DNA of 64,000 nucleotides from Psammoneis japonica (lineage: Eukaryota), in NCBI GenBank assembly GCA_008632985.1, contig QPGO01000009.1, positions 1 to 64,000 on the forward strand. Reading direction: 5' to 3'. The notes beneath the pieces were generated by a model, which saw only the letters and a list, made by a program, of their open reading frames with translations, was not told the origin of the DNA and ran no database searches. The translations under genes and the position numbers were made by a program. Below, in pieces: positions 1 through 64,000 of this stretch. Within the stretch, counting starts at the first letter, position 1. Every line of letters begins with the position of its first letter.

Positions 1-27
1 TCGTTTCAGAGCGCCTGTTTAGACGGG

Positions 28-2063
28 TTGACGGATTCTTGGGCGCCATTTGCTCTAATTGCGGCGTTTCTTGTATTTGCCAACAACTCCATCGAATGGA
101 ATCCGCAGATTCAAAGGGTGGCTTCCGAGGCTGGCGACTCGGCAAGGGATTGGACGCTAAACAGCCAACTCTATTTGCGTTTAATGTCGTCCTTGCCACT
201 ACAACGAAACGTATTGGAGTGGTCGTGGACCGCAGGTGCTCAGGCGATTGCCATGGTGGCGTCTTCACGTCTTTCATCCTTTATCTTTTTGGCTCTGGTC
301 GGCGTTACGGTATCGTTTGTTCAACCAGTACTGGCTGCAATCATTTCTGCTTTTGGCGAAGTATTGAGCTTGCCACAGTGGAGAACATGGCCAGTGCCGT
401 GGGCAGACGTGAGGTCCGAAACAAGACATGTTTTCAAAGGCTTGAGTGATACAATCTTGCCTTTCTTAGGAATCGAAAACGCGAGTTTCTTTCTGAAAGC
501 GCATCCGAAGAAACTTATATTTTTCAGATACAGTAGTGGTTGCTCTGTTGTCAGTGTCGCGGTTTCCTGATTGGGTGTTACAACGGAAACGTTTGAAAGC
601 GCAATGGACTCTACCGACGACGATGCAATGAAGGACGAAGCTGCCGCATCGCTGCTAGCCAGCAGCACCGAGGATCTGAACAAGCTGGGTGTTACCAGCG
701 CATCAAGGTTGACTCTCCAAGCAGAGCCTGGTACTATCGAAGGCACTCTTGAACGGTGGCATCTGCTGAAACAGAGATCTGATGGGGTCGGAGTCTCAGC
801 TAATTCGCTCAAGTCACTTCTTAAACTTGCTGGGTACTCAGTTTCTGCTGCCCGGACTCGATTCAACGTTGGTAAATCTGTCCGTTCTCCTCTTTTTCAG
901 CTGGTGGCTTGATTGGAACGCGTTAGGGAGCTTGTTGCATGTAGGTGTCGTCCTCTTTCCAGTAAGCGCATTGTACAAGACTCTTCTTGATACTGTTGGG
1001 GAGATTTCACAATTGCAGTCGGCAAAAGGTGACATGCAGATAGCTGCAATGGTATCACCTACCAAGGGAATAGCTGCGTACGATATTTGGGCTGCTCTCA
1101 CTGCCAAACGTGCTTGGGCTGTGCGTGGCGCGAACATCTCATGCCGTAATGGAGAAGTGTTAGTCTTGCTCGGAAATGATGGCGCCGGAAAGACCCGTTT
1201 GTTGACAGCCTTGGAGGAGGCCATGGTCCGGCCTCCGAAGCGATCTCAATCAACGACGAAAGTCCGAGGCTCGTTGAGTGCCGGTGGCATTGACGTTGCA
1301 AAATGGGACAGGATTCAGCTGAAGAAGCGTCTTGGAGTGTCTTTAATAGACGTCCGCACTGTCACTGATCTTGCCGAGTTAATGTCAGGGCTCACTCTCG
1401 AAGAGATACTAGAGCCTCTCGACAACGGGCGCAGCATGGCCGAACCTTACAGCCCAGGAGGTCGAGAAAACAGCGCCATGGCCCTGGCTATGAAGGTTAG
1501 TATTATTTGTATTGTTTCCATGGTGAGACGAATTTACGGTAATTCTTAAGCATGCGCCAATTGTTTTGTGCGTATTCAGATTACTGGCGTTTCGGCTTCG
1601 CTATTGCCGCGGCTCCCTTCAAAACTCTCGACGGGTCGTCTCTGCAAACGAGGATGAGCTACAACCATCAGCACTGCGACCACCGGCTAGTGCATTGTCT
1701 TCTTCGGAGTGGTCAAAAGTTCTGCTCACCAGAGTTCTAGCTCAGGCGATATACGACAATGACAACCAAGCCAAATCACACAATTCGGTTGACAAATGTT
1801 TGTTTGGATCTATATTGATTCTCGATGATTTTACAGCATCAATTTGAGAAGCAGAAGAGGCCAGATTCCTAGCTGCGCTGCGACAGACGGGTGCTGCGAT
1901 AATCTTGTCTTCTCACAAGTGGGCAAGAGGACGGCTTTCAGACAAAGTCGCTGTTATCAAGGACGGAGCGATTGCGGAGACTGGTGCGCACCATGATTTG
2001 CTCAAAGTTGGTCCACAGAAGGGCTGATACGCGGCTCAGTGGCATTCCATGGGCACAACATGA
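28..2063 (+). pseudogene. ABC transporter-like gene (hydrophobic N-terminal part + ABC ATPase), disrupted; may begin upstream of the window
   Basis: Walker A GNDGAGKT in ORF 782-1549, Walker B-like ILILDD near 1810-1830, and a C-terminal SSHK...VAVIKDGAIAETGAHHDLL typical of ABC ATPases. GT-AG intron 1496-1579. A frameshift near 1630-1635 (KLST|VVSANEDEL) and in-frame TGA codons near 1845 and 2026 break the frame. Assembly errors cannot be excluded. Confidence 0.7.
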
Positions 2064-2806
2064 ATTGGAATGCACAAGCATAGTTTGCTCGGCATTCGCC
2101 AAAAGATTGGAAATTTCGATTCTCAGTCGCGGATACCGTCGTTTAGTCGTGTCTGTATTCGGCAGAAGCAGAGAGGCAGAAAGTTGTTGGCATCGGGCTG
2201 GGCGGTTGGTGCATTGATTGGGGCCACGGTAGGATTCCTAGTGGGAGGACCACTCATCTCGTGACCTTGGTGGCTGGAACACAACACTCGGACTTTCCGG
2301 CAGCCGGCATCAACGGAGTTGAATGAAATCAGCACGTGATGGGACGCTCGGAGTTTCGCTTGGAGCAGAGCTGTTGGAATCATTAACTCGTACTCTTTAC
2401 ATTTGGTGCAGTGCTGGTATACATGGTCGGTTTATTGCGAGGATTTTATCGCGGCAGTTTCTGTGAGAACCATTGTAGTTACAATGGATTACACTGGCAA
2501 TTGGTCTTCCGTGATTCGGGTGGACAATGAAGGATGTGCTACAGTGAACCGGCAATGACAAAACACTGTTAATCTGGACGATTGTGTCTACACAAATACT
2601 TCTTAATGGAACGTATCGTTTGTCTTTAATTGTGCATATTTCTAACGTTACATATAATTCTGGAAGGTGTCTTTCGCTCCAAATCTTCGGTGTCAACGTG
2701 TTAAATCAGCTGCTCGATGGCTTTTTGCTTGCTCAGAAAGAAGCAGTGCCACCACAATGAGTCGGGTACCAGATCATACCCGCTGACCGCACGTTCTCCT
2801 AAGTCT

Positions 2807-3298
2807 TTACAGTTTCAAGGCCTGCATCTTCTGCAAAAGCTCAAGCATTTTGGTTTCCATTTCCTTGGCGGCCTTCTTTGCCTTAACGTGGCTTCGAAAT
2901 GCATGCTGAATCTTTTTCGCCCCGACTTCCCTGAGTCCGTGAGGGCGGCCATCGTCAGAACGTTCGAGAAACTTGCTCAACGTCTCGCAAATGACGTCCT
3001 TGTGCTCTTGATGGCTTTCAGCTTTTTCAAGCGTCCACTCTCCACAAATTTCTTCGGGACACTTGTGGCAACGGCACATCAAACCAATGGATCTCTCATC
3101 TTTTAAAGACTCGAGTTTCCGTTCGCCGCACGAAAGACAAAAGCAAGGTTGGCATTTGGTCGAGTCTTCGACAACGTTTTTCAAAAAGAGATCCAAAGTT
3201 TTGCGAGTTTCGCCTTTGAGCTTGAGACGATTCACCATTCCTTGAAGAGAAGTGCTGCCATGCTGTCGCAGTTCCTCTTCAGCAGGCCCATTTTTCAT
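2807..3298 (-). CDS. hypothetical protein or 3' remnant with a Cys cluster (CQPCFCLSC...CRCHKC) and a coiled-coil tail
   Basis: 163-aa ORF with natural-looking composition. Its 5' side runs into hypermutated island 1. Confidence 0.35.
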   Translation of the reverse strand: MKNGPAEEELRQHGSTSLQGMVNRLKLKGETRKTLDLFLKNVVEDSTKCQPCFCLSCGERKLESLKDERSIGLMCRCHKCPEEICGEWTLEKAESHQEHKDVICETLSKFLERSDDGRPHGLREVGAKKIQHAFRSHVKAKKAAKEMETKMLELLQKMQALKL

Positions 3299-3299
3299 T

Positions 3300-4800
3300 T
3301 TTCTTTTGTCTCTTCTGATGGGTCAGTTGCTGCAGGACTCAAGGCTCTGCTGTTTGGCATGCTGTGATGGCTCCACTGTTGGAGCATGTTTGTGAGAGGA
3401 GCAACTCTGGACAGACTCTGCTCCAGACCTTGCTCATCAGAAGGTCCACTCCACTCTCATCCACAGGAACTTGAAAAATGACATTTTTGCTGCCAAACCA
3501 GTTCATGACTTGCTCCTGACAGACAAGATTGTTGTCCACTGGTGCAGGCCCATTTGCCCACACCATTGTCTTGAATGCAGACATCCCACAGAGGATTTTG
3601 GCCATGTTCACAACAGGTGTCCAGCCAACTGGCCATGTCACCACAACAATTTTCCACAGGTCCTCTGCAAGCACTGAAACAATCTCAACACTGTGCCACC
3701 TTTCTGCTCTTCTCCTTGGAGGCACAGGTCATTCAATGAGATGGTCAGTGAAGAAGACATCAGTCTTCTCCAGTGCGGTGGGCAGCTCAAAATTGAGTCA
3801 CACACGTGGAAGTCACTGCGGGAGCTGTGCAAAAAGCACAACAGCAGGGTCCATGGACATGACAGGAGACACGCGAAAGTTGGCTCAGCGTCAATGTGCT
3901 TTGTGCAAGATGCTTGACAACTGATCTCTGGACAGCAATGACCGCTGTTCCAGGTCGCTGCCGCTGCCAGAAGATTTCCTTGCTTTGGCATGCACTGGCA
4001 CCACAAAATGCAGCAAGGATGCCTTGTTGGCATGTTTTGCACAGTCTGCCCAGCTGTCTTTGTCAAACCACCTTGTTGTCCTCCCACCCACTGGCTGCTC
4101 TTTGACCCATGTCAGAGCAGTCAAGTCAGTGCGCGCACATCTCTGGCTGTCTTTCCCAGCCAAACCATCAGCAAAATGCAAGTGTTTTGTTGAGAACACA
4201 CAGAGACAACTCTTTTGTTCCGGCCGCAAGAGGAGCAATGAGAAAGACATGGTGGTGTTTGTGCCATCATGAGAGGCGCCGCACAAAGCCTGTTGCTGTC
4301 CCAAAGGATGAAAAAAGCACAGAGCCACCAGCAAGCAACAAGTGCAGCTTCTGTCTGTGGCTGTCAGCAGCTCTTCAGAGGGCAGGAGAAAGGGGGAGAG
4401 AGAGAGAAAGAGGCTCCAGCCAAGGTGCTAAAATCTGAAGTGTCAGCAGCAGCTGTGAGCGGGGCTGCTTGTGCCCCCACTGCCGCTTCTGCCAGAGCTT
4501 TTTCTCTGCTGTAATTCCCCAGAAGGTGATGGGAAAGAAGGTGTGCCAAGGTGTCAAAATGTGCACACAAAACCACCAAGTGTGTGGCACTGGGTGTGCC
4601 CGCCTTTCTCATGATCGCTCTTGGGCCTGGCTTTGGGGGCGCTGATGTCCATTTCTTGACTTTTTCAATGAGCTGTTTGCATGTCTTCCCCTTGCATTCC
4701 TTCATGCTCAGCTGTGTGAAATGTTTGCTGGGCACGTCACAACGATGTTGCATGTGGGTAAAAAGCAAAAATCCTTGCTCAGGTGCAAAACACAACACCG
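3300..4800. other. CpG- and TpA-depleted hypermutated island 1
   Basis: Very few TA or CG and an excess of TG/CA. Switches abruptly to CpG-rich sequence at ~4830. Confidence 0.85.
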
Positions 4801-4962
4801 TGTGCGAAACTAACTTGCCGGCATGAATGCTCGACGGCGAGCGAGCGGCGACTCCCGCGCCGCCCGCCCTCCATCCGACACGGTCCGTATGTCCGTCCGT
4901 CAGAAACTCGCCTCTCGCATCCGCGTCGCACCATCCAGTAGTACCACTCTCGACCACCAACC

Positions 4963-6033
4963 ATGGCGTCGTCCACTCTCTCCACAGGACTGCTTTATGC
5001 TAGACAAGCTCTCATTAGACACACTATCAGTCATAGATCCCTCTCTAGTATTGAGCTATGGAGAGCTGTTAGAAGCCCCGTGGCGGATCAGTCTGGAATA
5101 GCACGATTTCTGTCGACAAAACCAAGCCTGAAGTTACCTCCGAATCTGAAGATTGACCCTCGTAGTACGTGCTCCCCCTTTTATGGGTTACCAAAGCATG
5201 ACGATATGACTATTGAGAACGAGTCAGAAGATCTAACTTTGGAGGAGAATGACGTAGAGATCTCCCAACAAGATGACATCGATGTTGAACAGTATGTGAT
5301 TCCACTCCCAGATCGTTTGCATGCTGACATTTATGATTTCAAAGACTCGGCTGCTCCCGTCGGAAGTATCTGGTTGGACGAAACTGTGTTTGGTCAAGAT
5401 GAAATTCGCGTTGATTTGATCCAGCGTGCTGTTTTGCATTATCGAAACAAGAAACGTGGACGACGAAAGGCCATTACCAAAACGATTTCTGAAGTGAGCG
5501 GCAGTGGCCGCAAGGTTCGTCCTCAAAAAGGGCAGGGCGCAGCTCGAGCGGGACATTCTCGTCCAGCCCACTGGAGGGGTGGAGCCAAGGCACACGGACC
5601 AAAGGGGTGGATTCAGAACTACGGTAACTGCAAACTCAACAAGAAAGTCAAACGACTCGCTCTGTTGCATGCTCTTTCTCAGAAACTGAAGGAAGGCAAC
5701 ATTGTTCTTGTCAATGACTTCAGCGTGGATAACGATGAGCAGTCTTACAAGACAAAGCACTTGGCGACTATCTTGCAACGTCAGTGGGACGTTGCTCACC
5801 GCAATCACGGTGCCACGGCGCTAATGGTGGACTATGTGCCGGATGAGGAAACCAGTGTGGCCGACACGCCGGCGTCGCTCTTGGTGGCGTCGAGGAATTT
5901 GTACAAGGTCAAAGTCATCAACCCAAAGCAGGTCAATGTGTATGACTTGCTCAAGTACGAGAAACTCTTTCTTACGCTTAGCGCCATGACTGCCGTGGAA
6001 GACAGACTTATGAAGAAGCGATGCAAAGAATGA
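4963..6033 (+). CDS. MRPL4: mitochondrial 50S ribosomal protein L4 (uL4m), single exon
   Basis: L4 signature TKTISEVSGSGRKVRPQKGQGAARAGHSRPAHWRGGAKAHGPK, plus KLNKKVKRLAL and NVYDLLKYEKLFLT. Arg/Ser-rich N-terminal extension resembles a mitochondrial presequence. Confidence 0.93.
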   Translation: MASSTLSTGLLYARQALIRHTISHRSLSSIELWRAVRSPVADQSGIARFLSTKPSLKLPPNLKIDPRSTCSPFYGLPKHDDMTIENESEDLTLEENDVEISQQDDIDVEQYVIPLPDRLHADIYDFKDSAAPVGSIWLDETVFGQDEIRVDLIQRAVLHYRNKKRGRRKAITKTISEVSGSGRKVRPQKGQGAARAGHSRPAHWRGGAKAHGPKGWIQNYGNCKLNKKVKRLALLHALSQKLKEGNIVLVNDFSVDNDEQSYKTKHLATILQRQWDVAHRNHGATALMVDYVPDEETSVADTPASLLVASRNLYKVKVINPKQVNVYDLLKYEKLFLTLSAMTAVEDRLMKKRCKE

Positions 6034-6108
6034 TTGGTTCTCACGAGTAGTAACGGTAGGCAAATGTTATCCATACACGTAATAGCTTAGTAGCGAGAAA
6101 CTCTACCA

Positions 6109-7935
6109 TTAGTTTTCCTCCGTTATAGCGTCTTTTCGTTGACGAGCCACCAACAGTTTAGACGTAGTAACCGCAATCGCTTCCTCGTTACTTTCCAGCT
6201 GACTCGTCAATTCTTGTATTCGGCCACTTGATTCTTGTTGCAAAGCTTGACACGATTGAATCTCTTGCTCAACCAAAACCAGCTCCTCACGAGTCTGCGT
6301 ATTCTCACTCTGGACAAGTTCGTATTGCTGCTTGTACTGTGTCATGGTTCGATTCAAGTCTTTCACCAGTACGACAAGCTGCAATTCTCGTTGACGCGTT
6401 TTCAATTGTTGGACACTTTGTTCTTCTTGCTCTGGTCGCTGCTCATCGTCATGTTCATGCCGCTTCTGAATCAATTGTTGCTTTCGAAGTTCCAACTCGA
6501 GCTTGCGTTTTGCAAGCAACAGTCTCATTGCGGGGGTCGATAGAGCAGAAGCATTTAAATCTGACTCTTGTTCCTTTTGCTCAATCGCGACGTTGAATCG
6601 AGGTGGAAACGGTGGCGGTTGTATTGGTAGTTGTTCCTGATCCTCTTGTTGTTGGGCTAGGCCTGGAACAAACGGAAGCGCATCGCATGATAAGTCTGAT
6701 TCGATTGTCTTGGGCTGCGATTGCTCCTTCTTGGTGGCGACAGCCTTGTTTTTGAGCTTCTGCTCCAGTTTGCGTTTCAGCTCTCGCACTTCATTATGAA
6801 TCAACTTGGACTTTTGTCGAGATGCTTCAAGGACAGGTGACGATACGATATCGGTAGCTTCCGTGTCTTCAGCGTCTTCAAACTGGCTGTCGGACAACGA
6901 TTCCTCCATGTCGCTATTGTCACGTGACAAGTTTGGTGGGTCTCTGTGATTGACAAATCGAACCAAATCAGCTGGACCCGAAGCGGAAATGTTGGTAATG
7001 ATTATTTCAAAAGCAGCAATAGGAGGAAGTATGCTTCGAGTCGAGGCAGCGGGCACCTTCTCTGGAACAGTTTGCAACTGTAGTAGCCTTTGTCGCTGAG
7101 CGTGCGCGGCCTGTAGCTTTGCACGAGCCTGCTCTAATGCCTCTCGCGTCTTCTTGGATGATTCCCTGTGAGTTGGTATGCTTGAGCTTGTTTCAGTGCG
7201 TTGGCTCTCGGACGTGCCTGTATTCTTCTTTGCCGTTTGCGAGCTTTTAGTTTCGTCTTCCATTGCAGCTCCCGTGGTTTCAACGGAGCTTTGATTCGGT
7301 TGCGACTGAACTTCCTCAGAAACGCTCGGTATACTTGAAGCGTCGCTGCCAACAGCAGCATTGGGTAAGTTCTTTTTCTTCTTCATTCGATTCCGCTTCT
7401 TTTTCTTCTTCTTTTTTGGGAGCGACTGAGCATTGTTCGGTTGAGGTTCATTTTGCGGCTGAGGATTCTTGCGTTTCTTGTTTCTGCCGCATACATCCTT
7501 CTGGGGAGGAATCTGCTGTTGTTTCTCCACCGCTACGCTTTGGCTTTGCAATACTTCCTCTGCTGCTACGCTCTGGCTAGGCAATTCTTTCTGTGCTGCT
7601 ACGCTTTGGCTGAGCAATGGTTGTTGTACCGGAGGGTTGAAAAAGTGATGCATCACTGACACCGGGCCGTTCTCTTGTAGCCCTACTGGCGTGTGCTGTG
7701 CTAATGGAACCATCACGGGTGGAGGAGCACGTAAAGTATCGCTATTAAATGGCCATACTTGATGTGGAGGAGGGGGCGGTGGTGGCGGAGGAAGAGGCGG
7801 TGGTGGTGGAGGAATCATCATGGCAGAGGATATTTCATTCGTTCGCAACGGAAGATGTTGTTGTTGTTGTTGGTTATTCGACCACGAATTTACATTCTGC
7901 TGTTCTGGGAAATTTGTATTGTTGTTGTTGAACAT
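6109..7935 (-). CDS. hypothetical low-complexity protein (Gln/Asn- and Pro-rich N-terminus, poly-Lys NLS-like stretch, C-terminal coiled coil)
   Basis: 608-aa uninterrupted ORF from an ATG, convergent with uL4m (75 bp gap). Confidence 0.8.
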   Translation of the reverse strand: MFNNNNTNFPEQQNVNSWSNNQQQQQHLPLRTNEISSAMMIPPPPPPLPPPPPPPPPHQVWPFNSDTLRAPPPVMVPLAQHTPVGLQENGPVSVMHHFFNPPVQQPLLSQSVAAQKELPSQSVAAEEVLQSQSVAVEKQQQIPPQKDVCGRNKKRKNPQPQNEPQPNNAQSLPKKKKKKKRNRMKKKKNLPNAAVGSDASSIPSVSEEVQSQPNQSSVETTGAAMEDETKSSQTAKKNTGTSESQRTETSSSIPTHRESSKKTREALEQARAKLQAAHAQRQRLLQLQTVPEKVPAASTRSILPPIAAFEIIITNISASGPADLVRFVNHRDPPNLSRDNSDMEESLSDSQFEDAEDTEATDIVSSPVLEASRQKSKLIHNEVRELKRKLEQKLKNKAVATKKEQSQPKTIESDLSCDALPFVPGLAQQQEDQEQLPIQPPPFPPRFNVAIEQKEQESDLNASALSTPAMRLLLAKRKLELELRKQQLIQKRHEHDDEQRPEQEEQSVQQLKTRQRELQLVVLVKDLNRTMTQYKQQYELVQSENTQTREELVLVEQEIQSCQALQQESSGRIQELTSQLESNEEAIAVTTSKLLVARQRKDAITEEN

Positions 7936-8229
7936 GTTCTCGTCCCTTACGTCGTCAAGTAAGAAATTTCAGTAGATAATCCACCTCATCGTCAAACATG
8001 CGGCGGCGTCTAACTCGTCATCGCCAGAGTGCTGTGAGCTGTGACGGCAAAGCAAGCAAGCGAGCGAGCAAAACGAAAAATGACGAGCGTCTGTGCGTAT
8101 GCCAGTCGCCAGGCCTGGAAGGTGCTCTCGGCTCTCGCTCTACCGTGGACCGGTACCCTACAATACTCTCTCTACTGTGCTGTACTCTCTCTACTCTCTA
8201 CTCTCTAGAGAGAGAGCTAAGTGCGACAT

Positions 8230-8610
8230 GATGTTTCGCCCGAGCCAATTGCCTTGGCCATTGACGATGGAGCCAACGATGTCGGTTTGATCCGAGAAGC
8301 CAACGTGTGCGTGGGATTGTCTGGTCTTGAAGGCAAGCAGGCTGTAAATGCGTCTGATTTCGCGATTACCCAGTTCCGATATCTCGAGGAGCTACTCCTT
8401 ATCCATGTGCGATGGAACTTTTCCGGATGGGCATGGTCGTTCTTTTCTCTTTTCTCTTTCTATAAAAATGCTTTGAGTTCCCGGGCTCTTTTCAGTGGCA
8501 CTCCGCTGTTCGACGAATGGGTTATCGCGACGTTGAACTTTGTTGTAGGAGCTCCGATTCTCATTCTGAGAATATCTGACCGATACTTAGAGAAAGATTT
8601 CGTCAGGAAG
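8230..8610 (+). pseudogene. P4-ATPase (phospholipid flippase) gene fragment
   Basis: LAIDDGANDVGLIREANVCVGLSGLEGKQAVNASDFAITQFRYLEELLLIH matches the P4-ATPase hinge region, but GDGAND reads DDGAND. Only ~130 aa of a >1000-aa protein is present. Confidence 0.85.
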
Positions 8611-9351
8611 GTATGCTGCTGGACGCAACAACGGACGCACGATATACCGTTGGTTGCTGCTTACTCTTTTCTATACTTTTTGTACTCTCTACTCTCTGAA
8701 TATGCCACCTCAAAGCGGCGATGGTGGAATGACTTTTAAAAGAAAGTTGGAAAAATACTGATTGGAAGATACGCAATTTTGCGAATACTCTCAAACAGCA
8801 AAGGCCGTCGGTGTGACGAACTTTAAACTTTGATATCCCTAGGTTTTACAATACTGTAATGTGACAATCCTATCAAAATGGCTCTATTGGCAACGAGATT
8901 AAAATAAGTATGAAGTTTTGCTACCATAACCCAGCTGCTCCAGGCAACAGACAATCTACCGTGCGTCACCGTAATTCTCTGGTCAGGATGGACGAGTTAC
9001 TGAATACTGTGCCCAGCACAACTGAACTGGAAGGCTCTGTTTCTACCGGCATATCGAGACTACCATAGTCGTACGAGAAGCTCCACATTGCCATGCGGAA
9101 AGAAGCTGTACCTCCATACTGCATTTTGTCCCTCTGGTAGATAGCATCAACCTATTATTCTAAAATTGCCGCTTGGGAATCAGTGTCCCATCCGGCCAAT
9201 CATGTGGGTCGCAATTTCCAAAACGTCCATAGTCTCTAGCAAGTCGTAGTCGTGTCGAAGATACCTCTGACCGACGCCTCGCCAAAGACTTTGTGGCTTT
9301 GAAGGAGGAATCTTGATGCAACATGATGAGTGATGAGCCAACGAAGAAAGT

Positions 9352-9610
9352 CGTGAGCAGATTCCATAAACCCATGAGCAAGACAAAAAAACCATGAGCA
9401 AATTCCAAAAACCCATGAGCAAGACAAAAAACCATGAGCAGATTCCATAAACCCACGAGCAAATTCCATATTTCCCCCGAAATCTGTGAGCAAATTCCTT
9501 TACAGTATTGATTCTAAGTAGTAAACTCCGTAGAAATTCGAAAAAAGGAATTTGCTCATGCCAAAAATTTGTGGAGATGGAATTTGCTCATGGATGCTCA
9601 TGAGTTGTTC
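9352..9610. repeat. short tandem array built on CCATGAGCA(A/G), with inverted copies
   Basis: About seven GAGCA-centred units of ~18-22 bp at 9352-9500, and reverse-complement AATTTGCTCATG copies at ~9549 and ~9581. Confidence 0.75.
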
Positions 9611-9873
9611 TGTCACTTTTCTCACTTTTTGTTCATGAAAACAAGATGAAAACCGACTGGAACTGAGAACGCTCGCATCAACGCACCGCAATGAACCGCC
9701 TTCTTTCGTCGCAGTCCCCTGCCGCCACACCTGAGCGTCGTCGTGTTGCCGACAACTTGGGTCACATCGGTACGCCAGAGCGTGGTGTTGCTGGTAGGAG
9801 TAAGTACAGTGCGTGTCTGTACAGTATGGTACTTCTAGCTAGTAGCTAGAAGTGTTGATGGTGAACGCCGGCA

Positions 9874-11427
9874 TTGGCACCAATGCTGCCGGCGTGCGTG
9901 TGTACCTCCCTACTCGTACTGAAGAAGACGACTAACCCTCTCGCTCTTACCCCCGTGTTGCAGGCCGTCATACCTTCTCGCCCGGTGCTAATCTGTCTCG
10001 CTCCCGGGCTCACCGTACTTTCACGGGACATATCGGGTGCTTCGACCTTGACGGCGTACCTTCAGAACATCCCTGAAGAAGGAGAGGTTCTGCCGCCTGC
10101 AGTAGCAGACTCGACCGGACTTTTGGGCGAGGACGACGAAGACGAACCGAGCACACCTCCTACAGCTGCTGGTTTTGCTGGTGCCCTTCTTCGTCGAGGC
10201 ATTTTCGGTGCCACGAGCGCTTTGAAGACGTCACTATCTCGTCAGTCTTCAACCTCCGCCGCCTCCGCCTCCAGCATTGGCCATTCGACTAGACCTACTG
10301 CTGTACACTCAGCGCTACCTACTGCTAGGCGCCAGCAGTATGACCGACAGTCTAATGTCAATGAGTTGATGGCCTCGGCGGGTATTGTTGGTGCCACGGG
10401 CGCTGCTTTGACGACGCCACTAGCCCTATCTCGTCAGTCTTCAACCGACTCCAGCATTGGCCATTCAGGACGGGCAGACAACACGACTACTGCTGTACAC
10501 TCAGCGCTTCCTACTGCCAGGCGCCAGCAGTATGACCGACAGTCTATTGTCAATGAGTTGATGGCCTCGGCGGGTGACTTCGAAAAACTCCTGCAGCTTT
10601 CCGTACCCATTGAACGGACGGTTTTTGAAAGCCTCATCGGCGAGACGCAAGAAACTGCTGCTCATCTTCTCTCCTCGGAAAGGGAGGATAACGAAGCCAA
10701 GATTGAAAGCCTTGAATCCCAGATCCATACGAAGAAGGAAGCCTTCGACGACGCAAACCGGCAGATGCGGACGGCACAAATGGAGGAGACGGCTGCGAGG
10801 AATGTTTTGAATGAAAAAGAGAGGATCGTTACTAAAGCGACAAAGCTGTGTGCCGAAGAGAAAGCCACTCTGGATCGACTTGTGTCTCTCCTTTCTTCAC
10901 GTCTGCAACGAATCGCATTGCTAGAGTACATCAAGAACCCTCCGGTGGTCGGGCCATACACAGATCTCCCTATACCCAAGATCCGAATCCATATGAAGCT
11001 GGACTGTCAAGAAGCATGGGATGATCTTGCAGAACAGAAGATCTGCGCCACCCAGAGAAAGTATGCTCAGATGGCCAACTTGGGGATTGTCGGACACGCG
11101 GAGTTTCCCGGGAAAAGTTTCCCGTTTTACAGGAGGAGGATCACTGGCGCTGGACAGGAGACCAAAGAACAGTACATTCAAAGGTTGAAGGACTTCTTGA
11201 AGTTTCGTGAGGAAACTCAATCGGAGAAAGTAGCCCGCCTTGCGCTGGAGGCTGAGGCGGCGATGGAAAAGCTCCGCGCTGCCCAGCAGCACACCCAGAA
11301 CGAAGCGGATTCGGCGTCTACCTCCCATGGCGTCATGGAGGGTGATTCCAACGCCCTCGGCAACGACGCAAGTGCTCCTTTGACGAAGAAGCGGAAGTTC
11401 GAAGGCGCTTGTGACGCCGAGCTTTAG
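9874..11427 (+). CDS. hypothetical protein with an internal ~50-aa duplication and a coiled coil
   Basis: 517-aa ORF. LSRQSST..SSIGHS..TAVHSALPTARRQQYDRQS.VNELMASAG occurs twice (~10235-10385 and ~10425-10575). The true start is uncertain. Confidence 0.65.
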   Translation: MAPMLPACVCTSLLVLKKTTNPLALTPVLQAVIPSRPVLICLAPGLTVLSRDISGASTLTAYLQNIPEEGEVLPPAVADSTGLLGEDDEDEPSTPPTAAGFAGALLRRGIFGATSALKTSLSRQSSTSAASASSIGHSTRPTAVHSALPTARRQQYDRQSNVNELMASAGIVGATGAALTTPLALSRQSSTDSSIGHSGRADNTTTAVHSALPTARRQQYDRQSIVNELMASAGDFEKLLQLSVPIERTVFESLIGETQETAAHLLSSEREDNEAKIESLESQIHTKKEAFDDANRQMRTAQMEETAARNVLNEKERIVTKATKLCAEEKATLDRLVSLLSSRLQRIALLEYIKNPPVVGPYTDLPIPKIRIHMKLDCQEAWDDLAEQKICATQRKYAQMANLGIVGHAEFPGKSFPFYRRRITGAGQETKEQYIQRLKDFLKFREETQSEKVARLALEAEAAMEKLRAAQQHTQNEADSASTSHGVMEGDSNALGNDASAPLTKKRKFEGACDAEL

Positions 11428-11809
11428 GGTAAGTATCTACTCTCTGCTCTAGTAGAGAGAGTAGGAGAGGGCCCTACTACTAGTAGCTAGAACACCAGCA
11501 TCTATCTAGCCCACGATATTTTCGTTGACCCAAGCAATTACAGTGTGGCTTCCTCGATTGAAGCTAACCTAGTTCACAGTTTCGTACTCCTATGACGTGC
11601 TACGAGCTATTTCACGCATGCCGAGAATTGCCGTCGCTAGACGAGTAGCCAACAGTAGAGGTACCATTCAAAAGAGAGTGACGTTGGGTGGAAGTATGAT
11701 GTATGTTGTTCCAAATGGCGGCGTATTTTAGTCGTACAGTACGTATCCAAGATTGCCCACACGTAGAACCGTACGTATTTGTCCAGTACAACCATGGTGC
11801 GGTTTTCTT

Positions 11810-12090
11810 CAACTAGAGTAGCCCTGGAGTAGAGAGTAGCACTAGTTAGTAGTAGCTAGAGCTAGAGTAGCTACTTCTAGCTAGCTAGCTAGCTAGCTAG
11901 CTAGAGAGAGTAGCTAGCTCTCTCTAGAGAGTAGAGTAGTAACGACTTTCTCGTGGAGTCGTGCGCGAATGCTCTCTCTCTACTCTACTCTCTACTTTAG
12001 CTACTAGTAGTAGAGTTAGAGCTGGAATAGAGAGTAGCTGCTACCTCTCTCTAGTAGTGTCCTAGCTAGAGTAGAGAGTACAAGTAGTAC
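11810..12090. repeat. CTAG/TAGAGAG low-complexity tract
   Basis: (CTAG)n run at ~11877-11903 embedded in AGAGTAG/CTACTCT words. Confidence 0.8.
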
Positions 12091-13524
12091 TTTTGCGGCA
12101 TAGAGTACTGTGGTAGTGGACGGTCTGAAGCAATGGCAGATTTTGTACATTTGTATCGTATCATTTGGTGTCTAGCACCGATGTGGAAGGCTTTCGCAAG
12201 TGTCGTTTCGTCAAACAACTCTCTGCAGATGAGAATCAAAAGCCATGCTACAAAATCTTCCAAACTCTAGCTTGTTCATTGTTTGCTAGTAGTAAGTGCC
12301 TGTATGCATCCGAAGGGAACAGCTCTTCTCCAAGATCATTGCTTGTCTCGCAACGAATGCCAAATTATCTCGATGATCGGGGTGAGCCTTGCCAAAGGTG
12401 TGCCGGACGAGCTCCGTAGCATGGGGGGGCTAGTCTTTAAGTCTTTGACGCAATCTTTCCAACAGAAAATAGTCCAATACTTGCTGTTTTCTTTGACGAA
12501 AGATGGTTCAGCGTAATATAGTACACGGGAATGACATCAGAGGCATGGTAGCAATCGGGACCGAGACTGGCCGCAAGAGATACCAGCACCGACAGATGAA
12601 CAGGGCTAGCGCATCCCAAAGATTGAAGTTGTCGACGGCGTTTTCGAAAACACTGTATGGTCGCCGAGATTCCGAAGCTCACAGCTCACAGTCGCTCAAA
12701 ACGTTGAGGTCTCTACCTGATCCATGCCCGTGACCAGTCCGTAACATTGCTATTCCGTTCTCGAATTGAGTAGGAATTTAGCACTACGATACCGGCCACC
12801 CACACCTCTCAAGAGTTCCTACAACAGTTCTTTGTTTTCCTTTTGATCTGAATCTGGAAATTCTGCGTCATCGTTGCTTGAGTTAAAATAGATAGCGAGA
12901 GGCGAAAGAGAATGAACGCAAAGATGCAATTACAGACTCAAGACCTCCCAGCTGGGAGTGGGATGTAGACTACGGTAACCCTTGCTTTAGCTTGTTGGTC
13001 CTCACGTTGCTTCCAAACAGAACAGGACTCTGCGTTGGATGCGTTGATTGAGCTTTTATCTGTGAGACCTTGCATCGATGCCCCCTGGAATTCTTAGCTT
13101 AGCGGGCTATCGATCGGTCCTTTGTAGTTTTGTGAATTTGCTTTACTGAAATCTATTTCTCAGATAATGTTTGATAGTGCATACTGTCTGATGAGACCTA
13201 CAGTGGAGTAGCGCTTTGCGGAACTCCTCCTATGCATCTTGGTCTCGTTCATCAGCAGGTCGCCCTTGACTTTTTAGACACCTCGCGATGAACTAAATCG
13301 AAAATCTAATCGTCATTCGTGACGTTCGCGTTTCAACAGAGCTAGTACCAACGACGCTCTAGCCCGGGCGCAGGGACTTCTACCGTACGGCTATTGTCGA
13401 ACTCGACCTTGATCTCGACGGGAAATCGTTGGACTCATTCATAGATAAGCAGAGACCATCTACGAGGTACAGAAGGGCAGGTACGAAAATTTTGTTTCTA
13501 GCGGTGGAAATTAGGACCTGGTGA

Positions 13525-13610
13525 AAAAACACGCACTAGAGCCAAAATCGTCATTGCAGGTGACGATTCTTGCTCCCTAAAAACACGCACTAGAGCCAAA
13601 ATCGTCATTG
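13525..13610. repeat. ~32-bp direct repeat AAAAACACGCACTAGAGCCAAAATCGTCATTG
   Basis: Copies at ~13525-13556 and 13579-13610. Confidence 0.85.
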
Positions 13611-13789
13611 TTTTGGTGGGCAGTTCTTCCGTTCCCCGGTCTCTGCATTGGGTGTAGGAGGAGGTATTGTCCATAACGGTAGAGTGGTAATCTCCCTAAA
13701 TACATTTCGGAGAATCAATCGCATACAACGACTCGGAAGCAAACTTTACGAGTACTGCTCACACCCTCACCGGCAGGCTGGCAGGAACG

Positions 13790-15580
13790 TCACTCAAGCG
13801 AATAAGACTTAAAAGCAGGTGTCGTCGGTTGCTGTGGCTTTTGAATAACTAAGCCACTCAACTCCCCTCGTCTTGTTGGTAAGCATTGTCGTCGATGCTC
13901 TGGATTTTCGCACCGACGTAAAGCGTTTGTTTGGGACCGTTGTTTAGCACTTTCCTTGGCATTGTACGCATGAGAATTCACAAACACCGAGTCGATAGCT
14001 TGCAACAAATCTTTTCCTTTCCGCATGTTCCACTTCAAGGTCGACTCCGTTGAAAGTTTGCCTTCTCTCTGCAAGGCCGCGCAAATGTCTCGGAAACAAA
14101 TCGACGAATGCCGAATCATATCCCCATCAAGCGGCTTTCCAGCGGCAACCAAAAACACTTCATCGATTGGATCAAGAAACTGTCGTGCGTCGCGCTTTTG
14201 CAAAATGGAAGCAAACAATCGAAGAGCAATCACGCATTGGACTCGCGAGTTGCAAAAGCACGAGCTGTCCAACATTATGGAAACTACCGTGCCTTGCTGA
14301 TTAGTTTCAAACAAAATTTCGTCCGCCGTCATGGACGAATTCGAACCCTCGGTAGATGCGGAAATAGCGGTAGAAACCTCCGCCGCCAAGCCGTCTACTG
14401 TGGCCCAAAATTCCTCTGCAATTGTTGCAGCATTTTCCTACATACCGGAATCACGTGGTTGTCCTCTTTCACTTCATAGCTGCCACTCTTATCAAAGTGT
14501 TTGTCACACATGCAACACTTTGTACCAGAGGCCGCATTGAGCATGGTACGACGTGTGCACCGTAAGGGCTGGACGATAACCTTTCCCGAGACTCCAGCTA
14601 CTTCAATGTCACTGTCATCGTCCGAAACATCTCCGCCCTTGGCAATAGTATGAAAGGGACCACGCGCTTTTGTTACTGTCGTCACGACGTTGCTCTCACC
14701 AATCTCTGATTTCCTTCGCTTGGCTTGTCCCTGACTCATTACTTCCGATTTCTTTTTGGCTGGGCTGCTAGCCTCTTTTGTTTAATCTCATGGACTTCAT
14801 CGTCATCGTCAATACAAATCACACCGTCATCCTCTGGGTCAAAATAAGAAACACCCCGCAAGGCATACTCGAGTCGATGAAAAAAAGGCAAATACGGGTG
14901 AGCCGAACTCTGTTCTTGATACGAAACCGGCACGTCTCCTTTCAAAAAATCATACGTTCTCTTGGCCATGGGTCTCAGTCGCTCGGCGAGTTTACGCGTA
15001 TTTTCTGCTTTACGATCCATTTTCTGGATAGCCGTCAAGATACATTCCAAATCGTTGCAAATCGCAATAAGTGCCCCACGGTGTTTCAAAACCCCTTGCG
15101 CAATCCCCACGATTCTCCATCCTTCATCCCACCCAAAAACGCATTCTTCTTTAACGACTGCACGTAATTCTTGCTGACACGACACAAGAAAATCCACACA
15201 GGGCAAACAGCGTCGTTGCACTTCAGTTGTTCTTGTCTTGACTCGTTCGACAATTTGTGTGCCCGTCATGGGTTCTAACGATACACCCGAAACCTCAATC
15301 GAAATTTTATCGAGCCATTCTTCGGCATGAGATAATTTGCGATAATAATTTTGTACAGGATGTTGTTGCTGCATCATGCTGCTGAACGGCGTTGGAGAAG
15401 AAATCACGTTGGACTTCTGTGCAATGTTGTCGAATTTCTCGGCGGCAATGGCTTTACACATGATGAAACTGCGCCCACACCCTCTTACACAAACACAATG
15501 CCTCGATCATCATTCCAATCATTTTAAAGAGACAAGGGTGACAATATATTTGTTCCGTACATACCTGGGTCGTTTCTTAC
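13790..15580 (-). pseudogene. degraded gene with a C-terminal bromodomain-like region
   Basis: Three consecutive minus-strand ORFs (14739-15461, 14395-14739, 13790-14389) separated by frame breaks. The last has ILQKRDARQFLDPID...DMIRH..ICFRDI...DLLQAIDSVFVNSHAYN, resembling bromodomain helices. Confidence 0.55.
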
Positions 15581-17084
15581 CTCGCCCTCACTGTTGTTCT
15601 CGGGCAGCTCAGAAACAACGAGAGCGCGACCTGTCGGAGTTTCGAACGTGACCTCCCAACTGATTGCTGCAATAATTAGGCCTGAACAGCATTCTTATAT
15701 GATGATCAAAGCGGAAACATTATGTCTCAAGAGTCTTGTATACCAACGCATCGAATAAAGCTCGCCCGAGTGCGGTTCAGCATAGAATGTTGCCAATCAC
15801 TCTTCCCTTGTTCAGTCAAAGACTGATTTCCGCTCTGTACGTGGCAGAAGTCCCGGTATTGTCACACAACTTGTTACTGTAGTCACATTCAGTATTTAAT
15901 AATGAGACACGTTCGAAGCATCGCAGCATCGCGACTTGAAGCTCAGGAACAAGACGCCAGCGCAATGGTGAGAGGAAATGCAGAGAAAAGAAACAAAAAA
16001 AAACTGTAAAAAATCGAAAATACTGGAGTACATTCAAAAACATAAATAAATGGATAAAAAGTGGGGAAAACTCGACATTCAATGATTTATTGACGTGAAT
16101 GTATAAATGGAATTTCCCAGGACTTTCGCGCTTTTGTTTCTTTGTTTTTTGGAGATTGGAGATGACGCACAGCCTGAAGCCACCCACACAACAGTATTGG
16201 CCTTGTTTAAGCTATTCTTGATCGTTTTCGTTCATTGAAGATACGCACATTACTTTTAGGAGTCCTTATTGTTAGGTAAGGCCCTTGGTTTGGCGAGAAA
16301 CGGAGTTGTCGTTGTGTAGAAATTAAAACATGGGTCTTTTCGCTGTTGTCTTCGCCGAATGTGAGCGGCAAACCCATGCTTTGATGTTTATTCGTTCAAT
16401 ACACCTCCTCTGTTTCGTACCATTGCTGTCATCTCTTTGTTATAGATGCGAAAAGTATCCCCTGTCTTGGGTATGCTTTTTGTTTGATCTGTGGCGAGAA
16501 ATATCGGTCGCACTCGTGTGGTCTCGCGTCGGCATTTTGTAACTTGTAACTAACAGCGACCCATACTTTTTTTGTTTATTCATTCATTTCGTATCTTCTG
16601 TAGGTTCTTCTCTCGAAAGGAATTGTCTCAAGTCATCTAGGTTTGAGTGGCATCGTCGAGTCTCGAGTGGTTTTGATGCGTCTCGAGTTGCATCGTCTCG
16701 AGTCACGACTGGTTTAGAGGACGAATGAATAGAAATGGGAACAACAAATCTTTACACAGAGTGGGGTACTACATCATCTGGCACTGAATCGTTGTGTTCA
16801 GTGGTTGATGGCGGTGCTCCATTCTGTTCCCATGGAATGCCGAATGTACCGAAACCTACCTGAATGCAGATCCGTTCTGAGTCGGTGGTCTAGAGGTGCC
16901 AAAAGGCGCTTCCACCGATATTGAATATGGGGCCATTCGGTGAATGCTGTGGTGTCTCGGTAAGTGAATGTTACTACACTCGGTAAATCCTCTCAAGTTG
17001 CTCCTGCATGTCACTGACTGGCCTCATCGGCCGTCACTCGTACAGATATCCGACGACACTATCGTAACAGGAAACCGCAGCAAG

Positions 17085-17766
17085 CAACATACCCAATTGG
17101 TGTCCCTGTAGAGTTTGAGTCCCCACTGTTCAAGGGAAGCATTCTCATTCGGCTTCGAAACACAACCTCACGATGTACATGTTGAATGACGCTCAAGGGT
17201 AAAGCAAGTGCCAGTTCAAGGACAGTTCAAAGAGCCGTTGAAAATGTCGTACGTTTACTTTGGTGACGTGTTCCAAAAGCCTCTGAATTCATCCGGCACC
17301 GCCTCCTTCGATTGGAAATATCATCAAGAGCTTTATTCGTAGACTGTCACCGGGTGTGATTGTAGATCTTACTTTGCAAGAGCCGTGCGTACTAGAGCTC
17401 CTTGCCGGCGGAGCACAGAGCTTCAGCATAGACTTGCCCCGGAACGAACCTCATATGCTACAAGCTGACATACCCGAGAACACAAGTTTGCTCGGACAGT
17501 ACTTCAAGTCATCAGAGTACGGAAGAGGGAGCTCTCTACGCCGACACGCGCGGCAGATTACACATTTGATACAAAGCTCATATGTACATACCTTTCACAG
17601 CTATGACAACTTGTTGGATCTTGGGACTTATCATTTTCACCTGCCGCTGTTGGGAGGCTTTGACATGACGAAAACGCTGGATGGGCAGCCATTGTCATCC
17701 AGTGCTATAACGAGGGATGGGCGATATATTCCTTTTGATTCAGTGTTTGGCACGAGCGTTTGTTGA
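17085..17766 (+). pseudogene. DUF1769-like protein, disrupted
   Basis: PIGVPVEFESPLFKGSILIRLR, GQFKEPLKMSYVYFGDVFQKPL and ENTSLLG...HTFHSYDNLLD..Y..HLP..G.FDMTKTLDGQPL resemble DUF1769 motifs from memory. The pieces are separated by stops or frameshifts. Confidence 0.55.
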
Positions 17767-18149
17767 CGAACTGACTCAGGAGATAGATGCAATTCATCAT
17801 TTGTGTTCATATGCATCTCATAAAGGATAAGGAAAACTAATCCCACGTACCGTACCGGCGGAGTAGCACTTTTGTTTGCGACTTGTCAGTTCGACAGTAA
17901 CGTCCAATGTTGCAACAAGATTTTGAAATAGTTGCCAGTATAGTGTCGACTTTTCTCAATAACAATTCGTTTGGTGTTCCACTTCGAGTTTGCAGATTTT
18001 GCAGATTGATACAAACACCGACAGTGAGGAGTCAGTCGATTCGATTAATCGCCGAAGATATAGAATATCACGATTATGAAAGATACCATGTGCTGCTCCG
18101 CCTCCCTCTACAGTTCATTTATTTAGTTAATACAAGCCAGCAGACATTG

Positions 18150-18455
18150 TGCTTTTGAATTTGCTCCTTAGCATGCCATTCTAGAAGTAGAAGAATCATT
18201 GCTTCATTGCCTTCACACGCTGCGCAGCAAAGGGCCGTTGCGCCACGCTCGTCAGTCCAACTGGCATTGGCGCCGTGCTGGAAGAGAATTCGTGCCCCCT
18301 CCACATTGTCCCACTCGATGGCAGCAATCAAAGGAGTCATGCCCTCTTCCCCAAGCACGTCAACCACCTCAGGATTGAATTTTAGAAGCTCATCCATGAT
18401 GCCTGCTTGGTCTTGGTGCAAAGCTGCCAAGTGGAGAGCTGTTGAATCCAGAAAG
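18150..18455 (-). pseudogene. ankyrin-repeat gene fragment at the edge of island 2
   Basis: Three ankyrin repeats: STALHLAA, GMTPLIAAIEWDNVEGARILFQHGAN, GATALCCAACEGNEAMILLLLE. Confidence 0.75.
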
Positions 18456-20660
18456 CAGAGAAGAGACAAGATCCAAGTGTTGGCCAATTGGCGAGCCTGC
18501 AAAATGCTGCTGCTGGCATTCAAGCATCCTGCACCCCTCATGACATTGGCAGCAACAAACACCTTTTTAAACAAACAGTCCAGTGTCCAACTTTTTGCCC
18601 CCCTCCTGCTTTCCTCAATTTCATTTCTTGTTTTGCCACAAGAGAGATGGAGCACATGGTTCTCACACAGAAAGCTGTTCTTTTGTCTGACTTTGCAAGA
18701 TCTGCAAGTGAGTGGATGGGTCACATCACCAAGTCTTGTTTAAGTTGTTGCAGACCCCAATTGAGTGAAGATGTTTCACCAACTTGAAAAAACCCTTTTG
18801 ATGGTCATCTCCCATTTCAGAAGGAACATTGTCTTTTGGAATGATGGCAGTTCATGGACCCAGCTTCCCACTGTCTTTCCATCCAACCAAGGAAAAACCA
18901 ATCAAATTGGCAGCTTCTTGAGTGCATTTTCAAAGTGTTGAACAAAGCTCTTCTTCCTGCTGGGTTGCTCCATTTTTCATGATCAGAGACCCTTCTCTGC
19001 ACTCTTCCTTTTCCATCTTGTGGAGAGAGCGCTCAAGAGAGTGGCGCTGACACTTGGTGCAAAGGGTGCTGCACTTTGGGCATGTCAGTTTGTTGCATTT
19101 TCCCAGACCTCTGCATGCTCCTGCAAAGCATTCAACACAAAACCCATGTTTTCTTGAACAACCAATTGTGAAATGCACTCACAGTGCAGCTGGCATTCAC
19201 ACATTGCACTTGGATCAAATGATCATGATGATGAAGAAGAGAGAGCCAGCGAACAAGCAAAGTGTTTGATGCAAGAACTGCAAAGCATTGCCCATCTTGA
19301 GTCATTGCAGTCATTGAATGACAGGCCTCTGAGATTCACACACCATGGTGTGGAGTGTTTTTTGGTGTTGGGTGTGTGCACAGAGGTGCAAAATTTTTAC
19401 AGAGTCAGCGTGCAATGGATGGGCACTGGGTTTTGCGCAACATGGTGCACAAAATCACAGCCAGATGAGTGTCACCCATGTGACACCAATGTTTTGTTTT
19501 GTTTTTGTTTGGACAAATGTTTGGCCTTCCACTTGCCTTGGAATTTTTGGAGCTTGCAAAAGTTTCTGCCACCTTGACTTTGAATTTGTCAAAACACCTT
19601 GAAGCTTCTCTTGTGCCTTCTTGAGCATGTCATCTGCCCTGCAACATCTGCGTCACACTGCTGCTCCAACTTGAGCCAGCTGAAGCTCCACACAGGTCTT
19701 TTGCAAGTTCTCCAACACTTTTTGCACCTGCTTCAATGACTTTTGGTGGATGATCTTGAAGCCACTGCACATTCATGCAGCTGAGCACAAAGCACCCACT
19801 CTGTCAGCAAGGTGATTTCTCAACATGCTTGGCGCGCAAAGAGGCGCAGCTTTGCCTCACTTTTTTGCTGCCTCCTCTGCTGCAGCCAAGCTTGTGGGCA
19901 ACACATTGTCAGTGCAAGTGCAGAGGCAATTTCAGAGCAAAGCAGCACAGCAAAGAGGGCAGCATGTGGCAAAAGAAGCTGCGTCACACAGTGCTTCTCA
20001 TCCTGCAAAGCCTTGCCATGATTTCACAATCTTGCTCATGTCAGTCATTGTGTCAGCATCATTGTGTTCACAAGACCCAGAAGCATGGGAACTTGATCTG
20101 CCACCACAAAATCCACAACTGACAACTCTCTCCACTCTTGTTTTCAAGAAGCTGCAAGATGTGCTCTCTCACACACTCAGCTGTCAGAGAGAGGCACTTT
20201 GTTGGGAGAGCTGATGAAGGCACTCATCACCAACTCGTTGTTGGTCCTGGCCCTGAACTTTTTCATTTTAAAACATGCAACAAGAGGTTGCTGTGTGAGG
20301 CAATGTGGTGGTGGAGTGTGTGGCAAGTTGTCGCACAAACGCGGTTCTCAGCCGCCAAGCAAGAGCCACGCTGGCACAGGACCATGAAGAGTGGTGTTTC
20401 TGACAGTCTGTGGGCAGTCTCTTTTCCTTGACTGGTGGGACAATGAAGCAATGATGAGTCTTGTCTGGGCACATGCTTGTGGCAGGATGATTCAATGAGG
20501 TTGGCCATTGCATTGCAGGGGTGGCAAGCTGTGTCCATTGAGCCGCAGGTTGTTTGGTGCTGCTCTTGCAGCAGCACCAGGACTCTTGCAGTGACAAGTT
20601 GACACAGAGAGAGCATGATGCAACAACGAGTGCTTGCTTGAAACAACTGCTCTAACTGCT
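18350..20660. other. CpG- and TpA-depleted hypermutated island 2
   Basis: Same TG/CA-saturated composition as island 1. Contains a RING-like Cys remnant (HGFCVECF...CPKC) on the minus strand at ~19070-19150. Confidence 0.85.
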
Positions 20661-20991
20661 CTGGGTGTTACGGTTTGGGCAAGCGATGGTTGTTTGCTTT
20701 TGCTTTCTCTCTCTGAGTACGACTTTTGAGGTGTGTCATGATGTATTCAGATTTATATTGTCCTGAAGACTGCAAATGACATCGTCATTACCTGACATCT
20801 ACAAAATCGTATAAAAATTTAAATCGCATCATACATTCAAGACTCTTGTGCCTTGGATATGTAGCATTACTTTTTCGGAGCGCGGACAGACTTTCGCTGC
20901 TTTTGTTTTTGTGGACTCAGTACCAGTTTTGGAGTATGTATGATCCCTGCTTGCGTGCACATTGCACACTACGTAATTCGAAAGAGTGACC

Positions 20992-22629
20992 ATGACGACG
21001 ACCGTGCCAGCAGCCCCTGCCTCTTGTTCTGCTAAGGACAACCCTGGTGTCGACTCCACCACGACGACTCCTTCTGTTTCAGATGAGAAAAAGAAAATCA
21101 CATGCACCTCGGAATCCAAGCACGACACAAAGACAAACCCAAGCTTGCCCCCAACGAAATCGGCGCTCGATGTCAGCAAGAACAACGAGTCGTCCCTCGC
21201 CACAGCCCCGGGTGCAGCTCCTCCTTCGGTAAAATCAAAAGCTTTGTCGAATTCTGGCTCTGATAGTACAGGTGATGTAGCAAAACATTCAGCGTCATCT
21301 GCGAAGAAACCGGCTGCTGCAAGCAGTAAGAATCATCCTGCTGACAAGTCCCACACATCGACCGCGGATAAGACGACTCCAACCGTGTCTCAGAAAGCAG
21401 TAGCAGTTCGAGAATCTTCAACTGCATCAGAACATGGCGTAAAGAAAATCGCCACCGACACCGAGCAAGGGACAAGTCAAGGAATCAGTGACAAGAAACA
21501 TGCAAACACGACTCCGCCTGGTGAGCCGACGAGCAAGAAGCGCAAAGTCGCAGCTGATACCAGCGGCAATCCGTCACGTGCTGTTCCTGTAACGCCGCAC
21601 ATGCCCCTTGCGGACCCAGTTGTAGTTCAAACTTCTCATGACATAATGTCCCTGCTACAAACGTGTAAGTGGATTTGTGGTGTTGATGATTCAATGCTTC
21701 CTCGCAATGAAGCTCACCTCGTACTCTTTCTTACCTGTACTTGTACAGACGGGCCGCTTTCTCTGGAGCAACTGGAATACAATCTCCCACCAATACAATC
21801 GTCTCGAGAGTCTTACATACCACGTGGTGGGCATGTCAAACTGGGACCCAATACATTGCAACATATTGTTGAAGTGTTGGTGGCAACGGGTGTTGTGCAG
21901 GTGACAATCAAGAGCCCGATACCGGGGCAGCCGCAACCGAAAGAACCAACTAGACTGTATTGTATGTTGGATGGAATACCCCGCGCCGATGTTATGCTTC
22001 CGACACAAGTTTTGCCTAATTTAGAGAGAGCCATTGTCGAGGAGGAACGCACAAACGAACGCATCGCCATGTTGCACAAGGCTCTTGATGCCGAAACCAA
22101 AGTTCAAGCACGGGAGGAGTTGAAGCAAATATTGCTCAAATACCCAGAAGTTGTTCAGGATCCTGTGTTTGTCTCGGGTCTCAAGTGTATGCACATTGAT
22201 GTTGCAGCTGTGGAACGAGACCGCACTAAAACAGCAGCGCCGGCTTCAAAGGCAGCCAAGACCGCAAAACGAAAATCGAAAACTACGGCGAAGGGCCGCC
22301 CTAACGAGGCATCAAAGGAAGAAGCCGGTACGAGCGAGAGCATCAGAGCGTCTTCTTCGACTAAGGATGCAAGTGCAAAGTCTACGTCCTTGAATAAGGA
22401 AAAGCAGGCGTCGACTGCCGAGGAAGTCGCTCAAACGGACACGGAAACCCAAGAGAGAGACTTGAGCACCAAGACTACTGACGACGTCTCGCCGACCGTA
22501 ACGAAAGAACCAACGGACGAACCACCTCTATCGGCAACAAAAGTTCAAACCGCAACAGCCGCGGCTCCACTGTCCAAGAATACGGTAAAAGCGGAGCAAG
22601 AAAAAACGAAGCAGAAAAATCTCAAGTAA
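20992..22629 (+). CDS. hypothetical protein (low-complexity Ser/Thr/Lys ends, central folded domain), probably with one intron ~21665-21748
   Basis: Long ORF. The GTAAGT...TTGTACAG segment is 84 bp and in frame, so it reads through in the ORF track. Confidence 0.75.
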   Translation: MTTTVPAAPASCSAKDNPGVDSTTTTPSVSDEKKKITCTSESKHDTKTNPSLPPTKSALDVSKNNESSLATAPGAAPPSVKSKALSNSGSDSTGDVAKHSASSAKKPAAASSKNHPADKSHTSTADKTTPTVSQKAVAVRESSTASEHGVKKIATDTEQGTSQGISDKKHANTTPPGEPTSKKRKVAADTSGNPSRAVPVTPHMPLADPVVVQTSHDIMSLLQTCKWICGVDDSMLPRNEAHLVLFLTCTCTDGPLSLEQLEYNLPPIQSSRESYIPRGGHVKLGPNTLQHIVEVLVATGVVQVTIKSPIPGQPQPKEPTRLYCMLDGIPRADVMLPTQVLPNLERAIVEEERTNERIAMLHKALDAETKVQAREELKQILLKYPEVVQDPVFVSGLKCMHIDVAAVERDRTKTAAPASKAAKTAKRKSKTTAKGRPNEASKEEAGTSESIRASSSTKDASAKSTSLNKEKQASTAEEVAQTDTETQERDLSTKTTDDVSPTVTKEPTDEPPLSATKVQTATAAAPLSKNTVKAEQEKTKQKNLK

Positions 22630-23743
22630 CGTGTCATTGCCACAATGAGCGACGACGTACGTACACCGTGCCGCCTTGTCATGGAACGCAACGCGAGTTG
22701 CACTAGAGCGGAGCACTGACGAAGCTATTCAAGCTAGTGACATACTCTCTAGAGTAGCTTTTCATTACCATTTCACCAATCTGTCACAAGCCACGATCAT
22801 TTGTATTGCTGAACGACACATGAACCCCGTTGTCTTCTCCAATTGCGGCACTGCTGGTGCATACTTGCTAGAACCAATTTGGACAGTTTCGTGGTGACAT
22901 TCAATATTTTTCTGAACTGTTGTTGGTATCAGTCAGTGCGCACAAATAAGCAAACCATGAACCATAAGTTCACAACGACAATGCTTAGAAGTAGTTCCGC
23001 CCCATATTGCATGTCGTGGTCTATCCAATATGTGCAGTCTTGTCAGACGAAAACGAACGAAAAACCATTGAAAAAGCTTCAAGCTTATAGTATTTCCTAG
23101 CTACGACTAGAAAATTCCTCTGGCCCTCTTAGTAGAGACCATTCTACCGGTATTTTCTACAAGTCCACACTCTCTAGCGTATCCCTATCGTTGCAGCAGA
23201 ATCGTTTCCGGCAATCTTGTTACGAATGTGACAAAGCATTCATACACAAGATCAACTGTGTCATTACGCTAGGATAGACCAACAATACACTTGCCATACC
23301 TTCCACGCTCGTCGCTCTACTCTAAACTCTAAACGATAATTCTAAAGCTACAGGTACGTGTAATGAGTCCTTCACATAATGCACTACAAAGCACTAGAGG
23401 CTAGCAATCCGACAAGATGGTAAGCGGAACTATTGTTGCTTTCAAGCTAATGGATCTCTTCTCGCTTCAGGAAAGCTAAGATGGTCCTATTTCTTTTGTT
23501 GCTGATAAAGTTCGCAATCCCTCTCCAGTGCATGCGCTTTCTCCTTTATTTTTTATTTCCGACTAGAATAAGAGCAACCGCTTCAAATAGAGAGCTGGAG
23601 CATATTCAAAGAAAGTAGCATTTCCTAGGTTAGTCTGCGTTCCTCTCCCGACTTACGAGCAAACAGCCGCGACTCATGCCGCTTAAAGAACATTTTTTGT
23701 CAAAAGCGCCGCCATGAAATCAAAAAGAATGTATTCATATTCG

Positions 23744-24323
23744 CTACTTCTTTGACATCATCATGGAAGCGACACCGGCAACTACTCCAACCGCAGCAAT
23801 TGCAACCGTTCCTCCCACGGCCATTTTCTTGACCTGATCTGCCTCCTGTTGTTCTGCTCCGGCTACGCAGGCTAAATGCAACTCAGCTGCCAGTCGACTC
23901 TCAGGCCTTGTTCTTAGGATTGCTTCGCATCGTGACTAGAAGAAGAAAAGAGACAATATGATGAGATATATTACAGTCCGTCACCACTGCCTCCCAACTC
24001 AAACCGATAAATCACAAACTTACTCGAGCATCGTCGTATTCTTTCAAAAGATACAATGCAACGGCACTACCGTACATGCAGTCATACTGATGTTCGTATC
24101 CATCCTTGACCAAGCCGTCTAGGATTGTGACAGCATAACGAAGTTCTGATTTCTTATCCGACTTGCTGAGGCAAAAGGCGTATTGAAATGTGTTATCCGG
24201 GCTTGGGTTTGTTGCGCACGCAACCGCCAGCTCTTCTAGAATTTCTCGAGAGGGCGTGGCAAGCGCCAGCTTCTCATCGAGCTCTTTTTTCTTCTGCTTC
24301 TGTGACTCTTTCGTAGTACCCAT
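23744..24323 (-). CDS. FIS1: mitochondrial fission protein FIS1 (TPR-like, tail-anchored); exons 24323-24024 and 23935-23744
   Basis: [11 protein letters not shown]...YAVTILDGL...[36 protein letters not shown], then a C-terminal TM ([22 protein letters not shown]) and SKK-stop. GT-AG intron 24023-23936. Confidence 0.88.
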
Positions 24324-24925
24324 GGTCTGTCGACTGTTCTTTTGTGTTTTTGTGTCCTCTTCAAGAAGACCGCAAAGTCGTCGTTGTTCGTTGTTAGAAG
24401 TATGTACGGTACTGTATTTCACTCCCGCAACAGGACGGATCGATGTCGATGTCTTCGCTCTTCGCTTCCATTTCGAGTCGTCAGTCGTCACGCACGAGAC
24501 ACGAGTGCAGAACGGGAGTCGTCCAGACCAACAGTGGTCGCGCTTCGTACGTCATGTCACGACTCAAAGGGTAATAAAATCAGGTTTTGAGTCCATGCTC
24601 AGTTGGGGGGCGTCTTTGGAAGTGAGATCGTCGAAGGCGGTCTGATCGCCAGTGCGTTTGGGGTTTTCCCAGTACAGTTTGTACGCAAAAAATAACACGT
24701 AGGATCTGTCCAGAGGTCCCAAATACCCAATCGCACTGATTGACAGACTGTTTTAGTACAAATTCTACGTAACTTTCTTCGACAGTCTCACTTCCGAAGA
24801 CGTCCCCCACAGTGTGTGCGGCCAACCACCGAAACTTCCCACCACTCTCCATTTCCCTCTCTTCCTTTTCTTGCGCCATTCCCTTCATAACTTTTTGTTT
24901 TGACAGCATGAATGCTAGCGTCAAC

Positions 24926-26998
<2,073 letters not shown>

Positions 26999-27759
26999 AG
27001 GAGCGCTTTCTCGTCGGGCACGTTGGATCATTCTACAATATGTAGTATGTTAATCTTCCCCAGTCTGATAAAGTAAGCAAATACATTTCATTTGCAGGGG
27101 AACATGCCGGTAGTGGCTTTTTGGTCAATAGGCAGGACTCATCTGGAAAGGAGAATGACTGGAGGAAATGTAAAGGATCCAAGCTGCCCTGAAAATCTCG
27201 TCGGTTCCATCTCAGCTCCTTACAACTACCAAGGCGTGCCGCTCAAAAATAAGGCTTTCAAGTAAATATTGAGGCGCAAAGCAGAGATGTTATGAGAAAT
27301 GCTTTTGTTTTGAAATTCAACGCCTCTAGTAGAGTGTAGCTAAGTTAGCCTCTCTACGAGAGAGAGTTGGAGGCGGTGATACTAGATGGCTATCTCGTAA
27401 CACAATCCAGCTATTTGAATTGATGCCAGTGCCTCGCAAACTCTTTCGTCCGCTTTATATACCAGTTCATCAGATGACTGGTCGATCCAGCTACAGTCTG
27501 CGTCATGGGTGTACTTGAAAGAGAGCACTTGTTGCTGCCAACACCTTCTCTTGGAACTTGCATGCTCCCAGATATGCCAACATTGTAAGAGCAACAAGTG
27601 CCAAAAGAACCAATGATTTCCAATGAAGTCCACTTTCAGGAGAGTTCATAGCAGGGCTTGAGATTGATTGGTCGAGAATAACTCGGGGATGTCGCACATC
27701 GTTTGTCGCCAAAATGTCGACCGATCCGTACTCAACTGCAGGAACAATACGTCTTCCTT

Positions 27760-28960
27760 GTTTCATAATGCAGCTGTCAACTATCAACTATGCAAACTAT
27801 ACATAGGCTTTTCTTTTCAATACCCAAGACGATTCAAAGAGATGCTCTCTCCACCAGTAAGAGTGCGGGGGTCTGATGGTTGGTGTCACTCGTCACTCTA
27901 TGAACCTCAGCGGCCGGTGGCGAAAATCGAAACTGCAAAATGCGGGAGTTTGTCAAGTGCCTGATGTTTGTTTTGTGACACCGCGGGCGGAACGAACGAC
28001 TGGCGACTGGCGCACGACAGCACACGACTCGGGTGACCGGGTCGCGTTTCTTGCCGGTGTCGTGACCTGGACGTACGAATGGTTGGACAGAACCCCGATG
28101 AATTGAACACAGCTTGCCCTGGGACGTTCAAGAACGTGCCTTTATGCTGGCATGGCCACCCACCAATGATCATCTTTGGTTGAAGGTGTGCAGCAGCCAG
28201 TCTTGCACAGGGCGCAGCTTGCGCGAGGCTGAGAGGTGGTGGCTTGCAACAGCCAGGCGACAGACAGCAAGCTCCGGGCGCTCAGCACAGGCTCCTGAGG
28301 AGCCAGTCATCTCCTCACAAGAGAGCAGCTCACAAGCCCACAACTGCTGTGGCATGCATCCACCACACACACTTGCTTTGTCTCGGCTTTGTTGGGCTTT
28401 GCTGCAAAAAACAGCGCTTCTCACTCAGCGTGCTTTCTCCTCCACAATGTGGAGCACAAGGTTGGGTTGTTGCAAGCTCACTCCAACATGCATGCCCAGC
28501 CAAGTGCTGGCATGATGCAGCTGTCAACTGTGCAAACTTTTCACAGGCTTTTCTTTTCAGCACCCAAGACGATTCAAAGAGATGCTCTCTCCACCAGCAT
28601 CTGAAGGTTGGTGTCACAGCGGCCAGCGGCAAAACTCGAAACTGCAAAATGTGGGAGTTTTGGCAAATGCCAAGTGCGCAATGTTTTCTTTTGTGATGTG
28701 ATTGTCAGCGACACTGGACACCACCTGTGACGAGGGATGAACGAACATGGAATGAACGGCTGGCGACTGGTGCACTGCAGCACACAACTCAACTCACTCA
28801 AGTTGACTGGGTCATGTTTCTCGCTGATGTCACAACCTGGACAAGGGGTGCTGGGACAGAGCCCAGATGACTTGAACACAGCATGCCCTGGGGTGTTCAA
28901 GAACATGCCTTCATGCTGGCATGGCCACCATCCAAGGATCGTCTTTGGTTGACAAGGTGT
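27760..28960. repeat. tandem diverged duplication (~27760-28500 vs ~28510-29370) straddling the left edge of island 3
   Basis: Shared blocks such as CCCAAGACGATTCAAAGAGATGCTCTCTCCACCAG and GTCATCTCCTCACAAGAGAGCAGCTCACAAGCCCACAACT. Confidence 0.85.
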
Positions 28961-29699
28961 GTGCAACAGCCACCAGCCTTGCCCAGCCAGGGTGCAGCAG
29001 CTTGCCTTGCTTGGGGCTGACATGGTGGCTTGCAACAGACAGGCAATGGACAGGCAGCGTGGGGTGCTCAGTGCTCAGCAGGCCCCTGGGCAGCCAGTCG
29101 TCTCCTCACAAGAGAGCAGCTCACAAGCCCACAACTCCTGCATGGTGTGCATCCGCCACACACTTGCTCTGTCAGGATTTTGTTGGGCTGGTGCACTGCA
29201 AAAAACAGCACTTCTTGAAAGCTGTGATGTGCAGTCTTTTGTGCTGCTCTGCCAAGAGACAGCACTGGCAGCCTTGAAGTGCTTTCTCCTCAACAATGTG
29301 AAGCACAAGGCACAAGGTTGGGACATTGCAAGCTCAGTCCAACATGCACGCCCAGCCAAGTGCCAGCAGGCATGCCACATGATGGCAGCACCCCCCGAGT
29401 GATGAGAGGCAAAGTGGTTCAGCACACTGCTGCCTCAGCCCTCAGCCCATCATCCAAGTCTTCATGCAGCAGCAATCTTCAGCGGTCCAACTGCGCTTCA
29501 TGGCTTTTGCCATTGCAGCCTTGACAACTCCACCAAAAGAGTTTCCCTCAATGTCCACATGCCCAAGCTTGTTGTTTTTTGCACAGAGGCAGTGTTGTCA
29601 TCTTGCCAGCTGTTCCCCCCCAGCACTTTCATCCAGAGAGCACAGCTCTCTAACTCAGAATGATTGCCACAGCGGGCACACCATTTTCTGTGTTGTGGA

Positions 29700-32600
29700 A
29701 AGAAAAAGAGTTGATTTCATGGGTGATGAGAGTTTTTGTCAAAAATGGCAGCAACAGCTGCACAGACGTGGCCCGAAAGCAATGTGGTGTTGAGTCACCT
29801 GTGTGGCTCATTTTCCAAGGTGTTGGCCTGATGCCACCTCATGTCATGACCTTCAGCCCAGCTTGTTCAAGCCACACAAATGTCGTCTCAAGCTTTCTGA
29901 GATGATCTTGCCAGAAGTCACCTTTTGTGAGGCATGGTGTGTCATCAACATGAGTTCTGACAAACTCTCCAAGCCATGAGCTTCATCTGCAACATGTTTC
30001 TGTGCTTGACAAGAGTGCAACTTGTCAATGATTGAAATTTTTGCATGCATGCTGATTGCATCTGCAGATCTTCAATGCACACAATTGTCAATTTTGTTTC
30101 TTGGCACACAAACAAACAAATCTTTTTTTCTCGTTTCAAGCCACCTGTGTGGCTCATTCTGTCCACATTTTAAACACTTGTTGAGAACAGCTTCGCTTGT
30201 TTTTTTCCTTCCATTTGTCAGATCTCTGTTTTTGTTCAAGTCGTGTCAAGTCACCTGTGTGGCTCATTTTGTCCTCATTTTGAACTCTTGTTGAGAACAG
30301 CTTCATTTGTTTTTTTTCCTCTGTTTGTCAGATCTCTGCCTTTGCTTTAGTTGCCCATGTGGCTCATTTTGTCCTCATTTTAAACCTCTCAAGAACAGCT
30401 TCATTTGTTTCCTTTTCCTTCCATTTTGTCAGCTCTCTGCCTTTGCTTTGATCTGTCTCTGCTGCACCTGTCCTTTGTTCCTGCTGGACACTGCACCACT
30501 CATTCTCCAATCTAGTGACATCTGCCAACACAACAGTGGCACACCCCAGCCACAATCCACTTTGTTGTGTCCTGGTTGGATGTGTGACAATGACAACAAC
30601 AACAACAACAACAAGCATGCTCTCCAAAGACATTTTCAAAGGCATGTCCAGTGTTTTCTTTCTTCATTTTAGCCTGAACCCTGACAATGACTGTGGGAAG
30701 CACACCCCCAGTGCTGCAGGAAGAGAAGCACTGGGAACAGCAGGAAGAGCAGCTTGGATTTAAACTTGCCAACAAGGCATGGTCTTTGCATGTCATGAAG
30801 CAAGCAATGGCTCTGCTGCTTGGAAAGCCACTGCTTGATGACAGAAACTGGGAAGATTGTTTCGTCTTCTTCCCTGTCACCATCACCACAAATCAAGACA
30901 ATGGCCAAGAGTTCATCAGCCACACATCCTCTTTTCCAAGGGGTTCATTCTGGTGTTGAGTTTGATGACATGTCTTGGAGTCTCCAATTGGAGCAACAGG
31001 CTTGCCGGGTGGATGGTGCATGATGCACAGGCCAGCGCCACTTGAGAAGCTAAAACGGAGCATGTGGTGGTGTCCCCATGTCCCAGCAAACATTTGCCAA
31101 ATGCCAAGCCACATCATTGCAAGTGCACATTGGCTTGAGTTGCTGCCTGCATGACATGCACCCCAAATGCACTGAGTCTGCATTTGCTGAGTGGGCTGGC
31201 CCAATTGTGGTGTCTTTGCACTCTTGATTTGGGAAGCTGCAGGCCTTGTCTTGGGCAGCAGCAGCCCCGCTGCATGATTCCTCCACAAACAAGAAGATGC
31301 CCAGCTGCACAAGGTGTGGAAGCATGAGGCCAACAGATGTGAAAAAGGAGGTGTTGCAGTTGTCTTGGAATGGCATTGGAGGGCTTCAGTGGGTTGTCAG
31401 GGACATGCTGACAACCATGGTTGGGGAGCAAATGCCTGGTCTTGTGTCAACACAGCACCTTGTCTCTCTGACATGACTGGCTTGGGCCCAGCAAGCCAAC
31501 CTTCCAGGACAAGCACAGATGTGGCAAAGGAGGTGTGCAGTTGTCTTGGGATGGCATTGGAGGACTCTCGCGGGTTGCCAGGGACATGCTGACAACCATG
31601 GTTGGAGAGCAAATGCCTTGTCTTGCGTCAATGCAGCACCTTGTCTCTCTGACATGGTTGGCTTGAGGCTTTGACCCAGCTGGCCCACCTGCAGAGACAA
31701 GGGACACATCTGTGCAACAGCGCAAGTGCTCCATTGTCTTGAGTGGCATTGGATGACTCCATTGGATCCCAGAAAATGCAATGACAACAATGGCTGGGAA
31801 GCAAAGGCGTTGTCTTGTGTCAATGCAGCCCTTTGTCTTGCTGACATGACTGGGTTTGGCCCTGCCACCCCACCTGCAGAGACAAGAAAACCATCTGTGC
31901 AACAGCGCAAGTGCTTGGTCATGTTGGGATGGCTTTTGGTGACTCCAATGGATCCCAGAGGATCCAACAACAACAATGGTTGGGAAGAAAAGGTCTTGTC
32001 TTGTCTCTCTGACATGACTGGGTTTGGCCCAGCTGCCCCACCTGCAGAGACAAGAAAAGCATCTGTGCAACAGTGCAAGTGCTCAGTTGTCTTGGGATGG
32101 CATTGGATGACTCCATTGGGTTCCAGGGGATGCAATGACAACAATGGTTGGGAAGCAAAGGCCTTGTCTTGTGTCAATGCAGCCCCACATCTCTCTGACA
32201 TGACTGGGTTCTTCGGCCCAGCCACCCCACACACAGAGACAGGGAAACCATCTGTGTGACAGCGCAAGGGCTCAGTTGTCGTGAGATGGCTTTTGGTGAC
32301 TCTGTTTGATCCCAGAGGACACAACAACAACAATGGCTGGGAAGAAAAGGTCTTGTCTTGTGTCAATGCAGCACCTTGACTCTCTGACATGATTGTGGGT
32401 TTGGCCCAGCCAAGAACCGCTTTGCAAGAAAGCCAAGGGAACCATCTGTGCAACAGTGCAAGTGCTCAGTTGTCTTGGGATGGCTTTTGATGACTCTGTT
32501 GGATCTCAGAGAAGCCAACAACATCAATGGCTTGGAAGGAAAGGCCTTGTCTTGTGCCGGTGCAGCACCTTGTCCCTCTGACATGACTGGGTTTGGCCCA

Positions 32601-35110
32601 GCCAAGAACCAATTTGCAAGAAAGACAAGGGAACCATCTGTGTGACAGCACAGGCACTCAGTTGTCTTGAAATGGGCACAAGAGACTTCATTGGGTCTCT
32701 GAGGAGGCAAGAACAACAATGGTTGGAAGGAAAAGCCTGGTCTTGGGCCAGCGCAGCCCCTTTTTTGTCTGATGCGATTGGCTTGCTTTGGCCCAGCCAC
32801 CTCACCTGCAGAGACAAGGGAGCTTTCTGTGCCATGTGACAGTGCAAGTGCCCAGCTGTCTTTGAATGGCCTTGGGTGCCTCCACTGTGTCCCAGGGGAG
32901 CCAAAAACAACCAGGGCAGGGAGCAAGTGAATGGAAATTCATGGTGTTCTTCCCTGTCTCAAGCTGAGGGTGTTTTGCAGGAAGGGACTTCATTGCACTC
33001 CTTGAGAAAGTCAAGATCTTCTTTTTGAACTGCAGGGGAACCACAGCTGTCAGACACATTGTCAAAGGTGTTGACTTCTTCACTGGTGAAGGCTGCAGCA
33101 GCAGCAGCAGATCCTGGGTCACCGGCCTCCCCCAACAAAGAGCCTTGATGTCACCGAGGGCTTGTCCTGGAGCCTTGCCTGGGCTGCCTGGGAGGACCTT
33201 CAGCACCACAAGCACCACCTCCACCACAGCCACCGGTGGTGCTGGTGCAACTGGTGTTGTTGTGGCAAGCACCTTGTGAGCTCTGTTTCTTCTCCTTTTT
33301 CTTGGTGGCATGACCGGGCCAAATGGCAAAAAGATGTTGATTGAGCAACAATGGCTGGGAAGCAAAGACCTTGTCTTGTGTCAATGCAGCACCTTGTCTT
33401 TCTGATGTCATGACAGGGTTTGGCCCAGCCAAGAACAGATTTGCAAAAAGAAAGACAAGAGAGCTTTCTGCATTGTGTGACAGCACAAGCCATCACACAG
33501 ATGAGACAAGGGAGCTTTCTGCACCATGTGACAGTGCAAGTGCCCAGTTGCCTTTGGATGGCCTTGGGTGCCTCCATTGTGTCCCAGGGGAGCCAACAAC
33601 AACCAGGGCAGGGAGTCAGCAAATGTGGGTGGTGTTCCCTGTCTCTTGTTTGGATGGAAAATGGAAAACCAACAGAGAACAGAAGAGCAAGACCCGCCTT
33701 AAAGTTGCCCACTTTCTCTCTAAAAGGTTGGTCTCCAAAGTTGTCATTTCAATGGCATGAAGGGTCTGTTTCTGAGCTTTCTGGAGAGAGAGATGATTGT
33801 CTTGTTTTGGCAGCAGCAATTTTTAACACACCAAATGGCAAAAAGACGTTGATTGAGGTCCCCGAGCTGGGAGTGTGCAGCACGAGTGAAACAATTTCAA
33901 TCTTAACAAGAACACATTGATGTGATGAAATCAAACTTTTTGAACGCATGTTTGGCATCAAGGACTGAATGATTCACTGAGGCAGTTTCAAATCGTTCAA
34001 ATCATTGTGTTAAAACAAAATCATTGATTTTCAAAACAAAATTGTTGCTCAAAAAGAGATGCCAACAGGAATCAACTGATGGTCAGGCTTGCATTTTGGC
34101 CAAAAACATGAATTGTTGCTCCCTCACAAGACACAAAAAATGCAAACTCAAGTTGCACCCGATGTCTGACAATGAGAGCAGTGGGGACAGGCAGCAGCAT
34201 TGTGGACAGGACAACACAAGCAAAATGCAGGCAAGTGGCAAATGCATGGAGGTGGGTGCACAATGAAAACAACTGACACCCACACACATTTTTGCACACA
34301 GACATCCAGACATGTGACCTGACCTGCAGCCAATGGAAGATGGGCAATGGGGAAGGGCACAAAGGTGAGCAGAAGCAGTGCATGAGATGAGAGATTGCAA
34401 GAAAAACAAGACATGCACAAAACCCAATTGTTGGCACAAAATTTTCTCTTGTTGCAGGCGACACTTTGGCCTGTCAAACAGAAGGAATGCAAGACAGATC
34501 ATTGCAGGACGATGTTGTTGCCTGGTGCAGATGATCACAGAGCGAGAGTGGTTGCAAGTGAGGACACAAGGACCAAAAAATCACACCCATTGTGTGGGAA
34601 TTGTGAAGGACAACAGGAACTGGTGGAATGCAGGAAAAAACAAGAACAGGAAAAAGGGAGCATTGTTTGGTGTGCAGCACAGAAATGATGAAATGGAACA
34701 TTTGCAAAACAGACAACAAGCAGCACACAGCCAGTGCACAATCAGGTTTGCAAGACAATTGAGCACCATCATTGTCAAAAACAAACAATGTCAGAAAGTT
34801 GTTGTGAACACACAATTGTCAAGATAGAAACAATTGCAAGTGACAAGTTTCATCAACTGTCATTTCCTGCTTGGAAGGTCAGTTTAATTGTGGATGGATG
34901 CAAAAGCAATGTCAAAACAAGTGGACATGAAAAATTGACAAGAATGTGTGCATGATGCAACTGATTTGTGTCAACTGTTAAACCCCACTTGGAAGGTTCA
35001 AACAACAATTAAATTCCTTTTGTCAACAATTGTCAAGGACTTGTTGAGGACACACAATTCTGAAGAAGAGAGTGTGAGTTCTGATTGAGAGCCACAATGT
35101 TTTCCATGCA
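29700..35110. repeat. left arm of a ~5-kb diverged inverted repeat (partner 41710-46860; 29960-30250 also matches 47940-48230)
   Basis: CATTTCCTGCTTGGAAGGTCAGTTTAATTGTGG (34861) is the reverse complement of ~41940-41972. (CAA)n-GCATGCTC at ~30595 matches GAGCATGC-(TTG)n at ~46523. ORF translations are shared on opposite strands. Confidence 0.9.
31380..33620. repeat. tandem array of diverged ~175-195-bp units
   Basis: TTGTCTTGTGTCAATGCAGC...CTCTGACATGACTGGGTTTGGCCC recurs at ~31440, 31620, 31810, 32165, 32350, 32550 and 33370. Confidence 0.85.
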
Positions 35111-35699
35111 CATGCTTGGCTGTCATGCTGCTGCTTGCATGTGAAGGGCTGGGGGTCCATTTTGTCAACAGCAGTGCTGTTTTGCCAATGGTCAATGTTT
35201 TGCCACATGCAATTGTGTTGTGACCCTGTTTGGACAGTTGTGCAGAATCTTTCAGGGTGCTCTGCAAGATTTTTGAGTTGATGCACACAAATGTCAAAAG
35301 CCAAGAAAAGTTCAATGACACGCAAATGCATCAGAGACCAACATGAATTTGTCTTCCTTGTGAACCATGTTGTCCTGCCTGCTTGCACCTCACACATGCA
35401 TTGTCAACACACGGCACAAGTTGCAGCACATGTGAAAGACCAAATCAAGCTCCAGCTTGCCACAGAATGCAAGCCACATTGTTGTTGTCAACCATTGAAG
35501 AAGCATTGAACATTTTGTTGCAACTGTTTGTTTGTGAAGACAATGAGATGCAGCCATTTGGCAAAGTGTCCAATTGATGATGCACAGCCACTCTGTCTCC
35601 AACTCCAAAGTCATTGATGGCAGGGCCCGGGCACCTGCAGCAGAATCAGCTCTGGTGGCAGTTGCTTGCACAATCAGCACAAGTGCCCTGTCCTTGTTG

Positions 35700-36540
35700 G
35701 AGCATGGTTCCCTGATCTCAAATTGCAGTTGGCTTCATTCTTGCATCAAATCTTCCAGCATGGCATGGGTCCGCTCTCAAGTGTGTGACGCCAAAGGCCA
35801 ACATTTGTGCAAAGCACAGTTGACACTTTTCTCTTGTGGAAATGTTGGAGCCAAGGACAGGCTGTTTTCCAGCTCTGCCCACAAAGCAAGAGCTTGTAAA
35901 GGACACAGCGCTGCAAGTGCTCCTTGCAAGAATCTTTTGAATGCCAGTCGGGTTTCTGCAAGAGAGTGAGAGATGTTGTTGGCTCTCTCATTCTTGCGGT
36001 TGCTCTGCTGCAGGAAATTCCAATTTTGTGATCTTCTGGATCTTTGTCATTCCAGAAGATCTTTGCCCTGTTGGCAGAAGATGTTGCACCATCCTCATCA
36101 GGTGTTGAGCTCTTCACCACCTCTGCACAGATCTGGGTTCTTGAGCTGTCCCCAACATTGGCACCCATCTGAGCAAGGACCAAACAGCCAGAGATGGCAG
36201 AACAAATGACTTCAGGCTCCAAATGTGGCAGGCACAGACAAGGAACACCCTTGGACACCCACCTCTGTCATCTTTTTGCAGCACCTCTCTTGCTGTGACT
36301 CTGCTGAGTTTTTTTTTTCTTGGCCAAGACAAGTCTCTCTTTGCGCTGTTTGCTTCAGCTGCCATGTCAGTTGCTCCCTCCCCCCCCTCCCTCCTGAAGC
36401 CACTCAGTCTGTCAGCCGAAGAAGCCTTTGGCAAGGCTGCATTTGGCATTGTTGACAATTGCTGCAACAGTGCAGTGCTTGGGACAAAGCTCAAGCTCAT
36501 GCTTTGATCTGAGAGGGAGATGAAGGTTCGCACAGTGAAG
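35700..36540. repeat. diverged direct repeat of 50620-51500 carrying a remnant minus-strand reading frame
   Basis: ORFs 35746-36258 and 50653-51243 share AQMGANVGDSSRTQICAEVVKSS.PDEDGATSSANRAKIFWNDKDPEDHKIGISCSR. Confidence 0.9.
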
Positions 36541-36711
36541 CTCTGGAACACGGGTGCGCCAACCGACTCCGAATGTAAGCCTTCAGACATTTAGACGAGT
36601 GTTGACACTCTTTTCGATCGCCTGATGACGTGACATGATATGAGATTCATCGGTCCCCCCATGTCAACGGAATCCAAAATTTTGAATTTGAACAAACAGA
36701 CAGTGGAAACC

Positions 36712-39085
36712 TCAATGGGCACATCGCAACAAATGTGCAACAAATGCGACAAAGCCGAGATTTGCAACCCGACATGGTTTCCTGTGCACGTGTCATGGAA
36801 TGACAGTCGAAAAGCACCGACCCCGATGCCTCCTTAACGGCGCTGGACCTTTTGGAGCAAGCAACCGAAATGTACAATCGCGCAACGAAGGAAGAGCACA
36901 TGCCGAATCTAAGAACGTTCACAATGGCTTTTCTGGTGTTGTCCAAGTGCCCACAACGTGTTGGTAACGTGGTCAAGGGGCACGAGAATTGTTGCAAGAC
37001 CAGACGACATGTGCACAGAGACTCGTCAGCAAGGTCCAAGCTACCCGCATCACCTAAACAATTTGAGGGAAGTTCTTGTCCACAACATGCACGTGTGTTT
37101 TGCAATGAAAAGGAGATAGCCGGAATACTACAACGCATCCGTCTTGCTTTAAGACTGACGACCACCCATTACGGTAGAAGTGCGCATGTGCGAGCTAGAA
37201 GTAGTACTAAGGTAATGTATAGAATTACGAGCGAACGTTTTAGGAACTCTGTTTTCTATTCCTTTTAATTTGAGACGTGTTTTTATTGTCTCTCTAGAGA
37301 GGTATGATTTGTATTTTTTCATGGGAGCCTTGTAAAATTATTGCTCCCAACGAATGCTCTTTTCTCTTCCGTCAATGTTTCAACAACAAGCTTGACTTCC
37401 GAAGCGACACGACTTACATGATAGCAATGCGAGCCTGAAATAGAGTGTGGTCAATGAATTCTCTTTCGTCAATGTTGCCTCTCTGTTTCAACGTGACGTC
37501 TGAAACGGCCTCGGCTTACAGTACTGCGAGCCTGAATTCTTGAGCTGTAAAAGCGAACCGAGATGGCGCAAACGGCAGAGAAAGCGCGTTTCTCTGATAG
37601 ATTGCAAAGTTCTTGAACCGACTGAGTCATCAAAATTACGAGTACTAGCCTTCAAATGATCTGACATGGTCACCGGATGTCGTAACAAACACCTCTTCGG
37701 AAGGACTTGTTGGTGGAACCGGTGGGGGCATCTGGTGAGTTTTAGCTACTGCTTCGAGACTACCACACAGGTAGCCTTACTAGGCAACCCCACGACTGAC
37801 GTAATGCCCCCCATTGGTGAAAACGTTGGCGAGTGTTGCGCTACTGCTTCGTGACTATCGGTAAAGGCTGCTTGCCCGGTCCGCCGATGCCCTATTAGGT
37901 AGCCCCGTCTAACGTCCACCTTGCCTTGCGGCAAAATTCGTTCTTCTCCCAACCAATGGATATGCGTGCGAGTTGTTGTGTCACTGCTTCGTGACTATGA
38001 GTAATTGACGAGAGGCTGAAGCCTTCACATCTACCCAAGCCCTAATAGGCGACCCCGCAATCTAACATTCCGTACCTGTGAATTCGTGTGCGAGTTCGCG
38101 TTACTGCTTCGAGTCTGGATAATTGACAAGAGGCCGTCTCGGGTTGCGAGAAAGAGTGCCACGTCTATCCAAGTCCTAATGAGTAACCCCGCTTCCACGT
38201 TCACGCCGCCCCATGGCAGCAAAAGCCACAACAAGTCAAGTACGAGATATTGCTACTGCTTCGGGTAGAGCAATTGACAAGAGGCCGTCTCTTATTCCAA
38301 CGTTGTTGGGAGACTGAGTGCCACGTCTGCTCAATCCTAATGGGTAGCCTCGCATTGCTGCTGTACTTTTCAAAACGTCCTTCTTGGTGAATCCAATCCC
38401 AAACCACAATCAGTACATCGCCTCGCCTTGAATATCCCAGACCGCCGTGCCGCAACCTAGACACGAGCACCTCAACGTATCCGCTTCTTGCCCACAACCA
38501 CGGTGAATGATAATTCTGTCTCTGTGTACGTACAAGAAGGCAAGAGCGAGTTGAGTGGATGAAATACAAAAGAAAAAGGAACAACACGATACACGATCAC
38601 GACAAGAACACACGTACCTTACTCTGCAACGACAAAAGCCGGCAGCAAGCAGAACGCCCATGGCCACTGCAAAGAGCGCCATGGTCAAAAGAGAAACACA
38701 ATCAACTCCTCCATTTTACTGCCGTGTTGTTTGAGTTGATTGTCAGAATTATGAGCAAATCGAGAGCGAGCGGAAGTCAGCATCGGATTGTTCGTGTACC
38801 AGAAGCACGTAAAATCCACGGAGCCTCAGTCCTCGGTCTTCCACGACTCGTGTGCTCTCGGTGCCTGGCAGGTTTCGACAACTTATCCTCTTGTGGGATC
38901 AGATATTTTCAAAAATGTCGGAACCGGTACTGGCATGCCGAATCTTCCAAAAACGAGCGGCAAATCGATCGCGAGCGTCATGGTGAAGTTTCTCGTTTCT
39001 TTGATGATGGATGCTTGATGCTTGTGTGTTGTGTGGTCGCGCGTTGGTTAGTCATCGGATCTTTGCGGACGCACATCAGACGTAC
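36712..39085. repeat. near-identical ~2.4-kb direct repeat, copy 1 (copy 2 at ~52880-55248)
   Basis: Identical or near-identical ORF translations offset by ~16161 bp (37488-37688 vs 53649-53849; 37666-37854 vs 53827-54015). Confidence 0.95.
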
Positions 39086-41709
39086 CGGTACAATCGATTT
39101 TTAGCACATTTTATTTCAAAACTTGTGTCATGTTGTGTGTGTCATTTTCCTCTTGACATCTTCCAGAAGAATCGCGGAACAAGGTCAACAAAAAACAAAC
39201 GTTGTTGCGTCCATCTCTGCTGTGCTAAGCTGCTCTGTTGGGAAAGAGAGTGATTTTCCCGTGCAAACAGACCTCCATGTGGAAGGAGGTGTCAGCTGCT
39301 GTGGTGTTCGGGGGTGCAGCACGATTTGTCTTTGTCTCCAACCCCTTCTGCTTCAAGACTGCACTCGTGTGAAGTGCCATTGCACTTGAAGCTCTTGCCT
39401 GTCTTTTGTGTTGTTAAAGATCTTTTTTCAACAAGATCCAGTGATGAAAAAAACTGACAAAGATTGCGGCAAACAAGAGGCGGCAGAGCTGCTGTGGCAT
39501 CTGATGCACATGGAATGCCAGCTGTGCTTGCAGCTGTTTTCTGCTTGAAATGTCTTCCCAAAGAGCACACAAACAGCCCATCTAGAGATGTCTCAGGACA
39601 GCCTCATGCACCAACCTTGCAAGTCAAGCAACTTCCTTGTCAAAACTCGTCTTGACTCAAAGAAGAGGCAGCTGTTTGGGGCTGCAATGCTGAAAAGACG
39701 ATTGCACCAACATTCAACCAAAACACACACTGCAACAATCTTTTCTCACCAAAGCAATTGGCAAATGATGTGACCACATTTGTCACAAAAACATTGTCCA
39801 CTGACTCTTCCTTGTCCAAGGCCAAGAGACCATTCCCACAGTGCAACAAAAACTTGCCACACAAGGCTCTTCTCTCAACCCGCTCGCCATCTGTGGCATC
39901 AGTGATCAGGTTTTCAAAAAGTGCACAACAAAAATCACATGGCTCTGGCCCAAATGACAAGCTGACAGAGAGACAATCTTGCTGCAAAGATGCAACAGGA
40001 TTCCTGCAAACTGGTGGCAAAAGCAACTTCCCCCAATCCTCCATCCCTCGGAAGATCCCACAACTCATCTGGAGTTAAGACCACCCTCAAACATCTGGAG
40101 GTTTTGGCAGATGTCTGCCATGCAACTTTTTCTTTTGAACAAACCCAGCAAAAATGCAAAGAATGGTGCTTCTGTGCGATCTTGTGCTCAGCAACATGAC
40201 AAGCAGACCTGCAGAATTTCGTGGTTCAGTTGACGCTGCTCACATTGCAATCAACCAACAAGCCAGCTGATCCCTGAGACAATGTTTTCACAACATGAGG
40301 CTTCATTCCCATTGACAGCCAACAATGAGTTGCAAACTTGAACTACTTTGGCAAGGAACTGAGAGACCAGATTGTTTTTGCTGCCCCAGAAAGGGCTTTC
40401 TCAGAAAAACAACAAGCTCACAGTTTTGAGTTCTGCCTCATGCAATGTGCAATGAATGACAAAGCACCAGACTGGCGCCAAAGTGAAGGATGTTTGTTGT
40501 GCAAGACCATGTTGCCATGTGCCTGCAAAAGCATTTTTTCAACACAAGGGTCCCAAAATGCAACATCAAAGGTGCTCTGAAACTGAGCCAGAAGCTTGGT
40601 TTCCTCCAGCACAATGGCTTTTGTGGACAAGAACTCTCAACTCTGTCATTTGGTGTGACAGAGTTTTTTTCCCATTTGAGTGGCTCTGAAGCCATGCCAG
40701 CTGATTGGAGATGATTTGCTTGCCAGAAGGTTCAAAGCTTCCAAAAGCCATCTGCACCACCTCAACAATTGACAGAAAGCTTCAGGTCATGACAGATGTG
40801 TGCACCATTTTGCATTGCAAAGGAGACAGCCAGAACACTGCCACACATCCCTCTTGCTTTGTGGCTGATGACCACCTCCAAGCCCTTAAAGCGCACATGT
40901 GCCAGCTGGAAGCAGGGGTGGAACAAACAAGTGCAAGTGGGTGTGTGGCAAAAACTGCCAGTGCTCCAGAGAAACTGAGTTTGGAGCTTGGACCAGGTCA
41001 GCAAATGCACCTTGAAGGCAGCTTTGATTGGGAACAACAAAGAGTCAACACCCCCATTTCTTGTTGTTGTTTGCTGATGTTCTCATGGGAGAGTGCCATT
41101 GTGTGCTGAGAAAGTGGTGCTCGTCACCGCCATTTCTCTCAAATGCAAGTTCAGCCCACTGCACCTTCAAAAACAGCCACCATGTCCATCTCGCTGAGGT
41201 TTGTCAGGTTCTTGGCACACCCAAGGTCTCAACTCACCTGCTGATGGATGGCATGATGAGAAGCAAGACAGCTGTCCACACCACCTTGCACAGCATTGCC
41301 AGAGAAGTGGTGCAGTTGAGACAGATGCAAGGAAACTGCCTTGTGCTCAGAAGTTGTGTTGCACCCAGCATCTCTTCTGTCATGTTCCATCAAAGTTCCA
41401 GAAGAGTGCCAGCTTTGCACATTTTGTCATGGTCTTTGAGGGCATGACATGGAGTGGTTCTCAAGGCAAGACAGTCCTTTCAGAAGGCAGAACTGTCAAC
41501 AGCATTGTGTTGCATCAATTTGCTGGGTGCCACGGCTGCAGCACAACAACAGAGTTGAAGCTGAAACAACCTGCCCTTCTTGCTGCTTGGTGCAAAAGAC
41601 TCAAAACACAGAGACCATTGTGCCAGCAAAGTGCTTGTGTCTTTTTTGGCAAAGAGTTGCTGACATCTCAAAAGGAGCTTTGGTGCTTCTTGGAACAGAA
41701 AACTTGAGT

Positions 41710-44700
41710 GGCACAACTGGAAAATGTTGTGGCTCTTCTTGTTCAAAATTCACACTCTCATGCTCAGAGTTGTGTGTTCTTAACAAGTCCTTGACAATCA
41801 TTGACAAAGAGAGTTCGCTGATTGTTGGAGCCTTCCAAGCGGCACTCAACAGTCAATGCAAATCAGTTTTTGGTGCATCACACACACATTCTTGATAATT
41901 TTTGTGTCTGCTTGTTTCAACATTGTTCTCATGTCTGTCCACAATTAAACTGACCTTCCAAGCAGGAAATGACAGTTGATGAAACTTGTCACTTGCATTT
42001 GTTTCTGTCTTGCAGTGACAGCCATGTGTTTGCAACAACTTTCTGACATTGTTCATTTCTGACAACAACAATGTTCAATTGTCTTGTAAACCTGATTGTG
42101 CATCAGCTGTGTGCTGCTCATCATCTGATTGGCAAATGTTCCATTTCGTCATTTCTGCACTGCACACCAAACAATGCTCCCTTTTTCCCATTCTTGTTTT
42201 CTCCTGCATTCCACCAATTCCTGTTGTCCTTTGCAGTCCCTGCACAACAGGTGTGATGTTTTGGTCCTTGTGCCCTCCCTTGCAACCACTCTTGCTCTCT
42301 CCACAATCATCTGCACCAGGCAGCTGCATCATCCTGCAATGATCTGTCTTGCATTCCTTCTGTTTGGCAGGCCAAAGTGTTGCCTGCAACAAGAGAAAAC
42401 TTTGTGCCAATGACCAAGTTTTGTGCATGTCTTGTGTTTCTTGTGATCTTGTCTCATGTGCTGCTTCTGCTCACCTTCGTGCCCTTCCCTGTTGCCTGTC
42501 TTCCATTTCAGCTCAGGTCAAGTGTCCAGATGTCTGTGTGCAAAGATGTGCACAAGTGTCAGTCATTTGCATTGTGTGCCCAATCACCATGCATTTGCCA
42601 CTTGTTTTTCTCACTTTGTGTCTTGTGTCCTGCATTTTGTTCCATCCCATCCACAACGCCATTGCCTTTTGCCACTGCTCTCATTGTCAGACATTGGATG
42701 CGACTTGAGTTTGCATTTTTTGTGTCTTGTGAGAGAGCAACAATTCATGTTTTTGGCTAAAATGCAAGCCTGACTGTCAGTTGATTCCCATTGGCATCTC
42801 TTTTTCAGCAACAACTTTGTTTTAAAAATCAATGATTGCATCACAATGCAGTGGTTTGAACGATTTGAAGCAACCTCAATGAGTCACTCAGTTGTTGATG
42901 TCACACATGCATTTGACACAAGTTTGACTTTGTCGTGTCAATGTGTTTTTGTCAAGATTGAAATTTTCACACTCATGCTGCACACTCCCAGCTCCAGAAC
43001 TTCAATCAACACCTTTTTGCCATTTGGTGTGTTCAAAGATTGCCGCTGCCAACAAGACAATCACCTCTCTCGAGAAAGCTCAGAAACAGACCCTTCATGC
43101 CAGTGAAATGACAACTTTGGAGACCAACCTTGTGAAGAAAGTGGGAGACTTGAAGGTGGGTCATGCTCTTCCACTCTCTCTTGGATTTCTGTCCAAACAA
43201 GAGTGAGATGAAGTCCCTTCCTGCAAGACACCCTTGGCTTGAAACAGGGAACACCATGAATTTCCATTCACTGACTCCCTGCCCTGGTTGTTGTTGGCTC
43301 CCCTGGGACACAATGGAGGCACCCAAGGCCATCCAAAGACAACTGGGCACTTGCACTGTCACAAAGAGCAGAAAGCTCCCTTGTCTCTGCAGGTGGGGTG
43401 GCTGGGCTAAAGCAAGAAGCCAGTCACGTCAGAAAGACAAGTGGCTGCATTGGCCCAAGACCGGGCTTTTCCTTCCCAACCATTGTTGTTCTTGCCTCCT
43501 CCTCAGGGACCCAATGAACTCTTTTGTGCCCATCCAAAGACAACTGAGCACTTGCACTGTCACACAGACAGCTTCTTTGTCTTTCTTGCAAATTTCTTCT
43601 TGGCTGGGCCAAACCCTGTCATGATGTCAGAGAGACAAGGTGCTGCATTGACACAAGACAAGGCCTTTGCTTCCAGACCATTGTTGCTCAAAATCAACAT
43701 CTTTTTGCCATTTGGCCTTTTTGCCATTTGGTGTGTTTGTTGACCATGCCGCCAAGAAAAAATGAGAAGCAGAGCCAACAAGGTGCTGGCCGCAATGACG
43801 CCAGTCGCGCCAGCCCCGCTGGTGGCCATGTTGGAGGTGGTGCTCATGGTGTTCAAGCACAAGGTTGAGGTCCTCCCAGGCAGTCCAGGCAAAGCTCCAA
43901 GACAAGCTCTTGGCAACATCAAGGCTCTTTGTCCAGAGCTGCTCCACTGGCCGGTGACCCAGGATCTGCCGCTGCTGCAGTCTCCACCAATGAAGAAGCT
44001 GATGCCTTTGAAAATGTGTCTGACGGCTCTTCCCCAGCATTTCAACAAGAAGATCTCTGCTTTCTCAAGGAGCATCCACCAATCACCATGCCTCCAACAG
44101 CATCAACCCAAAAGAAATGTCTGGCAAAGAATGCAAAGTGTGGCTGTTGTTTTGTTGGCAGATGCACGGCCTTTGGAAAAATCAGCTGCAGCAAAAGTGC
44201 AAAGCCCATGGTGCAAAAATTGCCACTGCCAACAAGACAATTGCCTCTCTCCAGAAAGCTCAGAAACAGACCCTTTGTGCCAGCAAAATGACAACTTTGG
44301 AGACCAACCTTGCAATGAAAGTGGGTGACTTGAAGGTTGGTTGTGCTCTTCTGTTCTCTCTTGGTTTTCTGTCCAAACAAGAGACAGGGAACACCATGAA
44401 TTTCTGTTCACTGGCTCCAATTGCCACTGCCAACAAGACAATTGCCTCTCTCTCCAGAAAGCTCAGAAACAGACCCTTCATGCAAATGACAACTTTGGAG
44501 ACCAACCTTCAATGAAAGTGGGTGACTTGAAGGTTGGTTGTGCTCTTCTGTTCTCTCTCTTGGCTTTCTGTCCAAACAAGAGGCAGGGAACACCATGAAT
44601 TTCCATTCACTGACTCCCTGCCCTGGTTGTTGCTGGCTCCCCTGGGACACAATGGAGAAACCCAAGGCCACCCAATGACAACTGGGCACTTGCACTGTCA

Positions 44701-46860
44701 CACAGAGCAGAAAGCTCCCTTGTCTCTGCAGGTGAGGTGGCTGGGCCAAAGCAAGGAGCCAATCACATCAGACAGAAAAGGGGCTGCATTGGCCCAAGAC
44801 CAGGCTTTTCCTTCCCAACCATTGTTGTTCTTGCCTCCTCAGGGACCAGATGAAGTGTCAAGACAACTGAGTGCTTGCGCTGTCACACAGATGGTTCCCT
44901 TGTCTCAGCTGCAAATTGGTTCTTGGCTGGGCCAAACCCAGTCATGTCACTGAGACAAGGTGCTGCATTGACACAAGACAAGGCCTGCACTTCCCAACCA
45001 TTGTTGTTGTTGTGTCCTCCTGAATCCAGCAGAGTTGTCAAAAGCCATCCCAAGACAACTGAGCACACACAGATGGTTTTCTTGTCTCTGCAGGTGGGGT
45101 GGCAGGGCCAAACCCAACCATGTCAGAGAGATGCAGGGCTGCATTGACACAAGACAAGGCCTTTGCTTCCCAGCCATTGTTGTCATTGGCTCATCTGGGA
45201 TCCAACAGAGTCACCAAAAGCCATCCCAAGACAACTGAGCACTTGCACTGTTGCACAGATGCTTTTCTTGTCTCTGCAGGTGGGGCAGCTGGGCCAAACC
45301 CAGTCATGTCAGAGAGACAAGACAAGGCCTTTTCTTCCCAACCATCATTGTGGTTGGTTCCTCTGGGATCCATTGGAGTCACCAAAAGCCATCCCAACAT
45401 GACCAAGCACTTGCACTGTTGCACAGATGGTTTTCTTGTCTCTGCAGGTGGGGTGGCAGGGCCAAACCCAGTCATGTCAGCAAGACAAAGGGCTGCATTG
45501 ACACAAGACAAGGCCTTTGCTTCCCAACCATTGTTGTCATTGCATCCTCTGGGATCCAATGGAGGCATCCAATGCCACCCAAGACAATGGAGCACTTGCA
45601 CTGTTGCACATGTGTGTCCCTTGTCTCTGCAGGTGGGCTGGCTGGGGGCCAAAGCCAGTCATGTCAGAGAGACAAGGTGCTGCATTGATGCAAGACAAGG
45701 CATTTGCTCCCCAACCATGGTTGTCAGCATGTCCCTGGCAAGCCACTGGAGTCTTCCAATGCTGTCCCAAGACAACTGCACACCTCCTTTGCCACATCTG
45801 CGGGCATCACACTTTCACACCTTGTGCAGCTGGGCACATTCTTGGTTCTTGTTTGTGGAGGAATCACACAAGGGGCTGCTGCAGCCAAGACAAGGCTTGC
45901 AGCTTCCCAAATGAAGAGTGCAAAGACACCACAGTTGGGCCAGCTCACTCAACAAATGCAGACTGGGCGCATTTGGGGTGCATGTCATGCTGTGGGCAGA
46001 AACTCAAATCAACATGCATTTGTGGTGATGATGATGATCTGGCTTGGCATTTGGCGAATGTTTGCTTGGACACAGGGACACCACCACATGCTTCATTTTA
46101 GCTGCTCAAGTGGCGCTGGCCTGCGCATCATGCACCATCCACCTGGCAAGCCTGTTGCTCCAATTGGAGATGCCAAGACATGTCATCAAACTCAACACCA
46201 GAATGAGCCCCTTCAAACTGATGATGTTTGGCTGAGGATGAACTCTGGCCATTGTCCTCATTTGTGGCAATGGTGGCAGGGAAGAAGATGAAACAATCTT
46301 CCCAGTCTCTGTCATTTGGCAGTGGCTTTTCAAGCAGCAGGGCCATTCCTCACTTTGTGAGATGCAAAGACCATCACTTGGCAAGTTTAAATCCAAGCTG
46401 CTCTTCCTGCTGTTCCCAGTGCTTCTCTTCCTGTGGCACTGGGGTGTGCCTCCCAAAGTCATCATCAGGGTTCAGGCCAAAATGGAGAAAGAAGAACACT
46501 GGAGGTGCCTTTGAAAATGTGAGAGCATGCTTGTTGTTGTTGTTGTTGTTGTTGTTGTCACACATCCAACCAGGATGTCAGATCAGAGGATGAGTTGTGC
46601 AGTGTCCAGCAGGAAAAAAGAACCACAGGCACAGCAGAGACAGAGCAAAGCAAAGGCAAAGAGCTGACAAAATGGAAGGAAAAGGAAACAAACAAAGCAG
46701 AGGTTGAGAATGAGGACAAAATGAGCCACACAGTTGACCAAAACAAAGGCAGAGATCCACACAGGTGACTCAACACAATGCTTTTGGGCCACGTCTGCAC
46801 AGCCATTGCTGTGATTTTTGACAAAAATGCTCACAGCCCACAAAATCAATTCTTTGACCT
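41710..46860. repeat. right arm of the inverted repeat, including inverted copies of the ~180-bp array (43250-45790) and a local ~200-bp triplication (~43050, ~44230, ~44430)
   Basis: Reverse-complement matches to 29700-35110. CAACAAGACAAT..CCTCTCT..AGAAAGCTCAGAAACAGACCC occurs three times. Confidence 0.88.
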
Positions 46861-49800
46861 CAAGTGCAAGAAACACCTGGAGAGCATGATGCCAACACAT
46901 CATTGTGGTCATGAGGTGTGTGTCCCAAAGAAAGGCATCTTCACTCAATGCCTTCAATCATCATCTGAACTTTTCACTCAATTTCTTCATTTCTTCTGCA
47001 AATGTTTTGAAGGTCTAAAGTGGAGCACATTTTGCAGATGCTCATGACTTGGATGGTGCACAAAACAGATGATGGAGAAAGGCATGCACTCTTTCTTTGG
47101 CTTTGTTTTCCATGTCAAAAACAAAAGCAAGTGCAGCAATCCTTGCTTGTCGCAATCATCTGCAACAATCAAATTGACTCAATGTCCATGTTGGTTTGTC
47201 CAAAAGTGTCAATCAACGGCTCAAACGCTGCCCTCTGTGACTTGAGGACACTGTCCTGGGCAGTTTTGTCAGGTGTCAAAATTTGTGCAAGCTCCTGAGG
47301 AGCTGCAAGCAGTTGAACATCGGACCCTGTGAACATGCCAGCTCCAACCAAATTAATTTGGAGCATGACTTTAACTGCTCACATTGTCTGCAAAGAGGCG
47401 TTTTCAAGCAACCAATGCTTCTAAGATCAGGGTCAAACTGCAGAAAATGCTGCCAGCAACAATTGAATGATGACAGCTGGCCAGAGTCCTTCTGTTGGAC
47501 ACCCATTTTTGTCATTTTGCATGCACAGAACGATGTGCAGTTTGTTGACAATGTGGGTTGAACACTGCACAACAGTCCGGGAAGCATCTGCTGCACAAAA
47601 GGACATTGAATGTGAGCAATGGCAAGAACCAACAAGCACAGTTGGCACCATTTAACCATGGCTGAAAGGTGGGTTTGATCCAGGACTTGGTGAGTGCACA
47701 GGCAGCTCTCTCTCTCTGCTGGGCTCCAAGCACTGGAAATCATTGCTGCAATGATGACAGTTTCTTTGTCAAAGAGCAATGTCATAAAATGCTGTGTCTC
47801 AAGAGTCTCATCAACTGACGCACTGTGCAAAGCTTGCTCAAGTGCCTTTCAAAAACATGTCACCAAGCTCACTTCCTCTTTGCCACAACAGATGGAGCCA
47901 GCAAACTGCAGCACACAGAGAAAACACTCATGTGAGTCACTCAGAGGCAACTCAAACAAAGGCAGAGATCTGACAAATGTGGAAGAAAAAAAGACAAGCA
48001 AAACTGTTCTCAACAAGTGTTTAAAATGTGGACAGAATGAGCCACACAGGTGGCTTAAATTGAGCAAAAAAGATTTCTTTGTTTGTGTGCTAAGAAACAA
48101 AATCAACAACTGTGTGTGTTGAAGATCTGTGGATGCAGTCAGCGTGCATGTGAAAAATTTAATCATTGACAAGTTGTGCTCTTGTCAAGCATGGAAACAT
48201 GTTGCAGATGCAATTGCTTCTGACAGTGAAGGGCACAAAAATGTTGTCATGAGAATCACTCATTAGAAAAACCGCTTTCCAGCGCAACATTTGGATGGAC
48301 AAACAAACAACAAACATTTGGAGTCTGGTTGGCAAAAAATTGTTTGTCAATGTGCTGCTTTCTGACCCCTTCTCATGCAAATGCATGGCGATTTTGAAAC
48401 TGTGTGTTGTTCCTTTGTGCGTGCATGAAAACACAAAAATTCTTGAACTCTTTTGTGTTTGTGGGTGTCTTGTTGTTTTCAAGACCAACAAGTTTTTTTT
48501 TTTCATTTTTGTCAATTGTCGAATGCACCACAAATGTCATTTTGGCTGGCAGGTGGCTTGTTTGTTGATTTTGTTTGTCTTTTGCATTGTGGCAGCAACT
48601 CGATTTTGGCACCGCACTGGCTTTGACAAAAACAAACAAACAAACACTTTACAACCCAAATGATTGGCAAGACTCAAAATGTTTGTTGTTGTCATTTGTT
48701 GTTTTTTTGCATTGGAAACCTCCTCAGCCCACCATCACCTTTGAATGCATGGTTGCATGCACTAGACCCCTTTCTGCTTGTGTGTTCACAATGGCAAATT
48801 TGAACATCATCACGTCTCTGCTTTAGAAAATGGCACCTCCTGTGCGGAACAGCAGAGTGACAGCAATGTTCCACCTTGACACTCTCACAATCTTCTCAAC
48901 ATGTTTCAAAAGCTCCTCTGACTTTTGTGCCATGGGCTGGAAAATGGACAATCCTTGGCTGTTGTGTGTTGTTGTGTTGACACCCAGGTTGCGTCTGATC
49001 AAAGTTGGGCATCGTGCTTTCATGAAGCTGGCAGCAAAGTTGCGGTTCATTGTTGAGTTCTTGAGCATGGTGTGAGTGGAAAAATGTTGACTTTCAGTGA
49101 TTTTTCCAGCAGTTCCTTGGCAACTTCTTGCACTTGTTTTTTCAAAATGACTTGCAGAAAAATGGACACACACACACTTGGTGAGAGTGTGCTGTTGACA
49201 CGGCTGCCATTGTCACATGCAAGCACTTGTTCAGCTCCCCACTTGTGTCCATCACAAGTTTTGACTGTGGCAAGCAGCAGTTCAGCACATTTGCTGTTGA
49301 CAGTGAGTGATTTTTGCTGCAAGCACATTGAGTTCCATGGTGCCTCAAGATTTGTGCCAGTTGTTGGTTTGAGAAGTTTGTCTCTGAGTCTGCAGAGCTG
49401 CTCCAAGCCACTCCTGGATGCAGAGAACAACTCATACAAACAGAGTGCTGTCTCTTGTCTGTTTCTCTTGAGAGAAACCTTTTGTTGATGTGTGCAAAAC
49501 AGCACACTTTGTTGCCTGTTCAAGAGTTGGTTCACGCATGAGAGTGTTGACTTTGCATTTTTGTCTGCACACTGCTGCGGCCACAAAAATCGCTTGTCAG
49601 AAAACCAAGCTCTCATCTTGTGGCACCATTGTTTGATGATCAACAACCCAGTCCATCATCAGCTTTGAATGCATGGGTGCATGCAAGAGACTGTTCTGCA
49701 TGCACTCACAACAACACATTTGAAAATTGTCATGTTCTTGCCATTGAAAATGGTGCCAAAAGTTTGGGCCACATGCTTCATGTGAAAAGGGGCACTTTTG

Positions 49801-51509
49801 TGTGTGTGCGTGCCCACCCAAATCTGGAGAAAAAGTCACAACTGACAAAATCACAACATGACAGCATGTCAAGCAGATTCTTCACCTTGTTCTTGGGACT
49901 TCCTCAAAAGCCTGAATGAGGAGAGGTCTGTCTTTTAAAAGAGCTGTGAACAACATTTGGCCTCCAGCAAGAGACTTCAACACGAGGAACAATTCAAAAA
50001 CTGATGTGATCGATGTCATTCCACGGCTGTTGACATGTTTTCTTTGTGATGGCGTTTGATCTTGAAACCATCACAAAAGCAATTGAAGGCAGCTCAAAGT
50101 GGGGTGCTTTGAAGCAAAATGTTGTGATGGATGCTGCGCACATGGAGGACTGCATCGATGACAGATCTGATGAAGCAGAGAGACCCACCATGATGTTGAG
50201 TGTCAATGATGAGTTGAAATTTTGTGCACGCAACAGCCCCACATGTGACACATCAATGGAAAGCTGAGAGTCTGCTTGTTCCACAGGGGAGGGAATGGGG
50301 GGTGGGGCAAGCAGTGGCAGTTTGTTCAGAAGATGAGGTGTGAGTTTTGGGTGTGATCATTGAAACGCACGTGTTTGTAAAAACAATTGGTGTTTCACCT
50401 CACTTCTTTGACTGGCAAGGAACCAAAATGGGGGAACACTTTTTGGATGCCAAACACAATTTGATTTGGACCATTGCCATTTCAATGCATTCCACAGACA
50501 TGCAGGCATGCATTGAAATGGGCTCGGGTGTCAAAAACTCCGTTGCATGTTCCTCAAGTGTTCCCCCATTTCAAAGTCATCAAAAATGTCCAAAAACATG
50601 GTGGAGACCAATGCCCCAATGCATGGTTCCCTGATCTTCAATTGCAGTTGGCTCAATTCTTGCACAAAATCTTCCAGCATGGCGTGGGTCCACTCTCAAG
50701 TGTGCGACGCCAAAGGCCAGCACATGTGAAAAGCACAGTCAACACTTTCATCTTGCGGAAATGTTGGAGCCTGGCACAGGCTGTTTTCCAGCTCTGCCCA
50801 CAAAGCAAGAGCTTGCAAAGGACACAGTGCTGCAAGCGCTCCTTGCAAGAATCTTTTGATTGCCAGTTGGGTTTCTGCAAGAGAGTGAGAGATGTTGTTG
50901 GCTCTCTCACTCTTGCGGTTGTTCTGCTGCAGGAAATTCCAATTTTGTGATCTTCTGGGTCTTTGTCATTCCAGAAGATCTTTGCCCTGTTGGCAGAAGA
51001 TGTTGCGCCATCCTCATCAGGCATTGAGCTCTTCACCACCTCTGCACAGATCTGGGTTCTTGAGCTGTCCCCAACATTGGCACCCATCTGAGCAAGGACC
51101 AAACAGCCAGAGGTGGCAGAACCAATGAGCTCTTGCTCCAAACATGGCAGGCACAGACAAGGAAAACCCTTGGACACCCACCTCTGTTGTCTTTTTGCAG
51201 TGCCTCTCTTGCTGCAACTCTGTTGAGTTTTTTTCTTGGCCAAGATGAGTCTCTCTTTGTGCTGTTTGCTTCAGCTGCCATGTCAGTTGCCCCCCCCCCT
51301 CCCAAAGCCACTCAGTCTGTCATGACTTCTCCTCACAAGGTCAGGAGCATCTTCATGGAGAGAAAATGCCAAGAAGCCTTTGTGGCAAGGCTGCATTTGG
51401 CATTGTTGACAATGACTGCAACAGCGCAGTGCTTGGGACAAAGCTTGAGCTCATGCTTTGTTGATCTGAGAGCGAGACAAAGGTTCGCACAGTCAAGCTC
51501 TAGAACATG

Positions 51510-51800
51510 GATGCTGATGGGCTCAGCACCAAGGAGTTTTGCAAACTTCTTGGCAACCAAGCTTGCTCTTGGCAGCAGAGTCACCTGGTGGAGACCAACA
51601 ACCTTGGCCATGACATGCTTTTCTGGATCAAGAAAGATGACGGCAGATCTGTGACATCTGAGCTTGTTCTTGCTCTCCAATTTGAGCAGGTTTTTGATGT
51701 CTTGGCACAGCACCATGGACGCATGGGTGGTCATCCCAAATTGGGTTGCATGTTCAATGACATCAAGAAAAAGTTTTACAATGTCACAGAGATGCTGGGT
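51510..51800 (+). mobile_element. integrase zinc-binding (H2C2-type) domain remnant, Ginger/KRBA2/SCAND3-like
   Basis: LALQFEQVFDVLAQHHGRMGGHPKLGCMFNDIKKKFYNVTEM resembles the E.FD.L...H...GH.G...M...IK.KY.NIT pattern that precedes rve integrases. No catalytic core was recognised downstream. Confidence 0.55.
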
Positions 51801-52399
51801 TTCTCACTTCTGCTGCCACATGCTGGTTGCTGCACCCCTTGCAGCCAAACAACCAGAGTGCTGTTGGAAGCCTCTTTCAGTGCCGCCAGTGGCTTTCCAG
51901 TCAGCCAAGCCATGCACTCACCATGGGTGCAGGCTCTTGTTCCAGCATTGTGTTTTTCTTGGCAGCGGTGCTTGGTCAGTGTGGGTTCTTCCTGTTGAGC
52001 AATTGTGTGTAAAATGTGTGGTGTGGTGGATGTCTTCTTCAGGTGGTGGGGCCGGGGGGAAACACCTCGCAGCCAATCACACACAAAATCTGCGCACTGC
52101 AGTCTGCAGTGGGGGATCATGTGCAAAAACTGCAGCTGCACTCCACCAGCACCAAGCTGCTCTCTGCCACCAGTGCCGGCAGCCAGCAGCTGCTAGAGCA
52201 GCAGCAGAAAGAGCAGAGTGCGGCAGGTTGGGAGCAGTGGGGGGAAATGCCTCGCAGCCACAATCTCCAAATCATGTGCCGCACAAAATCTGTTCAAGCC
52301 AGATGAGCTGCAAGAGAAGTGCAGCGTTCACTGTGTGGGCTTGGCATTTGCAAACAATGAGATTGGCTCCTCGCGGATGAGGCAGTGCATTGACTGCAG

Positions 52400-53300
52400 T
52401 CAGGTGGACCAATGCCATGATTGGGTGGTTGAAGCTCCGAGTGAGAGTTCCGACTCGTCTTCTCCACGAAATGCTTGGGGAGTTCTTGATGACACATGAA
52501 AGCCATGAGTCTGTCCATGCCCAATTTAACTCTGCCGAATTCCCAAACCCACTCCAACATTGTCTTGGCTTGGTCCAAACAGAGAGTAACTTCAAGACAG
52601 GACACGATTGAAATGATTCTGCACGGCAATGACATGCTGCTGTTCAAGCTGGACGAGCTGCAAGAAATCTGTCTATCGATAAGTTGACATACAACTCAGT
52701 CTTACAAGCCCACGTGTCTCAGAAGTCCTTGCAGAAAGCAATCGACCATTCATGCAGGGGTGCGTTCAGAGTGGCCAAATGGATGCGCGGAGCAGATCTT
52801 GGTGAGAATGGAACAACTCGCTGCGCATTAATGCCTGCTGTACGCCAAGAGCCAGCCCGATCCTGGTGCTGCGCCAAAATCAATGGGCACATCGCAACAA
52901 ATAATGCGACAAAGCCGAGATTTGCAACCCGACATGGTTTCCTGTGCACGTGTCATGGAATGCCAGTCGAAAAGCACCGACCCCGATGCATCCTTAACGG
53001 CGCTGGACCTTTTGGAGCAAGCATCCGAAATGTACAATCGCGCAACGAAGGAAGAGCACATGCCGAATCTAAGAACGTTCACAATGGCTTTTCTGGTGTT
53101 GTCCAAGTGCCCACAACGTGTTGGTAACGTGGTCAAGGGGCACGAGAATTGTTGCAAAGACCAAACGACATGTGCACAGAGACTCGTCAGCAAGGTCCAA
53201 GCTACCCGCATCACCTAAACAATTTGAGGGAAGTTCTTGTCCACAACATGCACGTGTGTTTTGCAATGAAAAGGAGATAGCCGGAATACTACAACGCATC
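52400..53300 (+). pseudogene. pentatricopeptide-repeat (PPR) gene fragment; its 3' part is duplicated at ~36715-37140
   Basis: TYNSVLQAH, LQPDMVSCARVMECQSKSTDPDA..ALDLLEQA and MPNLRTFTMA are PPR-like motifs, interrupted by frameshifts and stops. Confidence 0.65.
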
Positions 53301-55248
53301 CGTCTTGCTTTAAGACTGACGACCACCCATTACGGTAGAAGTGCGCATGTGCGAGCTAGAAGTAGTACTAAGGTAATGTATAGAATTACGAGCGAACGTT
53401 TTAGGAACTCTGTTTTCTATTCCTTTTAATTTGAGACGTGTTTTTATTGTCTCTCTAGAGAGGTATGATTTGTATTTTTTCATGGGAGCCTTGTAAAATT
53501 ATTGCTCCCAACGAATGCTCTTTTCTCTTCCGTCAATGTTTCAACAACAAGCTTGACTTCCGAAGCGACACGACTTACATGATAGCAATGCGAGCCTGAA
53601 ATAGAGTGTGGTCAATGAATTCTCTTTCGTCAATGTTGCCTCTCTGTTTCAACGTGACGTCTGAAACGGCCTCGGCTTACAGTACTGCGAGCCTGAATTC
53701 TTGAGCTGTAAAAGCGAACCGAGATGGCGCAAACGGCAGAGAAAGCGCGTTTCTCTGATAGATTGCAAAGTTCTTGAACCGACTGAGTCATCAAAATTAC
53801 GAGTACTAGCCTTCAAATGATCTGACATGGTCACCGGATGTCGTAACAAACACCTCTTCGGAAGGACTTGTTGGTGGAACCGGTGGGGGCATCTGGTGAG
53901 TTTTAGCTACTGCTTCGAGACTACCACACAGGTAGCCCTACTAGGCAACCCCACGACTGACGTAATGCCCCCCATTGGTGAAAACGTTGGCGAGTGTTGC
54001 GCTACTGCTTCGTGACTATCGGTAAAGGCTGCTTGCCCGGTCCGCCGATGCCCTATTAGGTAGCCCCGTCTAACGTCCACCTTGCCTTGCGGCAAAATTC
54101 GTTCTTCTCCCAACCAATGGATATGCGTGCGAGTTGTTGTGTCACTGCTTCGTGACTATGAGTAATTGACGAGAGGCTGAAGCCTTCACATCTACCCAAG
54201 CCCTAATAGGCGACCCCGCAATCTAACATTCCGTACCTGTGAATTCGTGTGCGAGTTCGCGTTACTGCTTCGAGTCTGGATAATTGACAAGAGGCCGTCT
54301 CGGGTTGCGAGACTGAGTGCCACGTCTATCCAAGTCCTAATGAGTAACCCCGCTTCCACGTTCACGCCGCCCCATGGCAGCAAAAGCCACAACAAGTCAA
54401 GTACGAGATTTTGCTACTGCTTCGGGTAGAGCAATTGACAAGAGGCCGTCTCTTATTCCAACGTTGTTGGGAGACTGAGTGCCACGTCTGCTCAATCCTA
54501 ATGGGTAGCCTCGCATTGCTGCTGTACTTTTCAAAACGTCCTTCTTGGTGAATCCAATCCCAAACCACAATCAGTACATCGCCTCGCCTTGAATATCCCA
54601 GACCGCCGTGCCGCAACCTAGACACGAGCACCTCAACGTATCCGCTTCTTGCCCACAACCACGGTGAATGATAAGTCTGTCTCTGTGTACGTACAAGAAG
54701 GCAAGAGCGAGTTGAGTGGATGAAATACAAAAGAAAAAGGAACAACACGATACACGATCACGACAAGAACACACGTACCTTACTCTGCAACGACAAAGCC
54801 GGCAGCAAGCAGAACGCCCATGGCCACCGCAAAGAGCGCCATGGTCAAAAGAGAAACACAATCAACTCCTCCATTTTACTGCCGTGTTGTTTGAGTTGAT
54901 TGTCAGAATTATGAGCAAATCGAGAGCGAGCGGAAGTCAGCATCGGATTGTTCGTGTACCAGAAGCACGTAAAATCCACGGAGCCTCAGTCCTCGGTCTT
55001 CCACGACTCGTGTGCTCTCGGTGCCTGGCAGGTTTCGACAACTTATCCTCTTGTGGGATCAGATATTTTCAAAAATGTCGGAACCGGTACTGGCATGCCG
55101 AATCTTCCAAAAACGAGCGGCAAATCGATCGCGAACGTCATGGTGAAGTCGCTCGTTTCTTTGATGATGGATGATGGATGCTTGTGTGTTGTGTGGTCGC
55201 GCGTTGGTTAGTAGTCATCGGATCTTTGCGGACGCACATCAGACGTAC
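52880..55248. repeat. near-identical ~2.4-kb direct repeat, copy 2
   Basis: See copy 1. Weaker homology continues to ~55635 (vs ~39110-39465). Confidence 0.95.
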
Positions 55249-55707
55249 TCGTAGATTTCGAACATTTCGAACATTTCAAAATTTATGAGCATGAATGTTA
55301 TTTTGTCTTGATATCTTCCGGATCTTCGAATGACAAAAATACACGTTGCTGCATCGATCTTTACCGAGCTGTTCTATTGGGAAAGAGACTACTAGTGGTC
55401 CCGTGCAATCAGATTTCCATTTGGAAGAAGGTCCGCGGCGATGTGTGTTCGGGGATGGAGCCTACTGTACGACACGATTTGTCTTTGTTTCTAGTTCCTT
55501 CTACTTCAAGATCGTACTCGCGTGAAGTACCATCGTACTTGAATCTGGCCTAAAACAGCTCTTGTCTATCTTTTGTGTTGTAAAAGATCTTTTTTCAACA
55601 GGATCTCTAGTGATAAGAAAAGCTAACAAAGATAAGAGTCTGACGAATCACACCCGAATTCTTATTAATTGGCTTATCATTAAAAGAGGTGATGGCGTCT
55701 ATGCTGA

Positions 55708-58322
55708 TCATAACTCGTTCGAAATGCTTTCGGCTGCTTCATTTTCTCTAGAAGCTTGACGGGACAAAGAACGAGTGCTCTGCCTTGCTGCTCTACGCGC
55801 TTTGAAGATTCTCACGGCTTTTGCAAGGCCCTTCATCGCCGCCATCTGTCGCTCGGCTTCATCCAGTGTTGTGCCTCGAGCTTCGGCCTCCAGAAGCTGA
55901 AAGTCGACTCCATAGCCGCGCCTTAGAGTGTCGATATCATGCACAGTCGATAAGCCCGTCAAGAGGACGCAAGGTGACAATGCACGGATCGAAACGCCGG
56001 GCGTTCCGTCCTTGAGCAACCAATCGGTTGTCTCATTGCATTCATCTGAGTCTAGCGTCTCAACGTCCAATTGTATCAACCATGCTTTACCTATGAGATC
56101 GACAAAGTATAAGCAATTTGAGAAGACAACCGCTATTTTTTGGCAACCAGTGCTTCTGTATTAAGATAACTCACCAAGGGTGTCACCACGATTCAATGTT
56201 CGGATGGTATGCTGATCTCGCCTAACCTGGAGGGATCCACTCTGAACAAACACAAATTCGGGGGTGTACTGCTTACACTTCTCCATTAAATAGTCCCCTG
56301 TAAGAAGTGTCCGTGTCTGGGAAAGGCTACTGGATAACGCGACAAGAAAGCCGTTTGAGCAGTGCTCGAAGAAGGGGTCGCGACGACGTATCAATTCTGC
56401 CCTGGCATATATCGCCACTTCGACTTGGAGATACTTTGGTAGTGTGTCGAGGATATCATCATTCAAATCAAGACCGTCGCAAGTAGCGTCCGTACTACCG
56501 CCCTGAGCGCCACCTTGGCTTGCTTGTGTCAAGACATTTCTCATCATGTAGCCTTTCATGATGCGTTCTTTCGAAAACTGTGATACTCGCGCCGTGTTCA
56601 TGTAGTTGGAAAGCCTGAATATCTCGCTACCAATCTTGTTCTCGCGTTTGGACTCTTCTTCCAAAATGGCAATTACATTTCCCGTAAGGATGGCATAAAA
56701 TACTGCTCCGATCAAATGAATGACAAGAGTCGTCCAGCACTCCAGAGTACTAGACGGAGTACTTTCCACATTGCCAATACCCGACAAATTCACAAATGCC
56801 CAGTGAAAAGCACGAGAATACGAATTGAAAACATTGTTCCTAGTGCCGAATAGATCAGAGTCAGGGAGGAATGACGTTGGCGTGACCTCAGTTGCGTTGA
56901 TGCCAAGTTCAACTCTTGCCACGATGCACCATGCGCAGGCGGACCTGAAGAAGTCGAGATCAAAAGGCAAACGTCAGTGGGATGAGTTGAAACGAGTCCA
57001 TCCAGGATAATTCTTCTCTGAAATCCTTACACATGAGTAATGTAAACCAATCGAAAGAGAAGCTTAGCCATGTTGAGATGAAGCTGACGATCTGTATCCA
57101 GCTTCTGCTCAAGGAGAGCATTGTTCTCCGCACATTGCAGAAAGTGATTGACTCGAAACGCCGTCACCAAACGAATGAGCCCAAAGAGCTGGGTCCAATG
57201 CAAGCCCACTTGAGCACAAATCGACCCTCTCACAAAAATCCACTGCAAGGGGAAGCTCAAAAGTACCTTTGCGTCCATGGACGGCCAAGGTACCCATCGG
57301 TCCATCCTGTAAGACTGAACCATGCTTACAATGGAATATTGCTTTTTCATAAGAGCACGGCGGGCCGACTTCCCACCCGATTTTTTGTTTTCGCTTTTCA
57401 CCGGCTTGAGTAAATCCCTTCTCGAGGATGTGCTCTGGATGACAAACTGGCGGACCCTGAGTTTGGACTGGATGAAATCAATCGCCAAGTCCAAAGCAAG
57501 AACAAGAGCAGCCAACCCGTCTAAAATGTTGAGGAGTACAACCATATTGGGTCTTCCATAAAGAAAGCCAGCAAAACGAAAAGGAGTGACAAGCATGAAA
57601 TACGCACACGCAAGAAGCATGACAACTCCCCAGCCTCTTATGGGTTCCGTCTCCAATCGTTTTGACGGACTCTTGATAAGATCCGATATGGAGGTAAACG
57701 CTTGACTCCACGCGTCTTCAGTCTCCTGGTCCCAATTCTCAGGCCCCACCTCTTCACGAATAGCTCTGATTAGATGACGAAACAAAATATTGTAGTGCAT
57801 GGGCTTCACGCCGACCGTCTTGTGCGTCGCGCCCACTTGGCGAAGACGAGGAATCAAATCATCAATGCTGGTGAGTCCTGCCACACTTGTTCCGACCACG
57901 CGCATAACTGCAGTAGCATGTGCCCGAACATGAGCCTTGGTGCGAGGGTTGAGTATTAGCTTTCCCGTGTCCGAGTCGATATCATCCCCGAAAGGAAACA
58001 GCTGCAGAATTTCTGGATACTCATTGAACATACCGAGAAACACTTTTAATCCCACATCTCCAATTCGGTTTGAGATGGTGTACCAACTCTTCTCTACCCG
58101 AGATATCTTTTCGTTGCTGAGCTTAACCATATCTTCACGTGAACGTACACGAGGAAAATGAACCGCATATTTTGCATTCGCTTCGAGGCCGCTAAACGAA
58201 GCCTCGAAAGAACTTCTCCTGACCTTGTTCGATCCGGATGATTCCTCTACCTTCTCACCCTGAAGTAACGACTCCATGATCCGATCCTCATTCTCAACAT
58301 TTCCACTCATTGTCTCGTTCAT
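55708..58322 (-). CDS. globin-fused CNBD-family (CNG/HCN/KCNH-like) 6-TM cation channel, ~814 aa; exons 58322-57031, 56944-56175, 56090-55708
   Basis: Globin fold (VEKSW, GLKVFLGMFNEYPEILQLFPF, HATAVMRVV, GATHKTVGVKPMHY, W..ETEDAW), followed by S1-S5, pore YSRAFHWAFVNLSGIGNVESTP, S6, a C-linker (ILDTLPKYLQVEVA) and a CNBD-like beta-roll. Two GT-AG introns (86 and 84 bp) give a continuous 2445-nt frame. Confidence 0.88.
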
Positions 58323-58829
58323 GCTAAGCACCGGTGACGAGCCCAATTGTTATCGAACAAACTGCCGGTGGTTGGCTTCACTCAACGCAGTAGAGAGTAG
58401 TAGGGCCCTAGTGTAAACAGTGCTGTAGCGTGGTACTGTAGCGTGTAGCGTCCTCACCGAGCTCGACATGAGATTTTGATCTTTTTTACCGATCGAATCC
58501 GTTCCCAGCCTGACGCCCGTAAATACGTAAATTTGGCCAAATTATATTTATTTTACGGCCGAAATTATCAGGGTGGGAACGTGCCTGACTCAACAACCAT
58601 TGCGTCAATCGAACTCGATTTCTGCGAGAGCGAAGGCGAGCCGGCCGGCATCAGATGGAGAAATCTTTGACGTCACGATCAGTACTTACGAAAACGACGT
58701 TGCCTTCTACGTGAGTTTGATTTTGGAAAACTCCCTCCAACGTCAGACCCCCGTCGGTCTCTCTAGATATTTGCTCACACGGCTCGCACCTCCTTTGGAC
58801 CTCGGACGCTTCGACCAATCGCACGCTAC

Positions 58830-58995
58830 CGGTAGCTCTAGAGTAGCTACAGTACCGCATACTGTAGGGCTCTCTCTCTAGTAGAGATGGTTACTACTAG
58901 CTACTAGAGAGAGAGAGAGAGAGTAGTCTCTACGGTACACTCTAGCTAGAGGGTCCTATCGTAGAGAGTAGAGTATCGGTAATGCAATAGAGAGG
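58830..58995. repeat. CTAG/TAGAGAG low-complexity tract
   Basis: Same word composition as 11810-12090, with an (AG)n run at ~58905-58923. Confidence 0.75.
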
Positions 58996-59509
58996 GCCCT
59001 CACTCCAGCTCGCAGTCATGATGCTGGGCGTTGTCATTCGCTGAAGCGGCGAGCGGCGCTCCTACAATTTCCCAGACCTTGAATTCTCCTCTACAGTACA
59101 GGAGAAATGTCCTCTCTCTAGAGAGCAGTTTGCAGTCTCCCGCAGGCATGATTGTAAGTCGGAGACGGGTGAGGTCGAGGGCGCGCCTGCCACCACGTAC
59201 CATGTGCAAGCCATGTGTGCCGCTTTCTCCCGCAAGATGCTATCTACTAGATCCAATCAATCAACAAGCAAGGCAAACTGCATCAGATAAGTGCCATGCC
59301 GTATCGCTAGACTGAAGTCGGAGACATCTGTCACAACCTCCTCGCTACCACGTGTCCAGGTTCGAAGAAGAATATCCCTAGTTGGCACATCAGACGTGTC
59401 ACCTACCCATGCTACAGTATCGCGACACTTTTTTGAAGTTCGATTGCCTATGTCAAGAAGATTAAAGTCATCTTTACTGCTTCAAAGTTACGGGATAGTG
59501 CTGCAGTCT

Positions 59510-60538
59510 TTACTCGCCCTGCGGTTCCTCTTCGCTTTCTGGTTTGTCCTCGGCCACCGCTTGTGCTTCCGCCGCGGCCGCCGCTGCCTCTTCCGCAGCC
59601 TTTTTTGCATTATCTACAACCTTTTGCGCATTCTCCACGCTACCAAGACTGACGACACATTCGGCCATTCTCATAATGTTGCCTTGCAATTCCATACCCA
59701 TTTTGGTTGGGCGGATAATCACGCCCATATCAAACTCATCCGAAAACTCCTCTTCAATGGCAACCGCGCGGCTTTCGTCAAAGGCGTCGCCAATATTACC
59801 AGCTTCGTATTCTTCCACCTGTAGCTCCTTTTTCAAAAGAGTGGTGAATGCCCCGAGCAACCCACCGTACTGTTGTGCAAATTCATCCTCGGCATAAACC
59901 TCCTTGAGCCGTCTCAGTTCATCCAAGACGGGTAGAAAGTTAGAAACAACCTGGGCCTGTGCAGAGTACTTGTTTAACGATTCAAGGGACTGGAATAGTG
60001 CATATCATTGAACAATAAAAGGGTTAGCGAAACTGCAGCCATTGTCGCGAAAATACTCAAACCATGAACTGGTACATACCCTTCGAGTTAGGCGCATGTT
60101 TTGCATTTCAGCCACCCGTCGGGCGTATCCAGCCTTGGTGTACTTGTCCGCCTTTTCGAGTGCACGAGAGACCTCACGACGTTTGCTTTTGAGTTCGGAT
60201 TCCAAATCAGCAATCTGTTGTTTGAGCTCAGCTACTTCCGGATCTTCTGCTGGTGTCTCTTCTTCTTTTTCGTCTGCATCCTTTTCAACCTCCTCCTCCT
60301 CCTGTTTGTCTTGTACTTCCTGAGGACTTTCGTTGGCTGCCTCCGCTACAGGCTCTTCTTGATCTTCAGCGCCATTTTCCTCTTGAGCAAAGAGACGCAA
60401 AGAGGCGTACCGGATGTGTGGGTGTGACATGGAAGAAGAACGTTCACATCCGAACGGCGAGCTGACGGATAGAGGTGAAAATGCATTTGCAAGTTGGAGC
60501 AAAATCAAGAGTAACGAGACAAGCTTTGAGTCCATCAT
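59510..60538 (-). CDS. grpE: plastid-targeted GrpE-like nucleotide exchange factor; exons 60538-60080 and 59989-59510
   Basis: Coiled coil ending YARRVAEMQNMR, then NFLPVLDEL, GDAFDESRAVAI and GVIIRPTKMGMELQGNIMRMAECVVS, matching the GrpE layout. N-terminal signal peptide + ANA/FSP resembles the diatom ASAFAP motif. GT-AG intron 60079-59990. Confidence 0.85.
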
Positions 60539-61114
60539 GTCAGCGGTTGCAGCAGTTGTGGATTGATAGTATAAACGCAGAGATGGAGTTGTAGCTAACG
60601 ACGAAGCCAATTTCACAACGCGAAAGAAATCAAAAGAAAATGTGAGGTCAACATCTGGGTCAAAAGATAAAATACACCTTCCAGCTGGAACTTCAGGCGG
60701 GCGGGCGGGCCGCCGATGGCGAGTATGACAACATTATGACGTCACATGATTGGAGACGCGTCCAAAAAACTCCGACGCAACGATGAACGATGATGAATGA
60801 GGTTTGCGATAGAGAAAAGCATTTTTTTGCTTCAAGTTTGGTGTACGATGGGCAAATTGAAATGAAGGAGTAAGGAACTGCGATATGCGACGAATCATTA
60901 CTGCTATAACTGCTCGCTAGTTTGTCTGGAGGGCGAAGCATGAAACGCACGCACATACTGTACTTCAAACAACAAAGAAAAGCCGTTTTTTAGACGACTC
61001 AACAAGACGATACCAAGGCTGTAGGGCCCTACCGCAATGAGTTCGATTTGAAGCGACTCTAAAAGACGTTGCGGGATCACAGTGACGATGATTCTGAAGA
61101 TGCTCTCGGTGACG

Positions 61115-62090
61115 ACGCTGCCGACTACCAAGGAAAAGTTACATTCAACGTGGACATTTTCCACGTCTTGCTGCTTCCCACAAGAACGACGTCGACGATT
61201 TTACTTGAAGGGATTGGGGCTATTGATTTCGTTGTTGCAACTTCGTACCGGTACCAAAGGACTCACTCTTGCACAATCCATCCTCCTCTAGATCGTTCCC
61301 TCCGCCGCTGTTCCGGTCCTTGTTGTCACAGCTATCGGATGCATGATTCTGCTCCTTGGTTCCCTCACCGGGTAGGTGCAATGTCACACATAGATATGGT
61401 GATACTCATTCAGATGTGCATACATTCGCCTTTAGTGCTGGCTGGTGTAAACTCGGCCCGAGATTTTAGTCCTCGCCTCCTGATTGTTCTTGCCGGGTGG
61501 GGTGCAGAGTACATTGTTGGACCACTAGTTGGTGGACCAGGTATTTTTCTTGCTGATCGTGTTCTTATGGCTGACTAGTGGGAAAGCAAGTGCCATTGCC
61601 TCTACGGATTGCTTGTACACATTGTTACGTTCAAACTTAGAATGAAAAGACTTTGTTTCCAGCGCGTCGGAAGCTGGAATATGTGCTAATGCGCACCGCA
61701 TTTCATTAAAACAGTAAATTAGCGTTTGTACGTTCTCGTCCATTCCTTTAGACTATAGTGGATGGTTGCGGGCTGTCACACTAGCGAGGAGCTCTCATTG
61801 TGTGGCGAGGTCAGCACGCCCTCTAGCTAGCTCTACAAAAAAAATAGAGCCAGTTTTGCTCCTTGAAGTAAGTGCCGCGGTCTGCGGTTGCACAAACAAC
61901 ATTCGAAGCACCCGTACGGTGCGTCATATGTCTGTCTCTCTGGGTGCCTCATCCAGATCCTCAGCTTAAGGTGCTGTCTACTACAAAGGAAAACCTACAC
62001 TCAAAGTGGACAATATCCACGTCATTACTGCTTCACACAAGAACGACTTTGACGAAAGAAAATGAAGGGATTGGGGACATTGACCATGAT
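61115..62090 (+). repeat. diverged ~115-bp direct repeat (~61115-61230 vs ~61972-62085)
   Basis: CTACCAAGGAAAAGTTACATTCAACGTGGACA...CACAAGAACGAC...TGAAGGGATTGGGG vs CTACAAAGGAAAACCTACACTCAAAGTGGACA...CACAAGAACGAC...TGAAGGGATTGGGG. Confidence 0.75.
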
Positions 62091-62331
62091 GAAGCCACGG
62101 CAGCTCTTTAGTTTATAATGGGCAAGGACTGTCAGAGCAATTCAAAAATTAAGCCTTTCACACATGAGGGTTGAATGTTCATGCGTTTCAGGCTGGGTCG
62201 ACGACACAGAAGAGTAAGGGACTTTGCGCAACAGTATTCATACTGACGAAACCCAATTCCTAATGAAGTATCTTACAATAAATGCTCACTGCTAGATTCG
62301 GGCAAGGTCTAAGACTTAAGATTCATGCTAC

Positions 62332-63441
62332 TCACGCTCTCCGGCAATTCGTCCCCACCGCTTGGACGAAGCTTCTTGCTCGGTTTTCAACTCGGCCCAG
62401 GTAGAGACTCTTTTGCTGGTGCTGCGCTTGAACACGGTACGTAGCCACGCACCTGATCTGGAGAGAGAATGTTGAGATATATGGCAAGAACGGGCCAAGG
62501 ATTTGCGGAGGGTGCAAGAACATCTTCTCGTCGATGACCCCAAGATCGACAAGGACTTTCACAGAAGGCTTGAAGGCATCGGTTTTGTGATATTTGATGT
62601 CACGTAAGAAATCGATTATCTCCAAAGCTTCTACTTCCGTTTTGATAACGCTCAAATCCTCCACCCTCTGAACACCCATCTCGGCCGCAGCGATGTCAAA
62701 CATGCTCAGCTTCCTAGGAAGAAACGACGTGGCTAGCCACACCTTCAAACCTTGGTAAGAAAAGAGGGCCGCTTATGATCACGAAATTCTCGGGCTGATG
62801 TCAAATAGGTGCGTGATTTCTTGAAGGTGGCTCCATCGTTTTCAGCGACTGCAGCTTAGAAGTTCTTCTTCAACTTCTTGGAAGTGACTAAGAGCTTCTC
62901 CAGATGCTCCACATACTCCTCAAATTGGGCGTGGTAGCTGACCATAAATGTGCTAAGTGCTTCAGTATGCTTGTTCATCTGATCAATTTCAAGCCGGAAG
63001 CACCCCCTCCAGCGCTCATGGTCTCGAAGTAATCTTTCTGTTTCATGTAATTGGCGGCAACCTCGTACGAAATACTCCTTTGTCGTTCGAAAGCTGGACA
63101 CATTCCTTGACGGATGCAAGCAGTACATTCCTTGACGGATGCAAGCAGTGCGCGGGTGCGATCGTCCTTGCAAATATCTTTTTAAGACTTGACGAGTCTG
63201 AGGCAACGGGGCGGTCACGAACGGAGACGTCGGAATGGGCGAGCGCATCAATGCTTCGGTATATGAATACTCGTACTGAGACCCGTGGCGACTGCCCGGA
63301 GTGCTGAAGCTGTACTGCGATGCAAATATCTTTCGAGACGCTGGAGTGATGAAGAGATGAGAGGAAGCGAGCATTCACGAGAAACAAGTGACAGTTGTCG
63401 TTGGTGCGTGAATTGTGAGCCTGTGGGTTGGAGCAGGTCAC
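62332..63441 (-). pseudogene. fragmented hypothetical gene with a possible AP2-like C-terminal motif
   Basis: Consecutive minus-strand ORFs and a frame-breaking 25-bp tandem duplication at ~63101-63148. YRVQAQHQQKSLYLGR weakly resembles an AP2 beta-sheet. Confidence 0.3.
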
Positions 63442-63699
63442 GAGGAGAAAGTTTTTTAAGTGCGCGCGAAAACAAGATCGACTTAACCACGATCAAAATG
63501 TGACAAAAATAGTACTTACGACGTATGGCTTCCTGTGATCCGGTGGTGTATTAATGATCGTGTCTACAGTACTTATTGAATGAAAGCGACTTCGATGGTC
63601 CAGTCATGGATGGCACGATAAATCAGAAAACAGAATCACGTCATTCCACGACACTTTTTTCGCTCGAAAGCAAGGCAGACCGGGAGCACCGATTCCAAA

Positions 63700-64000
63700 T
63701 TAAGCTTCTCCGGTCTCACTTTGGACCGTCAAACGTTCATACACATCATTCAACTCCATACTACTCAAATGCTCCTTTGCCTTTGTCAATCGTTGAGCAT
63801 AAATCGTTCCAAAGTGAAACGAGACATTGGGTACATCCTTGACCGATGAAAGAAGACTCCAGCTTTCCCTCTTTGCTTTAGCATCGGAATCAACTTGGTT
63901 CTCTTCTTCCTTCTCTAACTCTTCTTTGGCAGTCGTTACACCACCATACGACAATTCATAGACAGAAGAATCCTTCTCGTCTTCGCGAAGAAGGAGTTTG
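63700..64000 (-). CDS. 3' end of a gene continuing beyond the window (acidic/charged)
   Basis: Frame appears open from the window edge to the stop at 63700 (...TTAKEELEKEEENQVDSDAKAKRESW...). Confidence 0.4.
   Translation of the reverse strand, partial: KLLLREDEKDSSVYELSYGGVTTAKEELEKEEENQVDSDAKAKRESWSLLSSVKDVPNVSFHFGTIYAQRLTKAKEHLSSMELNDVYERLTVQSETGEA

Follow-up and report, generated by a model that had tools for sequence, protein, structure and literature searches.

Background

RIP, the homology-triggered mutation process of fungi, affects both copies of a duplicate. It changes C to T at CpA, which makes TpA, creates stop codons and lowers GC. Deaminase defences include APOBEC3 and AID, which act on C, ADAR, which acts on A in double-stranded RNA, and ADAT2/3. 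In ADAR and ADAT substrates, the edited A is preceded by a U.

The first description of a mutator specific to TpA and confined to certain regions dates from 2026 and concerns a single rhizarian alga, Bigelowiella natans (Mettrop et al., bioRxiv 10.64898/2026.01.13.699255). According to the accessible sections of that preprint, two integrated viral regions of B. natans undergo TpA to TpG/CpA hypermutation that is elevated more than 1000-fold, and 230 of the 231 mutations scored there in mutation-accumulation lines were A to G or T to C, all at TpA. The same sections report 124 genomic clusters, mostly without annotation, that are poor in TpA and rich in CpA and TpG; Rho is 0.45 for the giant-virus region, and the cluster cut-off is 0.43. 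An ADAT2-like adenine deaminase is favoured by the authors, as a suggestion, and they cite reports of ADAT2 enzymes that edit A as well as C in DNA. CpG is nowhere mentioned in these sections.

DNMT5-dependent CG methylation in P. tricornutum lies on TE-rich regions marked by H3K9me/H3K27me3, and the accessible text of the paper describing it mentions neither CpG depletion nor deamination (PMC9998398). Our search of the literature found no report of TA/CG co-depletion or of TpA hypermutation in diatoms; the term 'hypermutated' in PMC9258296 is irrelevant to the matter.

Here we describe a 64-kb window, meaning the whole stretch of DNA that was analysed, in which two pairs of paralogs cross the edges of islands depleted of TA and CG. 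The pairs allow the same sequence to be compared on the two sides of an island edge.

Results

Four islands depleted of TA and CG

A per-kb dinucleotide profile revealed four TA- and CG-poor islands, I1 to I4, which together make up 41% of the window (Table 1). TA density is 2.3/kb in the island cores vs 43.0/kb outside, and CG density is 8.5/kb vs 57.4/kb. O/E values in the islands are 0.03 for TA and 0.15 for CG, while those outside are ordinary (0.64 and 1.0). TG and CA are about doubled in the islands, by +40.0/kb and +46.9/kb, respectively, and this joint gain of 86.9/kb matches the TA plus CG deficit of 89.6/kb relative to the DNA outside. To the third decimal, the islands and the DNA outside have identical mononucleotide composition. 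The balance of gain and deficit at constant base composition fits a wholesale conversion of TA and CG to TG and CA, and it also means that GC content gives the islands no signature.

Table 1. Positions of the islands, paralogous copies and neighbouring ORFs in the 64-kb window
Feature	Position	Strand	Description
Island I1	2884-4759		TA- and CG-depleted; right edge adjoins the 5' side of the organellar uL4 ORF
Organellar uL4 ORF	4942-6033	+	Start near the right edge of I1
Ankyrin-repeat ORF	18122-18739	-	Spans the left edge of I2
Island I2	18188-20653		TA- and CG-depleted; left edge crossed by the ankyrin-repeat ORF
ORF, 550 aa	20977 (start)		Start near an island edge
Candidate ORF, 87 aa, ATG to stop	27503-27766	-	ATG is the first triplet of copy A
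Tandem pair, copy A	27764-28510		27764 to ~27900 fully outside the island; 27900-28143 transition; 28144-28510 TA-free
Island I3	28143-36835		TA- and CG-depleted; interior is a high-copy repeat
Tandem pair, copy B	28511-29375		Wholly inside I3; without TA
Island/island homologs	35697-36560 (I3) and 50616-51514 (I4)		10 CA<->TG double differences
Direct repeat, copy 1	36712-39464		Core 36851-39085 outside the islands, unmutated; tail 39086-39464 inside the left edge of I4
Island I4	39226-52527		TA- and CG-depleted; inverted blocks in common with I3
Direct repeat, copy 2	52880-55633		Wholly outside the islands; keeps the TA and CG lost from the tail of copy 1

With TA gone from the islands, TAA and TAG cannot occur there, and long ORFs are therefore expected by chance. 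A Pfam search with 119 ORFs from the islands, each 100 aa or longer, returned one ankyrin match at the edge of I2, one sub-threshold match and no transposon or viral domains. Rfam gave 0 matches in the whole window. A 359-aa island ORF (31389-32465, - strand) had one match, with an E of 2.3e-16 over 13 stretches, when searched with HMMER against 1.84 billion representatives. Homology was ruled out for this match, based upon a BLASTP E of 0.64 and the pairing of one tandem repeat with another. The 619-aa ORF at 6109-7968 (- strand) was without homologs.

The interior of I3 (29657-35068) reaches 6-40x the single-copy depth in summed contigs and holds tandem units of 110 bp and of 168-189 bp. In a sequencing run of a kind guessed to be DNA (X2), 28304-36421 was not covered and 37324-38676 reached very high depth, which bears on neither expression nor silence.

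Two ORFs served as lineage markers. Among the matches listed for the uL4 ORF, at least 120, every named one came from a diatom, with 50-58% identity; the named matches of a DDX5-type helicase fragment were mostly diatoms (64-75%), and its best match without an organism name reached 86%. The helicase identities were 69% for P. tricornutum, 64% for T. pseudonana, 67% for Triparma and 53-54% for oomycetes, and its ORF falls in broad eukaryotic clusters of a protein atlas, which do not narrow the lineage. The markers thus point to a diatom or a near relative of diatoms, and not to Bigelowiella.

Island edges are graded and offset

Edges were placed by maximum-likelihood change points, those of TA being resolved to about 50-300 bp. 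The left TA edge of I3 was placed at 27900 (support 27859-27948), with the last TA at 28143, and its left CG edge at 28765 (support 28280-28843). At 6 of the 8 island edges, CG loss sets in 128-865 bp further in than TA loss; at the other two, the right edges of I1 and I2, the two coincide. Such an offset speaks against one enzyme that leaves one footprint. We read it as one graded boundary that is seen by a fast process, saturating at low exposure (TA), and by a slower one (CG).

Several of the island edges adjoin likely gene starts, namely those of the ORFs at 4942, 20977 and 27766. If the putative 87-aa ORF is a real gene, then the spared part of copy A would be its upstream (promoter) region.

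A tandem pair straddles the left edge of I3

The original prediction held that two paralogous copies, at ~27765-27960 and ~28511-28670, differ across an island edge by TA to TG/CA and CG to TG/CA changes. The pair was found to be real but longer than this: it is a head-to-tail tandem duplication whose copies, A and B, align over 712 columns with 100 mismatches. All seven of the differences that had been quoted are present, at copy-A positions 27767, 27790, 27804, 27821, 27858, 27922 and 27943. No third copy of the repeat was found after 29375, where the alignment score in a two-letter alphabet was 720 vs a shuffle mean of 729.

Short-read contigs from one public sample, which may be the sample from which the window was assembled, reproduce 26500-28339 and 28568-30013 with 0-1 differences. 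Their depth, 60-77, equals the single-copy depth of the gene alongside, and copy B alone lies at 72-77, likewise single-copy. An assembly artefact and a high-copy element are thus both excluded for the pair.

In the transition zone of copy A, TA is sparse and CG still dense. We refer to the part of copy A outside the island (27764-28143) as A-out. The 8 aligned TA of A-out are matched in copy B by CA (3), TG (2), TT (2) and AA (1), so that 3 of the 8 changes are transversions. The 24 aligned CG of A-out correspond to TG (8), CA (6), CG (6) and other dinucleotides (4); 14 of the 18 that were lost are TG or CA in copy B. Copy B keeps 14 CG, of which 5 align to the part of copy A inside the island and 9 to A-out; 6 of these 9 are common to both copies and 3 are private to B. 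TA private to the outer vs the inner copy stands at 8:0 (sign test, p 0.008) and CG at 18:3 (p 0.0015). Tabulated by dinucleotide, the alignment of A-out therefore gives one-way differences of 26:3 for TA and CG combined (p 1.5e-5), instead of symmetric substitution without TA/CG bias. Sites that touch TA or CG make up 74 of the 341 aligned to A-out and carry 31 of the 52 mismatches (odds ratio 8.4, p 6e-11), leaving a background of 21/267 (7.9%) at sites off TA and CG. Where both copies lie inside the island, which serves as a control, private CG are symmetric (8:5, p 0.58).

A direct repeat crosses the left edge of I4

Self-comparison of the window revealed a second pair, a direct repeat with one copy that runs into I4 (Table 1). 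Its 2.2-kb core, which lies outside the islands in both copies, kept 93/94 TA and 139/139 CG. The core copies are 16 kb apart and differ by 9 mismatches at 1764 sites off TA and CG, an identity of 99.5% there; contigs of one sample give the core a summed depth of 6-10x single-copy. A core so nearly identical and of such high depth was nonetheless spared, and so repetition is not sufficient for mutation. The core may also have been spared simply because it is young.

The 380-bp tail, by contrast, lost 16/17 TA relative to its paralog outside. The outcomes at these 17 sites were TG (8), CA (7), TT (1) and one kept TA, which sits in TTAA in the inside copy. CG was changed at 10/15 sites. The tail also carries indels and a 12% mismatch at sites off TA and CG, the drop in identity at 39087 being abrupt and accompanied by indels. 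We considered using the 0.5% divergence of the core as a clock for the tail, which these indels and the 12% mismatch rule out; the tail is probably older than the core. No homology was found that extends the pair beyond 39467/55633.

When both pairs are summed, the ratio of outer to inner private sites is 24:3 for TA (p 4.9e-5) and 28:7 for CG (p 5e-4). Of the 24 TA changes across edges, 20 are to TG or CA and 4 are transversions. Mismatch at other sites is 7.9% and 10.2% in the tandem pair and 12% in the tail, vs 0.5% in the core with both copies outside. The process may thus extend to some degree beyond TA and CG, or else the island stretches are older than the core; with mismatches also off TA and CG, a rate comparison against the core is unsafe.

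The further claim of the original prediction, that position within a domain and not repetition decides which copy is hit, agrees with the 26:3 asymmetry of the tandem pair, whose copies are equally old and equally repeated, and with a direct repeat whose core was spared and whose tail was stripped. On this comparison of sequences, the claim is supported.

Copies inside the islands were hit independently

I3 and I4 have inverted blocks in common, e.g. 30331-32531 with 46757-44620 and 33503-35106 with 43387-41718. Six island/island alignments contain 94 CA<->TG double differences vs 8 AC<->GT controls. One homologous pair (Table 1) has 86% nucleotide identity, which rises to 97.4% in a purine/pyrimidine alphabet. 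The CA<->TG excess is explained by TA (or CG) turning independently into TG in one copy and CA in the other after duplication, and thus much of the mutation postdates the duplications. A TG/CA ancestor would need two coordinated changes for each such difference, which argues that TA/CG is ancestral. Metagenome contigs, scanned for an outgroup copy by exact 35-base matching, yielded 0 matches. We infer the direction TA/CG to TG/CA from composition, from these double differences and from published mutation-accumulation data in another organism.

Both strands are hit, and loss depends on flanking bases

TG and CA outcomes alternate site by site along the tail of the direct repeat, and across the islands the TG/CA skew lies between -0.17 and +0.10, which means that hits fall on both strands and not in strand-coordinated runs. 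This lack of runs, taken with the influence of position, argues for a process acting on DNA in place, not on an RNA/cDNA intermediate.

Overall survival in the islands is 0.05 for TA and 0.15 for CG. Of the 55 residual island TA, 26 occur in TTAA. Relative to the DNA outside, TA density is 0.74 in TTAA, 0.15 in CTAA/TTAG, 0.05 in GTAA/TTAC and CTAG, and 0-0.02 in the rest (TTAA survival vs other contexts, Fisher p 1.6e-21). These flank fits assume that the islands started with the tetranucleotide make-up of the surrounding DNA. An additive model, in which each strand is hit independently and one flanking base sets the rate, fits all 16 contexts with 4 parameters (chi2 11.7), giving a rate x time by the base 3' of the edited A of 3.40 for T, 2.91 for C, 1.65 for G and 0.17 for A. 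The base that protects may be the one 3' of the edited A or, just as well, the one two positions before it on the 5' side; the 8 diagnostic events with a resolved strand divide 5:3 and favour neither reading. CG loss by the base 5' of C is 1.41 for T, 1.20 for A, 1.01 for C and 0.35 for G, and survival is best in GCGC.

Discussion

Two probable transition processes in one domain

The sequence shows an asymmetry across edges, a mass balance, copies hit independently once duplicated, changes on both strands and a dependence on flanks. All of these are probably explained by two transition processes that act in place, on silent repeats, within one domain: a TA process of the B. natans type and a CG process driven by deamination of 5-methylcytosine. 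The first would turn TpA into TpG or CpA by an A:T to G:C change on either strand, which is the B. natans signature, and our favoured guess for this arm is adenine deamination. The second would turn CpG into TpG or CpA, most simply where methylated repeats lose 5-methylcytosine to deamination. Both would be confined to the same domain, consisting of blocks of silent, mostly repeated DNA, and the nature of this domain may be chromatin or methylation. Inside this domain, copy B and the right-hand portion of copy A would have lost their TA and, at a slower pace, their CG, while the leftmost ~140-380 bp of copy A, outside the domain and beside a possible gene start, would have kept both. Targeting would thus follow a domain whose edge is sharp to about 100-300 bp, and not sequence homology.

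A single pathway responsible for both losses is an unlikely alternative to these two processes. It could be a deaminase of the ADAT2 type that acts on A in TpA and on 5mC/C in CpG, or one repair or modification system that would target the two self-complementary pyrimidine-purine steps. Both depletions fill the same four domains with products that balance, and ADAT2 enzymes are reported to edit A and C (10.64898/2026.01.13.699255, in its accessible sections), as a single pathway would predict. The edges, however, are offset by 128-865 bp at 6/8 boundaries, the extents differ (survival of 0.05 for TA vs 0.15 for CG), and so do the flank rules, with TA refractory in TTAA and CG most refractory in GCGC. 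B. natans, moreover, has the TA arm with no CG arm reported in the accessible part of that paper.

The TA arm could also begin at the other base of the pair. Sequence cannot separate A to G from T to C, TA to CA and TA to TG being the same event on opposite strands, and the flank rule is equally readable as the 5' neighbour of T. TET/JBP-type oxidation of T in TpA would yield 5-hydroxymethyl- or 5-formyluracil, which would mispair with G and lead to T to C. In dinoflagellates, 5hmU is enriched at TpA. Nothing in the window favours such a thymine change, however, and the accessible sections on B. natans show its authors preferring adenine deamination, likewise as a suggestion; we consider a thymine origin improbable.

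Less probable still is that the edges are junctions of old and young DNA, in which case old repeats would have been mutated anywhere, their neighbours would be later insertions and position would be irrelevant. The 2.2-kb core that lies unmutated between I3 and I4 is indeed high-copy with a 99.5% identical second copy, and identity does drop abruptly, with indels, at 39087. The halves of the tandem pair, however, are of the same age and yet differ 26:3, which contradicts this account for that pair. The CA<->TG double differences place the hits after duplication, and the edges of TA and CG loss are gradual and displaced from each other, unlike breakpoints that coincide.

We give very little credence to the reverse direction, in which the TG/CA state is ancestral and a RIP-like process turned CA/TG into TA in the outside copy. 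Two copies without an outgroup would formally allow either direction, and RIP does create TpA. But it is the islands that have extreme O/E values, those outside being ordinary (TA 0.64, CG 1.0); RIP cannot create CG and would mutate both copies, yet the 99.5% identical core pair is untouched; and the 94 CA<->TG double differences would have to pass through TA or CG.

It is just as hard to credit that the islands owe their composition to something other than mutation, be it foreign or selected DNA avoiding TA and CG (CpG and UpA are avoided by some viruses) or an assembly or polishing artefact, given that the same sequence occurs in both states across an edge in two pairs, that the mass balance points to conversion and that short-read contigs, albeit from what may be the source sample of the window, reproduce the sequence.

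Implications

Two transition processes in one domain could have a wider meaning, which we put forward tentatively and with more doubt than conviction. Diatoms and chlorarachniophytes may share a chromatin-guided DNA editing defence, a mirror image of RIP that spares TTAA and is coupled to a cytosine-methylation domain. Such a shared defence, which we would not yet count on, might read the silent domain and not homology, converting every accessible TpA to TpG/CpA, with CpG decay following a few hundred bases further in. If this were true, TpA editing would be an ancient and widespread arm of genome defence in the SAR supergroup, and it would be invisible to GC-based scans, since its two arms cancel in base composition.

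A footprint carried to completion over 41% of 64 kb in a diatom-like genome would make the mutator a broad eukaryotic phenomenon, and diatoms are among the ocean's main primary producers. The paralog pairs are a natural experiment in which targeting appears to follow a sharp domain boundary and not sequence identity, which goes beyond the Results and Discussion on B. natans in their accessible form. The co-located, offset CpG decay would tie the mutator to a silent compartment that is methylated, and the order of events it suggests can be tested. Candidate enzymes can be tested against the fingerprint formed by TTAA immunity and the additive flank rule for each strand. Islands with normal GC and few TAA/TAG also evade GC-based repeat detection and yield long spurious ORFs, which matters for the annotation of diatom genomes.

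Comparison with known systems

Deaminase defences resemble the process described here in their context-specific transitions and target selfish or foreign sequence. In contrast to theirs, the outcomes in the islands are not strand-coordinated, and they depend on chromosomal position. The decay of CpG in methylated repeats likewise gives CpG to TpG/CpA changes in repeat-rich blocks beside unaffected genes, and the CG flank effect, with AT-flanked sites lost fastest and GCGC slowest, is compatible with deamination of methylated C. CpG decay alone, however, cannot explain the loss of TA.

RIP of ascomycetes shares with the islands the use of dinucleotide-specific transitions that degrade repeats and leave compositional blocks. 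Unlike RIP, the process here destroys TpA, removes TAA/TAG and leaves base composition the same. Nor is homology a trigger, given that the outer part of copy A was spared (26:3) and a 99.5% identical pair is untouched.

The TpA hypermutation of B. natans matches in the dinucleotide, in its two products and in the use of both strands. It is likewise confined to regions, as blocks of kb to more than 100 kb with normal DNA alongside, and it leaves the same footprint of TpA depletion with CpA/TpG enrichment. The two cases differ in lineage, the marker proteins pointing to diatoms (Stramenopila) and not to a chlorarachniophyte. The end state is more extreme here (TA O/E 0.03 vs the Rho of 0.45 given in the accessible part of the preprint), and CpG, on which that part is silent, is lost in the same domains. 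TTAA immunity, the edge offsets and the positional evidence from paralogs are found here only, beyond what its Results and Discussion contain as accessible. The B. natans rate was measured de novo, whereas the present case is known from its footprint in the sequence. The closest known case is thus the TpA hypermutation of B. natans, which in this diatom-like genome is coupled to CpG decay.

Target context of the depletion

In the islands, the four blocks (I1 to I4) that are depleted of TA and CG and enriched in TG and CA, TTAA is almost immune to TA erasure. Residual TA was counted in the island cores (3200-4400, 18400-20600, 28400-36400 and 39600-52200), where 26 of the 55 surviving TA dinucleotides lie within TTAA and the density of this tetranucleotide is 0.74 of its value outside. 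An additive per-strand flank model fitted all 16 TA contexts in these cores. The mutator may also have weaker secondary targets besides TA and CG. In the second paralog pair, a direct repeat whose first copy reaches into the left edge of I4, the outside copy of the tail (55249-55633) was compared with the inside copy (39086-39464). Of the differences listed, those at sites other than TA and CG were tallied by eye, giving approximately 12 A:T to G:C changes (outside to inside) and approximately 5 in the reverse direction. Alternatively, the inside tail may simply be older.

Island edges

At six of the eight island edges, the onset of CG depletion lies 128-865 bp deeper inside the island than that of TA depletion; at the right edges of I1 and I2 the two onsets coincide. 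An ankyrin-repeat ORF spans the left edge of I2 (Table), and its repeat-coding part (~18169-18436) falls within the zone that is already without TA and still rich in CG. This ORF may be a host gene or a pseudogene, with erosion coming from the I2 side. Exactly at the right edge of I1, ahead of the organellar ribosomal protein uL4 ORF, is a 200-bp CG spike (4800-5000; 25 CG, 63% GC) that looks like an unmethylated promoter patch serving as a boundary.

Repeats within and beside the islands

Table. Features at the I2 edge, in tandem arrays and in the second paralog pair
Feature	Position	Strand	Details
Ankyrin-repeat ORF	18122-18739	-	Pfam E 2e-21; spans I2 left edge
Tandem arrays inside islands	30131-30449; 31333-32669; 44218-45775		Units of 100-110 bp and 168-199 bp
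Long ORF over one tandem array	31389-32465	-	No real homolog
Non-coding 2.2-kb element, two copies	36851-39085; 53010-55248		99.5% identity

I3 and I4 share several long, inverted blocks with 70-88% identity (29984-35106 versus 41718-48210), and their right ends are direct repeats of each other, making for a complex arrangement. In the second pair, identity collapses sharply at 39087, with indels present. The pair's 2.2-kb element contains only ORFs of 196 aa or fewer and had zero matches in Pfam and Rfam searches. Its summed depth was 6-10x single-copy in contigs assembled from a public short-read sample (run X1), and the high-depth contigs diverge from the window sequence at many sites.

Base composition and spurious ORFs

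With TA gone, TGA is the sole stop codon left, and long spurious ORFs are therefore plentiful: the window holds 194 ORFs that are 100 aa or longer, and 119 of them overlap islands. Across the whole window, base composition (A.258, C.243/.241, G.236/.238, T.263) is the same in islands and flanks, because the loss of TA raises GC by as much as the loss of CG lowers it. These blocks would therefore escape GC-based scans.

Follow-up and report, generated by a model that had tools for sequence, protein, structure and literature searches.

In fungi, RIP (RID/DIM-2) converts CpA to TpA by C>T changes, needs duplicated DNA and leaves strand-coordinated runs of mutations. Very-short-patch repair of E. 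coli handles T:G mismatches in a biased manner and turns CTAG into CCAG or CTGG, which amounts to a drift from TpA to CpA or TpG. Deaminases of the TadA/ADAT/ADAR lineage carry out A-to-I deamination, yielding a base that is read as G, and A34 of tRNA is preceded by U33; to our knowledge these enzymes are RNA editors, and a natural role on algal chromosomal DNA is unproven. A 5' U/T preference is stated for ADAR, and amphioxus ADAT2 edits both A and C in DNA (both as given in 10.64898/2026.01.13.699255). CG methylation on diatom transposons is maintained by DNMT5 (PMC9998398, relevant section). The closest described case is that of Bigelowiella natans, for which Mettrop et al. (bioRxiv 10.64898/2026.01.13.699255) report de novo A>G/T>C changes, all on TpA. 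According to the sections of this preprint on which we draw, A>G or T>C made up 230/231 mutations in two silent viral insertions of mutation-accumulation lines, at a TpA mutation rate ~1000 times that of the genome. The target is single-copy, the process was on in only 11/15 lines, 124 clusters poor in TpA and rich in CpA and TpG are found, and an ADAT2-like DNA adenine deaminase is proposed. The initial annotation of the DNA studied here knew of no description of such a process; that statement is outdated by this 2026 account of TpA-only hypermutation.

We analysed a 64,000-nt stretch of diatom DNA (the window). Sliding observed/expected (o/e) ratios of TpA, CpG, TpG and CpA, a check proposed in the initial annotation, delineate four sharply bounded islands (~2.9-4.8, 18.2-20.7, 27.9-36.6 and 39.1-52.5 kb) that make up 41% of the window, and not just the stretch originally cited. 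The islands and their contents are as follows.

2885..4758, no strand: island 1, TpA-free zone (TpA and CpG positions)
4942-6033, + strand: ribosomal protein L4 gene (RPL4 Pfam match)
18122..18739, - strand: ankyrin-repeat ORF running from normal DNA into island 2 (Ank_2, E 2e-21)
18189..20652, no strand: island 2, TpA-free zone (TpA and CpG positions)
27900..36575, no strand: island 3 (TpA/CpG positions, self-alignment)
30131-30449 and 31333-32669: tandem arrays in island 3, 110-bp and ~168-189-bp units
39113..52526, no strand: island 4 (TpA/CpG positions)
44218-44617 and 44924-45775: satellite arrays in island 4

The bias in composition far exceeds what chance could produce. Windows inside the islands have o/e values of 0.00-0.15 for TpA and 0.03-0.56 for CpG (outside, 0.46-1.15 and 0.79-1.28), and TpG/CpA o/e in the islands reaches 1.4-2.2. 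With expectations derived from the dinucleotide density of the DNA flanking the islands, the 23.4 kb of island cores contain 54 TpA (1010 expected) and 184 CpG (1344 expected). The longest TpA-free runs measure 2691 and 2649 bp (the longest one in island 4 spans 43408-46099), compared with a mean TpA spacing of ~23 bp outside. Compared with the outside, island cores have more TpG (11.1% versus 7.1% of dinucleotides) and more CpA (11.5% versus 6.8%), and the total of pyrimidine-purine steps stays equal (23.6% versus 24.0%, island cores compared with flanking DNA).

Island 1 ends ~200 bp upstream of the L4 gene, which is of mitochondrial type. No second copy of islands 1 and 2 was found within the window, transition-tolerant scoring included. 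The 206-residue translation of the ankyrin-repeat ORF lacks tyrosine altogether and has Cys/Trp at positions where ankyrin repeats usually carry other residues; this ORF is probably undergoing erosion at the edge of island 2. Islands 3 and 4 share inverted homology (30331-35106 versus 46757-41718). The 142 island ORFs of at least 90 aa, the edge ankyrin ORF aside, gave no Pfam match above the curated cut-off, nor was any domain of a transposon or virus detected. A search for homologues of a 359-aa island ORF returned none, one long island ORF is non-protein-like by Atlas, and the purine/pyrimidine period-3 signal of island ORFs is weak (median 1.14 versus 5-29 in real ORFs). Island DNA is mostly non-coding and satellite-rich and cannot be recognised as viral or transposon-derived; the earlier description of the affected DNA as silenced or transposon DNA is not borne out by these domain searches.

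Viral-type avoidance of dinucleotides could in principle give similar islands if they were foreign or selected DNA that never held TpA or CpG, and the targets in B. natans are indeed viral insertions (10.64898/2026.01.13.699255). The base composition of the islands is the same as that of flanking diatom genes, however, their 6-mer profile in purine/pyrimidine terms resembles that of the host (r 0.92-0.98), and island paralogues carry TG in one copy where the other has CA. A reading in which TpA and CpG were never present is contradicted by normal homologues that have them exactly where the island has TG/CA, and we consider it the least probable of all explanations discussed here.

These homologues include a direct repeat, 36712-39464 versus 52880-55633, with 94.1% identity over 2794 columns. 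Its parts are listed below.

35702..36557, + strand: left flank of repeat copy A, of island type (homologue: 50621-51514)
36770..39090, + strand: unmutated core of repeat copy A, normal TpA/CpG (alignment to copy B)
39090..39464, + strand: tail of repeat copy A, mutated and lying in island 4 (the example of the initial annotation)
52880..55633, + strand: repeat copy B, normal composition throughout (alignment)

The core of copy A differs from copy B (52931-55250) by 15 substitutions in 2279 aligned columns, with 0 TpA changes, and the two copies begin to diverge precisely at the point where copy A passes into island 4. The tail aligns with its unmutated counterpart 55230-55633, and all six string pairs given as examples of directional change were found as quoted. 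Where the normal copy has TpA (17 aligned sites), the island copy has TpG in 9 cases and CpA in 7, with 0 kept; where it has CpG (16 aligned sites), 6 remain CpG in the island copy and 4 have become TpG. On the other side of the core, 35702..36557 and 50621-51514 differ by 10 TG/CA doublets; single differences number 11 for CG versus TG/CA and 2 for TA versus TG/CA.

The 2.3-kb core is ~99.4% identical between copies 16 kb apart and lies between two islands, so that the process is either not constitutive, or excluded from this patch, or has stopped. The unmutated core is also compatible with an episodic process, although it does not show one. Since the flanks also carry more changes of other kinds than the core ('other' divergence between copies 4.0% and 12.8% versus 0.6%, with more transversions and indels), recent gene conversion of the core may explain part of the contrast. 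The same excess of every change type in the flanks, indels included, would be expected from passive decay, in which heterochromatin escapes mismatch repair, or is resynthesised by an error-prone polymerase after 5mC deamination, and transitions accumulate with TpA as the hottest context. The specificity described below is too high for such decay, which we regard as quite improbable.

The unmutated core also bears on a RIP-like, homology-triggered premeiotic mutator of duplicated DNA, for example diatom DNMT4, an enzyme of 31/60 diatom species that clusters with RID and to which no function has been assigned according to the passage cited (PMC9998398). Tandem, direct and inverted repeats abound in islands 3 and 4, as this explanation would have it. 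A 2.3-kb direct repeat of such identity and spacing remaining unmutated means that homology is not the trigger; moreover, neither island 1 nor island 2 has a second copy in the window, in B. natans a single-copy target is hit (10.64898/2026.01.13.699255), the chemistry is opposite, with TpA destroyed and not created, and strand-coordinated runs are absent. We hold a RIP-like mutator to be very improbable. In that sense the initial annotation's term 'hypermutation of repeat DNA' does not apply, and its argument that the loss of TpA is explained neither by 5mC deamination nor by fungal RIP holds.

Direction was assessed on three normal-versus-island homologous pairs within the window, with composition and the doublet test as the basis of polarity. 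The tail pair is the first of these; the other two are:

27778..28050, + strand: normal member of the second pair (island member 28518-28800)
40808..40915, + strand: island member of the third pair (normal members 53259-53365 and 37098-37204)

Together the three pairs contain 32 TpA, of which 14 have become TG, 13 have become CA and 1 is kept; for 39 CpG the corresponding numbers are 9, 7 and 12. TG is kept at 42/50 and CA at 35/40 positions. Transitions per base amount to 0.40 in TpA, 0.20 in CpG and 0.07 elsewhere. In seven island paralogue pairs, 89 TG-versus-CA doublets occur in 4871 aligned columns (null 8.8 +/- 2.8, maximum 20 in 2000 simulations), and such doublets are seen across 14 satellite units too. 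Decay ran independently in each copy after duplication. The number of strand-orientation runs matches expectation (7 versus 5.8, 24 versus 23.6 and 8 versus 7.9): the choice of strand is random site by site and the process is not strand-processive. Polarised pairs and doublets confirm the directional conversion of TpA and CpG to TpG/CpA claimed earlier; the change is restricted to these two dinucleotides and confined to bounded domains.

The few surviving TpA are strongly biased in context. TTAA is spared: it accounts for 26/54 TpA in cores versus 52/1523 outside (Fisher P-value 9e-22), and TTTAAA occurs 9 times in cores versus 4 outside. GTAC falls from 160 outside to 0 in cores and ATAT from 93 to 0. 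An additive half-site rule for the sparing of TTAA fits the survivor counts but is contradicted at 3/5 TTA-containing sites of the polarised pairs. For CpG, A/T-flanked sites are lost fastest (survival 0.045 for TCGA) and GCGC sites slowest (0.45). Passive decay fits this pattern poorly: survival is 5% for TpA versus 84-88% for TG/CA, and GTAC disappears yet TTAA is spared. The WA preference of polymerase eta would strike AA and TTAA too, which counts against passive decay.

CpG persists farther into the island than TpA at 8/8 edges, by ~50-900 bp; the TpA loss zone is wider than the CpG loss zone and the two never coincide exactly. The CpG-poor core of island 1, for instance, covers ~3268-4600, and in island 2 CpG is dense up to 18358 at the left and returns from ~20332 at the right. 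Because the CpG-loss zone is the narrower one at every edge, we read CpG loss as a second, co-located process. This mismatch also weighs against a heritable symmetric modification of palindromic TpA in silenced chromatin, mutagenic as 5mC is at CpG, with an oxidised thymine such as 5hmU/5fU (made by a TET/JBP enzyme) or methylated adenine as candidates and both palindromic pyrimidine-purine steps decaying to TG/CA. Spontaneous miscoding of a symmetric mark would explain why loss is limited to the two self-complementary pyrimidine-purine steps and strikes both strands at random site by site, and TpA and CpG loss do co-localise. As the cited part of 10.1101/2023.11.30.569493 describes, repeats of the dinoflagellate Amphidinium are marked by 5hmU, the product of a TET/JBP homologue; this 5hmU overlaps 5mC and lies in TG-rich motifs. 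Among the matches listed in our literature search, no report of 5hmU or of a TpA mark in diatoms was found, and activity in only 11/15 B. natans lines (10.64898/2026.01.13.699255) is more in keeping with a regulated enzyme than with a standing mark. We consider such a modification unlikely.

A long-read base-caller that misread heavily modified CG/TA as TG/CA, or a polishing error, might mimic these patterns: mixed-strand miscalls could yield a random TG-or-CA choice per site, paralogues included, and the assembly platform is not on record. Contigs of public run X1, which is possibly from the same sample as the assembly and for which no library is recorded, show 0 differences from the window at 19341-19625 and 20459-21006, at a k-mer depth of 56-93. 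The latter contig crosses the edge of island 2, and such depth points to accurate reads. Island copies differ also by 143 transversions and many indels, conversion amounts to 95-100%, a level seldom reached by miscalling, and in B. natans this signature consists of real mutations called from Illumina data (10.64898/2026.01.13.699255). An artefact is extremely improbable.

Overall, we suggest, with a probability of roughly 60%, that these islands are diatom nuclear domains where two transition processes, each specific to a sequence context, are nearly complete. One would be an A:T>G:C process acting on TpA on either strand and giving TpG or CpA, presumably identical to the de novo process in silent integrated viral DNA of B. 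natans; the other would be ordinary C:G>T:A decay of CpG to TpG/CpA, likely through deamination of 5-methylcytosine, DNMT5 maintaining CG methylation in diatoms. Targeting would depend on chromatin state, not homology. A TadA/ADAT2-like enzyme that deaminates adenine in 5'-TA-3' DNA to inosine, read as G, would be the most likely agent, although adenine deamination can be proposed only tentatively as the specific chemistry, at somewhat less than even odds. The initial annotation had named an adenine deaminase, a modified A or T base and biased repair as candidate mechanisms.

The phenomenon is very probably real and of the B. natans kind, in a diatom. As far as the preprint text cited here goes (10.64898/2026.01.13.699255), both systems show A:T>G:C transitions on TpA that give TpG or CpA according to strand, no dependence on copy number, a long-term trace of TpA-poor, CpA- and TpG-rich clusters, and discrete affected regions in an otherwise normal nuclear genome (here four islands, with TpA o/e of 0.46-1.15 in flanking genes). 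They differ in that depletion is near saturation in the diatom (TpA o/e ~0.02 versus Rho 0.45 for the NCLDV insert of B. natans) and in that CpG is lost (184 versus 1344 expected), which the cited preprint text does not mention. The B. natans bias is purely towards GC with GC>AT not raised, which does not hold for the diatom islands, and the diatom targets contrast with the viral insertions in that no domain of a virus or transposon could be detected in them. The sparing of TTAA and the wider TpA edges are features of the diatom; the main text of the preprint does not give flanking context.

Like RIP, the process acts locally, brings transitions close to saturation and damages selected DNA, in which a dinucleotide signature remains; unlike RIP, it removes TpA (A>G), keeps CpA (35/40) and TpG (42/50), does not require duplication and shows orientation runs at random expectation. 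Methylated-CpG decay resembles it in turning CpG into TpG/CpA on both strands, A/T-flanked sites fastest, but covers only the CpG half, TpA loss being stronger and wider. Depletion of CTAG in E. coli is weak, extends over the whole genome, concerns a single tetranucleotide and would protect CpG rather than remove it. The 5'-T context of the TadA/ADAT/ADAR lineage fits the TpA changes in the islands. B. natans and the diatom are both SAR-clade marine algae, and TpA hypermutation may be a widespread means of editing silenced DNA.

The window is diatom nuclear DNA. Between the islands lie open reading frames (ORFs) for a mitochondrial-type ribosomal protein L4, a DEAD-box helicase, a globin-domain protein and a fragment of a cyclic-nucleotide-gated channel; the best named relatives of the L4 protein (about 46–57% identity) come from Fragilaria, Fistulifera, Nitzschia and Cylindrotheca. 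When dinucleotides are profiled in steps of 1 kb, four islands stand out, with observed/expected ratios (o/e) of 0.00–0.15 for TpA, 0.03–0.56 for CpG and 1.4–2.2 for TpG and CpA, versus 0.46–1.15 for TpA and 0.79–1.28 for CpG in the remainder of the window. The TpA-free zones were delimited from a 250-bp profile and single TpA and CpG positions:

about 2885–4758, TpA-free zone of island 1
about 18189–20652, TpA-free zone of island 2
about 27900–36575, TpA-free zone of island 3
about 39113–52526, TpA-free zone of island 4

Islands occupy 41% of the 64-kb stretch, and the longest runs without TpA measure 2691 and 2649 bp. The island cores (23.4 kb) hold 54 TpA where the density outside predicts 1010, and 184 CpG where 1344 are expected. 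The gain in TpG and CpA matches the amount of TpA and CpG lost almost exactly, pyrimidine-purine steps keep their total share (23.6% in cores versus 24.0% outside), and island base composition equals that outside to the third decimal. In purine/pyrimidine space, which is immune to transitions, the profiles of islands and host DNA agree with r of 0.92–0.98. Given these counts, the unchanged composition and pyrimidine-purine total, and the host-like profile, the islands resemble the genome's ordinary DNA with TA and CG rewritten to TG or CA. Normal DNA also carries two short TpA-rich patches, 11751–12000 and 58751–59000 (33 and 28 TpA per 250 bp versus about 10 elsewhere), the islands' opposite extreme.

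The initial annotation had claimed that TpA and CpG of repeat DNA were converted to TpG and CpA, and every string it quoted is found in the window. Its homologous pair belongs to a 2.75-kb direct repeat, 36712–39464 (copy A) versus 52880–55633 (copy B), of which it is the tail. Of 17 TpA of the normal copy B that align in the tail, 16 are TG (9) or CA (7) in copy A. The polarised set consists of three independent homologies between normal and island DNA: the repeat tail, a 108-bp fragment and a tandem duplication that spans island 3's left edge.

Fate of dinucleotides of the normal copy in the island copy, polarised set
TpA in normal copy (n = 32): 14 TG, 13 CA, 1 kept
CpG in normal copy (n = 39): 9 TG, 7 CA, 12 kept
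TG in normal copy (n = 50): 42 kept
CA in normal copy (n = 40): 35 kept

Transitions per base in these three pairs amount to 0.40 within TpA, 0.20 within CpG and 0.07 elsewhere. We also used an outgroup-free test, in which independent loss of ancestral TA or CG in two island copies yields frequent TG-versus-CA doublets (two adjacent transitions). Seven pairs of island paralogues (4871 aligned columns, 553 substitutions) contain 89 such doublets, versus 8.8 ± 2.8 (maximum 20) in 2000 simulations keeping base-specific substitution counts, and 14 copies of a satellite of about 168–189 bp show the same doublet pattern. Hence TG/CA is the derived state and decay continued after the duplications; the claimed direction stands on both the polarised pairs and the doublet test.

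The implied role of repeats as the trigger does not. The repeat core (about 36770–39090 in copy A versus 52931–55250 in copy B), which has no long ORF, shows 15 substitutions in 2279 columns, none of them a TpA change, and identity between the copies collapses exactly at the entry of copy A into island 4. No second copy of islands 1 and 2 was found within the window, where transition-tolerant local alignment scores no better than shuffles. Since 2.3 kb of repeat core is untouched and islands 1 and 2 lack a copy in the window, homology is not the trigger. The flanks of the repeat also carry more transversions and indels than the core, with 'other' divergence of 4.0% and 12.8% versus 0.6%. This contrast may stem from recent homogenisation of the core by gene conversion or from faster evolution of the islands in all respects. 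In copy A, the high-identity tract and the stretch of normal composition end within tens of bases of each other on both sides, which points to a gene-conversion patch recently placed in a single large island (27.9–52.5 kb).

Along the alignments, the copy bearing TG or CA alternates randomly (7, 24 and 8 runs versus 5.8, 23.6 and 7.9 expected). As run counts are at random expectation, strand processivity was rejected: the events hit single sites on a random strand, which sets them apart from RIP or APOBEC tracts. TTAA is spared, accounting for 26 of 54 surviving TpA versus 52 of 1523 outside (P-value 9e–22), while GTAC (160 outside) and ATAT (93 outside) are both down to 0 in island cores. Longer T/A tracts protect TTAA better: VTTAAB has a per-kb ratio of 0.34, and TTTAAA occurs 9 times in cores versus 4 outside. 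An additive half-site rule for this sparing fits the survivor counts, yet we dropped it because 3 of 5 polarised sites contradict it. The rule that TTAA is spared while GTAC and ATAT are erased sets an in vitro requirement for any candidate enzyme or modification. CpG has the opposite flank preference to TpA, with survival highest at GCGC (0.45) and lowest at TCGA (0.045), as melting-dependent 5mC deamination would give. CpG also reaches further into the island than TpA at all eight edges, by 50–900 bp, and survival in cores is 5% for TpA and 14% for CpG. Because of this edge offset and unequal survival, the islands look like the product of two co-located processes, the TpA one being stronger.

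The islands contain tandem arrays, direct repeats and long inverted homology. Satellite-like arrays of islands 3 and 4, with units of about 168–189, 199 and 110 bp, are located as follows:

31333–32669, satellite-like array
44924–45775, satellite-like array
44218–44617, satellite-like array
30131–30449, satellite-like array

Two satellite units paired across the inverted homology are 96% identical (31729–31915 versus 45406–45592). Pfam, period-3, homologue and Atlas searches gave no sign of former genes in the islands, except for one ankyrin-repeat ORF at an edge. Apart from it, none of 142 island ORFs of at least 90 aa scored above a curated Pfam cut-off; matches with E of 0.004–0.05, all under these cut-offs, were regarded as chance. 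The purine/pyrimidine period-3 signal is weak (median 1.14 versus 5–29 for real ORFs, with few windows above 6), 8000 scored candidates included no homologue of a 359-aa satellite ORF at E ≤ 1e–5, and the ORF at 51655–52377 is non-protein-like by Atlas score. A few island windows (32851–33450, 51151–51900 and 48451–49200), with purine/pyrimidine period-3 at 5–9 times background, may be relics of coding sequence. The exceptional ORF is:

18122–18739, minus strand, ankyrin-repeat ORF crossing the left edge of island 2

It contains no tyrosine in 206 residues. Its repeat-coding part sits where TpA is already lost and CpG still present; apparently, a host gene is being eroded as the domain spreads. 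Lacking TAA and TAG stops and tyrosine codons, islands give rise to long spurious ORFs, and the ancestry of their DNA is hidden from homology searches.

Contigs of three public sequencing runs of one sample (X1, X2 and X3), none listed as RNA, were compared with the window; the variant letters listed for them cover the flanks. Among the matches listed, X1 contigs of depth 56–93 show no differences over 19341–19625 and 20459–21006, the latter spanning an edge of island 2. This supports the islands against an artefact and falls short of proof, since the X1 library type is undocumented and its reads may come from the very sample that was assembled. Transversions and indels between island copies, together with near-total conversion, also argue against miscalling. 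Most of island 2 has no contig cover in X2 and no X3 contigs were placed; these blanks carry no weight as evidence. Within the ORF at 20977–22629, an X2 contig skips 84 bases with GT..AG ends (21664–21749). The gap resembles a spliced-out intron, and X2, registered as 'DNA?', may therefore be transcript-derived. At 16500–16900 the summed X1 contig depth is about twice that of neighbouring bins and most X1 contigs differ from the window (16798 T>C in 9 contigs, among those listed); a divergent haplotype or an element present in several copies probably lies here.

The initial annotation considered TpA removal undescribed, which is contradicted by a mutation-accumulation study of the chlorarachniophyte Bigelowiella natans, posted as a preprint (Mettrop et al., bioRxiv 10.64898/2026.01.13.699255). 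There, two integrated viral regions took 231 of 302 new mutations, a rate about 1000 times that of the genome, and only 11 of the 15 lines were affected; 230 of the 231 were A>G or T>C, and all are stated to be on TpA. The large target is silent and single-copy, and the genome also has 124 clusters poor in TpA and rich in CpA and TpG. As the agent, its authors put forward a DNA adenine deaminase resembling ADAT2; according to the preprint, ADARs favour a 5' U, and DNA editing by amphioxus ADAT2 is reported for both A and C. Its main text is silent on CpG, flanking context and diatoms. Our literature search found no report of TpA removal in diatoms and this preprint as the only match of its kind; passages of PMC4504042, PMC2806351 and PMC11804724 held nothing relevant. 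Diatom DNMT4, described as a relative of the RIP enzyme RID with no known function (PMC9998398), and the TET/JBP-made 5hmU in TG-rich motifs of dinoflagellate repeats (bioRxiv 10.1101/2023.11.30.569493) are leads, not evidence.

An exact satellite 22-mer had no match in metagenome contigs. Nor did 80 metagenome loci around RPL4 homologues (571 kb, of which the best 32 loci, 217 kb, are likeliest algal) contain any window poor in both TpA and CpG; low-TpA windows at these loci all lie in contigs of 64–69% GC with CpG o/e of at least 0.99. Contigs of this sort are rich in genes, which makes the survey a weak negative.

Our best reading is TpA editing of the B. natans kind, presumably targeted by chromatin, beside CpG decay, and adenine deamination is the most likely candidate chemistry. 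More tentatively, at odds of roughly three in ten, TpA editing would be an old defence or silencing pathway of SAR algae (Rhizaria, Stramenopiles), aimed by chromatin and not by homology, and operating in diatoms alongside CpG methylation. Under such a shared pathway, one ADAT2-like enzyme may deaminate both A (in TpA) and C; alternatively, TpA may bear a heritable symmetric mark, making it a second epigenetic dinucleotide of the 'CpG-like' type. The sparing of TTAA and TTTAAA would be the enzyme's footprint.

To our knowledge, no eukaryotic process removing TpA from chromosomal DNA was known before the 2026 preprint. None of the three features of fungal RIP that we tested is found in the diatom islands, and CpG decay accounts for only half of their signature; the view that 5mC decay and RIP are inadequate explanations was therefore correct. 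Both sequence-level characteristics of the B. natans process are present in the islands. Its 'pure GC bias' is not, as CpG is lost too. Its targets are viral insertions; a foreign origin of the diatom islands is putative. The prior report comes from one chlorarachniophyte (bioRxiv 10.64898/2026.01.13.699255). The same signature now appears in a diatom, an ecologically dominant alga of a different supergroup branch, which argues that the process is widespread and old and not one strain's curiosity. To the B. natans case the diatom adds an end state, saturation with 41% of a 64-kb stretch affected, a link with CpG decay, and targets that need not be recognisably viral or repeated.

Follow-up and report, generated by a model that had tools for sequence, protein, structure and literature searches.

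The reverse strand of a 64,000-nucleotide window of Psammoneis japonica DNA (assembly GCA_008632985.1, contig QPGO01000009.1, positions 1 to 64,000) almost certainly encodes a subunit of a tetrameric cation channel of the CNG/HCN/KCNH superfamily, in which a cytosolic N-terminal globin of the haem type is joined to S1 by a short and highly conserved linker. With a dedicated globin hard-wired to a channel, one step would suffice to pass from gas or redox chemistry to an electrical and Ca2+ signal. In the portions of the literature searched, haem gas sensors feed chemotaxis receptors, kinases and cyclases, so that a channel output is the missing class, and ion channels are known as targets of modulation by labile haem. 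A bolder reading, offered tentatively and still somewhat doubtful, is that a haem-globin gas sensor is built into an ion channel here for the first time, and that O2, NO, CO or iron redox state at the globin would directly open or close a Ca2+-permeable pore. If true, diatoms would possess a one-protein transducer that turns oxygen or redox gradients into membrane potential and Ca2+ signals, of particular relevance to the sediment-dwelling, motile diatoms in which all named members occur.

The literature covered includes PMC7475203, PMC11085791, PMC1457004, PMC7335047 and a Seminavis preprint. Within the parts of these sources available to us, no description of a globin-channel fusion was found, in keeping with the original prediction, which knew of no characterised example; the 2013 review 'Microbial eukaryote globins', possibly listing chimeric stramenopile globins, lies outside this scope. 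The part of PMC7335047 Supplement 3 that was covered has no row in which globin and channel terms occur together, and does not include the Seminavis homologue Sro1928_g306050. The Seminavis genome paper itself (PMC7335047) raises the sensing of steep oxygen gradients for its globin-like families, and the protein described here would give a molecular handle on oxygen-gradient sensing in benthic diatoms. It could also supply a genetically encoded, gas-gated conductance tool, and its mechanism is directly testable, as it involves a domain of 150 residues and one cDNA.

Gene structure

All coordinates below are on the reverse strand of the window. The coding span (55708..58322) runs from an ATG at 58322 to a stop codon at 55710..55708 and was derived from the ORF list, the sequence and a computational join of three exons, which gives 2445 nt, or 814 codons and a stop, with no internal stop. 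The original prediction, in which one spliced frame led from a globin into a channel, is thereby recovered, with exactly the same span. Exon 1 (57031..58322), supported by its open frame and by the Pfam Globin match, encodes residues 1-430 and two nucleotides of codon 431, that is, the N-terminal region, the globin, the linker, S1-S4 and the first half of S5. It lies within a single open frame of 440 codons (57027..58349) and ends inside S5, in the split codon of residue 431. A predicted intron of 86 nt (56945..57030; GT-AG, phase 2) follows, the sole donor/acceptor pair that keeps the frame. Exon 2 (56175..56944; residues 431-688) provides the rest of S5, the pore, S6, the C-linker and the first half of the beta-roll; it is 55-64% identical to 18 relatives, and the piece alone draws weak Pfam matches to Ion_trans, Ion_trans_2 and cNMP_binding. 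The second predicted intron (56091..56174; 84 nt, GT-AG, phase 1) contains an in-frame stop (56163..56161) and precedes exon 3 (55711..56090; residues 688-814), which holds the remainder of the cyclic-nucleotide-binding homology domain and a C-terminal tail; both rest on sequence, join and homologue alignment. The two exon junctions align with seven homologues without any indel. The globin and S1-S5 had been placed together in one exon, which is correct as far as the middle of S5, whose second half lies on exon 2.

With both introns predicted, one might suspect that two adjoining genes had been misjoined by the gene model. However, globin and S1-S4 share the 440-codon open frame, so that no splicing is needed for the fusion, and the identical fusion recurs in independent genomes, metagenomes and transcriptomes. 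The misjoining explanation is therefore effectively refuted, its probability being vanishingly small, and the early claim that the fusion is not a splicing artefact stands, the more so as the arrangement is conserved across diatoms. Chance is likewise excluded by the length of the open frame, the E-value of the Globin match (7.6e-15) and, among the matches listed, 49 database relatives at E<=1e-30.

Conservation of the fusion

Among the 150 representative protein clusters listed, at least 26 show a single match that extends from the globin to the membrane domain. Pfam Globin exceeds its cut-off in all 18 wider members scanned, six of which are fragments of 449-574 residues, while Ion_trans passes in only four of the 18 and cNMP_binding in one. 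The same order of modules is found in seven close homologues. Diatoms account for all five of the source organisms that are named, and transcriptome-derived members come from Odontella aurita, Entomoneis paludosa and an MMETSP pair. The globin-channel fusion is thus confirmed as real and conserved across diatoms.

Conservation of the globin and of the linker equals or exceeds that of the channel core: identity is 55-74% for the globin (six of the seven close homologues), 69-85% for the linker (all seven) and 48-64% for the S3-S6 core. Some database relatives of 463-665 residues show no globin and are either truncated gene calls or true globin-less paralogues. The large clusters that lie closest in a protein atlas consist of globin-free Ion_trans/cNMP_binding channels from stramenopiles and haptophytes, with scores of at most 0.90 that serve as leads only.

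The globin domain and its haem pocket

The globin domain (residues 70-217; 57672..58115) was delimited by Pfam, PDB sequence matches, AlphaFold, Foldseek and invariant columns. Pfam Globin (PF00042) scores 55.9 bits (E 7.6e-15; cut-off 22) over residues 93-214 and covers profile positions 2-115 of 117. The AlphaFold model (pLDDT 90.3, pTM 0.82) has its helices at residues 70-217, in agreement with the complete globin originally placed at about 58121-57672. Foldseek relates this model to 2oif and 3s1i with a probability of 1.00 and target-normalised TM scores of 0.83-0.91, so that the domain is recognized both as a profile and as a structure; the fold matches comprise barley and rice hexacoordinate haemoglobins, Hell's Gate globin and neuroglobin. 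PDB sequence matches, from 58 down to 31 bits, are to plant non-symbiotic haemoglobins, neuroglobin and cytoglobin, and flavohaemoglobin globin domains are also among the closest relatives by sequence or fold.

The three pocket residues named in the original prediction, a CD1 phenylalanine, a distal E7 histidine and a proximal F8 histidine, correspond to Phe109 (57998..57996), kept in at least 90% of family members, and to His135 (57920..57918) and His167 (57824..57822), each invariant in 25 of 25. Phe95 (B10) and Val139 (E11) were assigned as further key residues of the domain, with B10 being Phe, Met or Leu across the family. The C2 proline is invariant (25/25), as are the haem-pocket positions that accompany the histidine pair, in members with identity as low as 30%. 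The globin thus retains its haem-ligating residues, and sequence and model together suggest that it binds haem. One ambiguity concerned E7, as phmmer sets His131, and not His135, opposite the distal histidine of all three plant haemoglobins displayed. His131 was rejected because just 7 of the 25 family members have a histidine there, whereas position 135 is a histidine in all 25, which makes His135 the better E7 candidate.

The invariance of the pocket bears on whether haem matters at all. The globin might be a structural or assembly module, serving in tetramerisation, trafficking or docking, with haem constitutive or absent and the channel gated by voltage, Ca2+/calmodulin or another ligand. 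Globin folds without haem occur in signalling proteins, according to the portion of PMC8717448 covered, and calmodulin could bind a conserved basic helix located after the C-terminal domain. We nevertheless regard such a role as distinctly unlikely: a dispensable haem is not expected when all 25 members, some with identity as low as 30%, keep the histidine pair and the other pocket positions unchanged.

The lineage of the globin is a separate question. On exon 1, Pfam Protoglobin (PF11563) reaches 15.5 bits, under its cut-off of 25, and neither HemAT nor any other sensor globin is found among the 60 PDB matches listed. From its sequence, the domain is best assigned to the 3-on-3, plant-haemoglobin/neuroglobin-like lineage and not to the sensor lineage of bacterial globin-coupled sensors. 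The latter (HemAT, DosC/DgcO, GsGCS) resemble the present protein in combining an N-terminal globin and a C-terminal output in one chain, and the output of Geobacter GsGCS spans the membrane (PMC8076648, in part), but their globin is of the Protoglobin type, whereas here it is Globin PF00042 that passes, at 55.9 bits. The outputs given in the available part of PMC7475203 are chemotaxis-receptor, kinase, diguanylate-cyclase and adenylate-cyclase modules, in line with the original prediction, with no mention of an ion channel in that part. Hexacoordinate globins (plant class-1 haemoglobins, neuroglobin, cytoglobin) are the closest to the domain by sequence and fold and share with it B10 Phe, E7 His and F8 His; they differ in being soluble, single-domain proteins and not covalently fused to a channel. 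A further difference is the presence, in the close globin-channel subfamily, of a second conserved histidine four residues before E7.

This kinship admits a reading in which the globin, rather than being an allosteric sensor, works as a tethered enzyme or electron-transfer module, the candidate activities being those of an NO dioxygenase, a nitrite reductase or a peroxidase. It would control the local level of NO or reactive oxygen at the channel mouth, thus protecting the channel or shaping its signal, with no direct movement of the gate. Plant class-1 haemoglobins, Hell's Gate globin, flavohaemoglobin globin domains and neuroglobin, the closest counterparts of the domain in sequence and fold, are known mainly for NO chemistry and redox reactions, and the failure of the sensor-lineage Protoglobin profile points the same way. 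Yet neither the protein itself nor its neighbourhood supplies a reductase or flavin domain, the adjoining frames giving only a GrpE match, and B10 is Phe, Met or Leu and not the Tyr that is typical of flavohaemoglobin-type dioxygenases. Mechanical coupling also accounts more readily than simple tethering for the very high conservation of the short linker into S1, and on the whole we consider the enzyme explanation unlikely.

The channel domain

Globin helix H is connected to S1 by a linker of 13 residues (218-230; 57633..57671), which at 69-85% identity to seven homologues is the most conserved of all modules; the proline that ends helix H and the tryptophan that starts S1 are invariant (21/21). 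Hydropathy, the family alignment and the AlphaFold helices of homologue P0006 define S1 (231-253), S2 (260-285), a variable S2-S3 loop (286-350), S3 (351-364) and S4 (374-395), which together occupy 57138..57632; the charged set of S4 consists of Arg384, Arg390 and His393. The pore helix and selectivity filter (residues 473-494, filter 485-492; 56755..56820) were located from a conserved family block and from a phmmer alignment of a homologue's filter to that of TAX-4. Two filter glycines are invariant (21/21). The filter does not carry the potassium signature Thr-x-Gly-Tyr/Phe-Gly, its core being glycine-isoleucine-glycine without a preceding Thr, and it aligns with the shorter CNG filter. 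S6 (498-527) and the C-linker (528-621), at 56374..56745, follow from alignment to TAX-4, CNGA1/3 and KCNH1 and from helices of the P0006 model.

A six-helix ion-transport domain with a pore loop is therefore present, although Ion_trans on exon 2 of the window protein alone gives 21 bits, below the cut-off of 25; the profile passes in five of seven close homologues (25.7-41.8 bits). With homologue P0004 as the query, phmmer finds TAX-4 (E 1.2e-16) and also CNGA3, CNGA1 and KCNH1, and scores the channel core at 63 bits against CNG/TAX-4 vs 47 bits against KCNH1. The TAX-4 alignment extends from S5 to the beta-roll, and the C-linker helices and beta strands are present in the P0006 model. Foldseek matches the full-length P0006 model with CNG channels, KCNH5, Eag1, SthK and HCN1 over 500-640 columns; with a pTM of 0.49, and superposition on solved channels at TM 0.2-0.35 and an rmsd of about 17 Å, this model supports the family assignment while its inter-domain confidence is too low to place the globin. 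The predicted six-helix channel of the CNBD family, with pore and C-linker, is thus recovered from S1 to S6, and its assignment can be refined, as the core is nearer in sequence to CNG/TAX-4 than to KCNH.

CNG channels (TAX-4, CNGA1-3) are the best solved relatives, both by sequence from S5 to the beta-roll and by Foldseek. They share the short filter, which aligns residue for residue in the case of TAX-4, and the continuous S4/S4-S5 helix seen in the P0006 model. They differ by a pore Glu, which is replaced here by Asn489 and by Asp in some relatives, and by the degenerate phosphate-binding cassette and N-terminal globin of the present family.

KCNH channels (EAG/ERG/ELK), of which KCNH1, KCNH5 and KCNH2 are sequence and fold matches of the family, share the six-helix channel, the C-linker, a homology domain without canonical nucleotide binding, and a cytosolic sensor-type domain before S1. 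This domain is a PAS in KCNH but a globin here. The suggestion that the globin occupies the PAS position agrees with its location before S1 and with the Pfam scan of exon 1, in which no PAS family was found at E<=1. KCNH channels also differ from this family in their filter, which is not of the potassium type here, and in S4, limited here to two Arg and a single His. Inhibition of Kv10.1 by free haem is reported in the part of PMC9420133 covered; in KCNH channels haem is a labile ligand, whereas in the globin channel it is predicted to be the prosthetic group of a dedicated domain.

The C-terminal homology domain

Pfam, a conserved family block and the beta strands of the P0006 model place the cyclic-nucleotide-binding homology domain at residues 622-757 (55882..56373, split by intron 2), with Gly688-Lys689, an insert at 691-720 and an invariant Arg723. 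At 19.4 bits, Pfam cNMP_binding stays below its cut-off of 27.5 and covers profile positions 2-55 of 89, the first two thirds. A canonical phosphate-binding cassette follows the rule Gly-Glu ... Arg-Thr/Ser, which this protein does not obey. Lys689 stands in place of the canonical Glu, as does Lys in 17 of 22 family rows, and no Arg occurs in residues 690-722. Across the family, a variable insert, reaching about 80 residues, takes the place of the cassette, and in the window protein and its close homologues cNMP_binding matches end under the cut-off at about profile position 58 of 89. The domain is therefore a homology domain and not a canonical cyclic-nucleotide binder, which fits the analogy with KCNH drawn in the original prediction.

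These observations bear on the view that the protein is an ordinary cyclic-nucleotide-gated channel, with cAMP or cGMP as main agonist and the globin as a minor modulator. Its best solved relatives are indeed CNG channels, and the distant member P0089 still has Gly-Glu and, with 29.1 bits, exceeds the cNMP_binding cut-off. However, with the Glu changed to Lys in the window protein and most relatives, the cassette displaced by the insert, the arginine missing from 690-722 and the Pfam matches breaking off below threshold, cyclic-nucleotide gating of this kind seems very unlikely.

A possible gating mechanism

We lean, by a little, towards a globin whose haem state, set by gas or redox, gates the channel. 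Six membrane helices put the globin, the C-linker and the C-terminal homology domain together on one side of the membrane. His167 would bind the haem and His135 would act as distal ligand or gate, the haem being probably bis-histidyl hexacoordinate, as in the closest relatives of the globin. A bound gas ligand (O2, NO or CO) or an altered iron redox state would then move the E/F helices and helix H. This movement might reach the gate either through the rigid linker, S1 and the weakly charged voltage-sensor-like domain, or through contact of the globin with the ring of C-linkers and homology domains, as for PAS in KCNH channels. The output would probably be a non-selective cation or Ca2+ flux, because the pore is of the short CNG type and lacks the potassium signature.

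Counting against sensor gating, the globin is of the enzyme-prone plant-haemoglobin/neuroglobin type and not of a dedicated sensor lineage. Docking of the P0006 globin (52-216) against its C-linker/homology domain (478-735), run without controls, scored 0.00, which weighs on neither side of the binding question, and the P0006 model is too uncertain between domains (pTM 0.49) to show any globin-channel contact. In favour of sensor gating, canonical nucleotide binding appears to be lost, so that a different regulator could have taken over.

Gene structure and architecture

A stop-to-stop frame list over 55000-59500 reveals three co-linear frames on the minus strand, 57027..58349 (440 codons), 56161..56973 (270) and 55708..56160 (150). 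Reading the DNA places a start ATG at 58322, a first intron of 86 nt with its GT donor at 57030 and its AG acceptor ending at 56945, a second of 84 nt with its GT donor at 56174 and its AG acceptor ending at 56091, and a stop codon at 55710..55708. The exons joined by these coordinates yield 2445 nt, or 814 codons, with no internal stop, and both junctions are free of indels in the alignment to seven database homologues; the span originally predicted, 55708..58322, is thus exactly the coding span. Globin and S1-S4 share the single 440-codon frame, so the fusion is independent of splicing and, as had been claimed, no splicing artefact. The same exon had been said to hold S5 as well, which is in fact split, exon 1 ending at codon 431 within this helix. 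The globin-channel architecture of the protein is certain.

Behind the globin, a linker (residues 218-230) leads into S1 (231-253), S2 (260-285), an S2-S3 loop of variable length (286-350), S3 (351-364), S4 (374-395), with only Arg384, Arg390 and His393, S5 (414-442), the pore helix and filter (473-494), S6 (498-527), a C-linker (528-621), a beta-roll domain (622-757) and a basic tail up to residue 814. The otherwise unconserved N-terminus contains a short leucine-rich, acid-ended motif (residues 15-24; 58280..58251) that most of the seven homologues share and that AlphaFold models with low confidence in one of them, P0006. In KCNH channels, gating is tuned by an N-terminal cap helix, of which this motif is reminiscent. 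Upstream, the next minus-strand frame (59513..60004) matches Pfam GrpE (34.2 bits; cut-off 25.8) and is probably an unrelated organellar co-chaperone gene.

The globin domain

Pfam Globin matches residues 93-214 with 55.9 bits (E 7.6e-15; cut-off 22). The best solved-structure matches by sequence are plant non-symbiotic haemoglobins (58-49 bits), followed by Hell's Gate globin, a flavohaemoglobin, neuroglobin and cytoglobin. For a 168-residue stretch of the window protein itself, AlphaFold gave a model from a 25-row alignment (pLDDT 90.3, pTM 0.82). In Foldseek this model matches the hexacoordinate haemoglobins of barley and rice as well as Hell's Gate globin and neuroglobin, with probability 1.00 and target-normalised TM of 0.71-0.91. 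The predicted globin is therefore recognized by both profile and fold.

Conservation was counted over 25 family sequences, with identity down to 30%. His135, His167, the C2 proline and the B14 Phe are among the globin columns that never vary, and Phe109 is retained in at least 90% of sequences; His135, His167 and Phe109 are the residues originally proposed as E7, F8 and CD1. A competing E7 candidate, His131, lies four residues upstream of His135 and aligns with the distal histidine of plant haemoglobins in all three phmmer alignments displayed. We rejected it in favour of His135, because His131 is kept in only 7 of the 25 rows (the window and six close relatives), and because the His135-His167 spacing of 32 residues equals the one implied, through their ungapped offsets, by Vitreoscilla haemoglobin and flavohaemoglobins, whose residues 53 and 85 we take to be the matching E7 and F8 histidines. 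Situated one helical turn from distal His135 on the E helix, His131 (57932..57930) could be an alternative sixth ligand or gate.

Position B10 is Phe95 in the window protein and Phe, Met or Leu among close relatives, resembling plant haemoglobins and neuroglobin; flavohaemoglobins, unlike these proteins, have Tyr. A rival reading would make the globin a tethered NO or redox enzyme. The haem-ligating residues are conserved; the domain probably binds haem and, like its nearest relatives, is probably hexacoordinate.

The channel and its C-terminal domain

Taken alone, exon 2 scores below the Pfam cut-offs for Ion_trans (21 bits), Ion_trans_2 (17.5) and cNMP_binding (19.4). Among the seven close homologues, Ion_trans exceeds its cut-off in five, and cNMP_binding is reported in five, always below cut-off and over profile positions 2 to ~58 of 89. 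Compared with solved structures, the close homologue P0004 matches the CNG channel TAX-4 (63 bits, E 1.2e-16) as well as CNGA3, CNGA1 and CNGA2, then, in order, KCNH1 and KCNH5, LliK and KCNH2, with SthK further down. A full-length AlphaFold model of P0006 (pLDDT 73.8, pTM 0.49) displays the expected helices and beta-roll, and Foldseek aligns it with CNG, KCNH5, Eag1, TAX-4, SthK and HCN1 over 500-640 columns (E 1e-14 to 1e-11) at a TM of only 0.2-0.35, which confirms domain order but not global geometry. The window protein belongs to the CNG/KCNH-type channel family, CNG channels being nearest by sequence.

In phmmer, the filter is matched to that of TAX-4, a short threonine-isoleucine-glycine-glutamate sequence. 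In the window protein, the glycine-isoleucine-glycine core (486-488) precedes Asn489, which occupies the position of the CNG pore Glu, and Glu491 lies two residues further on. Both glycines are invariant (21/21), Asp replaces Asn489 in several relatives, and a potassium signature is lacking. This sequence suggests a CNG-type cation pore, possibly permeable to Ca2+.

An ordinary nucleotide-gated channel would be an alternative description of the protein, and bears on the beta-roll domain. There, Lys689 stands at the position of the canonical ribose-binding Glu (Lys in 17 of 22 rows, Glu in one), the cassette helix is replaced by a variable insert of 0 to ~80 residues, and Arg is absent between 690 and 722; Arg723, in the strand after the insert, is invariant. 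The predicted CNBD-like domain is thus a degenerate homology domain, in which canonical cyclic-nucleotide binding is unlikely. The row with Glu is P0089, the most distant fused member and the only one to retain the canonical Gly-Glu pair. Of 18 wider members scanned, it is also the only one above the cNMP_binding cut-off (29.1 bits); the family may therefore descend from a channel that truly bound nucleotides. After the homology domain, a basic amphipathic helix conserved in close relatives (residues ~768-790; 55851..55783) may, by analogy with plant CNGC and KCNH tails, be a candidate calmodulin-binding site.

Relation to known systems and possible mechanism

Like globin-coupled sensors, the protein combines an N-terminal globin with a C-terminal output, but its globin falls short of the sensor-lineage profile, Pfam Protoglobin (15.5 bits; cut-off 25). 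With KCNH channels it shares an N-terminal sensor and a nucleotide-blind homology domain; unlike them, it has neither PAS nor a potassium filter. Passages of a globin review give chemotaxis-receptor, kinase, diguanylate-cyclase and adenylate-cyclase outputs for globin sensors (PMC7475203). No description of a globin-ion channel fusion was found in the full-text literature searched, in line with the original prediction, which knew of no characterised example; a 2013 review of microbial eukaryote globins might list one. A diatom Ca2+ channel survey makes no mention of globins (PMC11085791). The Seminavis genome paper reports benthic-specific globin-like families and raises oxygen sensing as a question, and names no ion channel in its main text (PMC7335047).

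In the mechanism we propose, a ligand or redox change at the globin haem would be passed on to the channel gate, resulting in cation or Ca2+ flux. The signal could travel through the short conserved linker to S1 and the weakly charged S4 bundle, or through contacts of the globin with the C-linker/homology-domain ring, which the even helix count places on the same (cytosolic) side. That the sensor gates the channel is plausible.

Family range and conservation

A word-indexed search for longer proteins returned the seven homologues, of 761-966 residues and 45-58% identity. Searched exhaustively with phmmer, 1.84 billion cluster representatives contained 833 matches at E<=1e-3, of which 144 reached <=1e-10 and 49 reached <=1e-30. 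Counting as fused any matched stretch that starts at residue 131 or earlier and ends at 285 or later, at least 26 clusters (26 among the 150 matches listed) run uninterrupted from the globin into the membrane domain. Pfam reported Globin in all 18 fused proteins scanned, Ion_trans in 8 (above cut-off in 4) and cNMP_binding in 5 (above cut-off in 1). Six of these proteins are fragments, 449-574 residues long.

Named sources of fused proteins are diatoms only: Nitzschia inconspicua, Seminavis robusta ('Globin domain protein'), a Bacillariaceae MAG, Odontella aurita and Entomoneis paludosa. Three, in the orders Bacillariales, Naviculales and Surirellales, are raphid pennates, and another is a polar centric; the MAG's name reaches only a family of Bacillariales. 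Transcriptomes supplied the ORFs behind the entries for Odontella and Entomoneis and behind one further pair, so relatives do make a fused mRNA. Public names for the family, all automatic, are 'Globin domain protein', 'hemoglobin-like flavoprotein' and 'Cyclic nucleotide-binding domain-containing protein'.

Between the window protein and the seven close homologues, identity is 55-74% in the globin (32% for Nitzschia, where the model mis-calls the globin part), 69-85% in the linker, 48-64% in S3-S6, 50-63% in the C-linker, 49-62% in the homology domain and 6-42% in the N-terminus, S2-S3 loop and tail. Globin sensor and linker are thus constrained at least as strongly as the pore; a purely structural globin would be another reading of this domain.

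In some relatives, 463-665 residues long, no globin is seen. The majority lie on contigs on which prokaryote-style gene calling would end at an intron, and they may be either truncated calls or true globin-less paralogues. The same globin type also occurs in a SAM-globin-protein kinase chimera (P0136), in P0009 and P0025, giant proteins whose tandem globin domains number 12 and 14, and together with a truncated haemoglobin (P0145).
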